From a virus (lineage: Duplodnaviria; Caudoviricetes), in the IMG/VR virus record IMGVR_UViG_3300032134_000002, positions 1-61,321 of that record: a stretch of DNA of 61,321 nt, one strand, 5' to 3'. The stretch's first letter is position 1, and every line of letters starts with the position of its first letter. The notes under the pieces are model-generated. The model saw only the letters and a list, made by a program, of their open reading frames with translations, was not told the DNA's origin and did not search any database. A program made the translations under genes and the position numbers. Below, one piece after another: positions 1 through 61,321 of the stretch.

Positions 1-50
1 GCGCATCTCCTAAAGGCAACGCCGAACACGGTTAAGCCAAAAGGAATAGC

Positions 51-127
51 GGAGCGGTAGTTCAGCTGGTTAGAATACCGGCCTGTCACGCCGGGGGTCG
101 CGGGTTCAAATCCCGTCCGTTCCGCCA
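51..127 (+). tRNA. tRNA-Asp (GTC), host gene and prophage integration target
   Basis: GGAGCGG/CCGTTCC acceptor stem, CTGTCAC anticodon loop, GGTTCAAATCC T-arm, encoded CCA. Confidence 0.97.
109..127 (+). repeat. attL core AATCCCGTCCGTTCCGCCA
   Basis: Exact copy at 61195-61213; equals the tRNA-Asp 3' end. Confidence 0.95.
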
Positions 128-145
128 CTAATTTTTCTCCATAGA

Positions 146-216
146 TATCAGTGGTTTATAGCTGGTAAGAGGGCCAAAGACGCAATTTCGGACGCACTGA
201 AACGTAAGAAAATGCA
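146..216. promoter_or_regulatory. Left att arm: IHF-like site and putative integrase arm-type sites
   Basis: TATCAGTGGTTTA (146-158) is one mismatch from WATCAANNNNTTR; AAGACGCAAT (177) and CGGACGCACT (189) are 12 bp apart, then GTAAGAAAATGCA; matching motifs occur at 61042-61074. Confidence 0.65.
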
Positions 217-238
217 GGCCTATATCTAAGGAGAGCAC

Positions 239-1435
239 ATGGCTACATGCACTACCATCAAAGATAAAGCGACCGGGAAAGTAATTTCCTACCGTTTTCA
301 AATCCGCAGGAAGGGCTATCGGCCCGTCAGCAAGAAATTCGATACCAAAGCTAAAGGCCAACGCTGGGCCAAAAAGACTGAGTCCGATATGGATTCAGGC
401 AACTGGCAAGGCACAGCGCACAGCGCGCGCTGGACATTGGGCGCTGTCATAGGTGCTTACCTAAAAGAAGTCCACCCTATCAAGCCGTTTGGCAAAACCA
501 AAAAGAACGCTTTACTGCGCATCCAAAAATTACCTATAGCTGATGTGCGTATTTCAGACCTTACTGGCCAGCACTTCTTTGAGTTCGCGAAGCACCGTCG
601 TTTGACCGTGAAAGGTAAATCTGTGACTGACGACATTGGCTACATGAGCAAAGCGCTGGTGTTCGGCCGCGCAATTAAACTGATCCCCAATGCCGACAGA
701 GCTCTTAAAGATGTGCGCCCAGTTCTAGGCGATTACGATTTAATCGCAGCAAGTGAGGAACGTGACCGAAGGCTAGTGCCAGGCGAATTCGAGGCTCTGA
801 TGTCTGTCCCCCACACAAATTACAATGGCGCGACACGAAATGACAAGCACAAAACTCGGTTGCGCATGAAGTACATCATCCCAATCGCTTTAGAAACCAC
901 GATGCGTGAAGCAGAGATTGCACGCATGATGTTATCGGATGCAGATTTGGGTGCGGGAGAGCTGATGATCTATAAGCGTAAGCACCCTACAAAAAAAGAC
1001 ACTAACGATCAGCGTATCCCATTAACGGAAGAGGCGGTTAAGGTATTGCGAGAGTATCTGGCCTTGGGCATCCACACTGTGGGCAAACCCATATTCTGGC
1101 CAGTGAGCGCAAGTAACATATCTGATATGTTCGCGACGATGTGTAAAGTGTGTGGGATCAATGAAGCAGGCAGTAGCACACGGTCTAACTACGACAACTT
1201 GGTGTTCCATGACCTAAGACATGAGGCGATTACGCGGTTGTTTGCAGAAGGGTATAGAGCGGAGGAGGTGATGTTGTTCTCAGGGCACACCGACATGAAG
1301 TCGTTGTTGCGCTATGTGAACCTCACGCCGGCCGATGTCCTACGCGCCAAAGAGATACGACGCGTGATCATGGAACATCGACTTGACGAGGTTCAGTTTA
1401 ACTCTGCAATCTCAGCAGCGGACGCTGTGCATTGA
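239..1435 (+). CDS. int: Tyrosine recombinase (phage integrase)
   Basis: TTMREAEI, FHDLRHEA, GH and RY catalytic motifs; adjacent to attL. Confidence 0.95.
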   Translation: MATCTTIKDKATGKVISYRFQIRRKGYRPVSKKFDTKAKGQRWAKKTESDMDSGNWQGTAHSARWTLGAVIGAYLKEVHPIKPFGKTKKNALLRIQKLPIADVRISDLTGQHFFEFAKHRRLTVKGKSVTDDIGYMSKALVFGRAIKLIPNADRALKDVRPVLGDYDLIAASEERDRRLVPGEFEALMSVPHTNYNGATRNDKHKTRLRMKYIIPIALETTMREAEIARMMLSDADLGAGELMIYKRKHPTKKDTNDQRIPLTEEAVKVLREYLALGIHTVGKPIFWPVSASNISDMFATMCKVCGINEAGSSTRSNYDNLVFHDLRHEAITRLFAEGYRAEEVMLFSGHTDMKSLLRYVNLTPADVLRAKEIRRVIMEHRLDEVQFNSAISAADAVH

Positions 1436-1635
1436 GCGTCGACGTATGCCGCTAGGTCCGACAGGCGAACCATACGCTTTTTGCCTAGCGTGAACGTGGG
1501 CACTTCAAAACGCCCACTGTAAATGCTCTGCTGTAACGTGCGTTTAGGGATCTGTAATAGTTCACTAACTTCGTCCAGGCCAATGAACGGCTTCTTGAAC
1601 ATCGTTGTCAGATCAGTGAGTAGGGTCTGTTTCAT
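1393..1635 (-). CDS. Small winged-HTH protein, PrtN/excisionase-like
   Basis: IGLDEVSELLQIPKRTL...VRLSDLAAYVD; convergent with and overlapping int; start chosen at internal ATG. Confidence 0.7.
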   Translation of the reverse strand: MKQTLLTDLTTMFKKPFIGLDEVSELLQIPKRTLQQSIYSGRFEVPTFTLGKKRMVRLSDLAAYVDAQCTASAAEIAELN

Positions 1636-1843
1636 AGGATTCAACCAATTTGTTGACATACCATTGTGCCTTCTTGACATCTTCATGGCTGTCCCACTTC
1701 TCTCTCCATAGGTATTTAATTGCGGTCGCTCTGCAATGGGCTCGGAATCCTTCCGGCCCTAACGCAGCTCGTATGGCGTCAATACATTCAATCCCAGTAT
1801 CCGATTGATAATGCTCTGGCTTGTCTACCATGTCTTCTTTCAT
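1613..1843 (-). CDS. DUF3310 (T7 gp1.7/SaV-like) protein
   Basis: DMVDKPEHY..IECIDAI..AIKYLWR..EDVKKAQWY signature. Confidence 0.85.
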   Translation of the reverse strand: MKEDMVDKPEHYQSDTGIECIDAIRAALGPEGFRAHCRATAIKYLWREKWDSHEDVKKAQWYVNKLVESYETDPTH

Positions 1844-1846
1844 ATT

Positions 1847-1861
1847 ATTAGCTCTGCTTAT
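1847..1861. promoter_or_regulatory. Palindromic operator copy ATTAGCTCTGCTTAT
   Basis: Matches ATWAGC-N3-GCTWAT; directly upstream of the DUF3310 start. Confidence 0.75.
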
Positions 1862-1880
1862 ATGGGTACGCAAAAAAAAG

Positions 1881-2117
1881 CTATTCGGATGGTGGGCCAG
1901 TGTGCCGATTGTCTTGGTAGTCGCAGCCGAATGACATCGTGTACGAGCCGAACCATTGTGCAAACCGCCAGTAGAATTTTGGCGTTTGATCAGGACAGCA
2001 ATCTGTGAAAACGATCCACCAAAAATAGGGCTCGCGCATCCACGCCATCATCTTCATCCGCACCGATGACGATCGATCGTGTATTGTTTGTTGTGAATGT
2101 AGGTATAGCTGTTGCAT
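1881..2117 (-). CDS. Hypothetical protein
   Basis: Fills the gap downstream of the repressor with a GGGG SD-like run; no recognisable motif. Confidence 0.4.
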   Translation of the reverse strand: MQQLYLHSQQTIHDRSSSVRMKMMAWMREPYFWWIVFTDCCPDQTPKFYWRFAQWFGSYTMSFGCDYQDNRHTGPPSE

Positions 2118-2128
2118 ATACTTACCCC

Positions 2129-2833
2129 TTAAAATTGAACGCCTTTGACCACACCCATCACGGTGATCTCCGGGTCGTTTAATAAAACTACTGTAGAAAT
2201 ACCTACTTGCGTGGGGTGATGGGTGCTAACCTCATCCCCATTGATACTGTTAATTACACGGACAATACATGGCCCTTTTCCATAACGGATAAGTACCTGA
2301 TTGCCGACCTCCCAACTAGTGAGAGGGTCGATGATTGCGTACTCGCCATTGTTGTAGCGAGGTGCGTATTCATCAGTATCAATCTCGACCGCAAAGGCCT
2401 CTGAGATTGTGTGCGTCATAATTTTTGTTACCTTTCCTGATACAGGTTTCCCCGATAGGGTGAAAGAAACTGGAATTTCAACACTCGTTGTAGGGCTTAC
2501 GGCATGGAGCATACTATACTCACCAAGGCCCTTTACCAAAACAGGAAGTTCGCAACGTAACATAGATGCTACGCCCAGTACCATCAATGGATTGACGGAT
2601 ACTGCGCCCCGTAACATCTGACTGAACATGGGTTGAGTTACCCCCAGTCGAGTCGCTGCTTGTTGCTGCGTTAAGTCCATTCCAGACTTATTGTTATGTG
2701 CTTTCCATGCATTCGTGATACGCCGTGACATTTCTAGTGAGTCACGGGATATGCTCCGCTTGGGAGGGGTTATTGCACCGGTTGCGGATAGGCTAGGCCT
2801 AATTGCCGCCTTTATTTTTTTGGTTACAGTCAT
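2129..2833 (-). CDS. CI/LexA-like repressor (XRE HTH plus degenerate S24 domain)
   Basis: LTQQQAATRLGVTQPMFSQMLRG HTH; C-terminal FAVEIDTDEYAPRYNNGEYAIIDP aligns by eye to S24. Confidence 0.8.
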   Translation of the reverse strand: MTVTKKIKAAIRPSLSATGAITPPKRSISRDSLEMSRRITNAWKAHNNKSGMDLTQQQAATRLGVTQPMFSQMLRGAVSVNPLMVLGVASMLRCELPVLVKGLGEYSMLHAVSPTTSVEIPVSFTLSGKPVSGKVTKIMTHTISEAFAVEIDTDEYAPRYNNGEYAIIDPLTSWEVGNQVLIRYGKGPCIVRVINSINGDEVSTHHPTQVGISTVVLLNDPEITVMGVVKGVQF

Positions 2834-3233
2834 CTGGTTCCTTCTCCATACAGATTTGCGTGAGCCAGTTTGCTATCTCTCTTGCGGAGATTAACGCTGG
2901 CAGTTCTTTGAGGCCGTATCCTTGCAGCCATTGATCCTTCTCAGTGAGAAGTATCCCCCCTTCTGGGCACCCTATAATACAAGCACAGCTTATTGAATGT
3001 CCAGACATTTTTATTAGCCATGCTAATTGTTGTGCAGAGAGGTTTGGTTTTATAAGTGTTGTGTCACGTTTTGGTAGTGCCTTGATCCACTTATACTCCA
3101 CCCAGATGTTGCCTGAAGGCCCTGCGTACCAGCAGTCGGGCACACCACCTGCGTAGTTATCGTGGATTTTCCATTTGTGCATGTCTGCGGGTAAATGGCG
3201 GTGGACGGAGCGGATGTATCCATGCTCGTTCAA
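2799..3233 (-). CDS. PD-(D/E)XK nuclease, VRR-NUC/Holliday-junction-resolvase-like
   Basis: GGVPDC...WVEYK...LSAQQLAWL; TTG start. Confidence 0.8.
   Translation of the reverse strand: MNEHGYIRSVHRHLPADMHKWKIHDNYAGGVPDCWYAGPSGNIWVEYKWIKALPKRDTTLIKPNLSAQQLAWLIKMSGHSISCACIIGCPEGGILLTEKDQWLQGYGLKELPALISAREIANWLTQICMEKEPDDCNQKNKGGN
2974..3003 (-). promoter_or_regulatory. Candidate repressor promoter with operator in spacer
   Basis: Minus strand TGGACA-N18-TATTAT; ACAAGCACAGCTTAT (2979-2993) is one mismatch from the operator consensus. Confidence 0.5.
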
Positions 3234-3270
3234 AAGGGTAGGGCCTCTTCACAAGGGCTCCATCCGCCAT

Positions 3271-3299
3271 AAAAAGGGCACCGCTTCCGTACAGCGCCC
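3271..3299 (-). terminator. Intrinsic terminator after SSB-like gene
   Basis: GGGCGCTGT-ACGGAA-GCGGTGCCC hairpin followed by TTTTT. Confidence 0.65.
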
Positions 3300-3311
3300 G
3301 TTGGTCAGTGG

Positions 3312-4034
3312 CTAGGCCGCTTTTTCTGCAACGTTACCTGACAGATGCGCGTAGGCCTCTTGTGCCTTCGTGTGTAGCTCTGGCGACGCCCAGCCCTTAC
3401 GAACGATCTGATAGTTGAGGTAGCTCTTGCCGTTCTTCTTGTTTTCTTCAAGAATGCCCGACACGCTCCATACGGCGGAGAACCGATCACCACCAGCAGC
3501 GGCAATTTGGTTGTTCCAACGGTTGGATACCTTAGCTTTGGTGCGAGGGAACTTCATAATCGCGCCGTTAGCCTTACCCGTTTCAAGATCAAGCACGAGC
3601 ACATAATGGCGTGGGCAATCATTGACATCGTAATTATCAATGTCTTCAAACTCCATGGACTTGATTGCGTCTTCAAGTGCTTCACGCGTTTCAAATTCCT
3701 TGGTGTTCGTCGGCATGTCGACAAATGGGTAGTTGGTGTTTTTGTTCCACGCCATCCAGAAATTGTCGTAGTACACATTGACAACGAGTGCTTCCTTCAT
3801 GATTTCGCGGGTTTGGTCGTTGAACATCATGCCAGGCTTAGCGCCTTCGATGAATTTCGCATTTGACTCATCCACTTCGTTGCTGATCTTCTGCAACAAT
3901 TTGATTTCAGGGATGTCATCGGTAGAAACCGTTACGTTTTCGTTGCCCAAGCCTGCGGCATTTGATACGTGGTCTGGAGTGTCATCAACTAGCATTAGGT
4001 TGTTGACTGGTTTTGTAACTTCTTTTTTAGCCAT
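3312..4034 (-). CDS. Putative phage ssDNA-binding/recombination protein
   Basis: GLGNENV..DDIPEIKLLQKIS..GAKPG pattern typical of proteins in polA/SNF2 phage replication modules. Confidence 0.55.
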   Translation of the reverse strand: MAKKEVTKPVNNLMLVDDTPDHVSNAAGLGNENVTVSTDDIPEIKLLQKISNEVDESNAKFIEGAKPGMMFNDQTREIMKEALVVNVYYDNFWMAWNKNTNYPFVDMPTNTKEFETREALEDAIKSMEFEDIDNYDVNDCPRHYVLVLDLETGKANGAIMKFPRTKAKVSNRWNNQIAAAGGDRFSAVWSVSGILEENKKNGKSYLNYQIVRKGWASPELHTKAQEAYAHLSGNVAEKAA

Positions 4035-4097
4035 GGGGAATATCCTCTATTTTTGGCACATTGGACGCTGGGCCCCTAATGGGGTAGCGATTAAATT

Positions 4098-4112
4098 ATA
4101 AGCTGTGCTTAT
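4098..4112. promoter_or_regulatory. Palindromic operator copy ATAAGCTGTGCTTAT
   Basis: Intergenic; a partial inverted copy (AAGCACAGC) follows at about 4125-4133. Confidence 0.8.
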
Positions 4113-4139
4113 ATATATGTATACAAGCACAGCCGCTTT

Positions 4140-4514
4140 TTATAGGGCACGTAGGTTTAGCTTACGGTCCTTATAAATTTCAACACCTGGAACTTCATGC
4201 CCCAAGTTTAGTAATTCACGAAATGCCGCCGCACTCATGCGCTTTTGCAAGAGGTAAAAGGCGTTTTCGTTTTTAATGTAGTCGTAGACAGCATCCCAGT
4301 CCTTCACAGTAGGGACATCTTGTTCAGAGATTGATACGTTGGCGCTTAAACCGCCGATGCGCTTGGCACCTTGTTCATCCATCTGCACGATGATCTGGCT
4401 AGACAGTTCTTTGAAGTCCTCTTTAAGGGCGTTGATCTTACGTTCATCACCTCGAATCACTTCACGTAGTTGGTGTGCCTGTTCAATCAGGTCACCTAGG
4501 TTGATTTTAGACAT
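4140..4514 (-). CDS. Phage replication-module protein (coiled coil plus VKDWD..LLQKR motif)
   Basis: Good SD (AAGGAG); position in the replication cluster. Confidence 0.7.
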   Translation of the reverse strand: MSKINLGDLIEQAHQLREVIRGDERKINALKEDFKELSSQIIVQMDEQGAKRIGGLSANVSISEQDVPTVKDWDAVYDYIKNENAFYLLQKRMSAAAFRELLNLGHEVPGVEIYKDRKLNLRAL

Positions 4515-4544
4515 TGTCGTTCTCCTTGGTTTATGTTTTGTTGA

Positions 4545-4865
4545 TTAGTCATCGTAATAATCAAAAGGCTCCATTAAAAATTCTTCTGTGTAAAAAGTAT
4601 CACCATCGTGATGTTCTTTAGTGGCGATGTAGCCAAACACGTTAAGGTGCATACCTGACGGGCCGTATACTATAAAGTTTAGTCGCCTTCCATCTTCTTG
4701 GACGATCTCTTCGTCACCGTCTGCTACTGACCAGATTTGCGACTCGACGTACCCGAGCTTTCTTAGCTCATGAGGGCTATGTGCGTAATCACCATCGTAA
4801 TCACCATTTTTAGACAGGCGTGACACCTCTTCAAACGGGAAGTCTGCTTCGTGAATTGTTGTCAT
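4545..4865 (-). CDS. Hypothetical acidic protein
   Basis: AAGGAGG SD; overlapping junction with upstream gene. Confidence 0.7.
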   Translation of the reverse strand: MTTIHEADFPFEEVSRLSKNGDYDGDYAHSPHELRKLGYVESQIWSVADGDEEIVQEDGRRLNFIVYGPSGMHLNVFGYIATKEHHDGDTFYTEEFLMEPFDYYDD

Positions 4866-5092
4866 AAGTCCTCCTTAATTTCTTCGTAGCGCATATCAAC
4901 GTTGGTTTCGTTAAGTATTAACTCTATGATGTCGTCTGCTGCTTGGGCATCAACTAACAACAGATCCGTACTAGTAGAGCCGTTGTTAATGTCTTCAGCT
5001 GCGCTTAACTCAGCAGCCGTGCAGTCGTAACCATTGATGCCCGGCTGATACTCGGTCACCATATCCGGATTCCAAAACTTAAATGTTTTCAT
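4862..5092 (-). CDS. Hypothetical acidic protein
   Basis: AAGGAGG SD. Confidence 0.7.
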   Translation of the reverse strand: MKTFKFWNPDMVTEYQPGINGYDCTAAELSAAEDINNGSTSTDLLLVDAQAADDIIELILNETNVDMRYEEIKEDL

Positions 5093-5101
5093 AAGTCCTC
5101 C

Positions 5102-6472
5102 TTATGCAGCTTTCGTGATCTGGTTGAATAGGGACAACAAGTCATTCATGTGCGCCATCTTCTCGCCCAGTCGTTCATACACTTTGGTTTCGTGTGTATC
5201 ACGCGCTGCAATCATAATTGTTTCTGTTTTCTGCTTCTGACCCGCGCGGTAGATACGGCGGTTCATCTGCTGGAAATGCTCGGCATTGTACGACGGGCTA
5301 CACCAGATGGTCGTTGTGCCCTTGGTCAATGTCAGTCCATGACCAGCGGCCTGTGGGTGACAGAAGATGACCTGCAATTTACCTGCCTGATAATCGCGAA
5401 CGATCTCAGTACGTTTCCCAACGGGCACTGTGCCGTCGATAAAGTCATAGTCGATCTTCATCTTATCGGCCAGCTTACATAGTGCCTCGCGCTCATGACG
5501 CCAGTTAAATGCCACGACACTGTGCTTGCGCGCAGCGACCAGCTCCATAACGAGGTCATAGCGTTGAGTGTGGAACACTTTACTGATACCTTCCTCGTTG
5601 TAGATGGCCCCTGTGCAAAGTTGCAGTAGCTTCTTTACCTTAGCGCCAGCATGAATTGCGTTGATCGTTTCACCGTCCTTGGTGTCGATCATCGAGTCCC
5701 ATGAAAAGTCCCGATATTGCTTCATCAACGCAGGGGGCAGGTCGATATACACAGTGTGTTCCGTGTTTTCGGGGACATCGATACAGTCCTCGAAACGGTA
5801 CCGTATAGAAATGTCTTTGAGCATCCCTGCAACCGCATCTTCAGCTCCTGGCTTATCCCGCCATTGAACCATTCGTGGGTCAGGACCGACCTGTTGCGGT
5901 GAGCACACTTGGCTTCTAAAACCCCAGAAGCTCTTGCCTAACCGTTCACCGTCATCAACCAGTTTTGCCGGGTGCCACATGTCCAAAATGGTATTGGCAT
6001 TGGGCGTACCTGACATGATGATGCGGTGTTCAAAATGCGACATGAGTGCAGCCACTGCTTTTGAGCGTTGGCTGCTGGGGTTTTTGAAGGCCGTGAATTC
6101 ATCGATGCAGATCCATGTGAACCCTTTGAGGGCGTCTGGGTTGTTGATCAACCACTTCACAGCATCGTGATTGGTAATGGTGATGTCCACGTCTTCGCTG
6201 AACATTTGAGCTCGGTTCTTAGCGTACGCAACCGCGTACTTGAGCTCTGGGTTAAAGTTGTCGATGTCATCGCCCCAACTGGGCTGGAGGATAGACAACG
6301 GCGCGATGACCAGCATCTTGCCGTCCTTCTTCTCAGTGTAGGCTTGGAGTACTGATCTCGTTTTCCCCGTGCCGGGGTCCGATGTCACGATGACGCGACT
6401 GTTATCGGCGATGAAATCAGCGGTGACTCGCTGGTGGTCATATAAATCCGGTGTGTCCTTAAAGAACTCCAT
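5102..6472 (-). CDS. SNF2-family helicase
   Basis: DPGTGKT, IDEFT, MSGTP, AGHGLTL and QMNRRIYRAGQ motifs. Confidence 0.92.
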   Translation of the reverse strand: MEFFKDTPDLYDHQRVTADFIADNSRVIVTSDPGTGKTRSVLQAYTEKKDGKMLVIAPLSILQPSWGDDIDNFNPELKYAVAYAKNRAQMFSEDVDITITNHDAVKWLINNPDALKGFTWICIDEFTAFKNPSSQRSKAVAALMSHFEHRIIMSGTPNANTILDMWHPAKLVDDGERLGKSFWGFRSQVCSPQQVGPDPRMVQWRDKPGAEDAVAGMLKDISIRYRFEDCIDVPENTEHTVYIDLPPALMKQYRDFSWDSMIDTKDGETINAIHAGAKVKKLLQLCTGAIYNEEGISKVFHTQRYDLVMELVAARKHSVVAFNWRHEREALCKLADKMKIDYDFIDGTVPVGKRTEIVRDYQAGKLQVIFCHPQAAGHGLTLTKGTTTIWCSPSYNAEHFQQMNRRIYRAGQKQKTETIMIAARDTHETKVYERLGEKMAHMNDLLSLFNQITKAA

Positions 6473-6480
6473 AGTTCCTC

Positions 6481-6786
6481 CTAGCGAGCAGCTACCCAAG
6501 CCAAACTTGGGCGACGCAACTTTATGTTGTTAATTGCGAAAGGGACCCAACGGCATGTGAGCTTTTCGTAGCCCACGAGCTTCTTAGCAATGATTAGAAC
6601 AACACTGATGAATAAACCACCAATGATGCCCGCCATCATGCCGCTGTAAGTCCCAGCGAATATATACATGAGTCCAATAGTGGCCACGATGTCGATGAGG
6701 ACGTCGTAGCCGAGGACCCGTTTAAAGCCGACCTTATACAGCAGGAATATAATTCCCAGTGCGGTCAGCAAACCGGCGCTTAACAT
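6481..6786 (-). CDS. Small multi-pass membrane protein
   Basis: About three hydrophobic segments; GGAGG SD. Confidence 0.75.
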   Translation of the reverse strand: MLSAGLLTALGIIFLLYKVGFKRVLGYDVLIDIVATIGLMYIFAGTYSGMMAGIIGGLFISVVLIIAKKLVGYEKLTCRWVPFAINNIKLRRPSLAWVAAR

Positions 6787-6892
6787 CTTGATACCTCCCG
6801 ATTAAATATTGGACACAGTCCATGGCTAGCGTGAAAATATCGTAGGCATACGCTGCCCAGATAAGCATATTAATTAGTGCGGTTCTCAACAT
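6734..6892 (-). CDS. Small hypothetical protein
   Basis: GGAGG SD before ATG 6892. Confidence 0.45.
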   Translation of the reverse strand: MLRTALINMLIWAAYAYDIFTLAMDCVQYLIGRYQDVKRRFADRTGNYIPAV

Positions 6893-7076
6893 GATTGGAG
6901 ACCTCCCATACAAGTTTGACGAGTAGCGCAGCAATCATCAGCACCATAACGATGGTGGCGACGTAGCTTAATGCGCTGGTGAGTAGTGACAATGCCACTG
7001 CGAGCGTTGCACCAATCGCCGTATACTTGAGGTAACGATCCTTGGACAATGCTCGAAAAATTGAAAAGGTCTTCAT
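6870..7076 (-). CDS. Small membrane protein
   Basis: GGAGG SD before ATG 7076; long hydrophobic stretch. Confidence 0.7.
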   Translation of the reverse strand: MKTFSIFRALSKDRYLKYTAIGATLAVALSLLTSALSYVATIVMVLMIAALLVKLVWEVSNHVENRTN

Positions 7077-7101
7077 AGAGCCTCCATGTAAGTGAGAGTG
7101 A

Positions 7102-7196
7102 GTTAAAGAGTGCGGGGTCACCGAGTAGATTTCACACACTACAAAAGGAGTCTCGGCCCCCGCTGCGGGTGTTATTCGCCCCACCGCCCGCTGGGG
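7102..7196 (-). ncRNA. Candidate structured cis-regulatory RNA
   Basis: Nested GC-rich stems, a possible pseudoknot and a boxA-like ACTCTTTAAC in an intergenic gap. Confidence 0.4.
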
Positions 7197-7206
7197 TAAT
7201 TCTTTT

Positions 7207-7296
7207 TTACGTGCCCCAAACCATTTGGTTAGCGGCAGCTAATATAAAAATGTTACCTAGGATGGCAACAGCTATACCCATTAAAATATCTAACAT
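7207..7296 (-). CDS. 29-aa hydrophobic peptide
   Basis: MLDILMGIAVAILGNIFILAAANQMVWGT with AAGGTG SD; below ORF-track cutoff. Confidence 0.5.
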   Translation of the reverse strand: MLDILMGIAVAILGNIFILAAANQMVWGT

Positions 7297-7336
7297 GTTA
7301 TTCACCTTTATCTGTCCTCAACTTCATGGTGGTTTT

Positions 7337-8092
7337 TTAATCAATGACGCCCCATTCGCAGGCACCGCTTTTTGCGTAGTGGCACCATCTACAGTTGTGG
7401 CGAGAGGGTTTAGGTTCAAATTCCTTGCAGGTGGTCATCTTCACAGCACGGGCGTGAATGCCCGGTTGAAACATGAGCGCTTGTTCGCGGGTGTAGGATT
7501 GGATCGTGGGGCCGTGGTTCTGGTCTAAGTACCACAGCTCTGTCTCGATGTACTCCAACTTTGGAAAGCGCATGAAACAGGCGACGGCATAGACCATCAG
7601 TTGCGCGCCGTGCTTTAGCTCATTGTTCCACTTCTTACCTGTTTTGTGGTCAATGGCGCGTCCTGATGTCTCGCTCTCTTGAACGAAGGCATCCAGTTTG
7701 ATCCGTGCCCAGGTATCAGGCACAGCCCATCCAGTTGGCTCCCAGGCTTGCGTGAAGGCCCAGTCACCCTCGACTTCGACTTTACCGTCCTCGTAGTCCT
7801 GACGTAGCAGTTTGAAACTCTCAGTGTACTTGTTCAGTTCCTCCGGCAGTTCACCGATGAAACCTTGGACATAGTCCTCGGCTAGGGTGTGGATTGCAGT
7901 GCCTCGTTCAGCAGCTGCGCCAGAGGGCTCTTGGATTTTCTCCACCTTGTTGAGGTAGATGCGGTAAGGGCACTCTTCAAACTTTGTCAGTGTTGAGAAT
8001 GACCAGGCCTTTACTGGGCCCAGCTCTAGCTCGGCGTTAGCGATCTCATCGATCTTGTCTTGGTCAGGTCTGTCACTTGCGAAAAAATCCAT
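7337..8092 (-). CDS. Cas4/RecB-like PD-(D/E)XK exonuclease with Fe-S cysteines
   Basis: WSFS..ECPY, RGTAIH, KLDA, IDHKTGK, QLMVYA and CRWC..C motifs. Confidence 0.88.
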   Translation of the reverse strand: MDFFASDRPDQDKIDEIANAELELGPVKAWSFSTLTKFEECPYRIYLNKVEKIQEPSGAAAERGTAIHTLAEDYVQGFIGELPEELNKYTESFKLLRQDYEDGKVEVEGDWAFTQAWEPTGWAVPDTWARIKLDAFVQESETSGRAIDHKTGKKWNNELKHGAQLMVYAVACFMRFPKLEYIETELWYLDQNHGPTIQSYTREQALMFQPGIHARAVKMTTCKEFEPKPSRHNCRWCHYAKSGACEWGVID

Positions 8093-8093
8093 A

Positions 8094-8306
8094 TCAGTGC
8101 TCCGTAGGTTGTGTGTCAAATGTGATGAGGACGTCGATAACCCCCTCCCTAAAACGGGTGAGGTCTTTTTCCTCGTCACATAACTTGGTTAGCTGAGTCA
8201 ATATGGAGTCCATTAACATGTGGTAGATCTCCACATCGGGATGCGACATATCACATGTCAGCATGAACTCAGCAGGGGTTAATGTAGTGGTGAACTCTTG
8301 CTGCAT
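8094..8306 (-). CDS. Hypothetical protein
   Basis: AAGGAGGT SD. Confidence 0.65.
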   Translation of the reverse strand: MQQEFTTTLTPAEFMLTCDMSHPDVEIYHMLMDSILTQLTKLCDEEKDLTRFREGVIDVLITFDTQPTEH

Positions 8307-10801
8307 AGCACCTCCTTATCAGTACTTGAAAAATGGTGCTGGATCAGTTCTTGTTGTCCGTAGTCCACTAGCTTGAACCGCTTCATAAGACCGCGTTTGC
8401 GTGAACCGTCGGCGCATTTGATACGCTCCATGTTGACGCCACGTTTACCGAGCATCTTGGAAAACTTCTCTTTGGAGAAGGCTCGACTTTCAATGGCATT
8501 ACACAGTGTGTGTAGTTCCTGCGTTGAAACGGCTTCGTCTTGGCCAGCATTGGCTACCCACCCTTTGACAATCCGTTCAGCATTCATCTGCGTGTTGATG
8601 TCATCGGCTTGAGAGGCATCTATGCAGAGGATTTTTTCTACAAAATAGTCCAGGTTAGCCGTTTTAATAGCTGTGATGAAATGGTCAATCCACGTCATTG
8701 AGGCATCACGCATCAACTTCTTGGCGTCATTATCTAATGGCTGATAGGCTTGGATAGGGTCGGCTTCAAAGGCATTGATAAACTCAACTAGATGAAACAG
8801 TTCCTGATCACGATACTGTTTCAGGTCTTCCATCATTGTTGGGTAGGTTGCTAGGATCGGCACCTCTTGACGCTTGCCAATGTTAAATCGGCGGTCTGTC
8901 TGGGAGATACGGATCACATCAATTTCGTTTGAGTTGAAACACATGTTGGCGTAGAGGCGCACTTGCTTTTGAGCCTTGTGCATACCACGCACGGTACTGA
9001 ACGTTTCAGTGACCATGTGTTTTAATTTATTCATCATCCGTGTGGACGAGATACTGTCAGTGACTTTAAATTCATCCACCACCATGAACAACGCGTCTTC
9101 GATGAAGTCGTTGAACTTCTCCTCAACGTTCTCAAGGGTTTTATAGGCTGCATGTTTGCCATACAGCGGGTAAACGATTTGGTGGAAGAACAGGCCTTTA
9201 CCTGTGCCCTCAATACCCGTGAACACCCACGCTGTGGTGAGCTTCTCCTTAGTCTGGAACGCATACGCAAACCAGTTGAAGAAATGCTCGAACTCCGCAT
9301 GGCTTGACCCGACCATGTGGTACATGATTCGGTACAGCGTGGGGCACGTTTGTTTTAATAAGTACGCTCGCCCATATTCCTTTTTGTAAAGGTCTTCCTC
9401 AGCAAGTTCCGAATGACGTAGGTACTTGGTGGGCTGGAATGTGTTCACAAACCGATTCTCGACGTCCAATTGAACATTGGTCTTTGGGTTGAACTCACGG
9501 TCCCAATCTGGGATAGGCTCTGGCAACTCCTCGCCATGGTTGGCCATGAAGTCTTTCAGGTTTGCTTTTTTTGTGTTGTTCAACCGCATGATGAGGTCGT
9601 TCTGTGTGTCGTAAGTCAGCGCGTAATGCTCATCTGTTGCGATATCCCGAAACACGTAAGGTACAGGGATGTTCGCTGAGCTAATGTCGTCACTGAACTG
9701 CTGGCAGATGGCCTTGTAAAAGTCCATGTCCACATCTTTCATTCTGAACGGCGGCTCATCTTTGAAATTGTAGACGATCTGTGGGTTTTCTTTAGGCCAC
9801 CAGTACGCGTTGCTGTCGCCCATTAAGCCATCTTTATCCTGCAAGTTGGCATAACAGAATGTGTCGTTGAAATAGGACAGGTGCATTAGGCTGCGGTCCG
9901 GGTTCGTGAGAATCTCAACCACCTTGGTGCCGTTGTTTATGCTCTGCATACGCGCCGTTTTTGAGGGTAACCCAGAGGATTTACGCAACGCTTTTATGGC
10001 TTTCGTTATTAACAGATCAATCTGCTCAGTAGTACACCCATCGAGCAGCGGGAGTAGGTCAACAGTCGGTTCTTGTTTTTCAACGAGAAGGATACGGTCC
10101 TCATCTTTAACTGGGTTCGCTACCCCTTGGAACATGGGCGGCGCAATGTAGATGAGTTTGCTGTTATCTGCGACGGTACGATCACACGGATACTTGAGCG
10201 CTAGGCCGTTGCTGCTGAGCATCAACTGACCTTCAAATACCGGCACATCGAAATTCAGCTTAGTAAGCCAGCCTTTCAATGTTTTAGGGTGCACAGGGTT
10301 CGTCAACATAAAGTCTAAGTGCATGGACAAGCGTTGTTGTTTAAGGCCTGAAGAGGCACTCGCTGTCGCAATGTAGCTGATGTTGTGGAAATCGTCCGGC
10401 AATAACTTAACCAGGTACTCGGCGGCGACTTGGATATTAGCTCTGCTTATATTCCCAGTCACAGGATAATCAGGCGTGAAGCCAAACTCCTTCGCCTTTT
10501 CTAAATTTAGGCCATCAATGTCTATCGTAATCCAGTCCGTGACCAGGGTCTTTTGGGTAAGATCCTTACGGGACTGGTTCTTCAGCTCTTTCTTTAGCTG
10601 GCCTCGAAGCAGTGCGTGGCCCTTAGAGGCATGCACCACCATGAGCTTGTGCATCTGCTGTAACCCTTCAACAGTGTTGTTGATGTGGTATACGTGAGAG
10701 TTGAATTTCGCTACGTTGGGGTAGCTCTTTTTAGTTGTAGGTGTAAATACTTTAGCGAGGCGATCACCGTTGCTCGCCTGCATGAATGTCAAAACGCTCA
10801 T
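8279..10801 (-). CDS. Primase-helicase (AEP-like N-terminus plus D5/DUF5906-type NTPase)
   Basis: TIDIDG and SMHLDF motifs; Walker A GIEGTGKG; Walker B FMVVDE. Confidence 0.85.
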   Translation of the reverse strand: MSVLTFMQASNGDRLAKVFTPTTKKSYPNVAKFNSHVYHINNTVEGLQQMHKLMVVHASKGHALLRGQLKKELKNQSRKDLTQKTLVTDWITIDIDGLNLEKAKEFGFTPDYPVTGNISRANIQVAAEYLVKLLPDDFHNISYIATASASSGLKQQRLSMHLDFMLTNPVHPKTLKGWLTKLNFDVPVFEGQLMLSSNGLALKYPCDRTVADNSKLIYIAPPMFQGVANPVKDEDRILLVEKQEPTVDLLPLLDGCTTEQIDLLITKAIKALRKSSGLPSKTARMQSINNGTKVVEILTNPDRSLMHLSYFNDTFCYANLQDKDGLMGDSNAYWWPKENPQIVYNFKDEPPFRMKDVDMDFYKAICQQFSDDISSANIPVPYVFRDIATDEHYALTYDTQNDLIMRLNNTKKANLKDFMANHGEELPEPIPDWDREFNPKTNVQLDVENRFVNTFQPTKYLRHSELAEEDLYKKEYGRAYLLKQTCPTLYRIMYHMVGSSHAEFEHFFNWFAYAFQTKEKLTTAWVFTGIEGTGKGLFFHQIVYPLYGKHAAYKTLENVEEKFNDFIEDALFMVVDEFKVTDSISSTRMMNKLKHMVTETFSTVRGMHKAQKQVRLYANMCFNSNEIDVIRISQTDRRFNIGKRQEVPILATYPTMMEDLKQYRDQELFHLVEFINAFEADPIQAYQPLDNDAKKLMRDASMTWIDHFITAIKTANLDYFVEKILCIDASQADDINTQMNAERIVKGWVANAGQDEAVSTQELHTLCNAIESRAFSKEKFSKMLGKRGVNMERIKCADGSRKRGLMKRFKLVDYGQQELIQHHFSSTDKEVLCSKSSPLH
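10436..10450. promoter_or_regulatory. Intragenic operator copy ATTAGCTCTGCTTAT
   Basis: Identical to the 1847 copy; lies inside the primase CDS. Confidence 0.6.
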
Positions 10802-10829
10802 TTTATATGTTTCCCGTCAGATAGCCTGT

Positions 10830-10860
10830 AAGGATATAAGCAGTGCTTATTACTCGTCAA
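10830..10860 (-). promoter_or_regulatory. Primase promoter candidate with operator ATAAGCAGTGCTTAT (10836-10850)
   Basis: Minus strand TTGACG-N18-TATCCT with the palindrome over the spacer. Confidence 0.75.
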
Positions 10861-10890
10861 GCACTTTGTATATATCTATTGGTTATAGGT

Positions 10891-11079
10891 CTATAACTGG
10901 GGGTTTTTTCGCCAGTAGATCTCCTCTCGATCTATGGCAATGTTGGGGGGTGCCTCGAAACTGAGGCGGACCTGACCATTTTTTTGTGGGGGGAGTACAG
11001 TGACCTTGATTAGTCCTGTATCGGTTTGGATAAATACTCGCTGCATTTCGTTGCGCGTTAGTACTAAGTTACCGTCCAT
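10891..11079 (-). CDS. csrA: CsrA/RsmA-family RNA-binding protein (divergent)
   Basis: LVLTR...IKVTVL...QVRLSFEAPPNIAIDREEIY aligns with CsrA LILTR..[31 protein letters not shown] SD. Confidence 0.85.
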   Translation of the reverse strand: MDGNLVLTRNEMQRVFIQTDTGLIKVTVLPPQKNGQVRLSFEAPPNIAIDREEIYWRKNPQL

Positions 11080-11095
11080 TGTAAAAAACTCCTGT

Positions 11096-12943
11096 TTATT
11101 TGCTGTAGTTGTCCGCATAGCCGCCTTCCGCGTCTAAGGGTAATTCGGTGGCCCACTGAGGCGGCGTGCGCATAATGTCGTACATTTTATGGATCGTCTC
11201 CTCTGCGTTGGCTTGTGGGGCTAAGCCCACTAATTCGTCGTGAACTTGCAGCACCATACGCCCCCCAATCTGGGTGAGGTATTGATCAGCTGCGAGCATT
11301 TGGTCTGTTACTACGATACGGGCGAGGGCTTGCGTGATGTTTTCACACAGTTTGCCGCCGTAGAGCCCTGTTTTATGTCGCCCGGTGCCAAAAACAATTT
11401 CGCGCCCCTCAGTTCGTAGGTTGGGGTAACGCAAATACATGCCATTTGGGAGTTTGATTTTCTGGTGCCGTATGATTAATGGTCCGAACGCATAGTTTGC
11501 GTTGCGTTGCATCATTGCGGCGATCGCGTTCTCGCAGCGGGCCCAGTACTTCACAATCATTGAGTTGGCGTTGCGGTAGAGATCCACAATGCCCTGCACT
11601 TCGTGAGGTTTAAGGTCCACTGGAGGGCCGAGCGCGCCCATTTTTAGGGTGACTCGGAACTTTTTAGCGCCCATTTGGTAGCCGAGCCCTAGTACGGCGC
11701 ACTTCCCAAGGAAGCGTTCGTCTGGGTGCTCGCGTTTGTTAATGGGGCGGTCGTAGATTTTTGATGCAAAGTCGCAATACACGTCGCCCTTTGCGTGGAA
11801 CACCTCGAGCATCGAGCGCTGGTCAGCGAGCCAAGCCAGCATTCGTGCTTCGATGTTGGAGCTGTCCGCTACGAACACGTACTGCCCATTAGGCGCACAG
11901 AGCGACTTACGAAGTTCGCTGCCTCGCTTGAGGTTTTGTAGATTGAGTTTTTCACCGCCGCTAAACCGCCCAGTGTGAGCACCGTAGTAGTTTAGGGGGA
12001 CAGGAATATGCCCATTACAGCGATCAGCAGTAAGCAGCAGACGCTGAGAACGAGTAACTTCCCCCGTCGATTTAACCGCTTGGCGAGCCGCCCAAAGGTC
12101 ATCGAACTGCGGGTTGTCTCGCATGAGCTTTTGGAACCCCAGGTCGGCTTTCCCAAGCGCGTGCGTCGGTTTACCTGTAGTAGGACTAATTTTACTTGGC
12201 ACTTTAGTACCCAAAGCGTCCAAGAGTTCCGCAAATTGTTTATTTGACGAGAAAAGTATGGGGTCATCGTGAGGTTCTCCAAGTTGTTCAGTAACGAATG
12301 CCAGGCCCTGCACAATGCGCGCTGTGCGTTGTGTTGCGACCTGTTCGAGATGAGAGGCAACACGCGCTTTGTCCAAGACAATCGCGGGTTCACAGAACAT
12401 TTTTGTGGTGAGGTGGATCAGGTCTTGCTCACTTTCAGGGAACTCACTGATCATTGACTGATAGCAGTGGTAGGTGAGGTGTACGTCCTGTTTGCAGTAG
12501 CCCTTTATGGCTTCTGCAAGTTCAGCGTCGAACACTTTGATTCCTTTTGAGTCCGCAAGTTCGTCACCTTTGCGCATTGTCTCGTCATCTGGGAACAGGC
12601 GTATGCAGAGCTCTTTGAGCGAGGCTGATCCAGTGGGGAACAAGGCCTTGGACATACTGCGTGTGTCAGCGTAACGAGTGGGGTGGATGTCGTAGTGGTG
12701 GTGTAGGATGAAGCCGTCGAACTTTGTGTTTTGGCACAACAACAGGCAAGGTTCATTGAACGTTGCGCGTAGTGCCGGTTCGATAGCACCATCGGTGTAG
12801 TACTCAGGTGATCCATTGTCTATCTGGATACCTACACCATGGCATTTGTACCGTTCGTCGGTGACATACTCAATGGTGTTGAGTTTTTTGAGTGTGTAGT
12901 CCTTATCGTAGTAAGTCTCGAAATCGAGGGTCACTAATCTCAC
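11096..12943 (-). CDS. Family A DNA polymerase with 3'-5' exonuclease domain
   Basis: LDFETYY, TGRFSG, ADSSNIEARM, RFLGK..LGLGY and QVHDE motifs. Confidence 0.95.
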   Translation of the reverse strand: MRLVTLDFETYYDKDYTLKKLNTIEYVTDERYKCHGVGIQIDNGSPEYYTDGAIEPALRATFNEPCLLLCQNTKFDGFILHHHYDIHPTRYADTRSMSKALFPTGSASLKELCIRLFPDDETMRKGDELADSKGIKVFDAELAEAIKGYCKQDVHLTYHCYQSMISEFPESEQDLIHLTTKMFCEPAIVLDKARVASHLEQVATQRTARIVQGLAFVTEQLGEPHDDPILFSSNKQFAELLDALGTKVPSKISPTTGKPTHALGKADLGFQKLMRDNPQFDDLWAARQAVKSTGEVTRSQRLLLTADRCNGHIPVPLNYYGAHTGRFSGGEKLNLQNLKRGSELRKSLCAPNGQYVFVADSSNIEARMLAWLADQRSMLEVFHAKGDVYCDFASKIYDRPINKREHPDERFLGKCAVLGLGYQMGAKKFRVTLKMGALGPPVDLKPHEVQGIVDLYRNANSMIVKYWARCENAIAAMMQRNANYAFGPLIIRHQKIKLPNGMYLRYPNLRTEGREIVFGTGRHKTGLYGGKLCENITQALARIVVTDQMLAADQYLTQIGGRMVLQVHDELVGLAPQANAEETIHKMYDIMRTPPQWATELPLDAEGGYADNYSK

Positions 12944-12958
12944 ACGTTCCTCCTTGGG

Positions 12959-13165
12959 TTATTCGGGTAACTGGTCTGGTGCAGCGGCCAATGGGCGTTG
13001 TTCAACGGTGAATGGCTGCTTGCTCTGGGTTAAATGGTCCAATAATGTCTGCTTGTTAATACGCTCACCACCTGGCAACGCCATTACATTGGGTTGCCCA
13101 GGAATTGAGGGGATCACACAGCCCTGGGTGATAATGCAGTCGTGCATCTCGTATCCGGTTTTCAT
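12959..13165 (-). CDS. Hypothetical protein
   Basis: Same-strand ORF in the early array. Confidence 0.55.
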   Translation of the reverse strand: MKTGYEMHDCIITQGCVIPSIPGQPNVMALPGGERINKQTLLDHLTQSKQPFTVEQRPLAAAPDQLPE

Positions 13166-13197
13166 ATGCTTCCCGCTTATATATCTAGCTTTGAATT

Positions 13198-13212
13198 ATA
13201 AGCGGTGCTTAT
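13198..13212. promoter_or_regulatory. Palindromic operator copy ATAAGCGGTGCTTAT
   Basis: Intergenic, upstream of the polymerase unit. Confidence 0.8.
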
Positions 13213-13229
13213 GCTTTCAGGCAAGGCTT

Positions 13230-13547
13230 TTATGCCATAAAACGAGTTTCCGTGGTGTGGCTATCGAGCCACTCGATGCCTTCCTGGTGATGCAGCAATT
13301 CCTGCCCGGGTTTCTCCCAGTAGGCATCAAAAACTGCGGCCTTCCAAAAGGCAACCACTTGGTCTGACACAGGGATCTCACGTTCCATGTACACGCCGTC
13401 AAACTGCACGTCAAACACTACGTCGAAACCATCAATAAGTTTTTCATAGGTGATAACGTGGTTGCCGATGACGAGCTCAACTGTATTTCCTTGCGGGCAG
13501 GTGATGTGCTCAGAGATATTGATGAGGTTCATGTCGAAAAGGTTCAT
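13230..13547 (-). CDS. Hypothetical protein
   Basis: AAGGAG SD. Confidence 0.7.
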   Translation of the reverse strand: MNLFDMNLINISEHITCPQGNTVELVIGNHVITYEKLIDGFDVVFDVQFDGVYMEREIPVSDQVVAFWKAAVFDAYWEKPGQELLHHQEGIEWLDSHTTETRFMA

Positions 13548-13575
13548 GGGGTTTCTCCTTAAAATGAGGGTTACA

Positions 13576-13698
13576 TTACCAGTGTATTTGGTACTTTCTG
13601 AGATCGCTCGACAGCATGCATTCGTACATCCTGTCGTCGTCTTCGTTGTGCCAATGGCTTAGTAAGGTGTTTAGGTTTTGGGTCTGTTTGTTGCGCAT
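13576..13698 (-). CDS. 40-aa hypothetical protein
   Basis: GGAG SD; translated by hand (MRNKQTQNLN...). Confidence 0.45.
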   Translation of the reverse strand: MRNKQTQNLNTLLSHWHNEDDDRMYECMLSSDLRKYQIHW

Positions 13699-13729
13699 AA
13701 TCGTTCTCCGTAGATATGCAGCAGCCTAG

Positions 13730-14035
13730 TTACCCGATCCAGCGAGCGCCCATTATTAGGCGCATAAAAAAACGTTGCAGCCAATTAGGTCGACCATAGA
13801 AATGGAACCGACCTAAAGTTGGTGACTCCGTACGTTTTGCTAAGGGCAGGTTAGACTTAGGTTTGAATGGTTGCCTTCTCGGCACCCTTAGTTCAGTGAG
13901 CTTAGCCCCGATTGCTGCCTCCGTTCGGTTTAGGCATCTACCTAGTTTTTTATTGCTAAATTGCTGGTAGCTGTCGCGTATATAAGTAACCTCTTCTGGG
14001 GTCCACTTACGGTAATGCGAGGTAGGGTTTTTCAC
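13730..14035 (-). CDS. Myb/HTH-like DNA-binding protein
   Basis: KWTPEEV..Y..SNKKLG..LNRTEAAI pattern; resembles 19317-19601. Confidence 0.6.
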   Translation of the reverse strand: MKNPTSHYRKWTPEEVTYIRDSYQQFSNKKLGRCLNRTEAAIGAKLTELRVPRRQPFKPKSNLPLAKRTESPTLGRFHFYGRPNWLQRFFMRLIMGARWIG

Positions 14036-14047
14036 GGTTATATCTCC

Positions 14048-14278
14048 TTATGGTTTGTTGCGGAAGTCTGAGTCGTCTTCCGCTTTTTGTCGGAGGCCAT
14101 CGACGATGTCAGTGGCTTCTCCAATGTTGCGTACATCTTCTGGCTCATTGAGCCTAAAGGCATACGCGACAATCTGTAGCTGAGCAATCTCTATATCACT
14201 GAGTATTGCCGAAGGGTAATATGCCCCTTCAAGGGCATCACATATTGCAAAATATTCGTGGGCTTTAACAAAGCGCAT
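14048..14278 (-). CDS. Hypothetical protein
   Basis: Tightly packed same-strand ORF. Confidence 0.6.
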   Translation of the reverse strand: MRFVKAHEYFAICDALEGAYYPSAILSDIEIAQLQIVAYAFRLNEPEDVRNIGEATDIVDGLRQKAEDDSDFRNKP

Positions 14279-14287
14279 TGTCTGTTC

Positions 14288-14683
14288 CTATCTATAAAAC
14301 CTGTGTCTACCAATCGTTGCTACAGGCTCAAGTGAATTTGCCCAGCCCGGATGAACATACGTTGCATGGTAATGCGTCGCGCCGCCTACCAAATCAGGTA
14401 ATTCGGGCGATAGGGCCAGTGATGCAATCTGATTTGCTCGTAACCAAGCAGTGGCGTTTTTTGGCGTATCATTGGCCCCGTCACATGCCCAGGAAAACTG
14501 ACATTTGTGCAGTCGACCCGGGTACTTATTGTGGTACACCACACCACATACATTATCTGGGTATGTTGAGCTCTCCACTCTGTTCAGTACGACCTGCGCA
14601 ACAGCCAGCTGTTCGATCAGCGGTTGTGAACGTGCTTCGTGGTACACGTTGAGTGCAAGGCAAAAAAGGGCTTCAGTAATCAT
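14288..14683 (-). CDS. SleB-like cell wall hydrolase (Hydrolase_2)
   Basis: CLALNVYHEAR..AVAQVVLNRV..CQFSW..GATHYHATYV..IGRHRFY. Confidence 0.9.
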   Translation of the reverse strand: MITEALFCLALNVYHEARSQPLIEQLAVAQVVLNRVESSTYPDNVCGVVYHNKYPGRLHKCQFSWACDGANDTPKNATAWLRANQIASLALSPELPDLVGGATHYHATYVHPGWANSLEPVATIGRHRFYR

Positions 14684-14689
14684 AATATT

Positions 14690-14767
14690 ATTAGCGGTGC
14701 TTATTTATTGTTAATGTACAGGGTGCAATGGGCGTTGGTCAACAGTTATTATATAGGCAGTGCTTAT
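14690..14767. promoter_or_regulatory. Two operator copies (14690-14704 ATTAGCGGTGCTTAT; 14753-14767 ATAGGCAGTGCTTAT)
   Basis: Both lie in the gap upstream of the hydrolase; a minus-strand TATAAT abuts the second. Confidence 0.75.
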
Positions 14768-14770
14768 ATT

Positions 14771-14989
14771 TTAGGCCACATCGGCATTACATGTTTTATC
14801 TTCAAGACTGGTGAGCTTCTTTTCAAGCGTATTGATCCGCTCAGCCATAGTGTTGTATAGAACATAGACTGCTGTGTAGGCATAGGGTCCGCCTTGTGAG
14901 GCTTCGAGTATGTCACCGGCGTACTTCAACGCCTTTTCAATTGTGTCTCGTTCACCAAACATCTGTATTTTTCCAAGTAGGGTGCTCAT
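14771..14989 (-). CDS. Hypothetical protein
   Basis: GGAG SD; ATGA overlap. Confidence 0.65.
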   Translation of the reverse strand: MSTLLGKIQMFGERDTIEKALKYAGDILEASQGGPYAYTAVYVLYNTMAERINTLEKKLTSLEDKTCNADVA

Positions 14990-15252
14990 AGTGATTTCTC
15001 CGCAATATAGTTTTGTAGGAGTTGGATAAGATCATCAGTCGAGTCGCATAGGCTGACATGCTCGGACTTATCTTCCCAGTAATTTAGGCTTTCAACTTTA
15101 AAATGTAATTCGACTTCATATACCTTTTTGGTGTGGTTGCTGATGTCGAATTGCAGTCGGCTTAGCTTTTCAGCGGCTCTTGCGTACTCTGCATCTACAG
15201 AGCGCTGCTGTTTGATCTTTTCGGCAAGCGCTAGGACTTCTTCTTCCGTCAT
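14986..15252 (-). CDS. Hypothetical protein
   Basis: GAGGAGG SD; ATGA overlap. Confidence 0.65.
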   Translation of the reverse strand: MTEEEVLALAEKIKQQRSVDAEYARAAEKLSRLQFDISNHTKKVYEVELHFKVESLNYWEDKSEHVSLCDSTDDLIQLLQNYIAEKSL

Positions 15253-15425
15253 AATTCCTCCTCACCAAAGGTCTCTTCATATAGCTCCTCGAACTCTGAA
15301 CGGAACATATCTTTCACATCATCTTCTGACATATAGTTAAGAGCGCTTAGGATTACTTGATCTTTATCTAGTACGCCTTCGTCTACTAACTCAATGAGTT
15401 TATCGGTTGCTTCTCTGACTATCAT
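15249..15425 (-). CDS. 58-aa acidic hypothetical protein
   Basis: Hand-translated MIVREATDKL...; ATGA overlaps on both sides. Confidence 0.6.
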   Translation of the reverse strand: MIVREATDKLIELVDEGVLDKDQVILSALNYMSEDDVKDMFRSEFEELYEETFGEEEL

Positions 15426-15592
15426 AGTGATTTCTCCATTTCTTCTATATCAATAACTTCAATGTCGCCATCAGCACCTACTAGTGCCCTAAATTCTTCA
15501 ATGGCTTCTAGTTCGGCCTCTTGTTGGCTTTCGGCTTCAACGTAGACTCGTCTACCTGTCCCGCCATAAACTAATGCTGAGTATTTTTTCAT
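15422..15592 (-). CDS. 56-aa hypothetical protein
   Basis: Hand-translated MKKYSALVYG...VEAESQQEAE; ATGA overlaps. Confidence 0.6.
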   Translation of the reverse strand: MKKYSALVYGGTGRRVYVEAESQQEAELEAIEEFRALVGADGDIEVIDIEEMEKSL

Positions 15593-15936
15593 GACTCGCT
15601 CTCCTCTATTTTTTCCATTTCATTCCACGTTTTGAACAAAAGCGTGCGTAGGGTCGTGGACAGTTCTTTTAGTTCAACCAGTTCACATCGCCCTACGAGT
15701 GAATCGTTGGGCTTGGTCTTAGGTGGCGGGGCAAGGCTCGCTGGGGTTGGGCCGAGGCTGCTAGCAGTTTGTGGGGTTTCAACAAGGGAATCCGTGACCT
15801 CATAGTTATTTAGGAATTCAAGCAGCCCCGACTTGTCCGTGGGAACGTCCCACATATCGTATTTGCCAAACGCTTTTTTTGCGTCGGCTTGCGTACCCGC
15901 CCATTGTGTTCTGCTTTCATCAACGTAGAGTTTCAT
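15589..15936 (-). CDS. Hypothetical protein
   Basis: GGAGG SD before MKLYVDE. Confidence 0.65.
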   Translation of the reverse strand: MKLYVDESRTQWAGTQADAKKAFGKYDMWDVPTDKSGLLEFLNNYEVTDSLVETPQTASSLGPTPASLAPPPKTKPNDSLVGRCELVELKELSTTLRTLLFKTWNEMEKIEESES

Positions 15937-16154
15937 GATGCTTCCTCCGCTTCTTCCTTGGTCCATTGGTACTCCGCAACGGAGATCATTCGGGGTTCTG
16001 CGTGGCAACACCGATCACACCAATGACTGCAATCTGGGTCGTCGTAGACTCTCTGCCGTCTGTGTTTGACGACAAGGTTGTAATGAACTTGATCGTTTTC
16101 TCCGCAGCTCTCGCAGACTAACGTCTCGTCCCAATCAAATGTTACAAAGCTCAT
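15933..16154 (-). CDS. Small zinc-ribbon protein (paralogue A)
   Basis: CESC...WCDRC. Confidence 0.65.
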   Translation of the reverse strand: MSFVTFDWDETLVCESCGENDQVHYNLVVKHRRQRVYDDPDCSHWCDRCCHAEPRMISVAEYQWTKEEAEEAS

Positions 16155-16156
16155 AA

Positions 16157-16345
16157 TTATTTCTCCCCGTCTTCAGGCTCGAACATGCTGGTTTCCCCGC
16201 AGCTTTCACACCATACGGGGGTGTCAGGGTCATTGTTAAAACAGTCTGATCCATGATTTACATACAGGTTGTAATGAACTTGATCATTCGTCCCGCAGGA
16301 CGCACATACTCGGGTTTCGTCGTATTCAAATGTTGCAGTGATCAT
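16157..16345 (-). CDS. Small zinc-ribbon protein (paralogue B)
   Basis: CASC...WCESC; shares NDQVHYNL with its neighbour. Confidence 0.65.
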   Translation of the reverse strand: MITATFEYDETRVCASCGTNDQVHYNLYVNHGSDCFNNDPDTPVWCESCGETSMFEPEDGEK

Positions 16346-16369
16346 AATATTTACTCCTTATAGGGGCTG

Positions 16370-17410
16370 TTAGATTGCGATGTCTGTTGGTGTGTCGGCG
16401 TATCTTGAGCCGAGCATCTCGTCTTCGATCATCGTCCGTAGTTCGTGGTCGGTGAATCCGAGGTCCGTTAGGACGTTGCCCACGGCTTCAGGGAACACCT
16501 CAACCATCTCATCGATCTTCATCGTGCTGATGAACATTAGTTCGTTGTATGGGTCGTTGTATGGGTCGTTGGCGTAGTTGCCTTTATAACTCAGGTCATA
16601 CATATCGAACGCTGGCTCGTTGTCATTGACATCACGTACGGTGGGTAGGGCCTCCCAGTTCACCTTAATCAACCGGTCCAGCAGCTTTACAGCAAAGCCA
16701 ATATCTTGGGTTTCTTTGACCGTGTGCTGCGCCCAATAACCCACCGAGATGTTGGTACACTCTTGGATCATGTGGGTGTAGTTTGCAGAGTCTGTGAACA
16801 CACCGCTGTCATCGGGCTTATAATCAAACCCAGGTGTTTGGTTCAGCTCTGCGGCTAGGGCCTTAGCGAACTCATCTGATGCACACCGCCCGCCTTGGTG
16901 GGTGATGACATCTGAGTAGTAGTGGCGATCGAACGCGATACAGCGCTCAATGCCCAGTGACTCGATGTAGTTCTTGTTAAGTTCAGCGGAGGCATCTGAG
17001 CCAGTACCACCGATCTCTTCTTCCCGATGGAAGACATAGAGCCCTGGTACTTCGGCCTCGATCATGTTGAGCATGAACCAGATGCCTGTGCCGTCGTCTG
17101 CACCCAGTTGTGACTTGCCGTCAGTGAACAGATGCTCTTTGACGCCGTCGTATTGCAGCCTGTTTATAAAGTCTGCATGAGGTTTTGGGTGGACCGTGTC
17201 CGTATGACAGCTGAACATCGTCCTTGTTTTGGTGCAGTTCACAGGGATGAGTACGTTGCCGAACTCGTCTTGGTGAGCTCCTGGGACGCTGAGCAATGTG
17301 TCGGTGACGAACTGGTTCTCACTTTCAGAGCCCGCTGGGCGTTGGGTTGCTAATATTTTAAACAACTGTTTGGTATCGAGCGTGGGTTTGGTTTCCATAA
17401 AAGACAACAT
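16370..17410 (-). CDS. M28/M20-like zinc metallopeptidase
   Basis: SCHTDTVH, LGADDGTG, EEEIGG and QHT metal-binding motifs. Confidence 0.85.
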   Translation of the reverse strand: MLSFMETKPTLDTKQLFKILATQRPAGSESENQFVTDTLLSVPGAHQDEFGNVLIPVNCTKTRTMFSCHTDTVHPKPHADFINRLQYDGVKEHLFTDGKSQLGADDGTGIWFMLNMIEAEVPGLYVFHREEEIGGTGSDASAELNKNYIESLGIERCIAFDRHYYSDVITHQGGRCASDEFAKALAAELNQTPGFDYKPDDSGVFTDSANYTHMIQECTNISVGYWAQHTVKETQDIGFAVKLLDRLIKVNWEALPTVRDVNDNEPAFDMYDLSYKGNYANDPYNDPYNELMFISTMKIDEMVEVFPEAVGNVLTDLGFTDHELRTMIEDEMLGSRYADTPTDIAI

Positions 17411-17421
17411 GGTGTACTCCT

Positions 17422-19278
17422 TTAGGCCGCAGTGGCTTTTTCTAGTGTGATAGGTTGGGTGGTGTCCAGCAGGTGCCAGATTCCGGCTTCGTCCATGACG
17501 ATGTCGGCGCTGTCTGCGTGGTAGTACTCACCTTCGATTTCGATGGCTGTTTCCTCAAGCAGGTAACTACTGTGGTGGTTTGAGTAGATTATGTACTCGC
17601 TAGAGACATCCACCTCATCGATCTCGAGGTGGACTGAGTCATTGACGTGTATGAGCTCGTCAGAATGGTCACACATGACACAGTAGTCTTCGTGGTGATA
17701 TTCATCGTGTGACTCGAGGTAGCGGACCCCGTGGTACTCTAGTACTTGCACATTAAAGCGGTAATATTCCTCGTCGCTCTCGCAGTGGACGGTGTCGTCG
17801 GCGTATACCCAGTCCATGCAATCAGATGAGCTACTGACGTATGCATAGTGGAAATTGTTGTCAATGCAAGATTCACAGACGTTATCGTCTTCTACTCGGC
17901 GGGTTCCGCCTTCCCCGACATTGTCGCCGCAATGATCGCAGTGCTCAGTGAGTGCCTGTTCCAGTACCCCTGTGCTGTAATTCGGTTGGCATTCACCCTG
18001 ACCCTCTTCGGTGATACACAGGAAATCCGAGTACTCGTCCACCATGAGCCCACCAACATCTAGGTAGGGGCAGACGATTTGGCCACAGTCTGTTTCGAGT
18101 TTCTCGATGTGTTCTCCGACAAGGGCATTCTGATTTTTACCATATCCGCCAGCGTCCAGATGGGTTTCCATCTCCCACAATGCGCCATTCATTGCGTCAT
18201 TGTTGTGGTAGATCTCCACGTAGTCCTTACGGTCTTCGACCACAAGCGACCGGGCAGGGATGACACCGTTCTCTAGCTCAAGGTAGGCAACTTTTATGTT
18301 GCCGTTAGCCAGTACACTGATGGGTAGCCGTCCTGTGGAACATGAAACATCGTACCAATCTATTGGTTTCGTCATACATGAGCTGGGTCCGTTAAGGTAC
18401 ACATGCTCGAATTCTGCTGGGGTGGTGGCCAGTTTGAACGTACAGGTCTGTTCTGTGTTCATTTCTGACACTGCACCACGTACTTCGTCCGATGTAAGGT
18501 CGAAGAACTTATTTAAGAATCGACCCGGTTTGGTGGTGATTTGGCGGTCGTTATCGCGGTAGTTCGTTTCGGGTGGCTGGTAAGCCAACTGACCGGGGGA
18601 CTCGCTCGACATGTAGGGAAATAAACCGTACGGGTTGAAAAAATTCTCAAGTATGAACGCCGGTTGCTTGCGGTACTTTCCAAATGTGGATGGCGCAAAC
18701 GTTCGAGCGAACTCACGCTTGAACCACAGCTCGTTGTACTCGGGTTGGGTGGATAGTGCGTTGAGCAATGTGCGTTGTTTGTGTGTGCAGGGTTCTATGT
18801 CTGCACACAGCGCACGTTCCCAGGCTTCAAAGTTTGGTAGGAACTTATCGAACTCTTCTTGCGTTTGTATTTTGCGTGGGGCAGTGGCCAGGTCCAAATT
18901 GACTACCCCTATAAAATGGCCAGAAAGATGACGTGGGTCACGTACCGTCTCTACGCCATAGGGGAACAGCTTGGCATTCGGGTTGTACACTAAGTAATGT
19001 TGTGCATCCGACATAAAAAACACTGCGCCTTCGTCAGTGTGCTGTTTGTTTTGGTCGAGCGGGAGACACCGTACGTTGGTCGGTGTAGCCGCTTTTGCGG
19101 GTTGGTGGTAAGATAAATCAACCGTCCAATGACCGACGGTCGGATAAATAATATCGTTTTTCACCGTGCCATGTGCTGTGGGGAACATAGGGGTGTTGTC
19201 CACGCCTAAGCAGCGGTTGCGGACGACAAGGACCGGCGTATCATTTTCTATTGTGTACTGGGGTGTGATGATTGACAT
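17422..19278 (-). CDS. Large hypothetical protein with Cys/His/acidic C-terminal repeats
   Basis: NGPSSCM, ARSLV and CPYLD core; CDHC, CESC, HCES and MCDH repeats; AGGAG SD. Confidence 0.75.
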   Translation of the reverse strand: MSIITPQYTIENDTPVLVVRNRCLGVDNTPMFPTAHGTVKNDIIYPTVGHWTVDLSYHQPAKAATPTNVRCLPLDQNKQHTDEGAVFFMSDAQHYLVYNPNAKLFPYGVETVRDPRHLSGHFIGVVNLDLATAPRKIQTQEEFDKFLPNFEAWERALCADIEPCTHKQRTLLNALSTQPEYNELWFKREFARTFAPSTFGKYRKQPAFILENFFNPYGLFPYMSSESPGQLAYQPPETNYRDNDRQITTKPGRFLNKFFDLTSDEVRGAVSEMNTEQTCTFKLATTPAEFEHVYLNGPSSCMTKPIDWYDVSCSTGRLPISVLANGNIKVAYLELENGVIPARSLVVEDRKDYVEIYHNNDAMNGALWEMETHLDAGGYGKNQNALVGEHIEKLETDCGQIVCPYLDVGGLMVDEYSDFLCITEEGQGECQPNYSTGVLEQALTEHCDHCGDNVGEGGTRRVEDDNVCESCIDNNFHYAYVSSSSDCMDWVYADDTVHCESDEEYYRFNVQVLEYHGVRYLESHDEYHHEDYCVMCDHSDELIHVNDSVHLEIDEVDVSSEYIIYSNHHSSYLLEETAIEIEGEYYHADSADIVMDEAGIWHLLDTTQPITLEKATAA

Positions 19279-19310
19279 ATTATAACTCCTTATATTTAAC
19301 ACTGGCTTCT

Positions 19311-19325
19311 ATTAGCTCAGCTTAT
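19311..19325. promoter_or_regulatory. Palindromic operator copy ATTAGCTCAGCTTAT
   Basis: Upstream of the 19278 start. Confidence 0.75.
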
Positions 19326-19601
19326 ATCCTCGGACAAGAGCTTGCTTATCGTGGCTTCTGAACATTTCACCAAATTGGCGATCTTTCGGTGGCTGAGGCC
19401 ATGCATGTTTAACGTGACTACTGTGCCTCGTGGAATGCGTCGCTGGTGGCATAGCGTCGAGGTGAGTCCGAGCAACTCTGCACGCTGCTTAATGGCAGGG
19501 ACGCTCCGATCTAGGTGCGTGGCGATCTTTGATGCAAGGGCTACACCGTAATGCTCAGTGAGGTACTGCTCATCGCGCGTTGTCCAATGGGCGTAGGTCA
19601 T
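19317..19601 (-). CDS. Double HTH protein
   Basis: HWTTRDE..IATHLDRSVPAI and GLSHRKIANLVKCSEATISK. Confidence 0.7.
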   Translation of the reverse strand: MTYAHWTTRDEQYLTEHYGVALASKIATHLDRSVPAIKQRAELLGLTSTLCHQRRIPRGTVVTLNMHGLSHRKIANLVKCSEATISKLLSEDIS

Positions 19602-19822
19602 TGGCGTAGCTCCAGATCTTCAAATTGGGCTTCAATCCACACATGTGCACCACATGACAGTGGTTTTTTAGGGCTGTACACCACTTTGCTGGGCCCTTGG
19701 ACCAACACTTCATGGCAATAGTGGTTTGTTTTGTACGTTTTCACCGTAATGCACGGGTTGGTCACGTCATTTTTACGGTTGTCACGTATGACATGCTGAT
19801 TGATGTGGATCTTAGCTTTCAT
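19598..19822 (-). CDS. Small phage protein
   Basis: IHINQHVIR..PCITVK..PLSCGAHVWIE pattern recalled from marine phages. Confidence 0.7.
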   Translation of the reverse strand: MKAKIHINQHVIRDNRKNDVTNPCITVKTYKTNHYCHEVLVQGPSKVVYSPKKPLSCGAHVWIEAQFEDLELRQ

Positions 19823-19832
19823 TTCTTCTCCG

Positions 19833-19967
19833 TTACTTCAATGGCTTCTGATCGTTGTCCAATGGCCACGGGAACCAAGTCCAACAGTCAGTGCATACTT
19901 TTAGGAACTGTGACCGTATTTCACCTAGGTGTTTACCACCGCACTTCGGGCATTGCTTGGTGCTCAT
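19833..19967 (-). CDS. 44-aa zinc-ribbon protein
   Basis: CPKC...CTDC; hand-translated. Confidence 0.6.
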   Translation of the reverse strand: MSTKQCPKCGGKHLGEIRSQFLKVCTDCWTWFPWPLDNDQKPLK

Positions 19968-20179
19968 GTGAATGCTCTGTGAGGTTCATAGTCGCTGCTC
20001 TCAATCACTGCGCACATTGAGCTGATGTACACGTCGTCGTCTTTGAGTGTTTCGTTGTAGAGCGCCTTTGCTTCTTCCAGAGTTTCAAACACAGCCCATT
20101 GGTCCTGGCTGCCCACGTTGTAGCAGACAATCCAGCTACGTCCGCAGTCGTTTTCAACAGTGTCGTCGATAATATTCAT
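19964..20179 (-). CDS. Hypothetical protein
   Basis: GGAG SD; ATGA overlaps. Confidence 0.6.
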   Translation of the reverse strand: MNIIDDTVENDCGRSWIVCYNVGSQDQWAVFETLEEAKALYNETLKDDDVYISSMCAVIESSDYEPHRAFT

Positions 20180-20652
20180 GTGTCCATCTCCCATTGCGCT
20201 GAAAAGTCCCATGCACCTAGTGCGTTGAGCGTTGCTGCGGTGCTATCCGTTGCCCATTCGTGTGCATAGGGCACAGCGAGCCAGGCAATGGTGCAAATGT
20301 CACTCGGATTACAGCCTTTTAGCAGTTTGTTGTGGTGCGTATTCAAGGTGGAGACCATGTCGCGCTGATATTCAGGCGCTTTGGACTCAATTTCCACACT
20401 TTGCAGGTATTCCCCGCCGTCCTTTGCGCGCAGTAGCACTGCACAGAGCACTGACCAGCGGTATTGCACGTTGGACAGTGCCTCCACCATGAGTTTTGTG
20501 GGGTTAGAAGGCGTGTTTGTGCATAAATTCACAAACCGCACCTTGGTGTTGTCCCCACCAACGAACACTAGCGCTGTTTTACGCAGTGCAACGGTCGTTA
20601 GCTTGTGCATTTTCTTGTGGGGGTTGTACTTCTTCCTGCGTACCTTGGGCAT
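20176..20652 (-). CDS. Hypothetical protein
   Basis: MPKVRRKKYNPHK basic N-terminus; AAGGA SD. Confidence 0.7.
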   Translation of the reverse strand: MPKVRRKKYNPHKKMHKLTTVALRKTALVFVGGDNTKVRFVNLCTNTPSNPTKLMVEALSNVQYRWSVLCAVLLRAKDGGEYLQSVEIESKAPEYQRDMVSTLNTHHNKLLKGCNPSDICTIAWLAVPYAHEWATDSTAATLNALGAWDFSAQWEMDT

Positions 20653-20664
20653 TGTGCGTTGTCC

Positions 20665-20883
20665 TTAATAGAAATAATCAGCGAGCTCTCGCTCTAGCTC
20701 TCTTTCTTCTCGGCGTATCTCGTTCGCTGCGCGCCGGACGTTGTTCATATAGTTGCTATCGAGCGCCATTGCAGCGTTGGTCTTCTCGACACGGCCTACA
20801 GCGGCGTTTTCGTCGTAGACACCGTCCACGAGCCAGTGGGCATCGCGCGTTGCGAAGGGGTCCTTCTGTTTGGTCAGTGCCAT
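20665..20883 (-). CDS. Hypothetical protein
   Basis: Packed same-strand ORF. Confidence 0.55.
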   Translation of the reverse strand: MALTKQKDPFATRDAHWLVDGVYDENAAVGRVEKTNAAMALDSNYMNNVRRAANEIRREERELERELADYFY

Positions 20884-21116
20884 AGCTGTTCTACGATGGC
20901 TTCCTCGACGTCCACATCATTTAAAAATGACATGTCGCCGCCTTGTTCACGGCGCACTGCCGCTGCGCTAAGTACAGTAAAGTCCATGTCGCTGGGTTCA
21001 CCAGGATCGACACTGTCCACTGACATGTCGGCTGGGTAGCCCGGATTAAAATGGGTGATGTCTACGTCCACGAGCCAGTCGCCGACGACCACAGTGTGAT
21101 TACCAAGTATATTCAT
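20874..21116 (-). CDS. Hypothetical acidic protein
   Basis: AGGAG SD. Confidence 0.65.
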   Translation of the reverse strand: MNILGNHTVVVGDWLVDVDITHFNPGYPADMSVDSVDPGEPSDMDFTVLSAAAVRREQGGDMSFLNDVDVEEAIVEQLWH

Positions 21117-21152
21117 GGGGATTACTCCTATAAGTAATATTTTTAGCTGGTT

Positions 21153-21416
21153 TTATGCCGCTAAGGGCAGGCGTTTATAGGCTTTATCAAGCAATTGGGG
21201 GTGGTGGTGCGCAAAGTAGAACTCCACGTCTTTTGGAACGTCCTTATCGAGCCTCATCCACGCGTTATCGCACCGTGCAATGGCCCACATAGGCGCATTG
21301 TTCTTGCGGGCATGGATAATAAGGGCATCGATGCGGTGATCCGGCATTTTGTTGAACTTGCTCCAAGCGCGTAGTGCCGGATAGGGCCAGCGTTTGTGTT
21401 GGATGGTGGGTGACAT
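21153..21416 (-). CDS. Hypothetical protein
   Basis: GGAG SD. Confidence 0.6.
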   Translation of the reverse strand: MSPTIQHKRWPYPALRAWSKFNKMPDHRIDALIIHARKNNAPMWAIARCDNAWMRLDKDVPKDVEFYFAHHHPQLLDKAYKRLPLAA

Positions 21417-21439
21417 ATTGCTCCCTGCTTATAAATGTA

Positions 21440-21477
21440 ATGACCTTATAATAAGCCGTGCTTATAATTTAGGTCAA
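21440..21477. promoter_or_regulatory. Operator ATAAGCCGTGCTTAT (21451-21465) inside overlapping promoter-like elements
   Basis: Minus TTGACC-N18-TATTAT; plus ATGACC-N17-TATAAT; outer TGACCT/AGGTCA inverted repeat. Confidence 0.7.
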
Positions 21478-21752
21478 GACTTATTTTCGTCTGCGAGTAA
21501 ATTAGTTAAATAGGCATCGGCCTGGGCCCGGATGTCCTTGACCTGATCCAATGCCCGCTGCTCGTTGTGCGCTGTGCCTTGTCCAAGGGCATCATCGTGC
21601 TCCTGTTGGAGGCGTTTGCGGATGGTGTTGTGTAGGGTTGTCTTTGTCATCCCTGTCATTTGTGCAGCCTCTCTGATGCTGTAGCCACCGTGATTGACTA
21701 AGGCGACTGCGGCATCCTTGACTGCGGGATGGATGAATTTACCTTGTGGCAT
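21474..21752 (-). CDS. HTH protein
   Basis: YSIREAAQMTGMTKTTLHN. Confidence 0.7.
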   Translation of the reverse strand: MPQGKFIHPAVKDAAVALVNHGGYSIREAAQMTGMTKTTLHNTIRKRLQQEHDDALGQGTAHNEQRALDQVKDIRAQADAYLTNLLADENKS

Positions 21753-21761
21753 TGCTTACTC

Positions 21762-21968
21762 CTAACACGCGGTCAGTTCGTTGATTTCATGGCCGTGTCT
21801 ATCGGCCCACTGAGATAAGTGTGCAACCACCTCTTTCCATGTGTTGTAGGCCTCTGGTGGCCCCCAAATCTCTTCCATTTCGGCACCGTTTGCCCATGTG
21901 CCTACCATCAGTGCGGCTCCATCTGGCTCCCACTCGTTGTAGCAGTCAATGTTTTCTATTGTTTTCAT
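21762..21968 (-). CDS. Hypothetical protein
   Basis: AGGAGG SD. Confidence 0.65.
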   Translation of the reverse strand: MKTIENIDCYNEWEPDGAALMVGTWANGAEMEEIWGPPEAYNTWKEVVAHLSQWADRHGHEINELTAC

Positions 21969-22132
21969 ACGTCCTCCTGCCCAATTTCGGTTTGCGCGGC
22001 GATCACTTCACAATTTGTGCAGTAGATTGAGTAGCCTTCGCCGACACACGTTGCTGCTTCATATTCAGCACATCCAACACATAACTCGCCGCTAAACAAT
22101 TTGCGTGAGGTGGCGTCCATACCTTGTGGCAT
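21965..22132 (-). CDS. 55-aa Cys-rich protein
   Basis: MPQGMD..CVGC..CTNC; hand-translated; TAATG overlap. Confidence 0.55.
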   Translation of the reverse strand: MPQGMDATSRKLFSGELCVGCAEYEAATCVGEGYSIYCTNCEVIAAQTEIGQEDV

Positions 22133-22320
22133 TACATACTCCTGTAGTTTTGGTTGACCAAATACTGGTCTTCACCTACAAGTGTAACAAAACCACGGCG
22201 CAATGCCTTCTCTAATAACGATTCTTCGTCCAACTCGAAATTGAATGTGGGGGCAAAAGCTACCCACAATTGCTGGCGGGTGAGGGTGACGACCTCGTCT
22301 GTAAGCTCTGTTTGTGACAT
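22132..22320 (-). CDS. Hypothetical protein
   Basis: AAGGAG SD. Confidence 0.6.
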   Translation of the reverse strand: MSQTELTDEVVTLTRQQLWVAFAPTFNFELDEESLLEKALRRGFVTLVGEDQYLVNQNYRSM

Positions 22321-22338
22321 AATCTACTCCTTGCCCAA

Positions 22339-22943
22339 TGGGCGTTGTGCGCTGTGCGTTGTGCGCTGGTGTGGGTAAGGCTAGGAATTATTCCTGATTG
22401 CGAAAGTAATGGCCGTCAAACTCGATGTAATCCACCATCAGATCACGCGCGAAAGCGTCATAGTCAATGTATAACTGCATAAACTCCGGCACATTAGGTA
22501 AATAAATCTCATCGAAGAAGTTTTCTGCGAATTCACGATCTGAGCCCCATTGCCCTTGGTAGCGATCTTCTATATCGTCCAGCTCAATGCCTAGATCCAG
22601 TCCAGCGCAATAGGCTTCGGCGGATAGATGGCTGCTTTCGATTAGATCCATCAACTCCCAAAACTTATCGCTAATATGTGACTCATTTATATAGTCGTCA
22701 GGGATATCCTCCCAATCTTGAAACATCAGTTCGGGGTCATCTTCATCACTATGCAACTCCAAACAGGCTGTATAAAATCCCTCACGGTCGTCATAGTTAT
22801 TTAATGTCATCCACTTGCCGGCTAAAGAGCCGTTGTTGTACTTGGCATAGGTGCCAACGTATATTTGTGCAATCATCATGGGTAATCCTCGGTTAGTTCA
22901 GCATGGATAGCTGGGCGTTGTGCGCTGTGCGTTGTGCGCTGGT
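22339..22943. repeat. 32-bp perfect direct repeats (22339-22370, 22912-22943) flanking ardA
   Basis: TGGGCGTTGTGCGCTGTGCGTTGTGCGCTGGT occurs twice. Confidence 0.9.
22388..22879 (-). CDS. ardA: ArdA-family antirestriction protein
   Basis: IYVGTYAKYNNGSLAGKW..DPELMFQDWEDIP..YIDYDAFARDL; very acidic. Confidence 0.92.
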   Translation of the reverse strand: MMIAQIYVGTYAKYNNGSLAGKWMTLNNYDDREGFYTACLELHSDEDDPELMFQDWEDIPDDYINESHISDKFWELMDLIESSHLSAEAYCAGLDLGIELDDIEDRYQGQWGSDREFAENFFDEIYLPNVPEFMQLYIDYDAFARDLMVDYIEFDGHYFRNQE

Positions 22944-22960
22944 CAATGTTCTATTTGCGA

Positions 22961-23403
22961 CGTTGGACAGGAGATTTGTCCATTTGCTGTCCCAAAATGG
23001 CATTTGCTGTCCCAGATATTACTTTGATGAATGGTTTAGGTGGTTAGTATACAGTAATATGGATAGTAGTCTGGTCAATTGGTATGACCCTTGGATAATC
23101 TCCTGTCCCAAACGGCGATTTGCTGTCCCAAAAGGGCGTTTGCTGTCCACAACGGTAAACTCGGAAATAGTGATACTGCTCGCTAGCCCTGTGATACCAA
23201 GGGTTTCAGAGCGTCGTAAAATCAGGTATCATTGTGGACAGCAAATGAAAAAAGGGCCTAATTTGCTGTCCACGCTACAGTCCGCTGGTGGCAAGGCTTT
23301 CAAGCGCATCTGGACAGCAAACCACCTTTTTTATTTCTTATATTCATGAAAAAACAGTGTCTATGGAATAACCAGTATACTGAAAGTCAAAAACTGCTGT
23401 CCA
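22961..23403. repeat. Iteron-like TTTGCTGTCC repeat field (candidate origin)
   Basis: About nine copies in both orientations, several with 20-bp phasing, in a gene-free gap. Confidence 0.75.
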
Positions 23404-23594
23404 TGATAATGTCGACATTATTTGAACTTTGTATGTAGCACTAAGGCTAGAGGCCAATTTAGGTACGTTAGTGACCGCTAACATTGAACGGTCATTCAAT
23501 ATAAAACTGTTCAAAACGCGACATTCGTTGTCCAGTGGCCAGCGCCCGGCGATCCGTGCCCATTGTGCAGGGCCTGGCAGTGTGACCGGGGCAT

Positions 23595-23618
23595 AAAAAA
23601 AGGGCCCCGAAGGACCCT
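23595..23618 (-). terminator. Intrinsic terminator, UUCG loop
   Basis: GGGTCC-TTCG-GGGCCC followed by T7. Confidence 0.85.
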
Positions 23619-23642
23619 CTTACTGTGCACCTTGTGCGTTGG

Positions 23643-24332
23643 TTAGATCAAGTGCGCGGTGGTCTGTGCCACCTTGTGCAGCTGCACCACGACGTCGTCC
23701 CGTTGGGCGTTGGCCGCGAACTTCGCTTCACTGCGGGCTTGGTTCTCCTGCTTACGGCGCTTCATGTCACGCTCTTTGGTAATCCACAACTCGTAGCGCT
23801 CCTCGCGCGACGTCGTGGGTTCCATGCCGAAGCTCTTGTTGAGCAACACGATGTCAGCGACGGCCTTGTTGTAACGCTCGGAGGCGTTGGTAATGGCCTC
23901 GAACGCCATCTCGTTGACCTGGATCTTGTTTTGATCCGTGTCGCTGGCCACCGTGCTTTGCGCGCCGCTGGCGTCCTGTGTGCCGTACACGCTGCCCGTG
24001 GCGCGCACCTGGACGAGCGACTCAGGGTCACCGGCCACGGACTGCGCACAATACTTCAGCAGCTTCTGGTTACTGTCCATGGCGAGGCCATAGTCGTTGC
24101 CGAACATCTGGTCGTAAGACGCGGGCGTCTGGAACGAGGCGATGTTGGCCCAGTTGGCAATGATACCGAGTTGCGACACGGCGCGATCGGCAATGAAATC
24201 CACCTGCTCTTGCAGATAAGTGCGAAGGGCCTCGGTCAGGGTAACCGTGTCCGAAGTCTCTGCACTCTCTGTCCAAGGTGCGTCGGTGGTGTTGATGTCG
24301 GCAGCAAGTGCCTTAGTAAGTACTTTAGTCAT
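23643..24332 (-). CDS. Hypothetical early protein (229 aa, GC-rich codons)
   Basis: GGAG SD before MTKVLT; followed by a terminator. Confidence 0.75.
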   Translation of the reverse strand: MTKVLTKALAADINTTDAPWTESAETSDTVTLTEALRTYLQEQVDFIADRAVSQLGIIANWANIASFQTPASYDQMFGNDYGLAMDSNQKLLKYCAQSVAGDPESLVQVRATGSVYGTQDASGAQSTVASDTDQNKIQVNEMAFEAITNASERYNKAVADIVLLNKSFGMEPTTSREERYELWITKERDMKRRKQENQARSEAKFAANAQRDDVVVQLHKVAQTTAHLI

Positions 24333-24513
24333 GATGCTTCTCCAATGTATGTTGTGCCCGACGATGGGCGTTGTTGCGAACGAACTGCTCGCGGGTCTGC
24401 GTTGGGAAATCGGCTTCCAGCCCAATGTCCCATCGATACTCTGCTCGGCGTTCCGCTGCCAGCAGCTGCTCTAGGGGATCAGGCCCTAGCCCTTTTGGTA
24501 CGATGTCGTACAT
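24325..24513 (-). CDS. Hypothetical protein
   Basis: AAGGAGGT SD before MYDIVP. Confidence 0.6.
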   Translation of the reverse strand: MYDIVPKGLGPDPLEQLLAAERRAEYRWDIGLEADFPTQTREQFVRNNAHRRAQHTLEKHHD

Positions 24514-24614
24514 GTCATTTACCTCCTTATGCGTTGAATGACACAAGAAAAGGACGAACGCGCAACGTGCCTTGGCACGTTGCGCGCTGTCCCTTGGTCT
24601 CTTACGGTGCATTG

Positions 24615-24758
24615 CTACTGCTCTGCGATCTGCTCCAAGCAGATGTAGCAGCCAATGCAGAAGCAGGCGTACAGCGTTGCACTACGCCCATCGATCGTCG
24701 CCAGCACGGCAGTGAACACCGTGCACAGGCCCAGTGCGCCCCATTTAGCGTTGCTCAT
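24615..24758 (-). CDS. 47-aa hydrophobic peptide
   Basis: MSNAKWGALGLCTVFTAVLA...; ATGA overlap. Confidence 0.5.
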   Translation of the reverse strand: MSNAKWGALGLCTVFTAVLATIDGRSATLYACFCIGCYICLEQIAEQ

Positions 24759-24847
24759 AGCACACCGCCAAGCGTGATGACATAAATGGTGAGCAGTGCG
24801 CCTATGAATAGCAGCGCAGTGATTGAGGTGAAGAGGAATGGTTTCAT
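24755..24847 (-). CDS. 30-aa membrane peptide
   Basis: MKPFLFTSITALLFIGALLTIYVITLGGVL with AGGAG SD. Confidence 0.6.
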   Translation of the reverse strand: MKPFLFTSITALLFIGALLTIYVITLGGVL

Positions 24848-24881
24848 GACAGTGCTCCTAGCCCACTGGGGGGGTGGGCAT

Positions 24882-24902
24882 AAAAAAAGGGCCCGAAGGC
24901 CC
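24882..24902 (-). terminator. Intrinsic terminator, UUCG loop
   Basis: GGGCC-TTCG-GGCCC followed by T7; close relative of the 23595 terminator. Confidence 0.85.
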
Positions 24903-24907
24903 AAAGG

Positions 24908-25165
24908 TTAGTAGTTGTGGTGGAAGGTGCCCGCTTTGAGGGCCGTGACGTTGTATGTTTGTGAGAGGTGGTGGTAGCGGGCTTGGCTGACGTGAGCCGA
25001 GTGGGTGTGAAGGAGGTGCTCTTGGAGTTCAAGGTTAAGTAGGTGCAGGGCGTGGGGCAGGGGCAGTTGAGGTTTACGCGTGCGTAGTTTAGTGAGTGGG
25101 TTAGTGAAGGTGGGAAGGGTGAAGGTGGGGATGGTGAGGGTGAAGGTGGGGGTGGTGAGTTTCAT
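24908..25165 (-). CDS. Thr/Pro/His-rich early protein
   Basis: GGAG SD; ends just before a terminator; G-poor coding strand. Confidence 0.6.
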   Translation of the reverse strand: MKLTTPTFTLTIPTFTLPTFTNPLTKLRTRKPQLPLPHALHLLNLELQEHLLHTHSAHVSQARYHHLSQTYNVTALKAGTFHHNY

Positions 25166-25323
25166 GAGGATTCTCCAGAGTTGTGGGCTGCGGTGTCGAG
25201 TGCGCGGTGCTGTTTGATTGACCAGATGAGGATGAAGGGGAAGACGAAGGGAAAGAGGATGAGGCCGAGGATGAGGCCAATGAGGGTTAAGAAGGCGAAG
25301 GTGAGTGTTTTGATAATGAACAT
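25162..25323 (-). CDS. 53-aa membrane peptide
   Basis: MFIIKTLTFAFLTLIGLILGLILFPFVFPFILIW...; AGGAG SD. Confidence 0.65.
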   Translation of the reverse strand: MFIIKTLTFAFLTLIGLILGLILFPFVFPFILIWSIKQHRALDTAAHNSGESS

Positions 25324-25340
25324 AGTAGATCTCCTAGCCC

Positions 25341-25496
25341 CTATTTGGGGGCTGTTGCAGTGTGGATTTTAGTTTTGAGGGTGGTTTTGGCTTGGTTGAG
25401 TGTGGTTTTGGCTCGGTTGAGGGCGGTGTTGAGTTGTTGGGTTGTGGTGGGGATGGTGAGGGTGATGGATGGGATGGTGAGTTTGATGGTGTTCAT
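25341..25496 (-). CDS. 51-aa Thr-rich first early protein
   Basis: AGGAG SD preceded by duplicated TTAACTTTA. Confidence 0.65.
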   Translation of the reverse strand: MNTIKLTIPSITLTIPTTTQQLNTALNRAKTTLNQAKTTLKTKIHTATAPK

Positions 25497-25508
25497 GGGG
25501 TAATCTCC

Positions 25509-25543
25509 TAAAGTTAAAATGCATAAAGTTAAAATGCATAAAG
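25509..25543 (-). repeat. 15-bp tandem repeat containing a T7-g10-like TTAACTTTA translational enhancer
   Basis: TAAAGTTAAAATGCA twice plus TAAAG on the + strand. Confidence 0.6.
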
Positions 25544-25549
25544 AAATGA

Positions 25550-25730
25550 CGAACGGGGCGAGCGAAGCGAGAAACGGATAGGGGTCCCTTGGGGTAAAAA
25601 AGGAAAACAAGGTTCCAATATCGGAATCGGGGAAGGGGGGTGGTTGTGGGACGGAGTCCCAAACCCAGCGAGCCGGGATCATGGAGTATTATTTTGCAAA
25701 TAATTTTTTTAAATTTTCTATACGTGATAC
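25550..25730. other. Early/late divergence region; candidate packaging/terminus region
   Basis: Non-coding; G-runs then an AT-rich tract, directly upstream of the HNH-terS-terL block. Confidence 0.4.
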
Positions 25731-25731
25731 T

Positions 25732-25746
25732 ATAAGCACTGCTAAT
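25732..25746. promoter_or_regulatory. Palindromic operator copy ATAAGCACTGCTAAT
   Basis: At the head of the late arm. Confidence 0.8.
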
Positions 25747-25760
25747 ATATAGTAGGGCTA

Positions 25761-26174
25761 TTGTTGGAAGACTTGCAGAAGAGGCGTGACCAGAAAAATC
25801 GGAGCCAGCAGCGTCGCTATTACAGCGCGGATGGCAGGCCAAAACAGAGTTTCAAGACCGCGAGACGGCGCGCAACGTTAAAAGGACTGGAGTTCACCAT
25901 TACACTCGATTGGATGGTGGATCAGATTGCAAAGCAAGAAGGGCGCTGCGCAATGACGGGGATACTGTTCGACTACACAAAGGACAGACGATACACAAAG
26001 CACCCATACAGTTTAAGTTTGGATCGTATTGACAACGCACAAGGGTATACGCCAGATAACACGCGGGTGGTGTGCGCAATGTACAATTATTGTAAAAACG
26101 TTGCCAGAGACGAGGACGTAGATTTTTTCGCATGGCAATTGATTCAACATAAATTCGGCACTAGACCGAAATAA
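25761..26174 (+). CDS. HNH/His-Me-finger-like endonuclease
   Basis: GRCAMTG..SLDRIDNAQGYTPDN..VVCAMYN..K. Confidence 0.75.
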   Translation: MLEDLQKRRDQKNRSQQRRYYSADGRPKQSFKTARRRATLKGLEFTITLDWMVDQIAKQEGRCAMTGILFDYTKDRRYTKHPYSLSLDRIDNAQGYTPDNTRVVCAMYNYCKNVARDEDVDFFAWQLIQHKFGTRPK

Positions 26175-26177
26175 TAT

Positions 26178-26192
26178 ATAAGCAGTGCTTAT
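26178..26192. promoter_or_regulatory. Palindromic operator copy ATAAGCAGTGCTTAT
   Basis: Between the endonuclease gene and terS. Confidence 0.8.
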
Positions 26193-26203
26193 AGGCCAAC
26201 ATT

Positions 26204-26707
26204 ATGGAACTAGCAGAAGACGCTTTTGAAAAAGAAGTAGAGGTGCTACCGAGGTTAACCCGGCAGCAAGAGCAATTTGTGCGCTTCTATTTACTTGGTT
26301 ATTCATCGCAAGAGGCAGCGAGCAATGCAGGACTCGACAAATACCGTGGCGCACAGCTACTAAAGAGCCCTGTAATCCAACGCACGTTGACCCATTTCAG
26401 GAACATGGAGTTTGAAGCGGTCGCAGTGACGCGTGAGAGCATCACCAAACTGTTCTTTGAGGCGCATCGAAAGAGCGGTACATCGACCGAAGAGGTTGCT
26501 GCACTGCGGGAGATCGCCAAGATGCATGGGCTCTACGAGCCACAAAAGATCCAGACGATCAGCGTAAATATCAACTCGGAGCGGCACATTGAAGCAGCGA
26601 CCGACGCAGATTTACTCAAGTTGGCGGGTCTAGGGGATACGCACTTTGATCCTGGTGCAACGGTCGATGGCGAATTTACAGAAGTGGGGGTGGCTGGTGA
26701 CAGTTAA
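26204..26707 (+). CDS. terS: Terminase small subunit
   Basis: LTRQQEQFVRFYL..EAASNAG N-terminus; position before terL. Confidence 0.8.
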   Translation: MELAEDAFEKEVEVLPRLTRQQEQFVRFYLLGYSSQEAASNAGLDKYRGAQLLKSPVIQRTLTHFRNMEFEAVAVTRESITKLFFEAHRKSGTSTEEVAALREIAKMHGLYEPQKIQTISVNINSERHIEAATDADLLKLAGLGDTHFDPGATVDGEFTEVGVAGDS

Positions 26708-28496
26708 AGACACGAAAAAATGTTCGTTTTGCAATGAAGAACGTCCGTTGACGCTGTTCAGCAATGAAAAAGCTCAAACGGTCTGCCAGAAGTGCAAGAA
26801 TTTCGGTGATCGCCGTGCCTATCAGGCCATCATCAAGGACCCGAAGCGTAAGTGGGAGTTCTTGAAAGAAAAAGAAGATGAACATAAGGCTCGGGCAGCG
26901 GAAATGAACGTGAAGCTGCATAAAAAACGCGTAAAACAGTCGGAACGAGACACGTTGGAAAAGCAAGACCTAGGCAAACAGCCTGATTTCAAAGACGACG
27001 AGGGTGTTTTTGACCCTCAGATGGCGGCGAAGGCCGAATTAGCGAAGCGCGAGCTGGCTCGGAGGCACCTGTTGCCCTTTGTGCAACGGTTCAACGAGCA
27101 GTACATCCCGGGTTGGGTGCACAAGGACATTTGTTTGCGCCTTGAGCAGTTTTCAGACGACGTTGCGGCTAAAAAGTCACCGCGTTTGATGCTGTTCATG
27201 CCGCCGCGCCACGGAAAATCCGAATTGGCGTCAAAAACCTTCCCTGCATGGCACCTTGGGCGTTACCCAAATCACGAATTCATTGCCTGTTCCTACTCTG
27301 GCTCGTTGGCCATGGGGTTTTCGCGCAAAGTGCGTGGTCTGTTGCGTGATACGCAGTACCACTCGCTGTTTGAAACGCGACTTGACCCTGAATCGCAGTC
27401 CGCTGAGCAATGGCTAACGTCCGTTGGCGGTGGTTACACCGCAGCGGGTGTAGGTGGTGCGATCACAGGTAAGGGTGCCCACATTTTAGTCATCGATGAC
27501 CCCGTAAAAAACCGCGATGAAGCGGAATCGGCGGTGTCGCGACAAAGTGCCAAGGACTGGTACACGTCAACGGCCTATACACGTCTCTCACCGGGCGGTG
27601 GCGTACTGGTGATCCTAACCCGTTGGCACGATGATGACCTCGCAGGCTGGCTCCTAGAGCAGGAGAAAGACGGCGGCGACACATGGGAAGTGATCAAGTA
27701 CCCCGCCATTGCCGAAGAGGACGAAAAATACCGCCGTAAGAACGAACCATTGCACCCTGCACGGTACGATTCGGACGCATTGATGCGGATTCAGAAGGCC
27801 GTCGGTCCCCGTGACTGGTCAGCGCTGTATCAACAAAACCCAGTTGCCGACGAGGGTGATTATTTCAAAGTTGGCATGTTCAAGTACTACCGCGAGGGGC
27901 TGCTCGATAAGAAAAAGCTCAAGGTGTATTGCGCATGGGACCTTGCGATTGGTAAAGCGGACCGAAATGACTTCTCAGTGGGCGTCGTGGTGGGCATTGA
28001 CCAAGACGACAAGATGTATGTCATGCACGTTGAGCGTGGTAAGTGGGACGGTTACGAGTTAGTGGAGAAAATCCTCGACGTTTATGAGGAATATCGCCCA
28101 TCGATCGTTGGTATAGAACGAGGTCACATCGAAATGGCCCTTGGTCCGTTCCTACACAAGCGCATTGCAGAGCGAAAACTGCATGAAATGTACGTGAAAG
28201 AGTTAAAAACAGGGCGCAGAGACAAAGAAGCTCGTGCCCGTGCCATCCAAGGCCGGATGCAACAGGGAATGGTGTTTTTCCCCAAATTTGAATTGTGGAA
28301 TGCAGGTCTCATGGCCGAGATGCTGCGTTTTCCAAACGGTGTACACGATGACCAAGTCGATGGCTTGGCGTGGGTCGGACTCATGATGTCCGAATTCAGC
28401 ACCGTAGTAGATAAAAAAGAGTCCGCCCCATCGTGGAAAGACAAACTCCCAGGATTATTGGCCCCGAACCACCGTAAATCAGCGATGAGTGCATAG
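26697..28496 (+). CDS. terL: Terminase large subunit
   Basis: MPPRHGKS, VIDDPVK, TRWHDDD, AWDLA and HDDQVD motifs. Confidence 0.95.
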   Translation: MTVKDTKKCSFCNEERPLTLFSNEKAQTVCQKCKNFGDRRAYQAIIKDPKRKWEFLKEKEDEHKARAAEMNVKLHKKRVKQSERDTLEKQDLGKQPDFKDDEGVFDPQMAAKAELAKRELARRHLLPFVQRFNEQYIPGWVHKDICLRLEQFSDDVAAKKSPRLMLFMPPRHGKSELASKTFPAWHLGRYPNHEFIACSYSGSLAMGFSRKVRGLLRDTQYHSLFETRLDPESQSAEQWLTSVGGGYTAAGVGGAITGKGAHILVIDDPVKNRDEAESAVSRQSAKDWYTSTAYTRLSPGGGVLVILTRWHDDDLAGWLLEQEKDGGDTWEVIKYPAIAEEDEKYRRKNEPLHPARYDSDALMRIQKAVGPRDWSALYQQNPVADEGDYFKVGMFKYYREGLLDKKKLKVYCAWDLAIGKADRNDFSVGVVVGIDQDDKMYVMHVERGKWDGYELVEKILDVYEEYRPSIVGIERGHIEMALGPFLHKRIAERKLHEMYVKELKTGRRDKEARARAIQGRMQQGMVFFPKFELWNAGLMAEMLRFPNGVHDDQVDGLAWVGLMMSEFSTVVDKKESAPSWKDKLPGLLAPNHRKSAMSA

Positions 28497-28498
28497 CT

Positions 28499-30595
28499 AT
28501 GGCAAAGAAGACGAAGACCGATCCCCTTAAAGAAGGCAAGATTGTAGAAACAAACTGGGCTCGGTACGTTCGGGCACGAGATGCAGGTCATCTCGACTAC
28601 ATAAAGACCGCAATGAAATGCGACCGATACTATCGGGGCGAGCAGTGGGACCAAACAGACATTGATGCGTTGGATTCAGAGGGTCGCCCACACCTAACGA
28701 TCAACACCATTTTGAGTACTGTTAACACCATACTGGGGGAGCAAGCCTCTAAACGTGCTGACACGCAGTTCAAGCCCCGACGTAACTCCTCAGATGAGGT
28801 TGCGGCAGTGCTCACCAAACTGTACATGCAGATTAGTGACAATAACCAGTACGATTATTTGGAAAGTCAGGTGTTTTCTGACGGTGTAATCCAAGATCGT
28901 GGCTATTTTGACATCCGCATGAATTTCGATGACCACATCGAGGGCGAAGTGCAGGTCACGGCGGAAGACCCACTGGACATTTTGCCTGACCCGGACGCCA
29001 AGGACTATGACCCAACCACATGGAATGAGGTGATTAAGACCAAATGGTTGAGTTTAGACGACATTGAGCAGCAATATGGCCAAGAAAAAGCCGACCGACT
29101 GCGCACAATTGCCGAAAATGGCGAGCATTTAGGCCGTGATTCAATGGATGTAGCCGAGGCACGCGACGTGACCTACGGTGACACCATGAATAGTGAGGTA
29201 CGTGGGGGTGATTTTGACGATAAACGCACCCTGAAAGCCGTCCGAGTGGTCGAAAGGCAGCACAGAAAACTGGTAATGACCCCACATTTTGTTGATCCAA
29301 AGACAAAAGACATGCGTCAGGTGCCAGAATCCTGGGACGAGGAGCGCACGGAGCTGTTTGCCAAGGAATATGGCCTAGGCATGCTTAAAAAGCTGATTAA
29401 AAAGGTCCGGTGGACCATCACAGCGGACAATGTTGTGTTGCACGATGACTGGTCACCTTATAAAAACTTCACCATTGTGCCTTACTTCCCTTATTTTAGG
29501 CGTGGTAAGCCATTTGGTATGGTTCGCAACCTGCTTTCGCCTCAAGAACAGCTGAACAAGATCAGTTCACAAGAGCTGCACATTGTGAATACCACAGCGA
29601 ACAGCGGCTGGATCGTGGAAACAGGCTCGTTAAACGGGATGACCTCGGACGATTTGGCAGCGCGCGGTGCCGCAACGGGTCTAGTACTTGAGTATAACCG
29701 TGGTTCTAGTGCTCCAGCGAAGATCTCCCCGAACCAAATCCCAACGGGCCTTGATCGTATTGGTATGAAAGCCGCCAATAACATCAAAGAGATCTCAGGC
29801 GTGTCTGATTCAATGCTGGGTCAGGACAGCGCAGAGGTGTCAGGTGTAGCGATTCAGGCCAAGCAAAATCGTGGTCAGATCCAAATCCAAGTGCCACTGG
29901 ATAATTTAGCCAAGACACGCATGTATGTTGCCCAGAATATCCTGTGCCTAGTGCAATCGTTCTACTCCGAGGAGCGCGTAATCCAGATTACCCGTGACGA
30001 CGACCCAATGAAACCCCGCGAAGAGATCGTGTTGAATCAAATGACGCCAGAAGGCGAAGTGATAAATGATATGACCGTCGGTGAGTATGACGTGGTAATT
30101 GCAACCATGCCAGCGCGTGACAGTTTCGACGAGTCCCAATTCGCGGAAGCCTTGCAACTACGTCAGGTGGGCATCGCGATTCCGGACGACGCCATTATTG
30201 AGTATTCGCATTTGCAGCGTAAAGGCGAATTGGCCAAGCGTATTCGTATGTTGACCGGTGTTGAACAGTCACCTGAACAGCAAGAAGCCGCACAGATGCA
30301 ACAACAAATCCAAATGGAACAGGTCAAGTTGGAGCTACAGAAGCTACAAGCCGAGGCTGCAAACCTTCAGTCGCAAGCCATGCTCAATACGGCGAAGGCA
30401 AACGACTTAGAAACGCAGCCTGACAAAGAAATGGCTGAACTAGAACTTCGTATGGAGCAGAAGCGACAAGAACTGGATGTCCGTATGCAGCTGGCCGAAT
30501 TATCCTCGATCCAAAAACAGCAAGCATCCGAGACCCAAGCAACCACCAAGATCGCGGCAGAGATGATGCGGCTCGGTGGTCAACAAGAGGCTTAA
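28499..30595 (+). CDS. Portal protein (P22/933W-like)
   Basis: YYRGEQW..GRP.LTIN, GMVRNL.SPQ, SGVAIQ; Gln-rich C-terminal coil; follows terL. Confidence 0.9.
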   Translation: MAKKTKTDPLKEGKIVETNWARYVRARDAGHLDYIKTAMKCDRYYRGEQWDQTDIDALDSEGRPHLTINTILSTVNTILGEQASKRADTQFKPRRNSSDEVAAVLTKLYMQISDNNQYDYLESQVFSDGVIQDRGYFDIRMNFDDHIEGEVQVTAEDPLDILPDPDAKDYDPTTWNEVIKTKWLSLDDIEQQYGQEKADRLRTIAENGEHLGRDSMDVAEARDVTYGDTMNSEVRGGDFDDKRTLKAVRVVERQHRKLVMTPHFVDPKTKDMRQVPESWDEERTELFAKEYGLGMLKKLIKKVRWTITADNVVLHDDWSPYKNFTIVPYFPYFRRGKPFGMVRNLLSPQEQLNKISSQELHIVNTTANSGWIVETGSLNGMTSDDLAARGAATGLVLEYNRGSSAPAKISPNQIPTGLDRIGMKAANNIKEISGVSDSMLGQDSAEVSGVAIQAKQNRGQIQIQVPLDNLAKTRMYVAQNILCLVQSFYSEERVIQITRDDDPMKPREEIVLNQMTPEGEVINDMTVGEYDVVIATMPARDSFDESQFAEALQLRQVGIAIPDDAIIEYSHLQRKGELAKRIRMLTGVEQSPEQQEAAQMQQQIQMEQVKLELQKLQAEAANLQSQAMLNTAKANDLETQPDKEMAELELRMEQKRQELDVRMQLAELSSIQKQQASETQATTKIAAEMMRLGGQQEA

Positions 30596-30642
30596 AAGCC
30601 CAAGCATGTAGTACTTTAAAATTAATATAACTTGGAGGCCCT

Positions 30643-31671
30643 ATGCCTAAATCCAATGCAGCAGAAAACTTAGAACACGATGAAAGCTATGACCAATTTG
30701 CAGGAGCCGATGCAATCGAACAGGACGACCTTGAGGGCCTTGATCGCGGTGACGATCCAGAGGCTGTGGTTGAGGAAACCACCGAGGAAGTTGCCGAGGA
30801 AACCACCGAGGAAGTTGCCCAGGAAGTTGCCGAGGTAGAAGCTACTGAGGGCGACGCAGAAGCCGCTGTGAGCGACGAACTCGAGGAAGAGGAAGTCGTA
30901 GAAGAGGACGTAGAAGAGACCGCTGAAGAGACCGCTGAAGAGGCTCCTGAAGAGACCGAGAAGGCCGAGGAAAAGCCACACATGGTGCCGAAGTCCCGTA
31001 TGGACGAAGAGATCGCTCGACGCCGCCAACTGGAGGACCGTTTAGCGAAATTGGAAGAGGCCGCTAAGCCCAAGGAACCAGAAAAACCAGAATTCGATTT
31101 CGATTCTAAGGAAGCTGAGTACATGGAAGCTGTCTTGGATGGTGAGACGGACAAGGCAAAAGCGGTGCGCAAAGAGATTCGTACAGCGGAACGTGAAGCA
31201 ATGGCCAGCGAGCTGCGAAATGACATCAGTAACACAACTAATGTCACCAAACAGCAGTTGGATTTAGATGCTGCCGTGGCGGACATGGTTGCTGCGTACC
31301 CAGTGTTGGACACATCCAGTGACCAGGCCAATCAGGAGATGATCCAGGAAGCCAACGAACTGATGGGAATGTACGCTGATACAGGCATGCCATCGGCAGA
31401 CGCACTGCGTAAAGCGGTTCGTTTAACCTTGGCATCCAATGCGCCGGAATTGCTCCAGCCAAAAGCTGTTGCGACAAAGCCCGCAGCCAAGAAACGCACA
31501 ACGAACGTTGAGCAGAAACTGGAAGCCGCGAATAAGCAGCCAGCGAAATTAGCGGGCGAGAGTGCGACCACACGGACTGAAGAAACGATCGACATCACCA
31601 TGATGACTGATACGGACTTTGACAAGTTGTCTGAAGCCCAAATGAAGCGTTTACGCGGTGATTTCGGCTAA
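30643..31671 (+). CDS. Capsid scaffolding protein
   Basis: Acidic low-complexity N-terminus, MVPKSRMDE, C-terminal FDKLSEAQMKRLRGD; lies between portal and capsid. Confidence 0.8.
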   Translation: MPKSNAAENLEHDESYDQFAGADAIEQDDLEGLDRGDDPEAVVEETTEEVAEETTEEVAQEVAEVEATEGDAEAAVSDELEEEEVVEEDVEETAEETAEEAPEETEKAEEKPHMVPKSRMDEEIARRRQLEDRLAKLEEAAKPKEPEKPEFDFDSKEAEYMEAVLDGETDKAKAVRKEIRTAEREAMASELRNDISNTTNVTKQQLDLDAAVADMVAAYPVLDTSSDQANQEMIQEANELMGMYADTGMPSADALRKAVRLTLASNAPELLQPKAVATKPAAKKRTTNVEQKLEAANKQPAKLAGESATTRTEETIDITMMTDTDFDKLSEAQMKRLRGDFG

Positions 31672-31928
31672 TGCGAGAGGCAATTACGACTGCCTACGTC
31701 GAGGAGCATCCAGAACTGCTGTTTTTCGATGGTTTGGATGAGGCCATTATCGGCGTTAATTTGTGCATGAGTGGTAACCCTAGGGTTGCCTACTCGGCCC
31801 ACAAGATCATGGTATGCCTCGCAGAACGGGGCATGGGGTATGGAGAAGCAAAGGAGTTTATGGAGTTCAACATCGAGAGTGCGTACCTCGGTGAGTACAC
31901 GCCAGCGGTGATTGATGACCTGTTCTAG
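31671..31928 (+). CDS. Small phage protein
   Basis: DGLDEAIIGV..EAKEFMEFNI..AYLGEYTP pattern; TAATG overlap. Confidence 0.7.
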   Translation: MREAITTAYVEEHPELLFFDGLDEAIIGVNLCMSGNPRVAYSAHKIMVCLAERGMGYGEAKEFMEFNIESAYLGEYTPAVIDDLF

Positions 31929-31952
31929 CGCGGTCATCGTTTCCCTTAATAT

Positions 31953-31967
31953 ATAAGCTGTGCTAAT
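31953..31967. promoter_or_regulatory. Palindromic operator copy ATAAGCTGTGCTAAT
   Basis: 5' boundary of the capsid leader. Confidence 0.8.
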
Positions 31968-31988
31968 ATATACGCAAAGGCCCGTCTT

Positions 31989-32162
31989 ACAGTACGACAA
32001 CTGTCCAGGCCTAAGTTTTTCGACTGCCACACGATACGTGGTAGCCCTCGCCTAGCTCAATAAGGCCATGAGTTCGTCCCTCTTTAAAAGGTCGCTATTT
32101 CGTTCGGACACGACACGTCCAACACATGCAGTGGTTGTCGCCCCTGCTTGATGAATGGCGAC
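31989..32162 (+). ncRNA. Structured capsid-gene leader with three ACGAYA-loop hairpins
   Basis: Hairpins at 31989-32004, 32024-32044 and 32102-32123, plus a GTCGCC/GGCGAC stem at 32137-32162. Confidence 0.6.
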
Positions 32163-32166
32163 TTTT

Positions 32167-32181
32167 ATAAGCAGCACTAAT
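32167..32181. promoter_or_regulatory. Operator variant ATAAGCAGCACTAAT
   Basis: One mismatch; just upstream of the capsid SD. Confidence 0.65.
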
Positions 32182-32203
32182 ATTATCTAAGAGGTAAATA
32201 CTC

Positions 32204-33313
32204 ATGGCATTAACTAATTTTGCCGCTCTGACTTCAGAGCAAAAGACCGTATGGTCCCGTGATTTTTGGAAAGCAGCTCGAAATGCTTCCTTCATCAACC
32301 AATTCGCAGGCACTGGCTCTAACGCCATGGTTCAGCGTATCACTGACTTAACCAAGAGTGAGAAGGGCGCACGCGCTGTTTTAACTCTACTTGCCGATTT
32401 GTCTGGCGACGGTGTTGTAGGCGACTACACATTGGAAGGCAATGAAGAAGCGCTATCTAGCTCTGACATCATTGTTCGCATTGACCAGTTGCGTAATGCA
32501 AACCGTTTGGCTGGCCGTTTGGCTGACCAGAAGTCCATTGTTAATTTCCGTGAAGCCTCTAAGGACGCCTTGGCGTACTGGATCGCTGACCGTATGGACC
32601 AAGTAGCATTCTTAACCTTGTCTGGCTTGGCATACACCAAGAAGAACAACGGTGGTGCTCGTGCTGTAAATGCAACTGGCCAAAACTTAGGTGACATGGA
32701 ATACGCCGGTGACGTAACTGCACCAACCAGCCAGCGTCATTTGATCGCTAAAGCTGATGGTACTGTTGCTACAGGCAACTTAACCGCTTCTGACATCATG
32801 GGCTACAAGACAATTGTAAACCTTAAAGCCTACGCCAAAGACCACTATATCCGTGGTGTACGTGGTAAAGGTGGTGAAGAGATGTTCCACATGTTCGTAA
32901 CCCCACAAGGCATGGCTGACTTGAAGTTAGACTCTGACTTCTTGGCCAACGTTCGTAACGCAGGTGTTCGAGGTTCAGGTAACGGTTTGTTCTCTGGTAC
33001 TTCAAGCGTAATGGTAGACGGCGTGATGGTTCACGAATTCCGCCATGTATACGACACCTCTGGTGAAGCGTCTGGTTCTAAGTTTGGTGCTTCTGGCACA
33101 GTAGACGGCCAACGCGCTTTGTTCTGTGGTGCACAGGCATTGGCATTAGCTGACATTAACGATGCAGACTGGGTTGAAGAAACCTATGACTACGGTAACC
33201 AGCATGGTATCTCCGTAGGTAAGATTCTAGGCTTCCGTAAGCCTAAGTACACCAGCATGGTAACTGGCGACACCCAAGATTTTGGTGTGATCGCATTAGA
33301 CACCGCGCTGTAA
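32204..33313 (+). CDS. Major capsid protein (N4-gp56/DUF4043-like)
   Basis: DGVVGDYTLEGNEEAL, IDQLRNA, RALFCGAQAL and DYGNQHGI motifs; strongly biased codons. Confidence 0.9.
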   Translation: MALTNFAALTSEQKTVWSRDFWKAARNASFINQFAGTGSNAMVQRITDLTKSEKGARAVLTLLADLSGDGVVGDYTLEGNEEALSSSDIIVRIDQLRNANRLAGRLADQKSIVNFREASKDALAYWIADRMDQVAFLTLSGLAYTKKNNGGARAVNATGQNLGDMEYAGDVTAPTSQRHLIAKADGTVATGNLTASDIMGYKTIVNLKAYAKDHYIRGVRGKGGEEMFHMFVTPQGMADLKLDSDFLANVRNAGVRGSGNGLFSGTSSVMVDGVMVHEFRHVYDTSGEASGSKFGASGTVDGQRALFCGAQALALADINDADWVEETYDYGNQHGISVGKILGFRKPKYTSMVTGDTQDFGVIALDTAL

Positions 33314-33329
33314 CCCAATAGGGCCTCTT

Positions 33330-33361
33330 CCCCCGGCCTAGCGTAGCGTCGGGGGCTTTTT
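33330..33361 (+). terminator. Probable terminator after capsid gene
   Basis: CCCCCGGC/GTCGGGGG stem then CTTTTT. Confidence 0.55.
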
Positions 33362-33373
33362 GGAGTTTTTATT

Positions 33374-33748
33374 ATGTTGATTTCTGATAAGGCACTGCAC
33401 ATTGCTTCTCTAAGCGGACAATCCGTTTGGTTCGAGGCTGGCGTAGCGCAAGAAGTCCCCCCACTTATAGTGGACGAATGTATTGCTGCGGGTGCATACC
33501 CAGTCGGCAAACAACCACAGACAAAAAAATCAGTTGCTACATCTGCAACGGTTGAAGTAGATGAAGTCTCAGATGAGGATCAAGCTATGGAAATCATGGC
33601 CGCAATTGAGCAACTGATGGATAAAGGTGACAACAAAGCCTTTTCAAAAAATGGTGATCCCAGAGTCCGCAGTATCGAGAAGATACTGGGCTACGACATC
33701 ACCTCTCAGCAACGGGATACAGCTTGGGCTGAACTAAGTGAGGCGTAA
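33374..33748 (+). CDS. Hypothetical head-associated protein
   Basis: Position after capsid; GGAG SD. Confidence 0.7.
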   Translation: MLISDKALHIASLSGQSVWFEAGVAQEVPPLIVDECIAAGAYPVGKQPQTKKSVATSATVEVDEVSDEDQAMEIMAAIEQLMDKGDNKAFSKNGDPRVRSIEKILGYDITSQQRDTAWAELSEA

Positions 33749-34401
33749 TGGCCATTGCAGCGAATGATATCATTAGTAAAGCACAGATTGTCCTGCAAGA
33801 TGTCGCGGGAGGCCGTTGGTCTTCTGCGGAGTTGCTGGGGTGGCTAAACGATGGGCAGCGAGAAATATGCTTGCTCAAACCTTCCGTAAGCGCAACCAAC
33901 CAATCCATAGCGATGGTTGCAGGCACTAAGCAGGCAATCCCGGCTACTGGTCTCCAAGTATTGCGGATTGTGCGCAATTTAAGCAGTGCGGGGGCAGGCG
34001 GAAAAGTGATCCGTGTAATCAGTCGTGATGTGCTCGATGTACGGCAACCACTTTGGCACAGCGTGACAGGCACAACAGTTGCTGACCACTACACCTTCGA
34101 TGAGCTAGACCCACGTACGTTTTACGTTTACCCGCCAAATGATGGCAACGGGCACGTCGAGGTTGTTTACGCCGTAGAGCCAACGCAAGTTGCATCAGGT
34201 GGGAATATCTCTATCCCAGACATCCACACGAATAATTTGCTGGACTACATCCTTTATCGTGCATACGCGAAAGAAGCCGACCACGCGGGCAACGAGCAGC
34301 GCAGCCACCAGCATTATAAAGCGATGGTCAGCTCCCTCGGCATAAAGATCCAGTTGGACTCCGTAACCAGCCCGAATACGCGCACAGTCGCACAGGTATA
34401 A
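33748..34401 (+). CDS. Head-tail adaptor-like protein
   Basis: LQD..RWS.AELL.WLNDGQREI...FYVYPP..LLDYILYRAY.K. Confidence 0.75.
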   Translation: MAIAANDIISKAQIVLQDVAGGRWSSAELLGWLNDGQREICLLKPSVSATNQSIAMVAGTKQAIPATGLQVLRIVRNLSSAGAGGKVIRVISRDVLDVRQPLWHSVTGTTVADHYTFDELDPRTFYVYPPNDGNGHVEVVYAVEPTQVASGGNISIPDIHTNNLLDYILYRAYAKEADHAGNEQRSHQHYKAMVSSLGIKIQLDSVTSPNTRTVAQV

Positions 34402-34404
34402 CCC

Positions 34405-35031
34405 ATGAATTACAAAGACATGGTCAGCCTACTTCCATACCACATTGCAGGTTGCCCTGACTTTGTGGCGGAAAAGGCGATTAAAGATGCAGTGCTCAGC
34501 TTCTGTAAACGCAGCGGGGCATATCGGGCAACCCTCGACCCAATCATGACAGTTTCAGGTCTGTTCGAGTACGATGTTGACCTCCCGAAGAACACAAACA
34601 TTGTTGAGGTTCACTCAGTCACCCTAGGTGACAAAGAGATTGAACCCGATACTGAACAGGGCGCAACTCATGCGAACCCAAAGTGGCGGACTGAAAAAGC
34701 CACACCAACGAACTACATTCGTACGGACAATAAGACGTTGTATTTGGTCCCTGCACCTATCAAAGCGGGTGATGTGGTCACTGTGTATGCGTCGATAAAA
34801 CCGACATTGTCTGCCACGAGCATCTCAACCAGTTTTGTAGAAGACTATGTTGACGGCATCATGGCTGGTGCTTTAGCCAACCTGTTTAACGCACACGACA
34901 TGCCGTGGGCTAACCCCCAGCGCGCAATGAAACATGAGGCCGAATTTGAGGCCCACATTCGCGATGCTAGAAACAAAGCGGATGGCCGAAGAGGGTCAAC
35001 CCGCAGGACCGTTCAGTACGGTGGCCTGTAA
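34405..35031 (+). CDS. Second adaptor/tail tube-like protein
   Basis: GCPDFVAE.AI.DA...FC; GALA.L...PWANP. Confidence 0.65.
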   Translation: MNYKDMVSLLPYHIAGCPDFVAEKAIKDAVLSFCKRSGAYRATLDPIMTVSGLFEYDVDLPKNTNIVEVHSVTLGDKEIEPDTEQGATHANPKWRTEKATPTNYIRTDNKTLYLVPAPIKAGDVVTVYASIKPTLSATSISTSFVEDYVDGIMAGALANLFNAHDMPWANPQRAMKHEAEFEAHIRDARNKADGRRGSTRRTVQYGGL

Positions 35032-35465
35032 TGGTAGAGCTGATCCCCGCAACGAAAGCCAGTATCCGTAAAAACTACGAGTATTTTCACGGCGGCATGT
35101 TGGAAATAATCCGCAAAGTGAGAGCGGAGTTTTTGCCTGCTGACATCTACCATCAGCTGATGTCGGGCGAGATCCACTTGTATTGGGTTGAGGATGGATC
35201 AGACCGTTTAGGTTTTACAATACTCAGCCAATACGATTCAGGCTATGAGCGGGTTCCCACGTTAATGATTGACCACCTTTGGTTACGTCAAGGCGTAAAT
35301 GTGTTCGCCGAGGCTGTAGCCGCAGGGTATGACCTAGCCGCCGAAATAGGCGTTGAACGTATTGAATTCAATTCTGCCCGTTTGGGCTGGGGCAAACGGG
35401 TAAAGGAACTGGGTTTCTCTCCTGTCTGCGTAACATATCGATGTCAGGTGAACAAAAATGGGTAG
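35031..35465 (+). CDS. GNAT-fold-like virion assembly protein
   Basis: IEFNSARLGW..LGF; typical position before podovirus ejection proteins. Confidence 0.5.
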   Translation: MVELIPATKASIRKNYEYFHGGMLEIIRKVRAEFLPADIYHQLMSGEIHLYWVEDGSDRLGFTILSQYDSGYERVPTLMIDHLWLRQGVNVFAEAVAAGYDLAAEIGVERIEFNSARLGWGKRVKELGFSPVCVTYRCQVNKNG

Positions 35466-36048
35466 TTCAGCAACAAAAGTACCGCAGGGCGCACATGAAA
35501 AAGCACTGGTTGATAATGCAAACACGATTACGGACCGCCATAAAAGTCTGTACCGCCCCCATGAAGCGGGCCTTGTTAAAGAGTCTGGGCGCGATGTTTC
35601 TGGCGTCCTTGGCGGTCGAGCAAATGCTGATATGGCTCAGGCCTTTAGTGGCAGTCAAGGTGCCGGCTTGGGTACTTCTAATTCTAGTGGGGGCTTTGGC
35701 AGCGGTCGCTCTATGATGGGCCAGTCTAAACAAGGCGTTGTCCAAAATAATGCTCTGGGCGGCGCACTGGCATCAGCCGATGGCAAGGCACAGGATGTCA
35801 AAGACACAGCCCAATTGGGCGCACTGACTTTGGGTCAGGGTGGGCGCTCAATTGCCATGAGAGGTTTATCGAATGCCGCTAGGGCTCAAAACGAGGAGCT
35901 GCTGGCCAAAGCACAAGCATCAAGCAGTATGCAGGACACTAACATGGCATTCGGGGCGGACCTAGGAGCGGGTATGTATAGAAAAGCCAACCCATTCGAC
36001 ACTTCAAAAACGGACGAACTGATCGCCCAGTTAAAGAAATTATCATAA
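35458..36048 (+). CDS. Putative internal virion (ejection) protein
   Basis: Gly/Ala/Ser-rich; position. Confidence 0.6.
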   Translation: MGSSATKVPQGAHEKALVDNANTITDRHKSLYRPHEAGLVKESGRDVSGVLGGRANADMAQAFSGSQGAGLGTSNSSGGFGSGRSMMGQSKQGVVQNNALGGALASADGKAQDVKDTAQLGALTLGQGGRSIAMRGLSNAARAQNEELLAKAQASSSMQDTNMAFGADLGAGMYRKANPFDTSKTDELIAQLKKLS

Positions 36049-36058
36049 GGCAAATATT

Positions 36059-36841
36059 ATGGCGCAAGTGAAAGAGTACGAACTCGGAAAAACGTCTAAA
36101 AGTCCTAAAGACCGTTTCGTAAACCAAACAAAATATGGCATGAACGACGCTGCAAAGGACGAGTACAGCCTACGTTCACGCGAAGCCGCAATGAGCGGCG
36201 ACTCATCCTGGGGCGCTATGTCCGAGGCAGAGCGCGTGGGTGCTGCCCGTAAACCCCAAATTGATGCAGCCAATGCACGTAATGGTGGGAACAGCGGCGG
36301 TAATGACGGTGGTAGCCAACAAGTGGCGTCCGCAGTTGAGTCAGGACCAAGCGCAGGCGACACGTTAGCCAGCATTACCCGTGAACAGCTTAAACATTAC
36401 CTAGAGACCTATGGCGACATGGAAGAGGGGATGCTGGCTGACACAGACAGCACCGCCCTAATTGATTCCGCTAAAGAGTCTCAGGCGCTAGGCCAACAGG
36501 TCTCAGCAGGCATGCAGCAACGCACAATGAGCCGATATGGCGCAAGTATGACACCTGCCCAAATGGCCGCTTCAAAACGCATGAACTCATTAGGCAACGC
36601 ATCCTCATATTCGGGGGCTGTAAACAACTCTGTGCTTGACCAACGTGACCGTAACTTAGGCCTGAAATCATCACTGATGGGGATGGGTAATGAACAGCTC
36701 AATACGGCATTGGACGGTTTAGGTTCTGCCGCAGGTATGGAGGCGTCAAGAGAGGCCGCATACCAACGGGATAAAGCAAACGCACATGCGTCAAACATGA
36801 ACATGTTAGGCCAAATTATTGGCTTCGGAATGGGATTCTAA
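36059..36841 (+). CDS. Putative internal virion (ejection) protein
   Basis: Gly/Ala/Ser/Met-rich with hydrophobic C-terminus. Confidence 0.6.
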   Translation: MAQVKEYELGKTSKSPKDRFVNQTKYGMNDAAKDEYSLRSREAAMSGDSSWGAMSEAERVGAARKPQIDAANARNGGNSGGNDGGSQQVASAVESGPSAGDTLASITREQLKHYLETYGDMEEGMLADTDSTALIDSAKESQALGQQVSAGMQQRTMSRYGASMTPAQMAASKRMNSLGNASSYSGAVNNSVLDQRDRNLGLKSSLMGMGNEQLNTALDGLGSAAGMEASREAAYQRDKANAHASNMNMLGQIIGFGMGF

Positions 36842-36843
36842 AA

Positions 36844-38943
36844 ATGGCTGGATATAACAACCCAATTTTAAACGCGGTGCTGGGTCGCCAACAAGCAGAA
36901 TTACAGAACAAGCAGTTTGAGGCATCGTTGGCGATGCAGCTGGGTCAATTCACAGAGGGTAAACGCCAGTTCGGCATTTCGGACGAGTTCCGCAAAAAGG
37001 AGCTGGCTGCGAGAACCCCCGGCTTGGAAGCCACCGCCCAGGCACAACAGCTGAAAAACCGCGCTCTACATCTGCAAGAGGCCTTCCACAACTTCCGTAA
37101 TAATATAATGGACCCTGAGACAGGCGCTTTCCCCACACCCCAACAATTGGCAGCGGACCCTGCATGGAACAATAGGGTCACTGATTTTTACAACTCCCCT
37201 CTCATCAGAAAAGTCTGGGACAACAACGACAGTGGTAAAATATTCAAAGGCTGGGTGCCCGTCAGCGAAAAACAAGCAGTCATGGAACTACACGACCCCG
37301 GCGCGCCCGAAAAAAGAACCTTTGTAACAGAGAAGGGTACGTCCGATCCAGATGATAACCCATTATTGGTGGATGAGGCTGGGTACAACCGATTCAACGG
37401 GCAGATTATTTCACAGATGGAACACGCGTCAGGGATGCTGGGCCAATTTGGGCGCGCCGCCCTACAAGACACCGGTAATGCCAGCCGTGCGCAAACTGCT
37501 ACGGCACTTGAAGCGACGGCCCCGTTAATAACCCGATCGACATTAAACAATGCCGTGCAACCGCAGCAGCAACCACAGCAGCAACCACAGCAACAGCAAC
37601 AGCCAGTAAATACTAGCGGCCAAGCAGTAGTGGAAGTGCCCGCAGCTTATGGCAACGAGGCAGGCCAGCAATTAGACCTGTTGACATCTGGGTCAAATCC
37701 CAGAAAAACAAATGTCACTAACCAGCGCAATATTCGCAATCTGTTAAGGGACCCCCAATGGGCTGTTGGGTTGTCCGACTTCACCCCGGACTCATTGGCC
37801 AACATCTCCGACACCCAGTTACAAGGTGCTGCCGAATTCCACGAAGAAGAGATTGATGTCCTTCAACGCCAAGGTAGAGCTTCGGCTAGGTCGAGTACCG
37901 TAGCGCCCCTAAGCGAGCTAGATGAGGAAAAAATTGTTGGGCACCAGTTAGCCCTGGATGAAATCAAGAAGCTCGCAGCTAATCGGGTCCAGATTGGTCA
38001 AGCCACTGAACAAAACGGGATGGCAAACAAGGCAATTGACAACGCTGTTACCACTGAATCAGTCAGCCAAAATATGGCAACCAATCCACAGATGCAGCAG
38101 ATGCTCGACCAAGCAATACAAGCAAAAGTTGGCACAGAGGGGCAACAAGTAGTAGACACCGTAACCGCTGCGGGGAACAAAATCGGGGGGGTTACGCCCG
38201 GAAAAAAACTGACCAAAAAAGACGTATACCAACTCCTACTACTAAAAAACACCGAGACCATAGATCAGGCTACATTTAACCGGTTTATAGACCACGGTGT
38301 CATGTCTAGCGATACAATAGATCTGGTCAAAAACAACGTCAACAAGCGTGTTGAGCTGGCTAAAAAACAAATGGAGCTGACATCCGACAAGAAAAAAGAT
38401 TCGGATTCCTTCATAAAGACGTTTGATGCCCTGAACGTAAGCGCCAATGAAAACCCAGCGCAGTATTTCACCAAAATGTTTGCTGGCTATAATACGGGCA
38501 AACTGACAACTGACCAGAGTGCGCACCTTAGCATTCAAGTGGGTCAGATGCTCAACGACAGGTTCAAAATCAACTTTTTTTCAGACCCGTGGGACTACCT
38601 CGTTCACGGGACCTTCGACTCGGAAGACGCAGCAGTGGGCATGAGCGGGTATGCGCGTGAAGGGGGTAAGATTTTCGCCATTGACCCAATCACTGGGGAG
38701 AGACGAAACGACATGGACGTGGAACTTACTGACTTTGACGGGGATGTACAAAACTACCTTTCTAATGAGCTCAAAGGCGTTTATGAAACCCGAGCACAGA
38801 ACATTCAGGCTGAAGTTAACCGCGTGTCCAGGAAGATTCAAGAGGGTTTCAGCAGTGTCGTTGAATACAACGCCGCTGTAGCAAAAGTTGCAATGTTGAG
38901 GGAGCAAAGTGCACAGTTGACACAGCTACAGCAGGGTAACTAA
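36844..38943 (+). CDS. Putative internal virion (ejection) protein
   Basis: 699 aa, Gln tract, no Cys; position. Confidence 0.6.
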   Translation: MAGYNNPILNAVLGRQQAELQNKQFEASLAMQLGQFTEGKRQFGISDEFRKKELAARTPGLEATAQAQQLKNRALHLQEAFHNFRNNIMDPETGAFPTPQQLAADPAWNNRVTDFYNSPLIRKVWDNNDSGKIFKGWVPVSEKQAVMELHDPGAPEKRTFVTEKGTSDPDDNPLLVDEAGYNRFNGQIISQMEHASGMLGQFGRAALQDTGNASRAQTATALEATAPLITRSTLNNAVQPQQQPQQQPQQQQQPVNTSGQAVVEVPAAYGNEAGQQLDLLTSGSNPRKTNVTNQRNIRNLLRDPQWAVGLSDFTPDSLANISDTQLQGAAEFHEEEIDVLQRQGRASARSSTVAPLSELDEEKIVGHQLALDEIKKLAANRVQIGQATEQNGMANKAIDNAVTTESVSQNMATNPQMQQMLDQAIQAKVGTEGQQVVDTVTAAGNKIGGVTPGKKLTKKDVYQLLLLKNTETIDQATFNRFIDHGVMSSDTIDLVKNNVNKRVELAKKQMELTSDKKKDSDSFIKTFDALNVSANENPAQYFTKMFAGYNTGKLTTDQSAHLSIQVGQMLNDRFKINFFSDPWDYLVHGTFDSEDAAVGMSGYAREGGKIFAIDPITGERRNDMDVELTDFDGDVQNYLSNELKGVYETRAQNIQAEVNRVSRKIQEGFSSVVEYNAAVAKVAMLREQSAQLTQLQQGN

Positions 38944-41900
38944 TGAGCGGCTTCGACATAGACCAACAGATAGCTGACCTTGAAAAGCAACTAGCCCTTG
39001 AAACAAAAAGCAACGGTGCTATTGGCGACATTGATCTGTTGGCGGCTGACCTAGAAGCAGGGCAAGTAATGACTGACCAAAACCTGTCTGCCATAGAGGC
39101 GGGTTTTGAGGCGGGTCGCAAAGGTCTCATTTCCTCTAAGCATACAGCAGCAGCGGCCTTTAATTATTTAGCAGGGGATGAAGCTACAGCACTCGAGCAC
39201 CTTAAAAAAGCTGAACCGATTGACGGTCAGATTGGTCGTTTATCCAGCCAATATGCCAGTTTTGAAGAGTTTATTGAAGACCCTGGTTTCAGTAACTTTG
39301 CAGAGATGTCTGTGTTCAAGCTGGGGCAAGCTGTACCTTCAGCCATTGAAAGTTTCGCCGCCGGTACAGCTGGCGCAGCAGTAGGTTTCACGTCAGGCGT
39401 GGGCGTGGGGGCAATCCCGAGTTTCGTAGGCGGGGTGGTGGCCAAAGGTCAGATGAAACGGATGGTGCGCGACGCGATCATCGATTACTCAAAAGGCAAT
39501 GCATCTAAGGAAGCTGTGGACGTTGCACAACAGGCGCTCAAATTAGCCGCAATAAAGAGCTTCACAAAAAAATCGGCTGTGGTCGGCGCGATGAGCTCCG
39601 GTTATTACCAAGGTGTTTCGTCCTCTTTTAAAGAATCTATGGTGACCGGCCAAGATCCAACTGATGCCGCAGGCATTGCAGCGTTGATCGGTGTCCCATT
39701 CGCGGTTGCGGACGTAGCGCCTGAAATACTTTTTGTAAAATCACTAGCTAAGCTATCGAAACTGAAGAAAGCTACATCACCGTTAAAGGTATTCGCAGGC
39801 TCTGTTGTGAGACAAGGTTCTGCGGAGACACTTGCCGAGGGCAGTCAAGAGTCCATGATTGTCGCGCAGCGCTTTCAGCAAGACCCAAATTACGACAAAG
39901 CCCGCGCTGTAATGCGAATCGCGGATTCGGCCTATTCAGGCCTTGTTGCAGGCGGCGCATTGGGTGGCGGTTCAGGCACAATCAAAGCCACCATCGCATC
40001 TGCACGGAATATTTTGGACAGTACTCGTCAGCAGATCCATGAAAAAACGGCCCCCGATGCTGAGTCGACAATCAATAATTTCGAGTTCGACGACCTTTCC
40101 CCAGAAGGTATGGCTACCGTCCCGTTGAACGAACTGCTGTACGCCGTCCAAGATACGCAACAAGGGCAGACGTTAGAAGCTGACCCTATTACCCAGGCAA
40201 ACGCAGCCGCTGCGATACAAGAGCTTAATAGGCGCGCCGAGGAGATGGGCCAAAACCGATTCCAAGAGCTTGTACGGAGGGAGTTAGCACAAGGTACTGA
40301 CCCCCAAGAAGACCGCCTTTCCGAAATCGAACAGGAGGTGTTCAACGAGACTGACCTTCCAGAAGCGGGTGCCACTGAGCAGCGCACAGCGCACGGAGAG
40401 CTAGAAGAACAGCCTCAAGGATTCGAGGAAAGGCTACTAGGGAAGAATAAAAAAGGCGATGGGTACGTCCCCGGCAGTCGTGCGATCCGAACTCGCATGA
40501 AGAAACTTCAAGAGGAAAACCCGGGTCGCCAGTACCGTCTAGTACAAAAAGACGGGGCTGAGTTCATCGAAGAGGTCATAGAGAGCAGTTTAGATGTCAG
40601 TGAAATCGTTAATGAAGGCACTATTAAAGCGCGATCCGGCACACAGCAAGGCGGTAAAGACCGTACGCTACAAGCCACTGACCCCCAAGGCAAAAAAATA
40701 AGCCTATCCCCAGCGGAACTTGCGCACGCAGGCATGCGAGCGAACAACAAGGACAAGGCCAATGCGTCTCACATGACGTACCCGCAGTTACTCATGTCCG
40801 GTTTTTTAAGGATGATTCAGGAGTTGGCGGATCGGGGTTTCGTAATCGACCTCGATGCATTACCAGCCAGCACTGTCATCGCGAAAGCTAACGGTAAAAC
40901 GTACACATGGCAACGCCTCAAAAAAGCATGGGCCGCCAGGAAATACACCGAAGAGGGCTCCTCTTTCGATGGTAAGGCTGCGAAAGAGGAGCGCCTCATT
41001 GAAACTGAGGATAGCGTCGTCGAGACGATGCGCCAAATCGAGCAGCTGGAACGGGAATTGGACGCCAGCGCAGAAACTGGCGCTCAGCAAGAAACTAGCG
41101 GTCAGCAAGAAATGCAGCTGGAACGGGAATTGGACGCCAGCGCAGAAACTAGTGGTCAGCAAGAAATGCAGCTGTTGTTTGATGGGCAGAGTATCAACGA
41201 TCAAATTGCCGCAGCAGAAAATGAGCTGGCAGAATTGGACAGCTCCCGCGAAGATCAGGCGAGCGAACTGGAGCGGAACGAAGAAGTAGAGACTGACACC
41301 ATTGCGATGGGTGAGGCTCAGGCTGCGCAGGATGCTAAAAAAGCCCGCATCCTAGATGAGGACGGGAACCCCATTACATACCCAACGCGCAGAGGCACCA
41401 AACCCAAACAACAACGAAAAACAACACCCAAACAAAAACAGGAGGTATTCTCAAAAGAAGAAATTGAGGAAAATGAGGAAGCCCTAAAAGCAGAGATGCG
41501 TTTAGAAGGCATGAAGCCAATAAGGGAACAAATTGAGCAGCTGGAACGGGAATTGGACGCCAGCGCAGAAACTAGCGGTCAGCAAGAAATACAGCCATTG
41601 TTTGATGGGCAGAGTATCAACGATCAAATTGCCGCAGCAGAAAATGAGCTGGCAGAAGTAGCAAAAGCTAGGCAGAAGCCAAAGCCAAAGCCAAAAGTGA
41701 AAGCAAAAGCACAGCCTAAGCCTAAGCCAAAGCCAAAGCCAAAGCCAAAAGTGAAAGCAAAAGCACAGCCTAAGCCTAAGCCTAAGCCTAAGCCTAAGTC
41801 GAAGCTGCACAAACGCGACATGGGCAAAGTGTCCGTGTGGGGGACATTCCCCGATTTGTTTGCAAATTACGCCAATGCAATCATTTCGGCAGTCGGCATA

Positions 41901-44453
41901 AAGACCAAGGTCCATATAATTTGGGCTGAAGACGTTGAGGCTTTTAACGAACAAAATCCAGGTGCCATCGAAGGCGCAGTTATAAAGCATGCCCTTGAGG
42001 GTAAGCAAAAAGCATTTGTTGCCCAGCGAGATGGTAATGCGTACATCTTCATATCTAAAAACTTAGACAGCCCATACCGCCAGGCCATAACCGCAGCGAT
42101 TTTGGGGCACGAGCTCGGGCACGTTTTGTTTAAAGAGAGTATCAATAGCTTGTCAGAGGCCAACCTCGCTAGACTGAAAAAGGCCTACCAAGAGCAACTT
42201 AAAACTAAGAGCAATAAACAGTACACAAATGATGAAGTGGGTTTTGAAGAATGGTATGCAGATCAGGTGGCTGTATGGGCCGAGAAGCAGACCAAGACCC
42301 CAAGTAAATTCACTGAGGCCCATTTCAAACGAGTTGCCGCAAAGATGCGTGAGTTGTGGCGCAAGTCGCGGCAGTTTGTTAGGAGAAATCTAAAAGGGCT
42401 GAACGAAAAGCAGAGGCAGGCTGTTAGGACTAATAAGGACCGTTTCACTCTCGAAGAAACCTTTGAACAATACATGGGTGCTGTTTTAGAGAGTGTCCAC
42501 GGGCAGGAATCGACTGAACAAACGTCCAATGACACAGAGTTCCAGCGCACCTTTGACAGACTACAAGGCACGCCCGTTCTGACCAAGTTACGCGAGGCCA
42601 TGCAACAAGTGTGGGACCTCGGACTCGTTGATGGTTTGCTGAAAGTTATCCTCTCCGCTGACCAATACGCACGGGTGCGTCTAGGAAAATATGGCCCAGC
42701 GTTCGCCAACCTATTTTACCACCGCACCCAAACGTCGAACGATACAAAAGGCGACATGCTCAACAAGCAACGCCATGCCCTAGACAAATGGAATGCACAG
42801 TTTGCCGAGATACTAGGTGAAGATAAAGAGCACGCAAACAAAGTTCTTGCAGAAATGCAGGCAGGCGTAAATATAGACCAGTCTATAGACCCCAAAATGC
42901 GGAAACATCTAGCTGACTTCTTCGAGCGTTTCCACCGCGACTACCTAAAAAAACGTATCCCAACAATAGGGAAGATACGAAACTACTTCCCTATTATATA
43001 TAACACGCAAGCTATTCAGGCAAACCAAACTGCGTTCATCGCCGAACTGAAAAAAGGGGGGCTTACCCAGCAAGAAGCCCAAACCGTAACGCGAACAATG
43101 CTCGAAAACGACGGGGCTTTTATAGAGGACATACCGCACCACGAATTGTTCGGCCCTCAGTTCAATGCCAAGATGCGGCGCAAGCTGAAAAATATGGACA
43201 CCAAGGCATTACAGGACTTAGGTTTCTACCAAAACCCCATGGTGGCAGTACAACTCTACCTAAAACAGGCGACCAAACACGCCGAGTACAATGTCATTAA
43301 GGATGAGGCAGAGGCGCTCATCAACAAAATGCCACCAAAGCAACGCGCACAGGCCCGTAAAATAGTGCTCGGGTATATGGGCCGTTTGGGGGCACACATT
43401 GACCCTACGTGGAACAAATACCAGTCGTACATCGCTGCGTTGCAGTTTGCCACGACCTTACTATTTTCAGTTGTCGCATCGTTTACCGACCTCGGCAACC
43501 CGATTGTTCGGGCAAAAGACATGGACGGTTTTAAAAGTGTACTGAAGAACTGGCGCGCATACATGAGCAAGCAAAGCCGCGAAGAGATGATCGAATTTGC
43601 AGAGCGCATCGGAGCTGCATCACGCGAGGCTGTTCAAGAGGCTTTGCACCAAGCGTACAACTCAGAGTTCATTGATCCGGGCGCACGCAAATGGTCTGAT
43701 AAGTATTTCAAGATGATTGGTTTGGAGCAGTGGACCCGAATGACCCGAATTATCGCAGCTAATATAGGGCGTGATTTTATAGCGAACCACGCCAAAAAAG
43801 CAGCAGCGGGTGATGTACGGAGTGCCCGTTATTTGAGGGAGTTGGGCCTTGATCATGAGACTGCGACTAAGGGGTATAACCGCGAAACTGACACGATAGA
43901 CCTAGCAACGCCGGAAGGCGAAGCAGTACAGGAGGCCATCCTCAAGTTCGTGGATGAATCCATCATCAGACCAAACCCCGCACAGCGTCCTACTTGGGCG
44001 AGTGACCCACATTACATGTTGGTATGGCAGCTGAAAAGTTTCTTCTATACGTTTGGCCAGATCATAGTCGGTGGTGTTGCACGAGAGATGCAATCGCGAT
44101 GGGCAGAAGGGGATAGGGCGAAAGCAGCGTTGCCAGCCATGATTATGTTCGCCGCATTGTTACCGCTAGCAGCGATCGCACTCCAAACGCGCGAAATGAT
44201 TAAAGGGGCATTCAAGGACGACGATCGAGAGGACCCAGAACAAGAGACCCTGGATTACTTATTCGAGCTAGTAGACCGTGCCGGTATTTTAGGCCCAATG
44301 TCCGTTATTAAAATGATGAACGACGCAGGGGACTACGGGCGTAGCGGAGTGGTTACTGCACTGGGCCCAACGGCGGGAACACTTGAAACATTCTTCACTG
44401 GAGATATGGGCGACCTAGCAAAACGTCTAACCCCCATTTACTCCCAATTATAA
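38943..44453 (+). CDS. Large internal virion protein with zincin-like HExxH domain and internal repeats
   Basis: 1836 aa; Gly/Ala-rich N-terminus, GHELGH and EEWYAD, PK tracts, C-terminal hydrophobic helix. Confidence 0.7.
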   Translation: MSGFDIDQQIADLEKQLALETKSNGAIGDIDLLAADLEAGQVMTDQNLSAIEAGFEAGRKGLISSKHTAAAAFNYLAGDEATALEHLKKAEPIDGQIGRLSSQYASFEEFIEDPGFSNFAEMSVFKLGQAVPSAIESFAAGTAGAAVGFTSGVGVGAIPSFVGGVVAKGQMKRMVRDAIIDYSKGNASKEAVDVAQQALKLAAIKSFTKKSAVVGAMSSGYYQGVSSSFKESMVTGQDPTDAAGIAALIGVPFAVADVAPEILFVKSLAKLSKLKKATSPLKVFAGSVVRQGSAETLAEGSQESMIVAQRFQQDPNYDKARAVMRIADSAYSGLVAGGALGGGSGTIKATIASARNILDSTRQQIHEKTAPDAESTINNFEFDDLSPEGMATVPLNELLYAVQDTQQGQTLEADPITQANAAAAIQELNRRAEEMGQNRFQELVRRELAQGTDPQEDRLSEIEQEVFNETDLPEAGATEQRTAHGELEEQPQGFEERLLGKNKKGDGYVPGSRAIRTRMKKLQEENPGRQYRLVQKDGAEFIEEVIESSLDVSEIVNEGTIKARSGTQQGGKDRTLQATDPQGKKISLSPAELAHAGMRANNKDKANASHMTYPQLLMSGFLRMIQELADRGFVIDLDALPASTVIAKANGKTYTWQRLKKAWAARKYTEEGSSFDGKAAKEERLIETEDSVVETMRQIEQLERELDASAETGAQQETSGQQEMQLERELDASAETSGQQEMQLLFDGQSINDQIAAAENELAELDSSREDQASELERNEEVETDTIAMGEAQAAQDAKKARILDEDGNPITYPTRRGTKPKQQRKTTPKQKQEVFSKEEIEENEEALKAEMRLEGMKPIREQIEQLERELDASAETSGQQEIQPLFDGQSINDQIAAAENELAEVAKARQKPKPKPKVKAKAQPKPKPKPKPKPKVKAKAQPKPKPKPKPKSKLHKRDMGKVSVWGTFPDLFANYANAIISAVGIKTKVHIIWAEDVEAFNEQNPGAIEGAVIKHALEGKQKAFVAQRDGNAYIFISKNLDSPYRQAITAAILGHELGHVLFKESINSLSEANLARLKKAYQEQLKTKSNKQYTNDEVGFEEWYADQVAVWAEKQTKTPSKFTEAHFKRVAAKMRELWRKSRQFVRRNLKGLNEKQRQAVRTNKDRFTLEETFEQYMGAVLESVHGQESTEQTSNDTEFQRTFDRLQGTPVLTKLREAMQQVWDLGLVDGLLKVILSADQYARVRLGKYGPAFANLFYHRTQTSNDTKGDMLNKQRHALDKWNAQFAEILGEDKEHANKVLAEMQAGVNIDQSIDPKMRKHLADFFERFHRDYLKKRIPTIGKIRNYFPIIYNTQAIQANQTAFIAELKKGGLTQQEAQTVTRTMLENDGAFIEDIPHHELFGPQFNAKMRRKLKNMDTKALQDLGFYQNPMVAVQLYLKQATKHAEYNVIKDEAEALINKMPPKQRAQARKIVLGYMGRLGAHIDPTWNKYQSYIAALQFATTLLFSVVASFTDLGNPIVRAKDMDGFKSVLKNWRAYMSKQSREEMIEFAERIGAASREAVQEALHQAYNSEFIDPGARKWSDKYFKMIGLEQWTRMTRIIAANIGRDFIANHAKKAAAGDVRSARYLRELGLDHETATKGYNRETDTIDLATPEGEAVQEAILKFVDESIIRPNPAQRPTWASDPHYMLVWQLKSFFYTFGQIIVGGVAREMQSRWAEGDRAKAALPAMIMFAALLPLAAIALQTREMIKGAFKDDDREDPEQETLDYLFELVDRAGILGPMSVIKMMNDAGDYGRSGVVTALGPTAGTLETFFTGDMGDLAKRLTPIYSQL

Positions 44454-44464
44454 GCACCGCTTAT
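44450..44464. promoter_or_regulatory. Palindromic operator copy ATAAGCACCGCTTAT
   Basis: Upstream of an extended -10 TGATATACT (44472-44480) heading the tail genes. Confidence 0.8.
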
Positions 44465-44526
44465 ATAAAAGTGATATACTGGTCTGGCATGTCAATGCTG
44501 AGAACAACCCTTTAACTGAGGTCAAA

Positions 44527-44901
44527 ATGGCTTATTACGACACCATACAATTAGTAAAGGGCGACACGCTGCCTGAACTGAATTTAACTTTGCGTGACTC
44601 CAACACCGCAGCAACCGGCACAACGCTTGATGATGATGACGCATCGACGTGGGCTCCAATCGATTTAACTGGTGCCACGGTACGTTTAAAATTCAAAGCA
44701 CTCGGCTCGACCGACGTTAAATCCACTATTTCTATGGCTAAACACGCCCCCCACACGGACGGCAAAGTGTTTATGCAATGGCCCGTGGGCGTATTGGACA
44801 CCGCAGGCACATTCACCGGTGAAGTCGAAGTGACTTACGGCGACGGCAGTGTGCAGACCGTATTCGACCAGCTCAAATTTAAGGTGCGCGAGGACTACTA
44901 A
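44527..44901 (+). CDS. BppU-like tail/fibre adaptor protein
   Basis: GDTLP.L..TL.D..PIDLTGATV..AGTFTGEVEVTY.DG..QT. Confidence 0.65.
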   Translation: MAYYDTIQLVKGDTLPELNLTLRDSNTAATGTTLDDDDASTWAPIDLTGATVRLKFKALGSTDVKSTISMAKHAPHTDGKVFMQWPVGVLDTAGTFTGEVEVTYGDGSVQTVFDQLKFKVREDY

Positions 44902-45746
44902 TGGCCTTGCGACTAGAAGCGACTAGCGCCCACCTCCAAATTGACAATGTTTATGTTGTCGATAATCGCGCGCGTCTAGCACTTGAGGTCGCAAGCCCAT
45001 TCGCAACACTGGCTGAGCGCCTTTACGCACAGATGGTCGCCGCAGGCATTTGGGTCGACGCCGACAGCAAGAACCGTGTTCTTGCAGAGAGCGCAACCAT
45101 CATCGACGCTACGACATGGGCGCTGACTAAAATGGCATCCGACGGGGTAGCCCCTGCGGACGCGATGCAATTCATACTCACCAAAGGGGTGACTGAGGTT
45201 GTCGCGCTCGCTGAGTCATTGTCCATCACGACATTGAAAGGGCTCACTGATCCGGCCTACACACTCGACACCGCGACGTTGCTGCTTACCAAGCCAATCA
45301 ATGACGCCGTTGCCACACTCACGGACTCGCACTACTACGCCCTGGTTAAAAGCGTCGAGGAACAAATCGCGCTCACTGATGTAATTGATGTGGCCCATAA
45401 CGTCGTGCGCGGATTCACTGACAACGCCGTGCTCGCGGACACATTCGCTCACAGCGTGGAGTTCCAACGCCAATTCACCGATTTTGTAGCGGTTGACGAT
45501 TTTTCAAACGTCGATCGCAACTTCACAGCCAACAAACACAATATTGCAGCCGTGAGTGACCATCTTGCACTCACGGTCGGGTTAGCGCCAACGGACACTG
45601 TGCAGCTAACTGATGTCGCGCGGTTCATCGTCAATCAAGCGCTGACAGATTCTTTGAATATGACTGATGTCGTCGATGTCACGATTATTTACGGGGCGGT
45701 GCCAGTACTCGGCAACGTCTATTTAAACCAATCCACATTTGGGTGA
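44901..45746 (+). CDS. Tail/collar structural protein with repeated beta motifs
   Basis: Repeated L.D.V.L.D units. Confidence 0.55.
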   Translation: MALRLEATSAHLQIDNVYVVDNRARLALEVASPFATLAERLYAQMVAAGIWVDADSKNRVLAESATIIDATTWALTKMASDGVAPADAMQFILTKGVTEVVALAESLSITTLKGLTDPAYTLDTATLLLTKPINDAVATLTDSHYYALVKSVEEQIALTDVIDVAHNVVRGFTDNAVLADTFAHSVEFQRQFTDFVAVDDFSNVDRNFTANKHNIAAVSDHLALTVGLAPTDTVQLTDVARFIVNQALTDSLNMTDVVDVTIIYGAVPVLGNVYLNQSTFG

Positions 45747-46180
45747 TTAAAATGATTAACGATCAGATAAGTCTGACAGGCGCTTTGACTGTCACAAAAA
45801 ACGGTCAAGTTGTACGTGAGATTAACAACTTGGTCGTTACCGCCGGTAAGGCGCTTGTTGCGTCACGACTCGCCGATGCAGGCGCAGTGGTTAGCCACAT
45901 GGCTGTCGGTACCAGTTCGACAGCAGCCGCAGCCGGTAATACCACCTTGGGTGCTGAAGTTGACCGCAATGCACTAACCGTCAATGGCGGCACAGTCTCG
46001 GGCACCGCAGTCACATACGAATGCACTTGGAATGCAGGCGACGGCACAGGGGCGTTGACCGAAGCAGGGCTATTTAATGCGGCTTCTAGTGGCACCATGT
46101 TGGCGCGCACCACCTTTGCGGTGGTGAATAAAGGCAGTGACGACATCGTTACGATTTCATGGGTTGTAACTATTTCTTAA
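45743..46180 (+). CDS. Tail collar/fibre-attachment protein
   Basis: NLVVTAG..HMAVGT..LTEAGLFNA..MLAR..F.VVNK. Confidence 0.65.
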   Translation: MIKMINDQISLTGALTVTKNGQVVREINNLVVTAGKALVASRLADAGAVVSHMAVGTSSTAAAAGNTTLGAEVDRNALTVNGGTVSGTAVTYECTWNAGDGTGALTEAGLFNAASSGTMLARTTFAVVNKGSDDIVTISWVVTIS

Positions 46181-46194
46181 AATTGGAGTAAACG

Positions 46195-49100
46195 ATGGCC
46201 ATTCAGTTCACCAATGACGCGTCGACGTTTTTAGCCGCGAATATTTCCGCCGCCGCTACGTCCATTACGGTGGCGGATGCGTCGTCGTTCCCTGCACTTG
46301 GGGCAACGGATCACACCTATATTACGCTCTCGACGCCGGATAATTCGGCCAAAGAGATTGTCAAATGTACGGCCATCTCAGGCACAACGCTCACCGTCAT
46401 ACGTGCCCAGGAAGGCACGACGGCGCAGTCGTTCACTACGTCGGATCGCGCACAGATTCGCATCACTGCGCAATTGTTCCGCGACGTGATGGCCGCGTTT
46501 GCGTCCCTGGACACCTTTAAGTACACCGCGACGGCTGGGCAGACCACTTTTAGTGGCTCGGATACCAACGCAGCAACGCTCACGTACACCTTAAACAACA
46601 TTATTGTGATTCTGAACGGTATCAGCCTTGACGCTAGCGACTTCACTGCCACCAGTGGCACAAGTATCGTGCTGGCCACAGGGGCGGCTGCGGACGATGA
46701 ACTGGTTGTCGTCGCCTTCAAGTCGTTCACGTTAGCCGATCATTACGATAAGACTGCCTCCGATGCGAAGTACCGCACACTGACAGGCGATCAAAGCCAC
46801 GGCGATAACGTCAAGGCTAAGTTCGGTAATTCTGATGATCTGGCCATATTCCATGATGGGTCTAATAGCTATATAACTGACACTACTGGCGGCAACTTCT
46901 TCATTAATGACGATGGTGCTGGCTATCTTATGATGAAGGGCAGTGACCTTTACTTTAGAAACCCAAGTAACGTTGACATGATTCATGCCCAGTCTGGTGG
47001 GTATGTAAAGCTATACCACAACGGCAGCGAAAAACTAGAAACCACAAGTTCTGGTGTCGATATAAGCGGCACAGTCACGGCAGTAGGCGGCGCTGCAAGC
47101 AATAATGATGATGCGAATATTATGACACTTAACGCATCAGAACACGCTAGGTTATTAATAGATACATCTTCTACTAGCGGCCATAGAGCAACTTTAGCTT
47201 TAGAATCAAACGGGAATGAAACAACACTTTCAAATACAGGAGCAAATTCATATCTTACTGCCGATACAGGTCAGTTGTTCCTTAAAAGTGCCGCAAGCAA
47301 TGTTTGGTTGAATGGTACTGAGTGTGGTATGACCAATACTGATGACACTGAATATTTGATTAGAGCTACTTCAAATGGCTCAGTTAAACTTTACTATGAC
47401 GGTGTTAAGAAACTAGAAACCACAAGTTCTGGTGTCGATATAAGCGGCACAGTCACGGCTGATGGTTTGACTGTGGCAGGAAGTGACTACCAGCTTAGAA
47501 TTAATCAGGGTTCTAATCAGCCTTACTACATACGTCATGCCTCTGATAACAGTTTGCGGATGCACCTTAATGGGACAGGAGACTATGTAACCATCGACTC
47601 TAGCGGTAACGTGGGTATTGGTGTCACGCCTGAGAGTTGGAATACTGGGGGTTATGTCACAGGTTTTGATATGGGAGGCGGCGCTATATTTTCCTATAAA
47701 AATGGGGCTAACCTTCAATTTAACCTACTAAGTAATTCATATTACTCAGGCACTGGGTATAAGTATTCTAACAGTGGATCAGCAGCTGCCCATGAAATAT
47801 CTAATGGGGGGCATTATTTCCAAGTAGCCCCAAGCGGCACAGCAGACTCAGCGATTAGCTGGACTACTGCGATGACTATTGATAACAGCGGTAACGTGCT
47901 GGTGGGTACTACCGCCACTGACACAGCCGCAGTTGGTTTTAGATATAGGGCAAGTTTAGATGCTATCTCATCGGTATCTGATGGAGGAATATCTGCATAT
48001 TTTGGTAGACGTAGTTCTGATGGCGATATTGTAGCCTTCCGCAAAAATGATGCAATTGTAGGTAGTATTGGTACTACTGGCGGCGAAATGTACATTGGCA
48101 GTGGCGATTGCGCACTTAGATTTAATGATGGTGGCGATCAAATACGAGTTTCAACAAGTACTGGTTCAAACAGGGACGGTGCTATTGACTTAGGCTTTAC
48201 AGATTCTCGCTTCAAAGACGGCCATTTCTCAGGCACAGTGAATGCTGGTGGTCTGGTGGTTAATGCAGGCGCTTCCAACGTAGTTGCCACTTTTGAAAGC
48301 ACCGATAGTGTTGGCGCAATCGAACTAAAAGACTCGTCAGGCACTTGTGAACTGAGTACCTCAAATAGCGGTTTCAGTGTACAACCAAACGGAGGGGCAA
48401 GCGTACTAACTGTTGACTCTAGCGGTAATATGGATATTAGCGGCACTACTGGTCAAATATCTAGTGCATCTACAGACGAAGGAGCAGTTTTACGATTATC
48501 AAATAAAAAATCATTTGAAAATGGTTATGATGGAAACGCTTTTGTTGGTGGGATTGAATTTTATACTCAGGATAGCTCAGAAGGGGGCCCACAAGTATTT
48601 GGCGCTATTAAACAAAGACAATTAAATTATTATAATAATCAAGCAATGTGCTTTTTTACAAGCACATATAACGGAAGCTTAACAGAACGCCTCAGAATCG
48701 ACTCCAGCGGTAACTCCATATTTGGTGGTGGCTCACTGTACGGCTCTAACACTGTTTCTATAACGGCTGCGAGTGGTATAGATCAACGTTGGCAGTCTGG
48801 CGTAGCACACAGCAATTTACAAAATGCTATTTCAGGTGTGTCAAATGGATTCCAAACGGAGCAGGATAGTTCCAATAATCTCACATACACTTTCCACACT
48901 GGAGCTAACGCAGTTGGTTTAAAACTCGACTCCAGCGGTAATCTCGGCATAGGTGTCACGCCTGAGAGTTGGCATACTGGTTACAATGCTTTGCAGATTG
49001 GCGGTAGGGGTTTCCTTGCTGCCCACACAGGTAGTGACTGCTACTTAGGGCAGAATGCCTATTACAATAATGGCTGGAAATATATAGACACCGGCAATGC

Positions 49101-49827
49101 TGCCTCATTTATCCAGCAATCGGGCGGTTTGATTCAACATTTTGTAGCCCCAAGCGGCACAGCAGACTCAGCGATAAGCTGGACTACTGCGATGACGATT
49201 GATAATAGTGGTCGAGTTATAATGGGTACAAGTACCACTGGCAATCATCCGAGCTGGTTTGGTAGTGGCACAAGAACTGGTTTGTGTATTCAAGGTGGTG
49301 GCGGTGGCCCTCACGTTCTTTATCTAAAGAATAATGACACTAGCGGTGGGGCTAATATGATTCAGTTCGTAGACGGCTCTGGTGATATTTGTGGTGCTAT
49401 TAACTCTAATGCCACATCAAATACCACATCTTATTCAACAACCTCAGACTACCGTGCTAAAGAAAACGTCACACCTATGACTAATGCATCTGAACGCTTG
49501 ATGCAGCTAAAGCCAAGCAACTTTAATTTTATTACTGACCCTGAAACCTTATGGGATGGTTTCTTGGCCCATGAAGCGCAAGCGGTTGTACCTGAGAGCG
49601 TTGTAGGTGACAAAGATGCCATGCGTGACGAAGAGTATGAAGTCACTCCAGCTATTGAAGCCACCTTTGATGATGAAGGTGAGGAACTTACAGCAGCCGT
49701 TGATGCAGTTATGGGTACTCGTTCAGTGCCCGATATGCAGGGCATAGATCAGAGCAAGTTGGTTCCATTATTAACGGCGGCTCTGCAAGAAGCACTGGCC
49801 CGAATTGAAGCATTGGAGAATAAATAA
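46195..49827 (+). CDS. Tail fibre 1 with C-terminal S74 intramolecular chaperone
   Basis: Repeated IDSSGN modules; TSDYRAKENV..GFLAHE..IDQSKLVPLL.ALQE. Confidence 0.9.
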   Translation: MAIQFTNDASTFLAANISAAATSITVADASSFPALGATDHTYITLSTPDNSAKEIVKCTAISGTTLTVIRAQEGTTAQSFTTSDRAQIRITAQLFRDVMAAFASLDTFKYTATAGQTTFSGSDTNAATLTYTLNNIIVILNGISLDASDFTATSGTSIVLATGAAADDELVVVAFKSFTLADHYDKTASDAKYRTLTGDQSHGDNVKAKFGNSDDLAIFHDGSNSYITDTTGGNFFINDDGAGYLMMKGSDLYFRNPSNVDMIHAQSGGYVKLYHNGSEKLETTSSGVDISGTVTAVGGAASNNDDANIMTLNASEHARLLIDTSSTSGHRATLALESNGNETTLSNTGANSYLTADTGQLFLKSAASNVWLNGTECGMTNTDDTEYLIRATSNGSVKLYYDGVKKLETTSSGVDISGTVTADGLTVAGSDYQLRINQGSNQPYYIRHASDNSLRMHLNGTGDYVTIDSSGNVGIGVTPESWNTGGYVTGFDMGGGAIFSYKNGANLQFNLLSNSYYSGTGYKYSNSGSAAAHEISNGGHYFQVAPSGTADSAISWTTAMTIDNSGNVLVGTTATDTAAVGFRYRASLDAISSVSDGGISAYFGRRSSDGDIVAFRKNDAIVGSIGTTGGEMYIGSGDCALRFNDGGDQIRVSTSTGSNRDGAIDLGFTDSRFKDGHFSGTVNAGGLVVNAGASNVVATFESTDSVGAIELKDSSGTCELSTSNSGFSVQPNGGASVLTVDSSGNMDISGTTGQISSASTDEGAVLRLSNKKSFENGYDGNAFVGGIEFYTQDSSEGGPQVFGAIKQRQLNYYNNQAMCFFTSTYNGSLTERLRIDSSGNSIFGGGSLYGSNTVSITAASGIDQRWQSGVAHSNLQNAISGVSNGFQTEQDSSNNLTYTFHTGANAVGLKLDSSGNLGIGVTPESWHTGYNALQIGGRGFLAAHTGSDCYLGQNAYYNNGWKYIDTGNAASFIQQSGGLIQHFVAPSGTADSAISWTTAMTIDNSGRVIMGTSTTGNHPSWFGSGTRTGLCIQGGGGGPHVLYLKNNDTSGGANMIQFVDGSGDICGAINSNATSNTTSYSTTSDYRAKENVTPMTNASERLMQLKPSNFNFITDPETLWDGFLAHEAQAVVPESVVGDKDAMRDEEYEVTPAIEATFDDEGEELTAAVDAVMGTRSVPDMQGIDQSKLVPLLTAALQEALARIEALENK

Positions 49828-52730
49828 TGAGCAGAGCAAGAAACCTCGCAGACCTACTCGACAGCAGCGGTGATGTTAAGTCTGCGAGTTTAGACAACGA
49901 AATCTCGCTGGGCGACAACGTCAAAGCCAAGTTTGGTGCTGGTGATGATTTGCAGATTTACCATGATGGTAATGATAGTTACATAACTGATACAGGTACG
50001 GGTCTTTTATTTATAAGAGGTAGTTCAGGCGTAAGAATACAAGGTGCTAATGGCGAAAACGGTATTACATTAAATGAAAATGCCTCAGCAGATTTGTACT
50101 ATGACAACTCAAAGAAACTAGCCACCACTTCATCTGGTGTCGATATTAGCGGCAACTTGCAACTAGGTGGCACAAACATAATTAACTCTGGGTTGGCTAT
50201 GTACAACCTCGAATCATTTAAGATGGCAGATGGTAAGAAAGCGATCTTTGGCTCTAGTGATGATCTTCAAATCTACCATGATGGCAATCACAGCATCATT
50301 GAAGACGTAGGTACAGGGGCTATCAAAATCAAGGTCGGTGATTTCCGAGTTGAGAATGCGTCCGGCAACAATCTGATCAAAGGTGTCGGGGATGTAGCCT
50401 CATTGCACCATGCAGGAGCAACCAAGCTAGCCACCACAAGTTCTGGTGTCGATATAAGCGGCAGTGTTACTGCTAATACTGAAATCGAAGTGACAGGGAG
50501 TAGTGCCTACCTCCGTTTAACTTCAACAAGCGGAACGGGCGAGTGTGAATTACGCCTAGGTGATTCTGCCGATACTGACGCAGGTTCTATTGCATACCAA
50601 AACAATGGTGATTATATGCAGTTCAGAGCGGGTGCTGCTGAACGTATGCGCATCGACAGTGCTGGTCGCATGATGCTTGGTCAGACTTGGCCTTATGCAC
50701 CGACAGGTGGTGGGTTCACACCACTTACGCTTACTGGAAGTGGCAACTCAAGGACAGATCTTGTGGTGTCAAACCAAACTAACGGTGCTGACTCAGGTGC
50801 AGCAGTGGTGTTAGGTGCTTATGGTGCTGATCACATCATCGAAGGACAGTCTGCCGCGCAAGGCGGAGCTTTAACCTTTACAAAAAGCGGCTCAGAACGC
50901 CTCAGAATCGACTCTAGCGGTAATGTGCTGTATGGCAAAATGGACGCTTCGATTGCGGTTGAAGGTACATTTATCGGGGGTGGTGGTAACAACGGCACTG
51001 TTGAGATAACCCGTGACCAAAACCGACCTTTACGGCTCAACCGCACAAGCAGTAATGGCTCGATTTTAGAGCTACTTAAAGATGGCAGCACCGCAGGTAT
51101 TATTGGCGCGGTTGGAACGCAATCATATATTCATGGTGGGGGTACAGATGTAGGTCTTTACTGGGGTTCTAATAATATTTACCCATATAGGCAAGCAGGA
51201 CTTAACGATGCCACTATTGATTTAGGTCAATCTTCTAAACGCTTCAAAGACCTTTACCTAAGCGGCAGCGTATACATAAGTGGTCAACGGATTAGCTCAG
51301 ATGGCAGTGGTTCACTTGACATTGGTTACGGTAAAACAGGTACCACAAGCGTTCTCGATATATACGACAACACTAGCAAGGTTTTCACTGTTAAACGCGG
51401 CGGTAACGTCGGCATAAACCACGGATTAGGCGGTGGTAACATGAACTCTAAGTTCAATGTTTTTGCCGATGGAGAAGCACTCAGATTAGATGGTACTGCA
51501 AATACATCCCGAACACTTAGGTTTAGAAATACCGGAACAAATGGATCTTCTAACGCTATCATCACATCTGATGGAACATTACAAATAAAAAATGAAGATG
51601 CTAATGCTGCACTGTATTTCAACTCTGTAAGAAATATGGACTTCCAAGTAACATCTGGAAATGGTACGGCTGGTCACTTTACATTCTCCTCTTACAATAC
51701 AGAGATTATGAGAATTGACGGAGCAAATAATAGAGTCGGCATAGGCAGCTCGGCACCTTCACAGAAGCTTACGGTTTATGAGAATAATTCTAGTTACGGC
51801 AGTACAGCAATCCATGTACATAATGATAAGGCTGATGACGCAGCAATACTTATTTTGGAAGGTAAGCGTTCATCAACTAATGACACAGCCCAGATCATCA
51901 TGGCTAACGATGGGGATAATGTAGCTGCCATCAAAGCGTACTCTGGTGCTGATGAAGGTGAGCTGCGCTTTTACACTAGCCCAACAGGTTCGGGTGATGT
52001 ACTCACACAACGCCTCACCATTGACAGCTCTGGTCGTGCTTTGATTGGAATAACAGGCGCGTCTGGTTATGGGCAACTTGAAACCACAACGTTCACAACA
52101 GAAGGTCAGTGTATTCTGGCACGAACAGGCGGTGAGGTATTGGTCGGCACAGCGAGTAACGTAGTCGCTTCATCCAATGCTAAATTCGACATGGTGTTTC
52201 CTGATAATAGTGGCATTGCGATGGGGTCAGCCTACACCTATGCCAATATTTATGGCAGCGGCGGCGATCTTTACCTACGCGCAAACGCATACCCAGCGAA
52301 CACAGGCAGTCCATCAAAGATTCACTTACAAACAGCCAACGGTTCGGGCGGTCAGGCGAGTGAGGTTGTCATTGATAATGGCAACGTGGGCATAGCCACC
52401 CAGTCACCTACGGCTCCATTAGAAATAAAGAAAAGTGCTAATTTCTATACAAGCTCAACATCCTCTTGGACAAACTCTGTCTATGTAGGCACAAGCGGCA
52501 AGTCGTATACAGTCAGCCTAGCTAGTTCTGAAAACAACTACAGCCAGCAGTGGTCTGTGAGTGGTAGCCCAGTCTACGGTACATGCTACGCCCACATGGT
52601 CGGTGATAGTGGCCATGCTCACTCAAAGGATATCCAATTTCGCGTTAATAGTGGGTACTTGCAATTTAAGAATGTTAGCTATTCTACTGGGCGAAACGTC
52701 GTAGTTTATCAACTTTCAAGGAGCGTGTAG
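49827..52730 (+). CDS. Tail fibre 2
   Basis: MSRARNLAD start; DDLQIYHDG and ERLRIDSSGN modules. Confidence 0.85.
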   Translation: MSRARNLADLLDSSGDVKSASLDNEISLGDNVKAKFGAGDDLQIYHDGNDSYITDTGTGLLFIRGSSGVRIQGANGENGITLNENASADLYYDNSKKLATTSSGVDISGNLQLGGTNIINSGLAMYNLESFKMADGKKAIFGSSDDLQIYHDGNHSIIEDVGTGAIKIKVGDFRVENASGNNLIKGVGDVASLHHAGATKLATTSSGVDISGSVTANTEIEVTGSSAYLRLTSTSGTGECELRLGDSADTDAGSIAYQNNGDYMQFRAGAAERMRIDSAGRMMLGQTWPYAPTGGGFTPLTLTGSGNSRTDLVVSNQTNGADSGAAVVLGAYGADHIIEGQSAAQGGALTFTKSGSERLRIDSSGNVLYGKMDASIAVEGTFIGGGGNNGTVEITRDQNRPLRLNRTSSNGSILELLKDGSTAGIIGAVGTQSYIHGGGTDVGLYWGSNNIYPYRQAGLNDATIDLGQSSKRFKDLYLSGSVYISGQRISSDGSGSLDIGYGKTGTTSVLDIYDNTSKVFTVKRGGNVGINHGLGGGNMNSKFNVFADGEALRLDGTANTSRTLRFRNTGTNGSSNAIITSDGTLQIKNEDANAALYFNSVRNMDFQVTSGNGTAGHFTFSSYNTEIMRIDGANNRVGIGSSAPSQKLTVYENNSSYGSTAIHVHNDKADDAAILILEGKRSSTNDTAQIIMANDGDNVAAIKAYSGADEGELRFYTSPTGSGDVLTQRLTIDSSGRALIGITGASGYGQLETTTFTTEGQCILARTGGEVLVGTASNVVASSNAKFDMVFPDNSGIAMGSAYTYANIYGSGGDLYLRANAYPANTGSPSKIHLQTANGSGGQASEVVIDNGNVGIATQSPTAPLEIKKSANFYTSSTSSWTNSVYVGTSGKSYTVSLASSENNYSQQWSVSGSPVYGTCYAHMVGDSGHAHSKDIQFRVNSGYLQFKNVSYSTGRNVVVYQLSRSV

Positions 52731-52732
52731 TA

Positions 52733-53056
52733 ATGATTGTATATAAGTTAACTTCGACCTTCTATTTTGAGACTGAGCTGGAAGTTGAAGATATTGTATT
52801 GGATGACTACACAGTAAGTGTAGCTCCCCCAAGTGACAGCATTAATCCTAGATGGATAGATAATCAGTGGGTCGATGTGTCTGACGAAGTTCGTGATAAC
52901 GAGGCTCAGGAGCAACGGAACCAAATAGACATAAATTTGGCTGCTATGGAATACCTAAGCTCAACTGACTGGTATGAAATCAGAGCTATCAACGGAAAAC
53001 CCGTCCCCGAAGATATTTTACAAAAGCGACAAGAGGCAAGAGAGGCTATCGTATGA
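52733..53056 (+). CDS. Tail fibre assembly chaperone-like protein
   Basis: YLSSTDWY.IR..G.PVP..I..KRQEAR. Confidence 0.7.
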   Translation: MIVYKLTSTFYFETELEVEDIVLDDYTVSVAPPSDSINPRWIDNQWVDVSDEVRDNEAQEQRNQIDINLAAMEYLSSTDWYEIRAINGKPVPEDILQKRQEAREAIV

Positions 53057-53114
53057 GCAGAACCAACCGAAGAACCAACCGAAGAACCAACCGAAACCGA
53101 AGAGGCTTAACCCT

Positions 53115-53339
53115 ATGAGTAACAACACCGTAATGATTAATGACAGCAGCTATGTGTTTGATGACATGTCGGAAACAGCACAAGCGGCATATCAGCAGCT
53201 TTTATCGCTGCGTAACCAGATGGCTGATCTATCCATGCGACAGCAACAGATCGCCGCAGCACAGTCAGTGTTTGAGCAAGCGCTGGGAGAAGAGTTAGCC
53301 AAGCAACCAGAAGAAGCTGAGTTAGCCGCAGAAGGCTAA
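53115..53339 (+). CDS. Small coiled-coil protein
   Basis: GAGG SD before ATG 53115. Confidence 0.65.
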   Translation: MSNNTVMINDSSYVFDDMSETAQAAYQQLLSLRNQMADLSMRQQQIAAAQSVFEQALGEELAKQPEEAELAAEG

Positions 53340-53349
53340 GGAGTGACGT

Positions 53350-53754
53350 ATGAATCCCATCCTGACATTTATTGGCAATATCCTGACGGGCGGCGGGGTG
53401 GTCACCGAAGTGGTGAAGACCGGCGCGGCGTTTGTTAAGGGTAAGATCGAAACCAAGCGCGTGGCAGTTGAGGCGGATAACCGTATTCGCCAAGAGTTGC
53501 TGCGGCAAGGTGGCAGTTGGGATGAGATTCACGCACAAAACGCAGGCAATAGCTACAAAGACGAGTTTTGGACCATTATTTTCGCCATCCCATTGGTCAT
53601 GTGCTTCATTCCGTCCCTGGTGCCTTATGTTGTCGAGGGTTTTGCGGCCTTGGACGGCATGCCGGAGTGGTACCGCTATGCAGTGGGCACATTAGTTGCC
53701 GCCAGTGTTGGATTTCGCAAGCTTACGGACGTAATGGGCAAGCGAAAAACTTAA
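53350..53754 (+). CDS. Putative holin
   Basis: SYKDEFWTII..PL..CFIP..GF.AL..MPEWY; two to three TM segments; next to endolysin. Confidence 0.65.
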   Translation: MNPILTFIGNILTGGGVVTEVVKTGAAFVKGKIETKRVAVEADNRIRQELLRQGGSWDEIHAQNAGNSYKDEFWTIIFAIPLVMCFIPSLVPYVVEGFAALDGMPEWYRYAVGTLVAASVGFRKLTDVMGKRKT

Positions 53755-53768
53755 CTTTGCTATATAAT

Positions 53769-53783
53769 ATAAGCAGTGCTAAT
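53769..53783. promoter_or_regulatory. Palindromic operator copy ATAAGCAGTGCTAAT
   Basis: Immediately after TATAAT (53763-53768), upstream of the endolysin unit. Confidence 0.8.
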
Positions 53784-53797
53784 ACATCGGAACAGTT

Positions 53798-54019
53798 ATG
53801 CAAGACCTAGAAAAGCGGGTGACAAAGGTTGAGTTCGCAATTGATGCCCACGCAGATCAGCTGGCTGAACTGCATGCTGTGTCAAAAGAGTTGCACACCA
53901 CGCTCAGTGGTATTCAGGCAACCCTCATGCAGATCAAATGGATCGCCATAGGGGCATTGTTAGTTGTGCTCATCAGCGACAGCGCGCTTGGAGCACAACT
54001 ATTGAAGATGCTAGCGTGA
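53798..54019 (+). CDS. Small coiled-coil plus TM lysis-associated protein
   Basis: N-terminal coil, C-terminal hydrophobic helix; GTGA overlap with endolysin. Confidence 0.6.
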   Translation: MQDLEKRVTKVEFAIDAHADQLAELHAVSKELHTTLSGIQATLMQIKWIAIGALLVVLISDSALGAQLLKMLA

Positions 54020-54390
54020 ACAGCTGGAAATATTTCTCCGAGGAGGAGCTGAAGTGCAGCCACACGGGCAAATGCCTCATGGACCCAGGCTTTATGATCA
54101 CCCTCGAAGCTATTAGAAAAAAATGTGGTTTCCCCTTCACAATAACCTCCGCGTATCGCGATCCAACGCACCCTATTGAAGCTAAAAAATCTAAGCCCGG
54201 TGCACATGCTAGCGGTCGTGCTATCGATATTGCCGTGCGCGGTGACAAAGCACTAAAACTAATCAGAGTTGCATTTGAGTTTGGTATTACGGGCATCGGC
54301 GTACAGCAAAAAGGTGGGGGTCGATTTATCCACCTAGATGACTTAGGGCTCAGTGAAGGGTTCGCAAGACCAAATATTTGGAGTTATTAA
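54016..54390 (+). CDS. Endolysin, peptidase M15A family
   Basis: YFSEEELKC, ITSAYR, GAHASGRAIDI and FIHLD motifs. Confidence 0.88.
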   Translation: MNSWKYFSEEELKCSHTGKCLMDPGFMITLEAIRKKCGFPFTITSAYRDPTHPIEAKKSKPGAHASGRAIDIAVRGDKALKLIRVAFEFGITGIGVQQKGGGRFIHLDDLGLSEGFARPNIWSY

Positions 54391-55986
54391 ATGGCCAGTT
54401 TCAGCGTCTCAGAGTTCAACGGTATCGCGCCTAAAATCGCACCCCGCCTTTTGGGGAGTTCCGTTGCCCAGGCAGCGGACAACGTGCGTTTGGATTCAGG
54501 CCGTTTAGAAGCATTACCCAACGCCAGTGCCTCAGTTCACACGGTGCCATCAGGCACTAATACAGTGTACCTCTACTCAGGTTCCTACTGGAAGAATTAC
54601 ACTGCACAGGTAGATATTGTGGAGGGCCCAATTGTTAATGACGTGACTGAACGCGTGTACTATACAGGTGAGACCTACCCAAAGATCTACCGTAACGATG
54701 GTGGCCCATATCGCCTAGGGGTTCCAGCCCCTACGACAACGCCCAGCGTCACAGTAACGGGCACAGCTGATGCGGACGCCCTCGAGGAGAGTAGAAGCTA
54801 TGTCGTCACATTCGTCACAAGTTGGGGAGAAGAAGGACCCCCATCAGCTGCTAGTACACCAGTTGAGTATCGAGACGGAGAAACTGTCACGGTCACTCTG
54901 CCAGCTATCCCTACTACTAGCGGCCTTAATTTTAGTTCGGGTGCTCTAAAGCGCATCTACCGCACCAACACAGGCAGCAGTGGTACGAGCTATCAGTTCG
55001 TCGCTCAGTTGCCATATACCGCAACCACGCTAGTGGACTCTGTCGCCAACAACGCACTGGGGGAAGTGATCCCATCAGTGTCTTGGATGCGGCCACCAGA
55101 CGATGACACTGCAATGTTCCCAACGGGCGCTATGCAAGGACTTTGCTCAATGGGCAACGGCATCATGGCGGGGTTCAGCGGCAAAACACTGTGTTTTTGT
55201 GTACCTTATCTGCCCCATGCATGGCCTGTTTCATATCAGTTAGCTACTGAGTCCGACATTGTCGCAATCAAACCAGTGCCCGGCGGGCTAGTAGTAGGTA
55301 CGAAAGGCAAGCCCTACATTGCACAAGGTACAGATCCAGCGTCCATTAGCCTAATTCAGTTAGAGAGTGACCAAGCGTGCGTAAGTAAGATGTCCATGGT
55401 GGATATGGGCGGCTACGTGATGTACGCATCGCCTGACGGTTTGGTCGCAGTTGAGGGCGGTCGAGTTCAAATAGTCACAGAACCGCTACTTCGTCGGTCA
55501 CAGTGGCAAACGTACAACCCGTCTGTTATGAAAGCGATGAACTACGAAGGCACTTACATTGCCTCGAACGCATCGCAGAGCATCGTGTTTGATCCTCGCG
55601 GTGGTAAGAACTCATTAACAACGTGCAGCGACACATTCACCGCAGCGTATAACCACCTTGAGACAGACACCTTATACTTTGTGGACGGTACGTCCGTGAA
55701 GAAGTTTGGGCAGGGCACAGGGTCCTACAGCTACACATGGAAATCCAAGCCATTTACTAGTACTGCACCACGCAATTTAGGTTGGGCGCGGCTCGATGCC
55801 GATACCTACCCCGTCACACTGAAACTCTACGCCGACACTGTATTGGTGGCTACGCAAAGCGTCACGGACAGTGAGCCATTTCGTTTACCTTCGGGCACTC
55901 GTGCAAAGCAGTGGGAGATTGAACTGTCTGGCACAAGTGCAGTGAACAGCGTCGCTATCGCAGACAACATGGCTGAATTAATATGA
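54391..55986 (+). CDS. Tail nozzle/stabilisation-like protein
   Basis: FNGIAP.I.PRLL..AQ.A.N; beta-propeller-like content; YTWKSK.F. Confidence 0.65.
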   Translation: MASFSVSEFNGIAPKIAPRLLGSSVAQAADNVRLDSGRLEALPNASASVHTVPSGTNTVYLYSGSYWKNYTAQVDIVEGPIVNDVTERVYYTGETYPKIYRNDGGPYRLGVPAPTTTPSVTVTGTADADALEESRSYVVTFVTSWGEEGPPSAASTPVEYRDGETVTVTLPAIPTTSGLNFSSGALKRIYRTNTGSSGTSYQFVAQLPYTATTLVDSVANNALGEVIPSVSWMRPPDDDTAMFPTGAMQGLCSMGNGIMAGFSGKTLCFCVPYLPHAWPVSYQLATESDIVAIKPVPGGLVVGTKGKPYIAQGTDPASISLIQLESDQACVSKMSMVDMGGYVMYASPDGLVAVEGGRVQIVTEPLLRRSQWQTYNPSVMKAMNYEGTYIASNASQSIVFDPRGGKNSLTTCSDTFTAAYNHLETDTLYFVDGTSVKKFGQGTGSYSYTWKSKPFTSTAPRNLGWARLDADTYPVTLKLYADTVLVATQSVTDSEPFRLPSGTRAKQWEIELSGTSAVNSVAIADNMAELI

Positions 55987-58907
55987 CGCGACGCACCGGG
56001 CTACCTGCTCTACCACAACTACCAACATCGGTTGACCCCAAGTTACGTCCTATATTGGCTGCAATAAAAGAGGCCCTAGAAGTTCAGATCGGGCATCGCG
56101 GTGAAGACGTGGACAAGGCAGTAACGTTTCGTGATCTGATTGACAGCGGTATTGTGAGTCTCCCATCAGGGGCCATCGCTGGTGGTGGCACGATCCTACC
56201 GATCACAAATCCAGGGGACCTTACAACCCCCCCTGTGCCTAGAAACCTAGCAGCCAATGGCACATTCACTAATGTGATTTTGTCATGGGACGGCGGGTTC
56301 AGGCACCCGCTTGTGGCAGCAACTGAGGTATTTAGGCATACGTCCGATGACCTCACAGCGGCGGCTCATATTGGTAGTACTCCCGCACACATATACGTTG
56401 ACACAGTTGAACCAGGCACAACGCACTTTTACTGGGTTAGATTCCGCTCACCGGCGGATGTTGCTGGTCCTTATAATGGTACAGCGGGCACCTCTGCTAC
56501 TACCAGCAAAAAAGTAAGTGACCTGCTAACTGACCTCAATGACGCCATTGGGCAGACACACCTGTCGACTGTGCTTTCCACTGAAATCGATGCGATACAA
56601 ATCAACGGCAACAACATTACCGCCGAGGTAGCTGACCGTATCGCGGCTATTTCGGGAGAAGCTGCTAGCAGGGCAACAGCTATTTCGGGAGAAGCTGCAA
56701 CGCGTCTTGCGGACATAAACGCTGAAATCTTAGCGCGAACAACGGGGGATGGGGTACTCCAAGGGAATATCGACACTGTATCGGCCACGGTCACCACGCA
56801 GGGTACCAACATCACAGGGAATGCGAATGCAGTTGGAGCTTTGGTTATTCGCGTGACGGATAATGAGGGTGACATTTCGACTAACGCTACTGATATTACG
56901 GCGTTGGAAACCACGGTTAACAATCCCACTACGGGTGTAGCCGCTTCGGCCAGTGGGCTCACAGCGTTGGAAACCACAGTTACAACGCAGGGCAGCGACA
57001 TTTCGACTAACGCTACTGATATTACGGCGTTGGAAACCACGGTTAATAACCCCACTACGGGTGTAGCCGCTTCGGCCAGCGGGCTCACAGCGTTGGAAAC
57101 CACAGTTACAACGCAGGGCAGCGACATTTCGACTAACGCTACTGATATTACAGCGTTGGAAACCACTGTTAACAATCCCACTACGGGTGTAGCCGCTTCG
57201 GCCAGCGGGCTCACAGCGTTGGAAACCACAGTTACAACGCAGGGCAGCGACATTTCGACTAACGCTACTGATATTACAGCGTTGGAAACCACTGTTAACA
57301 ATCCCACTACGGGTGTAGCCGCTTCGGCCAGTGGGCTCACAGCGTTGGAAACCACAGTTACAACGCAGGGCAGTGGTATTTCGACTAACGCTACTGATAT
57401 TACGGCGTTGGAAACCACTGTTAACAATCCCACTACGGGTGTAGCCGCTTCGGCCAGTGGGCTCACAGCGTTGGAAACCACAGTTACAACGCAGGGCAGC
57501 GACATTTCGACTAACGCTACTGATATTACGGCGTTGGAAACCACTGTTAACAATCCAAATAGCGGTGTAGCCGCTTCGGCCAGTGGGTTAAATACACTTA
57601 GCACAACCGTAACCACGCAAGGCTCTGAAATAACGGCCCAAGCAACTGACATCACTACCTTGAACACCACCGTTGGTGATCATTCGTCGTCGATCGCGAC
57701 GCACACATTGTCTATCGCAGGCATCAGTGCTGAGAACTACGTCAAGGTTGATGTGAACGGTAACGTCGCGGGTTACGGTATTTACGGCAGCTCGACGTCC
57801 AGTGAATTTGCCGTCAACGCAGGCGTATTTAAAATCGCAGATGGGTCGAGTTCAGTGCAACCGTTCGCAGTGATTACCGGCGCGGGTTTGACGGTAGCGT
57901 TGAATGGCACACAATACACGAACACGACGCAGGCTTGGCAGCAGTCCAACCATCCCACAGGTCGGTGGTTCGCCGCTGGCACCTACATTGACACAGCGCT
58001 GATCGCGGAGGCGTCAATTGACGCGGCTAAGATACATAATTTAACCGTTGATTTTGCGAATGTAACAGGTACGTTAACAGCTTCCCAAGTCAGTGCTATC
58101 ACTGTGACGGGTAGCATGATTGCAGCTAGTCAGACTATAGTTTCCCCGACAATCTATGGCGGGACAATCACTGCGGGTACGTCCTTAACCTCCCCGGTTA
58201 TTAATGGCGGAACAATCACTGGCGCATTAGTGCTATCTGGATCTACAGGTCTTATTACCGAAGCTGGTGGGTCGCATTACGGCTACAACACCGCTGTTAC
58301 TATGGACGTAACTGCTACATCCACGGCAGCGACTACTCAAGCGCAGGGCAACATAAAACCCTATAACTACCAATACACAACACCCCCTAGCCCCGCGTTG
58401 AAATCACCCGCGTCTAATCTTTGGCGCTACCGCAGACAGAACGTATCTCCAGATTTATCAGGGTCGGTGTATATCACGAACGTGGGGGGATTAATCAACT
58501 CTAATGGTAATTCCACTCAAACACATTGTACGGTTACGATTAAATTACGCGAAAAGGTGTCAGGGACAGTTCGTAGTACGAAGGCATTCAATATCAACTC
58601 ATTTAATAGCGGGGATGATGCGACAAAAACACTGACATTGACAGGGAGTAACGGCGGATACAGCTACACCCTTATCCACCAGTACCGTACAGAGACAGGG
58701 TCAGATGGCCATACTACATACTACTATCATCGCATGGTTCCGCACACGATGACATTCACTGCCACGCCTACGGGCACGGTTGCTTTCAATGATTCGACGA
58801 GCACAGGGATGGTAGCCGAAGTAGTCATAAGCAACATCGCCACTGCTTACGCTAGCGTCGGTAATCGAACCATCCGTATACAGGATACCGCTGTAAATGA
58901 CTATTAA
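55983..58907 (+). CDS. Tail spike/fibre protein with coiled-coil shaft
   Basis: FN3-like N-terminus (YWVRF), 42-aa repeats, NGNVAGYG and YIDTALI.EASI host-specificity-J-like motifs. Confidence 0.75.
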   Translation: MTRRTGLPALPQLPTSVDPKLRPILAAIKEALEVQIGHRGEDVDKAVTFRDLIDSGIVSLPSGAIAGGGTILPITNPGDLTTPPVPRNLAANGTFTNVILSWDGGFRHPLVAATEVFRHTSDDLTAAAHIGSTPAHIYVDTVEPGTTHFYWVRFRSPADVAGPYNGTAGTSATTSKKVSDLLTDLNDAIGQTHLSTVLSTEIDAIQINGNNITAEVADRIAAISGEAASRATAISGEAATRLADINAEILARTTGDGVLQGNIDTVSATVTTQGTNITGNANAVGALVIRVTDNEGDISTNATDITALETTVNNPTTGVAASASGLTALETTVTTQGSDISTNATDITALETTVNNPTTGVAASASGLTALETTVTTQGSDISTNATDITALETTVNNPTTGVAASASGLTALETTVTTQGSDISTNATDITALETTVNNPTTGVAASASGLTALETTVTTQGSGISTNATDITALETTVNNPTTGVAASASGLTALETTVTTQGSDISTNATDITALETTVNNPNSGVAASASGLNTLSTTVTTQGSEITAQATDITTLNTTVGDHSSSIATHTLSIAGISAENYVKVDVNGNVAGYGIYGSSTSSEFAVNAGVFKIADGSSSVQPFAVITGAGLTVALNGTQYTNTTQAWQQSNHPTGRWFAAGTYIDTALIAEASIDAAKIHNLTVDFANVTGTLTASQVSAITVTGSMIAASQTIVSPTIYGGTITAGTSLTSPVINGGTITGALVLSGSTGLITEAGGSHYGYNTAVTMDVTATSTAATTQAQGNIKPYNYQYTTPPSPALKSPASNLWRYRRQNVSPDLSGSVYITNVGGLINSNGNSTQTHCTVTIKLREKVSGTVRSTKAFNINSFNSGDDATKTLTLTGSNGGYSYTLIHQYRTETGSDGHTTYYYHRMVPHTMTFTATPTGTVAFNDSTSTGMVAEVVISNIATAYASVGNRTIRIQDTAVNDY
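56871..57588 (+). repeat. 126-bp tandem repeat, about 5.7 copies
   Basis: Unit starts at 56871, 56997, 57123, 57249, 57375 and 57501. Confidence 0.95.
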
Positions 58908-59433
58908 ACAATACACTGCCGCAGGGCTGCGCAAAACAACCAGTGATGGCCTCTCTGATGAATGGTTAGCGGCGATAACCCCTGCATTCCCCGACGTACT
59001 TACTGGGGCGTATTGTCTTTATTCAACAAAGCTCTCAGAAACCGTGTACGAAGTAACGATCCAAGGCGTCCACGCGAAAAGTTTGCCCGTATCGGGCGCT
59101 AAACTCACAGCCTTTTATAAACTGATTCTGGATACAGCTGCGGGAACGTCAACAGTTGAAGTTTATTATTGGGGGATCGCGTGTGATATTCCAGAAGAAC
59201 ATATCCCCATCGGTGCACCTCCATCGGCACTGGGGTCTTCGATCTTACATAGTTCACCTGAAACACTGAGCCTATACCTCGCACTGGATGGTGGTATCCC
59301 TGATGCCGAACTCAACAGGGTACTGAGTTTGTGGGGGTTGGAAGAAGTACCTAACGAGGCCCACATTGCTAAGGCTGATTTCATTGATGGTGTTTTTGTC
59401 GGCGCTACTTACTATACGTGGGTGAAAGTATGA
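58897..59433 (+). CDS. Hypothetical protein
   Basis: Overlapping junctions; same strand. Confidence 0.65.
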   Translation: MTIKQYTAAGLRKTTSDGLSDEWLAAITPAFPDVLTGAYCLYSTKLSETVYEVTIQGVHAKSLPVSGAKLTAFYKLILDTAAGTSTVEVYYWGIACDIPEEHIPIGAPPSALGSSILHSSPETLSLYLALDGGIPDAELNRVLSLWGLEEVPNEAHIAKADFIDGVFVGATYYTWVKV

Positions 59434-60062
59434 TTAATTTAATTAACAAAAACATCCAAGCGTACCACTTTTCAGATCAGCATCGCGTGATACTAGCCAC
59501 AGGTTTCCGTGCAGGGTGTGGACAGTCGGTACTGGCGCACAGTATCGCCACATTCTTATCAAAGCAAGGGCATAGTGTTGCGCTCGTTAGCCCTGAGAGC
59601 AACGGTGTAAACTCGAAGGGTTTCACTCAGTACATGAGGGCCGCATTAGGTAAAACCAATGATCTCCCCTACAGCCTGAAGTCAATTGGCGACGATGTTA
59701 CCTCGTTTGACAGGGTCATCTATGAGTCGTTGCTCTCGGAGCCACAGGAAGTGGGCATGTGTGTTTACATTACCCCTGAATTCCAAGAGGACGCTGAGTT
59801 AGGTATCAGTTGCCCAGAAGCCACGCAGTTTCGCGCAAAAGTACAGGCAGCTCTTGCTTCGCGTTGGCCTGACATACAAACAGAATTTACCCCCATACAC
59901 AGCGCCACGCTAGCCCCGCAACAAGAACTCTTAGCCCAAACGGATTGGATGGTTATACGCGAACTAGAGCGGCGCTTTTTATCAGGTAGCTCTATTGAAA
60001 TGCTACGCCGTTATTTACGCGACGCAAAACTCGATGGATGGAGACCTGGAACACGAATTTAA
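59430..60062 (+). CDS. Hypothetical protein: degenerate P-loop-like N-terminus and TDW chaperone-like C-terminus
   Basis: ATGFRAGCGQSVLA..LSKQG.SVALV; LLAQTDWMVIRE. Confidence 0.55.
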   Translation: MINLINKNIQAYHFSDQHRVILATGFRAGCGQSVLAHSIATFLSKQGHSVALVSPESNGVNSKGFTQYMRAALGKTNDLPYSLKSIGDDVTSFDRVIYESLLSEPQEVGMCVYITPEFQEDAELGISCPEATQFRAKVQAALASRWPDIQTEFTPIHSATLAPQQELLAQTDWMVIRELERRFLSGSSIEMLRRYLRDAKLDGWRPGTRI

Positions 60063-60088
60063 ACCATCACCCACAGAAGGAATTGACC

Positions 60089-60814
60089 GTGTCATCTAAG
60101 CGACAACGCAACACTCAAGAAGCACGTACGAAATCCACCGAAAAATTTGCAGAGGAACGTCAACGCCCACCCCTACAACCGAAAACACCGAACCAGGATA
60201 AATATTTAAAAGCGTTAAAAAATCCCCACTGCCCAGTGATCATTGCATCAGGTGTGGCAGGCTCAGGTAAAACCTATCTGGCGTGTGCCTATGCCGCAGA
60301 TCAATTCCTACAAAACCGCGTACAGAAGATCATCCTGTGCCGCGCAAACATTCCCACTGGCCGCTCGTTGGGCGCATTCAAAGGTGACAAAGACGATAAA
60401 ATGTTAAATTGGGTCATGCCTATGGTGGATGTCTTGAAACAACGCATGGGGTCAGCGCGCTTTGAGATCGCCCTGAATAATGGCGACATTGAACTGCAAC
60501 CGCTAGAGACTATTCGTGGCCGTAGCTTCGGTGGTGAAAAGGAAGGCGCTGTTGTACTGATCGACGAAGCACAGCAGATGACGGTTGAAGAGATCAAAGC
60601 CGTGACCACACGGATCGGTGAGAACTGTATGTTGGTGCTGATGGGTGACTTAGCCCAGTCGGACATTAAGCAGGCGTCCGGTCTCGGCGTGCTGATTAAG
60701 CTACTTGATAAACATCAGCTGCCCATTACTGTTGTCGACTTTGAAATAGCAGACATCCAACGCAGCGATACCTGTCGTATGTTTGTTGAACTCTTCTACA
60801 AAGAGGGTATATAA
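60089..60814 (+). CDS. phoH: PhoH-family ATPase
   Basis: LQPKTPNQ, GVAGSGKT, IRGRSF, IDEAQ, TRIGE, GDLAQSD and DIQRS motifs. Confidence 0.93.
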   Translation: MSSKRQRNTQEARTKSTEKFAEERQRPPLQPKTPNQDKYLKALKNPHCPVIIASGVAGSGKTYLACAYAADQFLQNRVQKIILCRANIPTGRSLGAFKGDKDDKMLNWVMPMVDVLKQRMGSARFEIALNNGDIELQPLETIRGRSFGGEKEGAVVLIDEAQQMTVEEIKAVTTRIGENCMLVLMGDLAQSDIKQASGLGVLIKLLDKHQLPITVVDFEIADIQRSDTCRMFVELFYKEGI

Positions 60815-60815
60815 C

Positions 60816-61037
60816 ATGGAATCTTTTTTCAGTGCATTGGCCTTTTTAATTGAGGCCCTAACGATCGGCGGCATCGCCGCAGTGATCCTAGCAGTGGTTG
60901 GTATTGTGCCCATTAAGGTTTACAGGTACATTGAGATACACGTTAGCGATAAGGAGGAGGCGGCACGGATTTTGAAATCGTGGGGCCTCGAATTAGGTAG
61001 TGATGAGGAAGATGACGACGAGGGCGAGGACCAGTAA
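60816..61037 (+). CDS. Small membrane protein with acidic tail
   Basis: GAGG SD; hydrophobic N-terminal half. Confidence 0.6.
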   Translation: MESFFSALAFLIEALTIGGIAAVILAVVGIVPIKVYRYIEIHVSDKEEAARILKSWGLELGSDEEDDDEGEDQ

Positions 61038-61041
61038 AAAA

Positions 61042-61074
61042 CGGACGCACTAACGGACGCAGTAAGAAATTGCA
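61042..61074. promoter_or_regulatory. Right att arm: putative integrase arm-type sites
   Basis: CGGACGCACT and CGGACGCAGT 12 bp apart, then GTAAGAAATTGCA, matching 177-216. Confidence 0.7.
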
Positions 61075-61093
61075 CCTGATTGTAAGTAATTGC

Positions 61094-61128
61094 TTTACAT
61101 TGTTTTTAATTGCACTATAATAGCCTCC
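61094..61128 (+). promoter_or_regulatory. Outward sigma70 promoter candidate
   Basis: TTTACA-N16-TATAAT followed by AGCCTCC. Confidence 0.65.
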
Positions 61129-61149
61129 ATAGCGGATCGGGAAATCAAC

Positions 61150-61162
61150 TAAGTCGTTGATA
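61150..61162 (-). promoter_or_regulatory. IHF site
   Basis: TATCAACGACTTA on the minus strand is an exact WATCAANNNNTTR match. Confidence 0.65.
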
Positions 61163-61194
61163 AGTATGGAGATTTGGCATAGCTTAGGCTAACG

Positions 61195-61213
61195 AATCCC
61201 GTCCGTTCCGCCA
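61195..61213 (+). repeat. attR core (displaced tRNA-Asp 3' end)
   Basis: Identical to 109-127. Confidence 0.95.
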
Positions 61214-61285
61214 TTTATTTTTTTGTTCGTTATAAGCCACCTTGAACTTGGCTTATAGTTAAAAAATAAATAGCACTTAGTACAT

Positions 61286-61321
61286 GGGTGATTAGCTCAG
61301 TTGGGAGAGCATCTGCTTTAC
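61286..61321 (+). tRNA. Host tRNA-Val (TAC), cut by the window edge
   Basis: GGGTGATTAGCTCAGTTGGGAGAGC...TTTAC. Confidence 0.85.

Follow-up and report, generated by a model that had tools for sequence, protein, structure and literature searches.

A conserved, structured RNA directly upstream of the major capsid gene in a marine temperate phage and its relatives

What is encoded in the long gap that the late arm of a marine temperate phage leaves directly before its major capsid gene? Double-stranded DNA (dsDNA) phages set capsid protein at a large and precise level compared with scaffold and portal, and the strength of promoters and ribosome-binding sites is mostly credited for this; a folded, conserved leader tied to the capsid gene suggests an extra layer of post-transcriptional control. 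The phage is represented by a complete IMG/VR virus record of 61,321 bases, all of which was analysed here (hereafter the window). A tRNA-Asp gene (51-127) followed by an integrase gene (239-1435) marks one end of the genome, the minus strand arm carries replication and regulation genes, and the plus strand late arm begins at the large terminase gene. The gap is preceded by the portal gene (28499-30595), a 342-aa open reading frame (ORF; 30643-31671) and an 85-aa ORF (31671-31928). The 342-aa protein is acidic and coiled-coil-like and is read as a putative scaffold; its C terminus, ...LRGDFG, is also that of the protein encoded upstream of the capsid in Pseudomonas phage KPP25 and other relatives. 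The KPP25 group comprises the closest cultured phages, with 57% capsid protein identity. At 275 nt (31929-32203), the gap is the longest in the plus strand arm, the runner-up being 183 nt, in agreement with an initial annotation that had singled it out as unusually long for the late arm. We find that it encodes a real, conserved, strand-specific and capsid-linked structured RNA of ~190 nt (Table 1), and we think it fairly probable that this RNA serves a monocistronic capsid mRNA as its structured 5′ leader and tunes capsid output in cis.

Table 1. Features of the capsid locus, with positions in the window; H0 to H5 denote helices and hairpins of the leader RNA
Feature	Positions	Strand	Sequence or structure	Basis and remarks
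Dyad copy 1	31952-31968	+	TATAAGC-TGT-GCTAATA	Extended -10: TG 31961-31962, TAATAT 31964-31969
Structured leader RNA	31972-32167	+		Covariance-model match; predicted 5′ end ~31976
Outer helix H0, around H1	31978-32012	+	AGGCC 31978-31982 / GGCCT 32008-32012	RNAalifold, 12 window-clade sequences
Hairpin 1 (H1)	31989-32004	+	ACAGT 31989-31993, loop ACGACA 31994-31999, ACTGT 32000-32004	5-bp stem; read directly
Hairpin 2 (H2)	32024-32044	+	CTGCCAC 32024-32030, loop ACGATAC 32031-32037, GTGGTAG 32038-32044	7-bp stem, one G-U pair
Hairpin 3 (H3)	32050-32066	+	GCC 32050-32052 / GGC 32064-32066, long loop	RNAalifold; invariant in window clade
Hairpin 4 (H4)	32070-32082	+	GAG/CUC, loop UUCGUCC	4/5 pairs change on both sides across clades
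Predicted 3′ domain	32090-32163	+	Long-range helix 32090-32099 / 32154-32163 enclosing H5 and a GCAG/CUGC hairpin	MFE fold, RNAalifold
Hairpin 5 (H5)	32106-32120	+	GGAC 32106-32109, loop ACGACAC 32110-32116, GTCC 32117-32120	Third hairpin of the initial annotation
Local hairpin	32137-32166	+	GTCGCC 32137-32142 / GGCGAC 32157-32162, 14-nt loop, then UUUU	Invariant in window clade
Dyad copy 2	32166-32182	+	TATAAGC-AGC-ACTAATA	TAATAT 32178-32183, without TG
Shine-Dalgarno and capsid start codon	32189-32206	+	AAGAGG 32189-32194; ATG 32204	Read directly
Major head protein gene	32204-33313	+	369 aa	phrog_334, E 5.5e-91
Intrinsic terminator	33330-33361	+	CCCCCG, 14-nt loop, CGGGGG, then CTTTTT	After capsid stop codon; read directly, putative function

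The three hairpins with ACGAYA loops that had been noticed at 31989, 32024 and 32106 can all be read directly on the plus strand at these positions (H1, H2 and H5). Each ACGA loop hairpin is preceded by a conserved, nearly invariant YCGU word; a conserved CGUCUU precedes H1, and UUUCGUUC precedes H5. The loop word as such is not enriched in the window (60 matches to ACGAYA as against 53.6 expected), nor is it enriched within stems of at least four pairs (7 cases versus 6.0 +/- 2.4 in shuffles). A 130-nt stretch with three such hairpins on one strand turned up in none of 1000 mononucleotide shuffles and one with two in 37 of 1000, and chance is excluded for the clustering. Another hairpinned ACGACA, inside the portal gene (29052-29069), has three G-U pairs and no match to the covariance model described below, and is read as a chance occurrence. 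The plus strand of the gap folds at -58.2 kcal/mol, with a z of -2.56 against its own shuffles, in comparison with -0.49 for the minus strand. The further stem placed at 32137-32162 by the initial annotation is present too, with TTTT directly 3′ of it; together they may be a weak terminator, or the stem may form in place of the long-range helix of the 3′ domain. Our terminator scan did not call this local hairpin because its loop of 14 nt exceeds the scan's loop limit of 8. The long-range helix and the local stem compete, neither shows compensatory change, and both are candidate folds of the 3′ domain.

Relatives were collected with the capsid protein, taking the best 80 of 491 IMG/VR relatives and 12 more from bacterial genomes and metagenome-assembled genomes, and three further scans with distant capsids brought additional loci. 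The bacterial matches include contigs of Motiliproteus coralliicola and of two Vreelandella species, which are read as prophages. At least two hairpins with ACGAYA-type loops are present in 36 of the 38 unique 270-nt leaders from the first scan, the exceptions being L077 and KPP25, and the same loop sits on stems as different as ACAGU/ACUGU, GCCGGA/UCUGGC, UCUGUAA/UUACAGA and AUCUAA/UUAGAU. We tested covariation in a plain MAFFT alignment (A1) of 43 leaders, 40 of them distinct, covering H1, H4, H5 and two candidate flank-loop helices. Paired cells amounted to 91.6% compared with 75.8% in shuffles, the covariation score was 0.394 compared with 0.122, and 17 of the 23 tested pairs change on both sides. 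None of 500 shuffles reached any of these pairing or covariation measures, and sliding the partner columns by 1-3 lowered pairing to 31-46%. Compensatory changes affect all six pairs of H1, all four of H5 and four of the five of H4, and G-U pairs occur within the stems (e.g. UG:9, GU:6). H1 is found with 47 distinct stems and carries ACGAUA or ACGACA in 66 of 85 unique model-aligned RNAs; H5 has 17 distinct stems with ACGAUAC or ACGACAC in 80 of the 85, and the loop of H4 is UCGNN in 81. The pattern first proposed from the window alone, one loop conserved on unrelated stems, thus holds in the relatives, where the stems covary.

Other parts of the fold were compared within single clades. Within the window clade (12 unique sequences, RNAalifold), H0 changes from AGGCC/GGCCU to AGGCU/AGCCU and AGGUU/AACCU, so that pairs 10-38 and 11-37 change on both sides from C-G to U-A, and four pairs of H2 show changes on both sides. 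Only this clade has the ACGAYAC form of H2; its counterpart in the largest sister clade (clade D) is a CGUG-UCGCA-CACG hairpin. This second hairpin of clade D covaries as well (CGUG/CACG, CGGC/GCCG and CGCC/GGCG among 61 unique sequences), and the clade's equivalent of H3 changes from CGCC/GGCG to CGUC/GACG in 2 of the 61.

A covariance model built from A1 has a single match in the 61-kb record, that of Table 1 (110.7 bits, E 1e-29). Across 99 loci (504 kb, both strands), it returns 57 matches at E <= 1, 43 of them with E <= 2.4e-13 and 14 weak. All 57 lie on the capsid-sense strand immediately upstream of the capsid start, and the other 42 loci, including KPP25, give none. We also scanned IMG/VR with a DNA pattern from the 3′ module that makes no reference to protein, which returned at least 119 contigs. 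Among the matches listed are 80 loci, of which 3 with <250 nt of downstream DNA were left out. A capsid homologue follows on the same strand 40-160 nt downstream in 74 of the 77 evaluable loci among the matches listed and at 33 nt in one more; the remaining two have no capsid gene, and neither has a full model match. The fold z, the G-U pairs within the stems and the strand-specific model matches place the structured RNA of the gap on the strand that is sense for the capsid, and this part of the initial proposal is borne out, as is the tie to the capsid gene. The RNA was not found in the cultured relatives KPP25, Acidovorax AP1 and Aeromonas phiA008, either by reading or in a model run with the filters off, and is therefore dispensable for this capsid type. 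When the leader was searched against cultured phages with BLASTN, the capsid part alone matched (KPP25 group).

We then compared the leader with known RNAs. Rfam 15 gave three chance-level matches for positions 31000-33000 of the window at E <= 10, none of them inside 31953-32203, and two for nine divergent relatives at E <= 1, both elsewhere. The Rfam comparison suggested by the initial annotation has thus been run on the window and nine relatives, and no family matches the leader; the RNA is absent from Rfam 15 and is a candidate new family for RNA catalogues. A literature search by loop sequence returned primers and microRNAs only. A 2023 survey of structured RNAs in IMG/VR (PMC10690425) reports candidates consistently upstream of phage structural genes, with five upstream of a major capsid family, PHA00201, and 10,006 candidates in all; the present leader may or may not be among these 10,006.

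The nearest look-alike is the guanidine-II riboswitch (mini-ykkC, RF01068), with tandem hairpins on unrelated stems and an ACGR word in each loop. There, two loops pair with each other through their C and G. The leader differs in having loops of 6-7 nt (ACGAYA, ACGAYAC) instead of four-base ACGR tetraloops, a much larger size, extra conserved helices, a capsid gene downstream and no Rfam match. Its gene context is not that of guanidine handling or efflux, as a major head protein gene lies downstream in 74 of the 77 evaluable listed loci. Phage translational operators include the coat-protein hairpins of MS2 and PP7, the operators of T4 RegA and gp32, and the site of Mu Com on mom mRNA. The leader resembles these in that the loop and not the stem is conserved, in its place ahead of a structural or late gene, and in the protein dosage role that would be expected. 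Unlike them, its hairpins lie 85-210 nt upstream of the start codon and not over it, and 2-3 copies occur in a 190-nt multi-helix RNA of a dsDNA temperate phage, with a partner that is putative. A hairpin overlapping or adjoining the ribosome-binding site, as is typical of coat-protein operators, was not found in the window, where the nearest ACGAYAC hairpin ends 84 nt before the ATG; in relatives, ACGAYAC loops start 60-110 nt upstream of it.

A boxA-like word had also been pointed out near 32079. The sequence itself, CCTCTTTAAA, is present at 32078-32087. Reading it as boxA does not stand, as the word varies freely in relatives, with counterparts CTCTCTAAAA, CTCTTAAAAA, CTCTAAAAAA and CTCGTAAAT, and it consists of the 3′ arm of H4 plus an A-rich linker. 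The leader shares with lambda nut (boxA plus boxB) and HK022 put the character of a promoter-proximal structured RNA of a phage operon, and a terminator-like hairpin follows it in some relatives. It departs from both in that the boxA-like word is not conserved and the loops (ACGAYA(C) or UCGNN) are not GNRA-like boxB pentaloops, and a lambda-type nut site was rejected on these grounds. Read-through of a long operon is not an evident purpose because the capsid gene has its own terminator directly after it. Other candidates were set aside as well. A phi29-type pRNA finds no Rfam match, and the RNA always abuts the capsid gene in sense orientation. A T-box leader finds no Rfam match either, and the loop triplet is not confined to GAY but can also be GAA or GUU. 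A pairing of the loops, as Asp codons (GAY), with the tRNA-Asp whose gene adjoins the integrase gene is not favoured: several lineages have A at position 5 or the triplet GUU or GUA, and the idea does not explain why C is invariant at position 2.

The leader was originally described as bracketed by two operators. Both sites are real, and they are now better placed as copies of a genome-wide 17-bp dyad, TATAAGC-N3-GCTTATA, the upstream one of which is best read as a promoter. The dyad has 16 sites in the window at one mismatch or less, and a looser version gives 14 matches compared with 0.85 expected. It includes a -10-like hexamer, with TG one base upstream in most copies. Because of this overlap, copy 1 is most likely the capsid promoter (P1) and possibly an operator too, and the position of its -10 suggests a transcription start near 31976. 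Copy 2 could be a second promoter (P2) or an operator; it is confined to the window clade and the 87-90% clade. A homologue of CI-like repressors (2129-2833; phrog_4, E 6e-10) adjoins further copies, and thus the dyad may be a promoter core and an operator at once. Multi-copy repressor operators are known from temperate phages, as in the conserved inverted repeats of phiC31 and the stoperators of mycobacteriophage L5. Like these, the dyad is a short site that seems to recur at many promoters, with 16 sites here and a CI-like gene beside some; unlike them, it includes the -10-like hexamer and may simply represent the phage's promoter class.

A promoter-like arrangement is kept in the relatives. 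Of 73 unique upstream sequences, 61 have TTGNNN-N16-18-TANNNT at the promoter position; the pattern retains the dyad character (TATTAG...CTAATA) and stops 11-13 nt short of the RNA's first conserved word. This conserved spacing indicates that the RNA most likely starts at the 5′ end of the transcript. In a marine metatranscriptome, one contig of 1467 nt spans 31920-33391 with no mismatches, taking in the leader and the capsid gene to just past the terminator; as a contig, and from a library in which DNA may be present, it is a weak hint of a transcript. In metatranscriptome runs X1-X3, parts of the late arm are without contig cover, and the shares of X2 and X3 are small and uninformative either way.

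The surroundings of the RNA vary among lineages. Upstream, it is flanked by the 85-aa ORF in the window, by small basic ORFs in the sister clade and directly by the scaffold gene in others. Downstream, dyad copy 2 separates it from the capsid gene in the window clade. In clade D, the interval consists of a covarying GC-rich hairpin and then an AU-rich spacer, and a U run is seen in only some of its members; in the 70-71% clade nothing intervenes and the RNA runs directly into the ribosome-binding site. The Vreelandella-type prophages have a shorter core of a hairpin, a UCGYN hairpin and another hairpin, followed by a conserved AUGAC that opens an ORF of 6-11 codons. After this short ORF come the alternative helices GCGAG/CCUCGC/GCGAGG, in which GCGAGG is the capsid Shine-Dalgarno. 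A conserved sensor-like core joined to varied downstream platforms is the usual appearance of cis-regulatory leaders, and it is our main reason for favouring a role in cis. In the window clade, the leader shows no conserved pairing with the capsid ribosome-binding site. CCUCUU at 32079-32084 complements the capsid AAGAGG, and an anti-Shine-Dalgarno role was rejected for it, as the 87-90% clade has CCCUCU with the Shine-Dalgarno AGGUG. A short ORF in the window leader (ATG 32126, 14 codons) was likewise discarded; it is without a Shine-Dalgarno, and its ATG is ACG in L015 and L017.

On the cis-leader reading favoured here, the locus would form a standalone capsid unit, with a promoter in the dyad at 31952-31969, a leader from ~31976 to 32167, the head gene and the terminator. 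The leader would adopt a multi-helix fold in which two or three hairpins with ACGAYA(C) loops on unrelated stems, each with YCGU before it, have a hairpin with a UCGNN loop between them. A single trans-acting factor would recognise the repeated loops, and this factor would most likely be a protein binding them as a multimer; alternatively, the loops could form tertiary contacts. Occupancy of the loops would then alter how well the capsid mRNA is translated or how stable it is, and in this way determine capsid dosage. The leader is present in well over a hundred marine phage contigs and also in prophages of culturable bacteria, and the related leaders in prophages of Motiliproteus coralliicola C34 and of Vreelandella jeotgali and V. 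massiliensis make the question testable in the laboratory.

The second dyad with its -10 (32166-32182) and the UUUU before the ribosome-binding site mean that the capsid mRNA could start further downstream and the RNA end separately. The RNA would then be a standalone small RNA, starting at P1, ending at the UUUU (32163-32166) and acting in trans, e.g. as a decoy or sponge for an RNA-binding regulator, with the capsid gene expressed from P2. We regard this as quite unlikely. In its favour, the window and the 87-90% clade do have the dyad copy placed after the RNA and ahead of the capsid Shine-Dalgarno, a helix followed by UUUU (window) or by the GUUU that replaces it in sister sequences ends the RNA, and an 11-bp hairpin with UUUUU follows it in some sister-clade leaders. 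However, P2 has neither TG nor a -35 and is absent outside these two clades, the U run is short and not conserved, and in most relatives the RNA lies too close to the ribosome-binding site for a promoter to fit in. An unvarying sense position immediately ahead of one gene, here the capsid gene, is what cis elements typically show, and the metatranscriptome contig, weak as it is, bridges the RNA and the capsid gene. Much less credible, to the point of being very improbable, is a feature at the DNA level, whether dyads that alone matter around a filler spacer or single-stranded DNA hairpins at an origin or packaging site. In its favour, the two dyads are genuine members of a multi-copy set in the genome, with centres ~214 bp apart, and the CI-like repressor gene adjoins further copies. 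Against this, the stems stay paired through G-U states, which would be A-C on the opposite strand, conservation of the spacer is far above that of filler, the RNA occurs without the second dyad in most relatives, and the model matches are strand-specific and always in the capsid sense.

As to what the loops do within a cis-acting leader, we offer as a tentative and somewhat unlikely proposal that the ACGAYA hairpins are operators bound by capsid or scaffolding protein of the phage itself that is not yet assembled, which would couple the making of capsid protein to head assembly, or that they are parts of a ligand-sensing, riboswitch-like fold. If either were true, the message for a dsDNA phage capsid would contain a dosage sensor, and its expression platform would be lineage-specific, namely a second promoter in the window, a hairpin in the sister clade, and a short ORF with a Shine-Dalgarno-masking helix in the Vreelandella type. 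Taken separately, the idea that the repeated loops belong to a self-contained tertiary fold and are not protein sites, giving a riboswitch-like ligand sensor or a nuclease-resistant 5′ stabiliser, appears unlikely to us. On this view, every ACGA loop would base-pair with the YCGU on the 5′ side of its stem, forming a small H-type pseudoknot, or else with the UCGNN loops. UCGU complements ACGA and is nearly invariant beside both hairpins, and many unpaired positions are invariant in the 61 unique sister-clade sequences. In L077 and L083 (two unique sequences) flank and loop change together from UCGU/ACGA to CUUG/CAAG, the flank-loop pair by H1 is U-A in 55, U-G in 5 and C-G in 1 of the 61, and the third module of L056 is replaced by a plain UCGU...ACGA hairpin. 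A second candidate contact joins the H3 loop and the strand 5′ of H4, which covary from GCA:UGC to ACA:UGU through G-U intermediates. On the other side, the outer flank-loop pair is A-A in 17 of the 61, and flanks are not matched to loops in the ACGUWA leaders (L082, L144) or in the Vreelandella-type family, so that the evidence for flank-loop pairing is mixed; in addition, the gene context suggests no ligand, and a plain stabiliser would not need a conserved loop sequence. In L082, all three loops have changed together to ACGUWA, a concerted change that would fit one shared partner.

In the largest related leader clade, the sister clade, the scaffold gene and the structured leader of the capsid gene are separated by three to four small ORFs of 59-94 aa, which are very basic and rich in Lys/Arg (L038, a locus of this clade, 1711-2735). 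These small basic ORFs are absent from the window. Leaders of the prophage-like Vreelandella-type relatives (L088, L089, L090, L096-L105, L107), ~100 nt before the capsid ATG, have a shorter core. Their core is followed by a conserved AUGAC, the start of a 6-11-codon ORF, and by a 9-10-bp helix (GCCUaGCGAG / CUCGCaGGC), with GCGAG repeated inside the capsid Shine-Dalgarno sequence. This arrangement of ORF, helix and repeat looks like a switch of the leader-peptide type. The leaders of some distant relatives (L082, also L144 and L224) have hairpin loops that all read ACGUWA or ACGUYAC in place of ACGAYA, a concerted loop change inside a single leader. At the other end of the capsid gene in the window, a strong terminator-like hairpin lies directly 3' of the stop codon, and the capsid gene therefore forms its own unit.

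Beyond the pair flanking the leader, we found 14 more copies of the 17-bp dyad TATAAGC-N3-GCTTATA in the window, mostly in intergenic gaps, with 12 located in the - strand arm of replication and regulation genes and two in the late arm. The motif itself contains a -10-like hexamer. Copies at 2978-2994 and 3012-3028 are found immediately upstream of a gene for a CI-like repressor homologue, which is a candidate for the protein that recognizes the dyad. The phage is temperate, as indicated by a tyrosine-integrase gene that adjoins a tRNA-Asp gene at the left end of the record.

Positions of annotated features and further dyad copies in the window
Feature	Position	Strand	Remark
tRNA-Asp gene	51-127		left end of record
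Tyrosine-integrase gene	239-1435		left end of record
CI-like transcriptional repressor homologue	2129-2833	-	phrog_4, E 6e-10
17-bp dyad copies	1846-1862, 3012-3028, 4097-4113, 10435-10451, 10835-10851, 13197-13213, 14689-14705, 14752-14768, 19310-19326, 21450-21466, 25731-25747, 26177-26193, 44449-44465, 53768-53784		
Terminator-like hairpin	33330-33361		strong

A gap of 183 nt (53755-53937) ranks second in length within the late arm. It starts with a dyad copy, followed by a leader of ~150 nt up to the next ORF. Elsewhere in this arm, a stretch of ~30-40 nt that includes CACAAGTTCTGGTGTCGATATAAGCGGCA is repeated at 47040-47080, 47418-47458, 50123-50163 and 50432-50472, within the large ORFs 46195-49827 and 49827-52730, both of which are tail-fibre-like. 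The hexamer CCTAAG (CTTAGG on the - strand) forms a tandem run at 41767-41798, within an ORF of 1836 aa.
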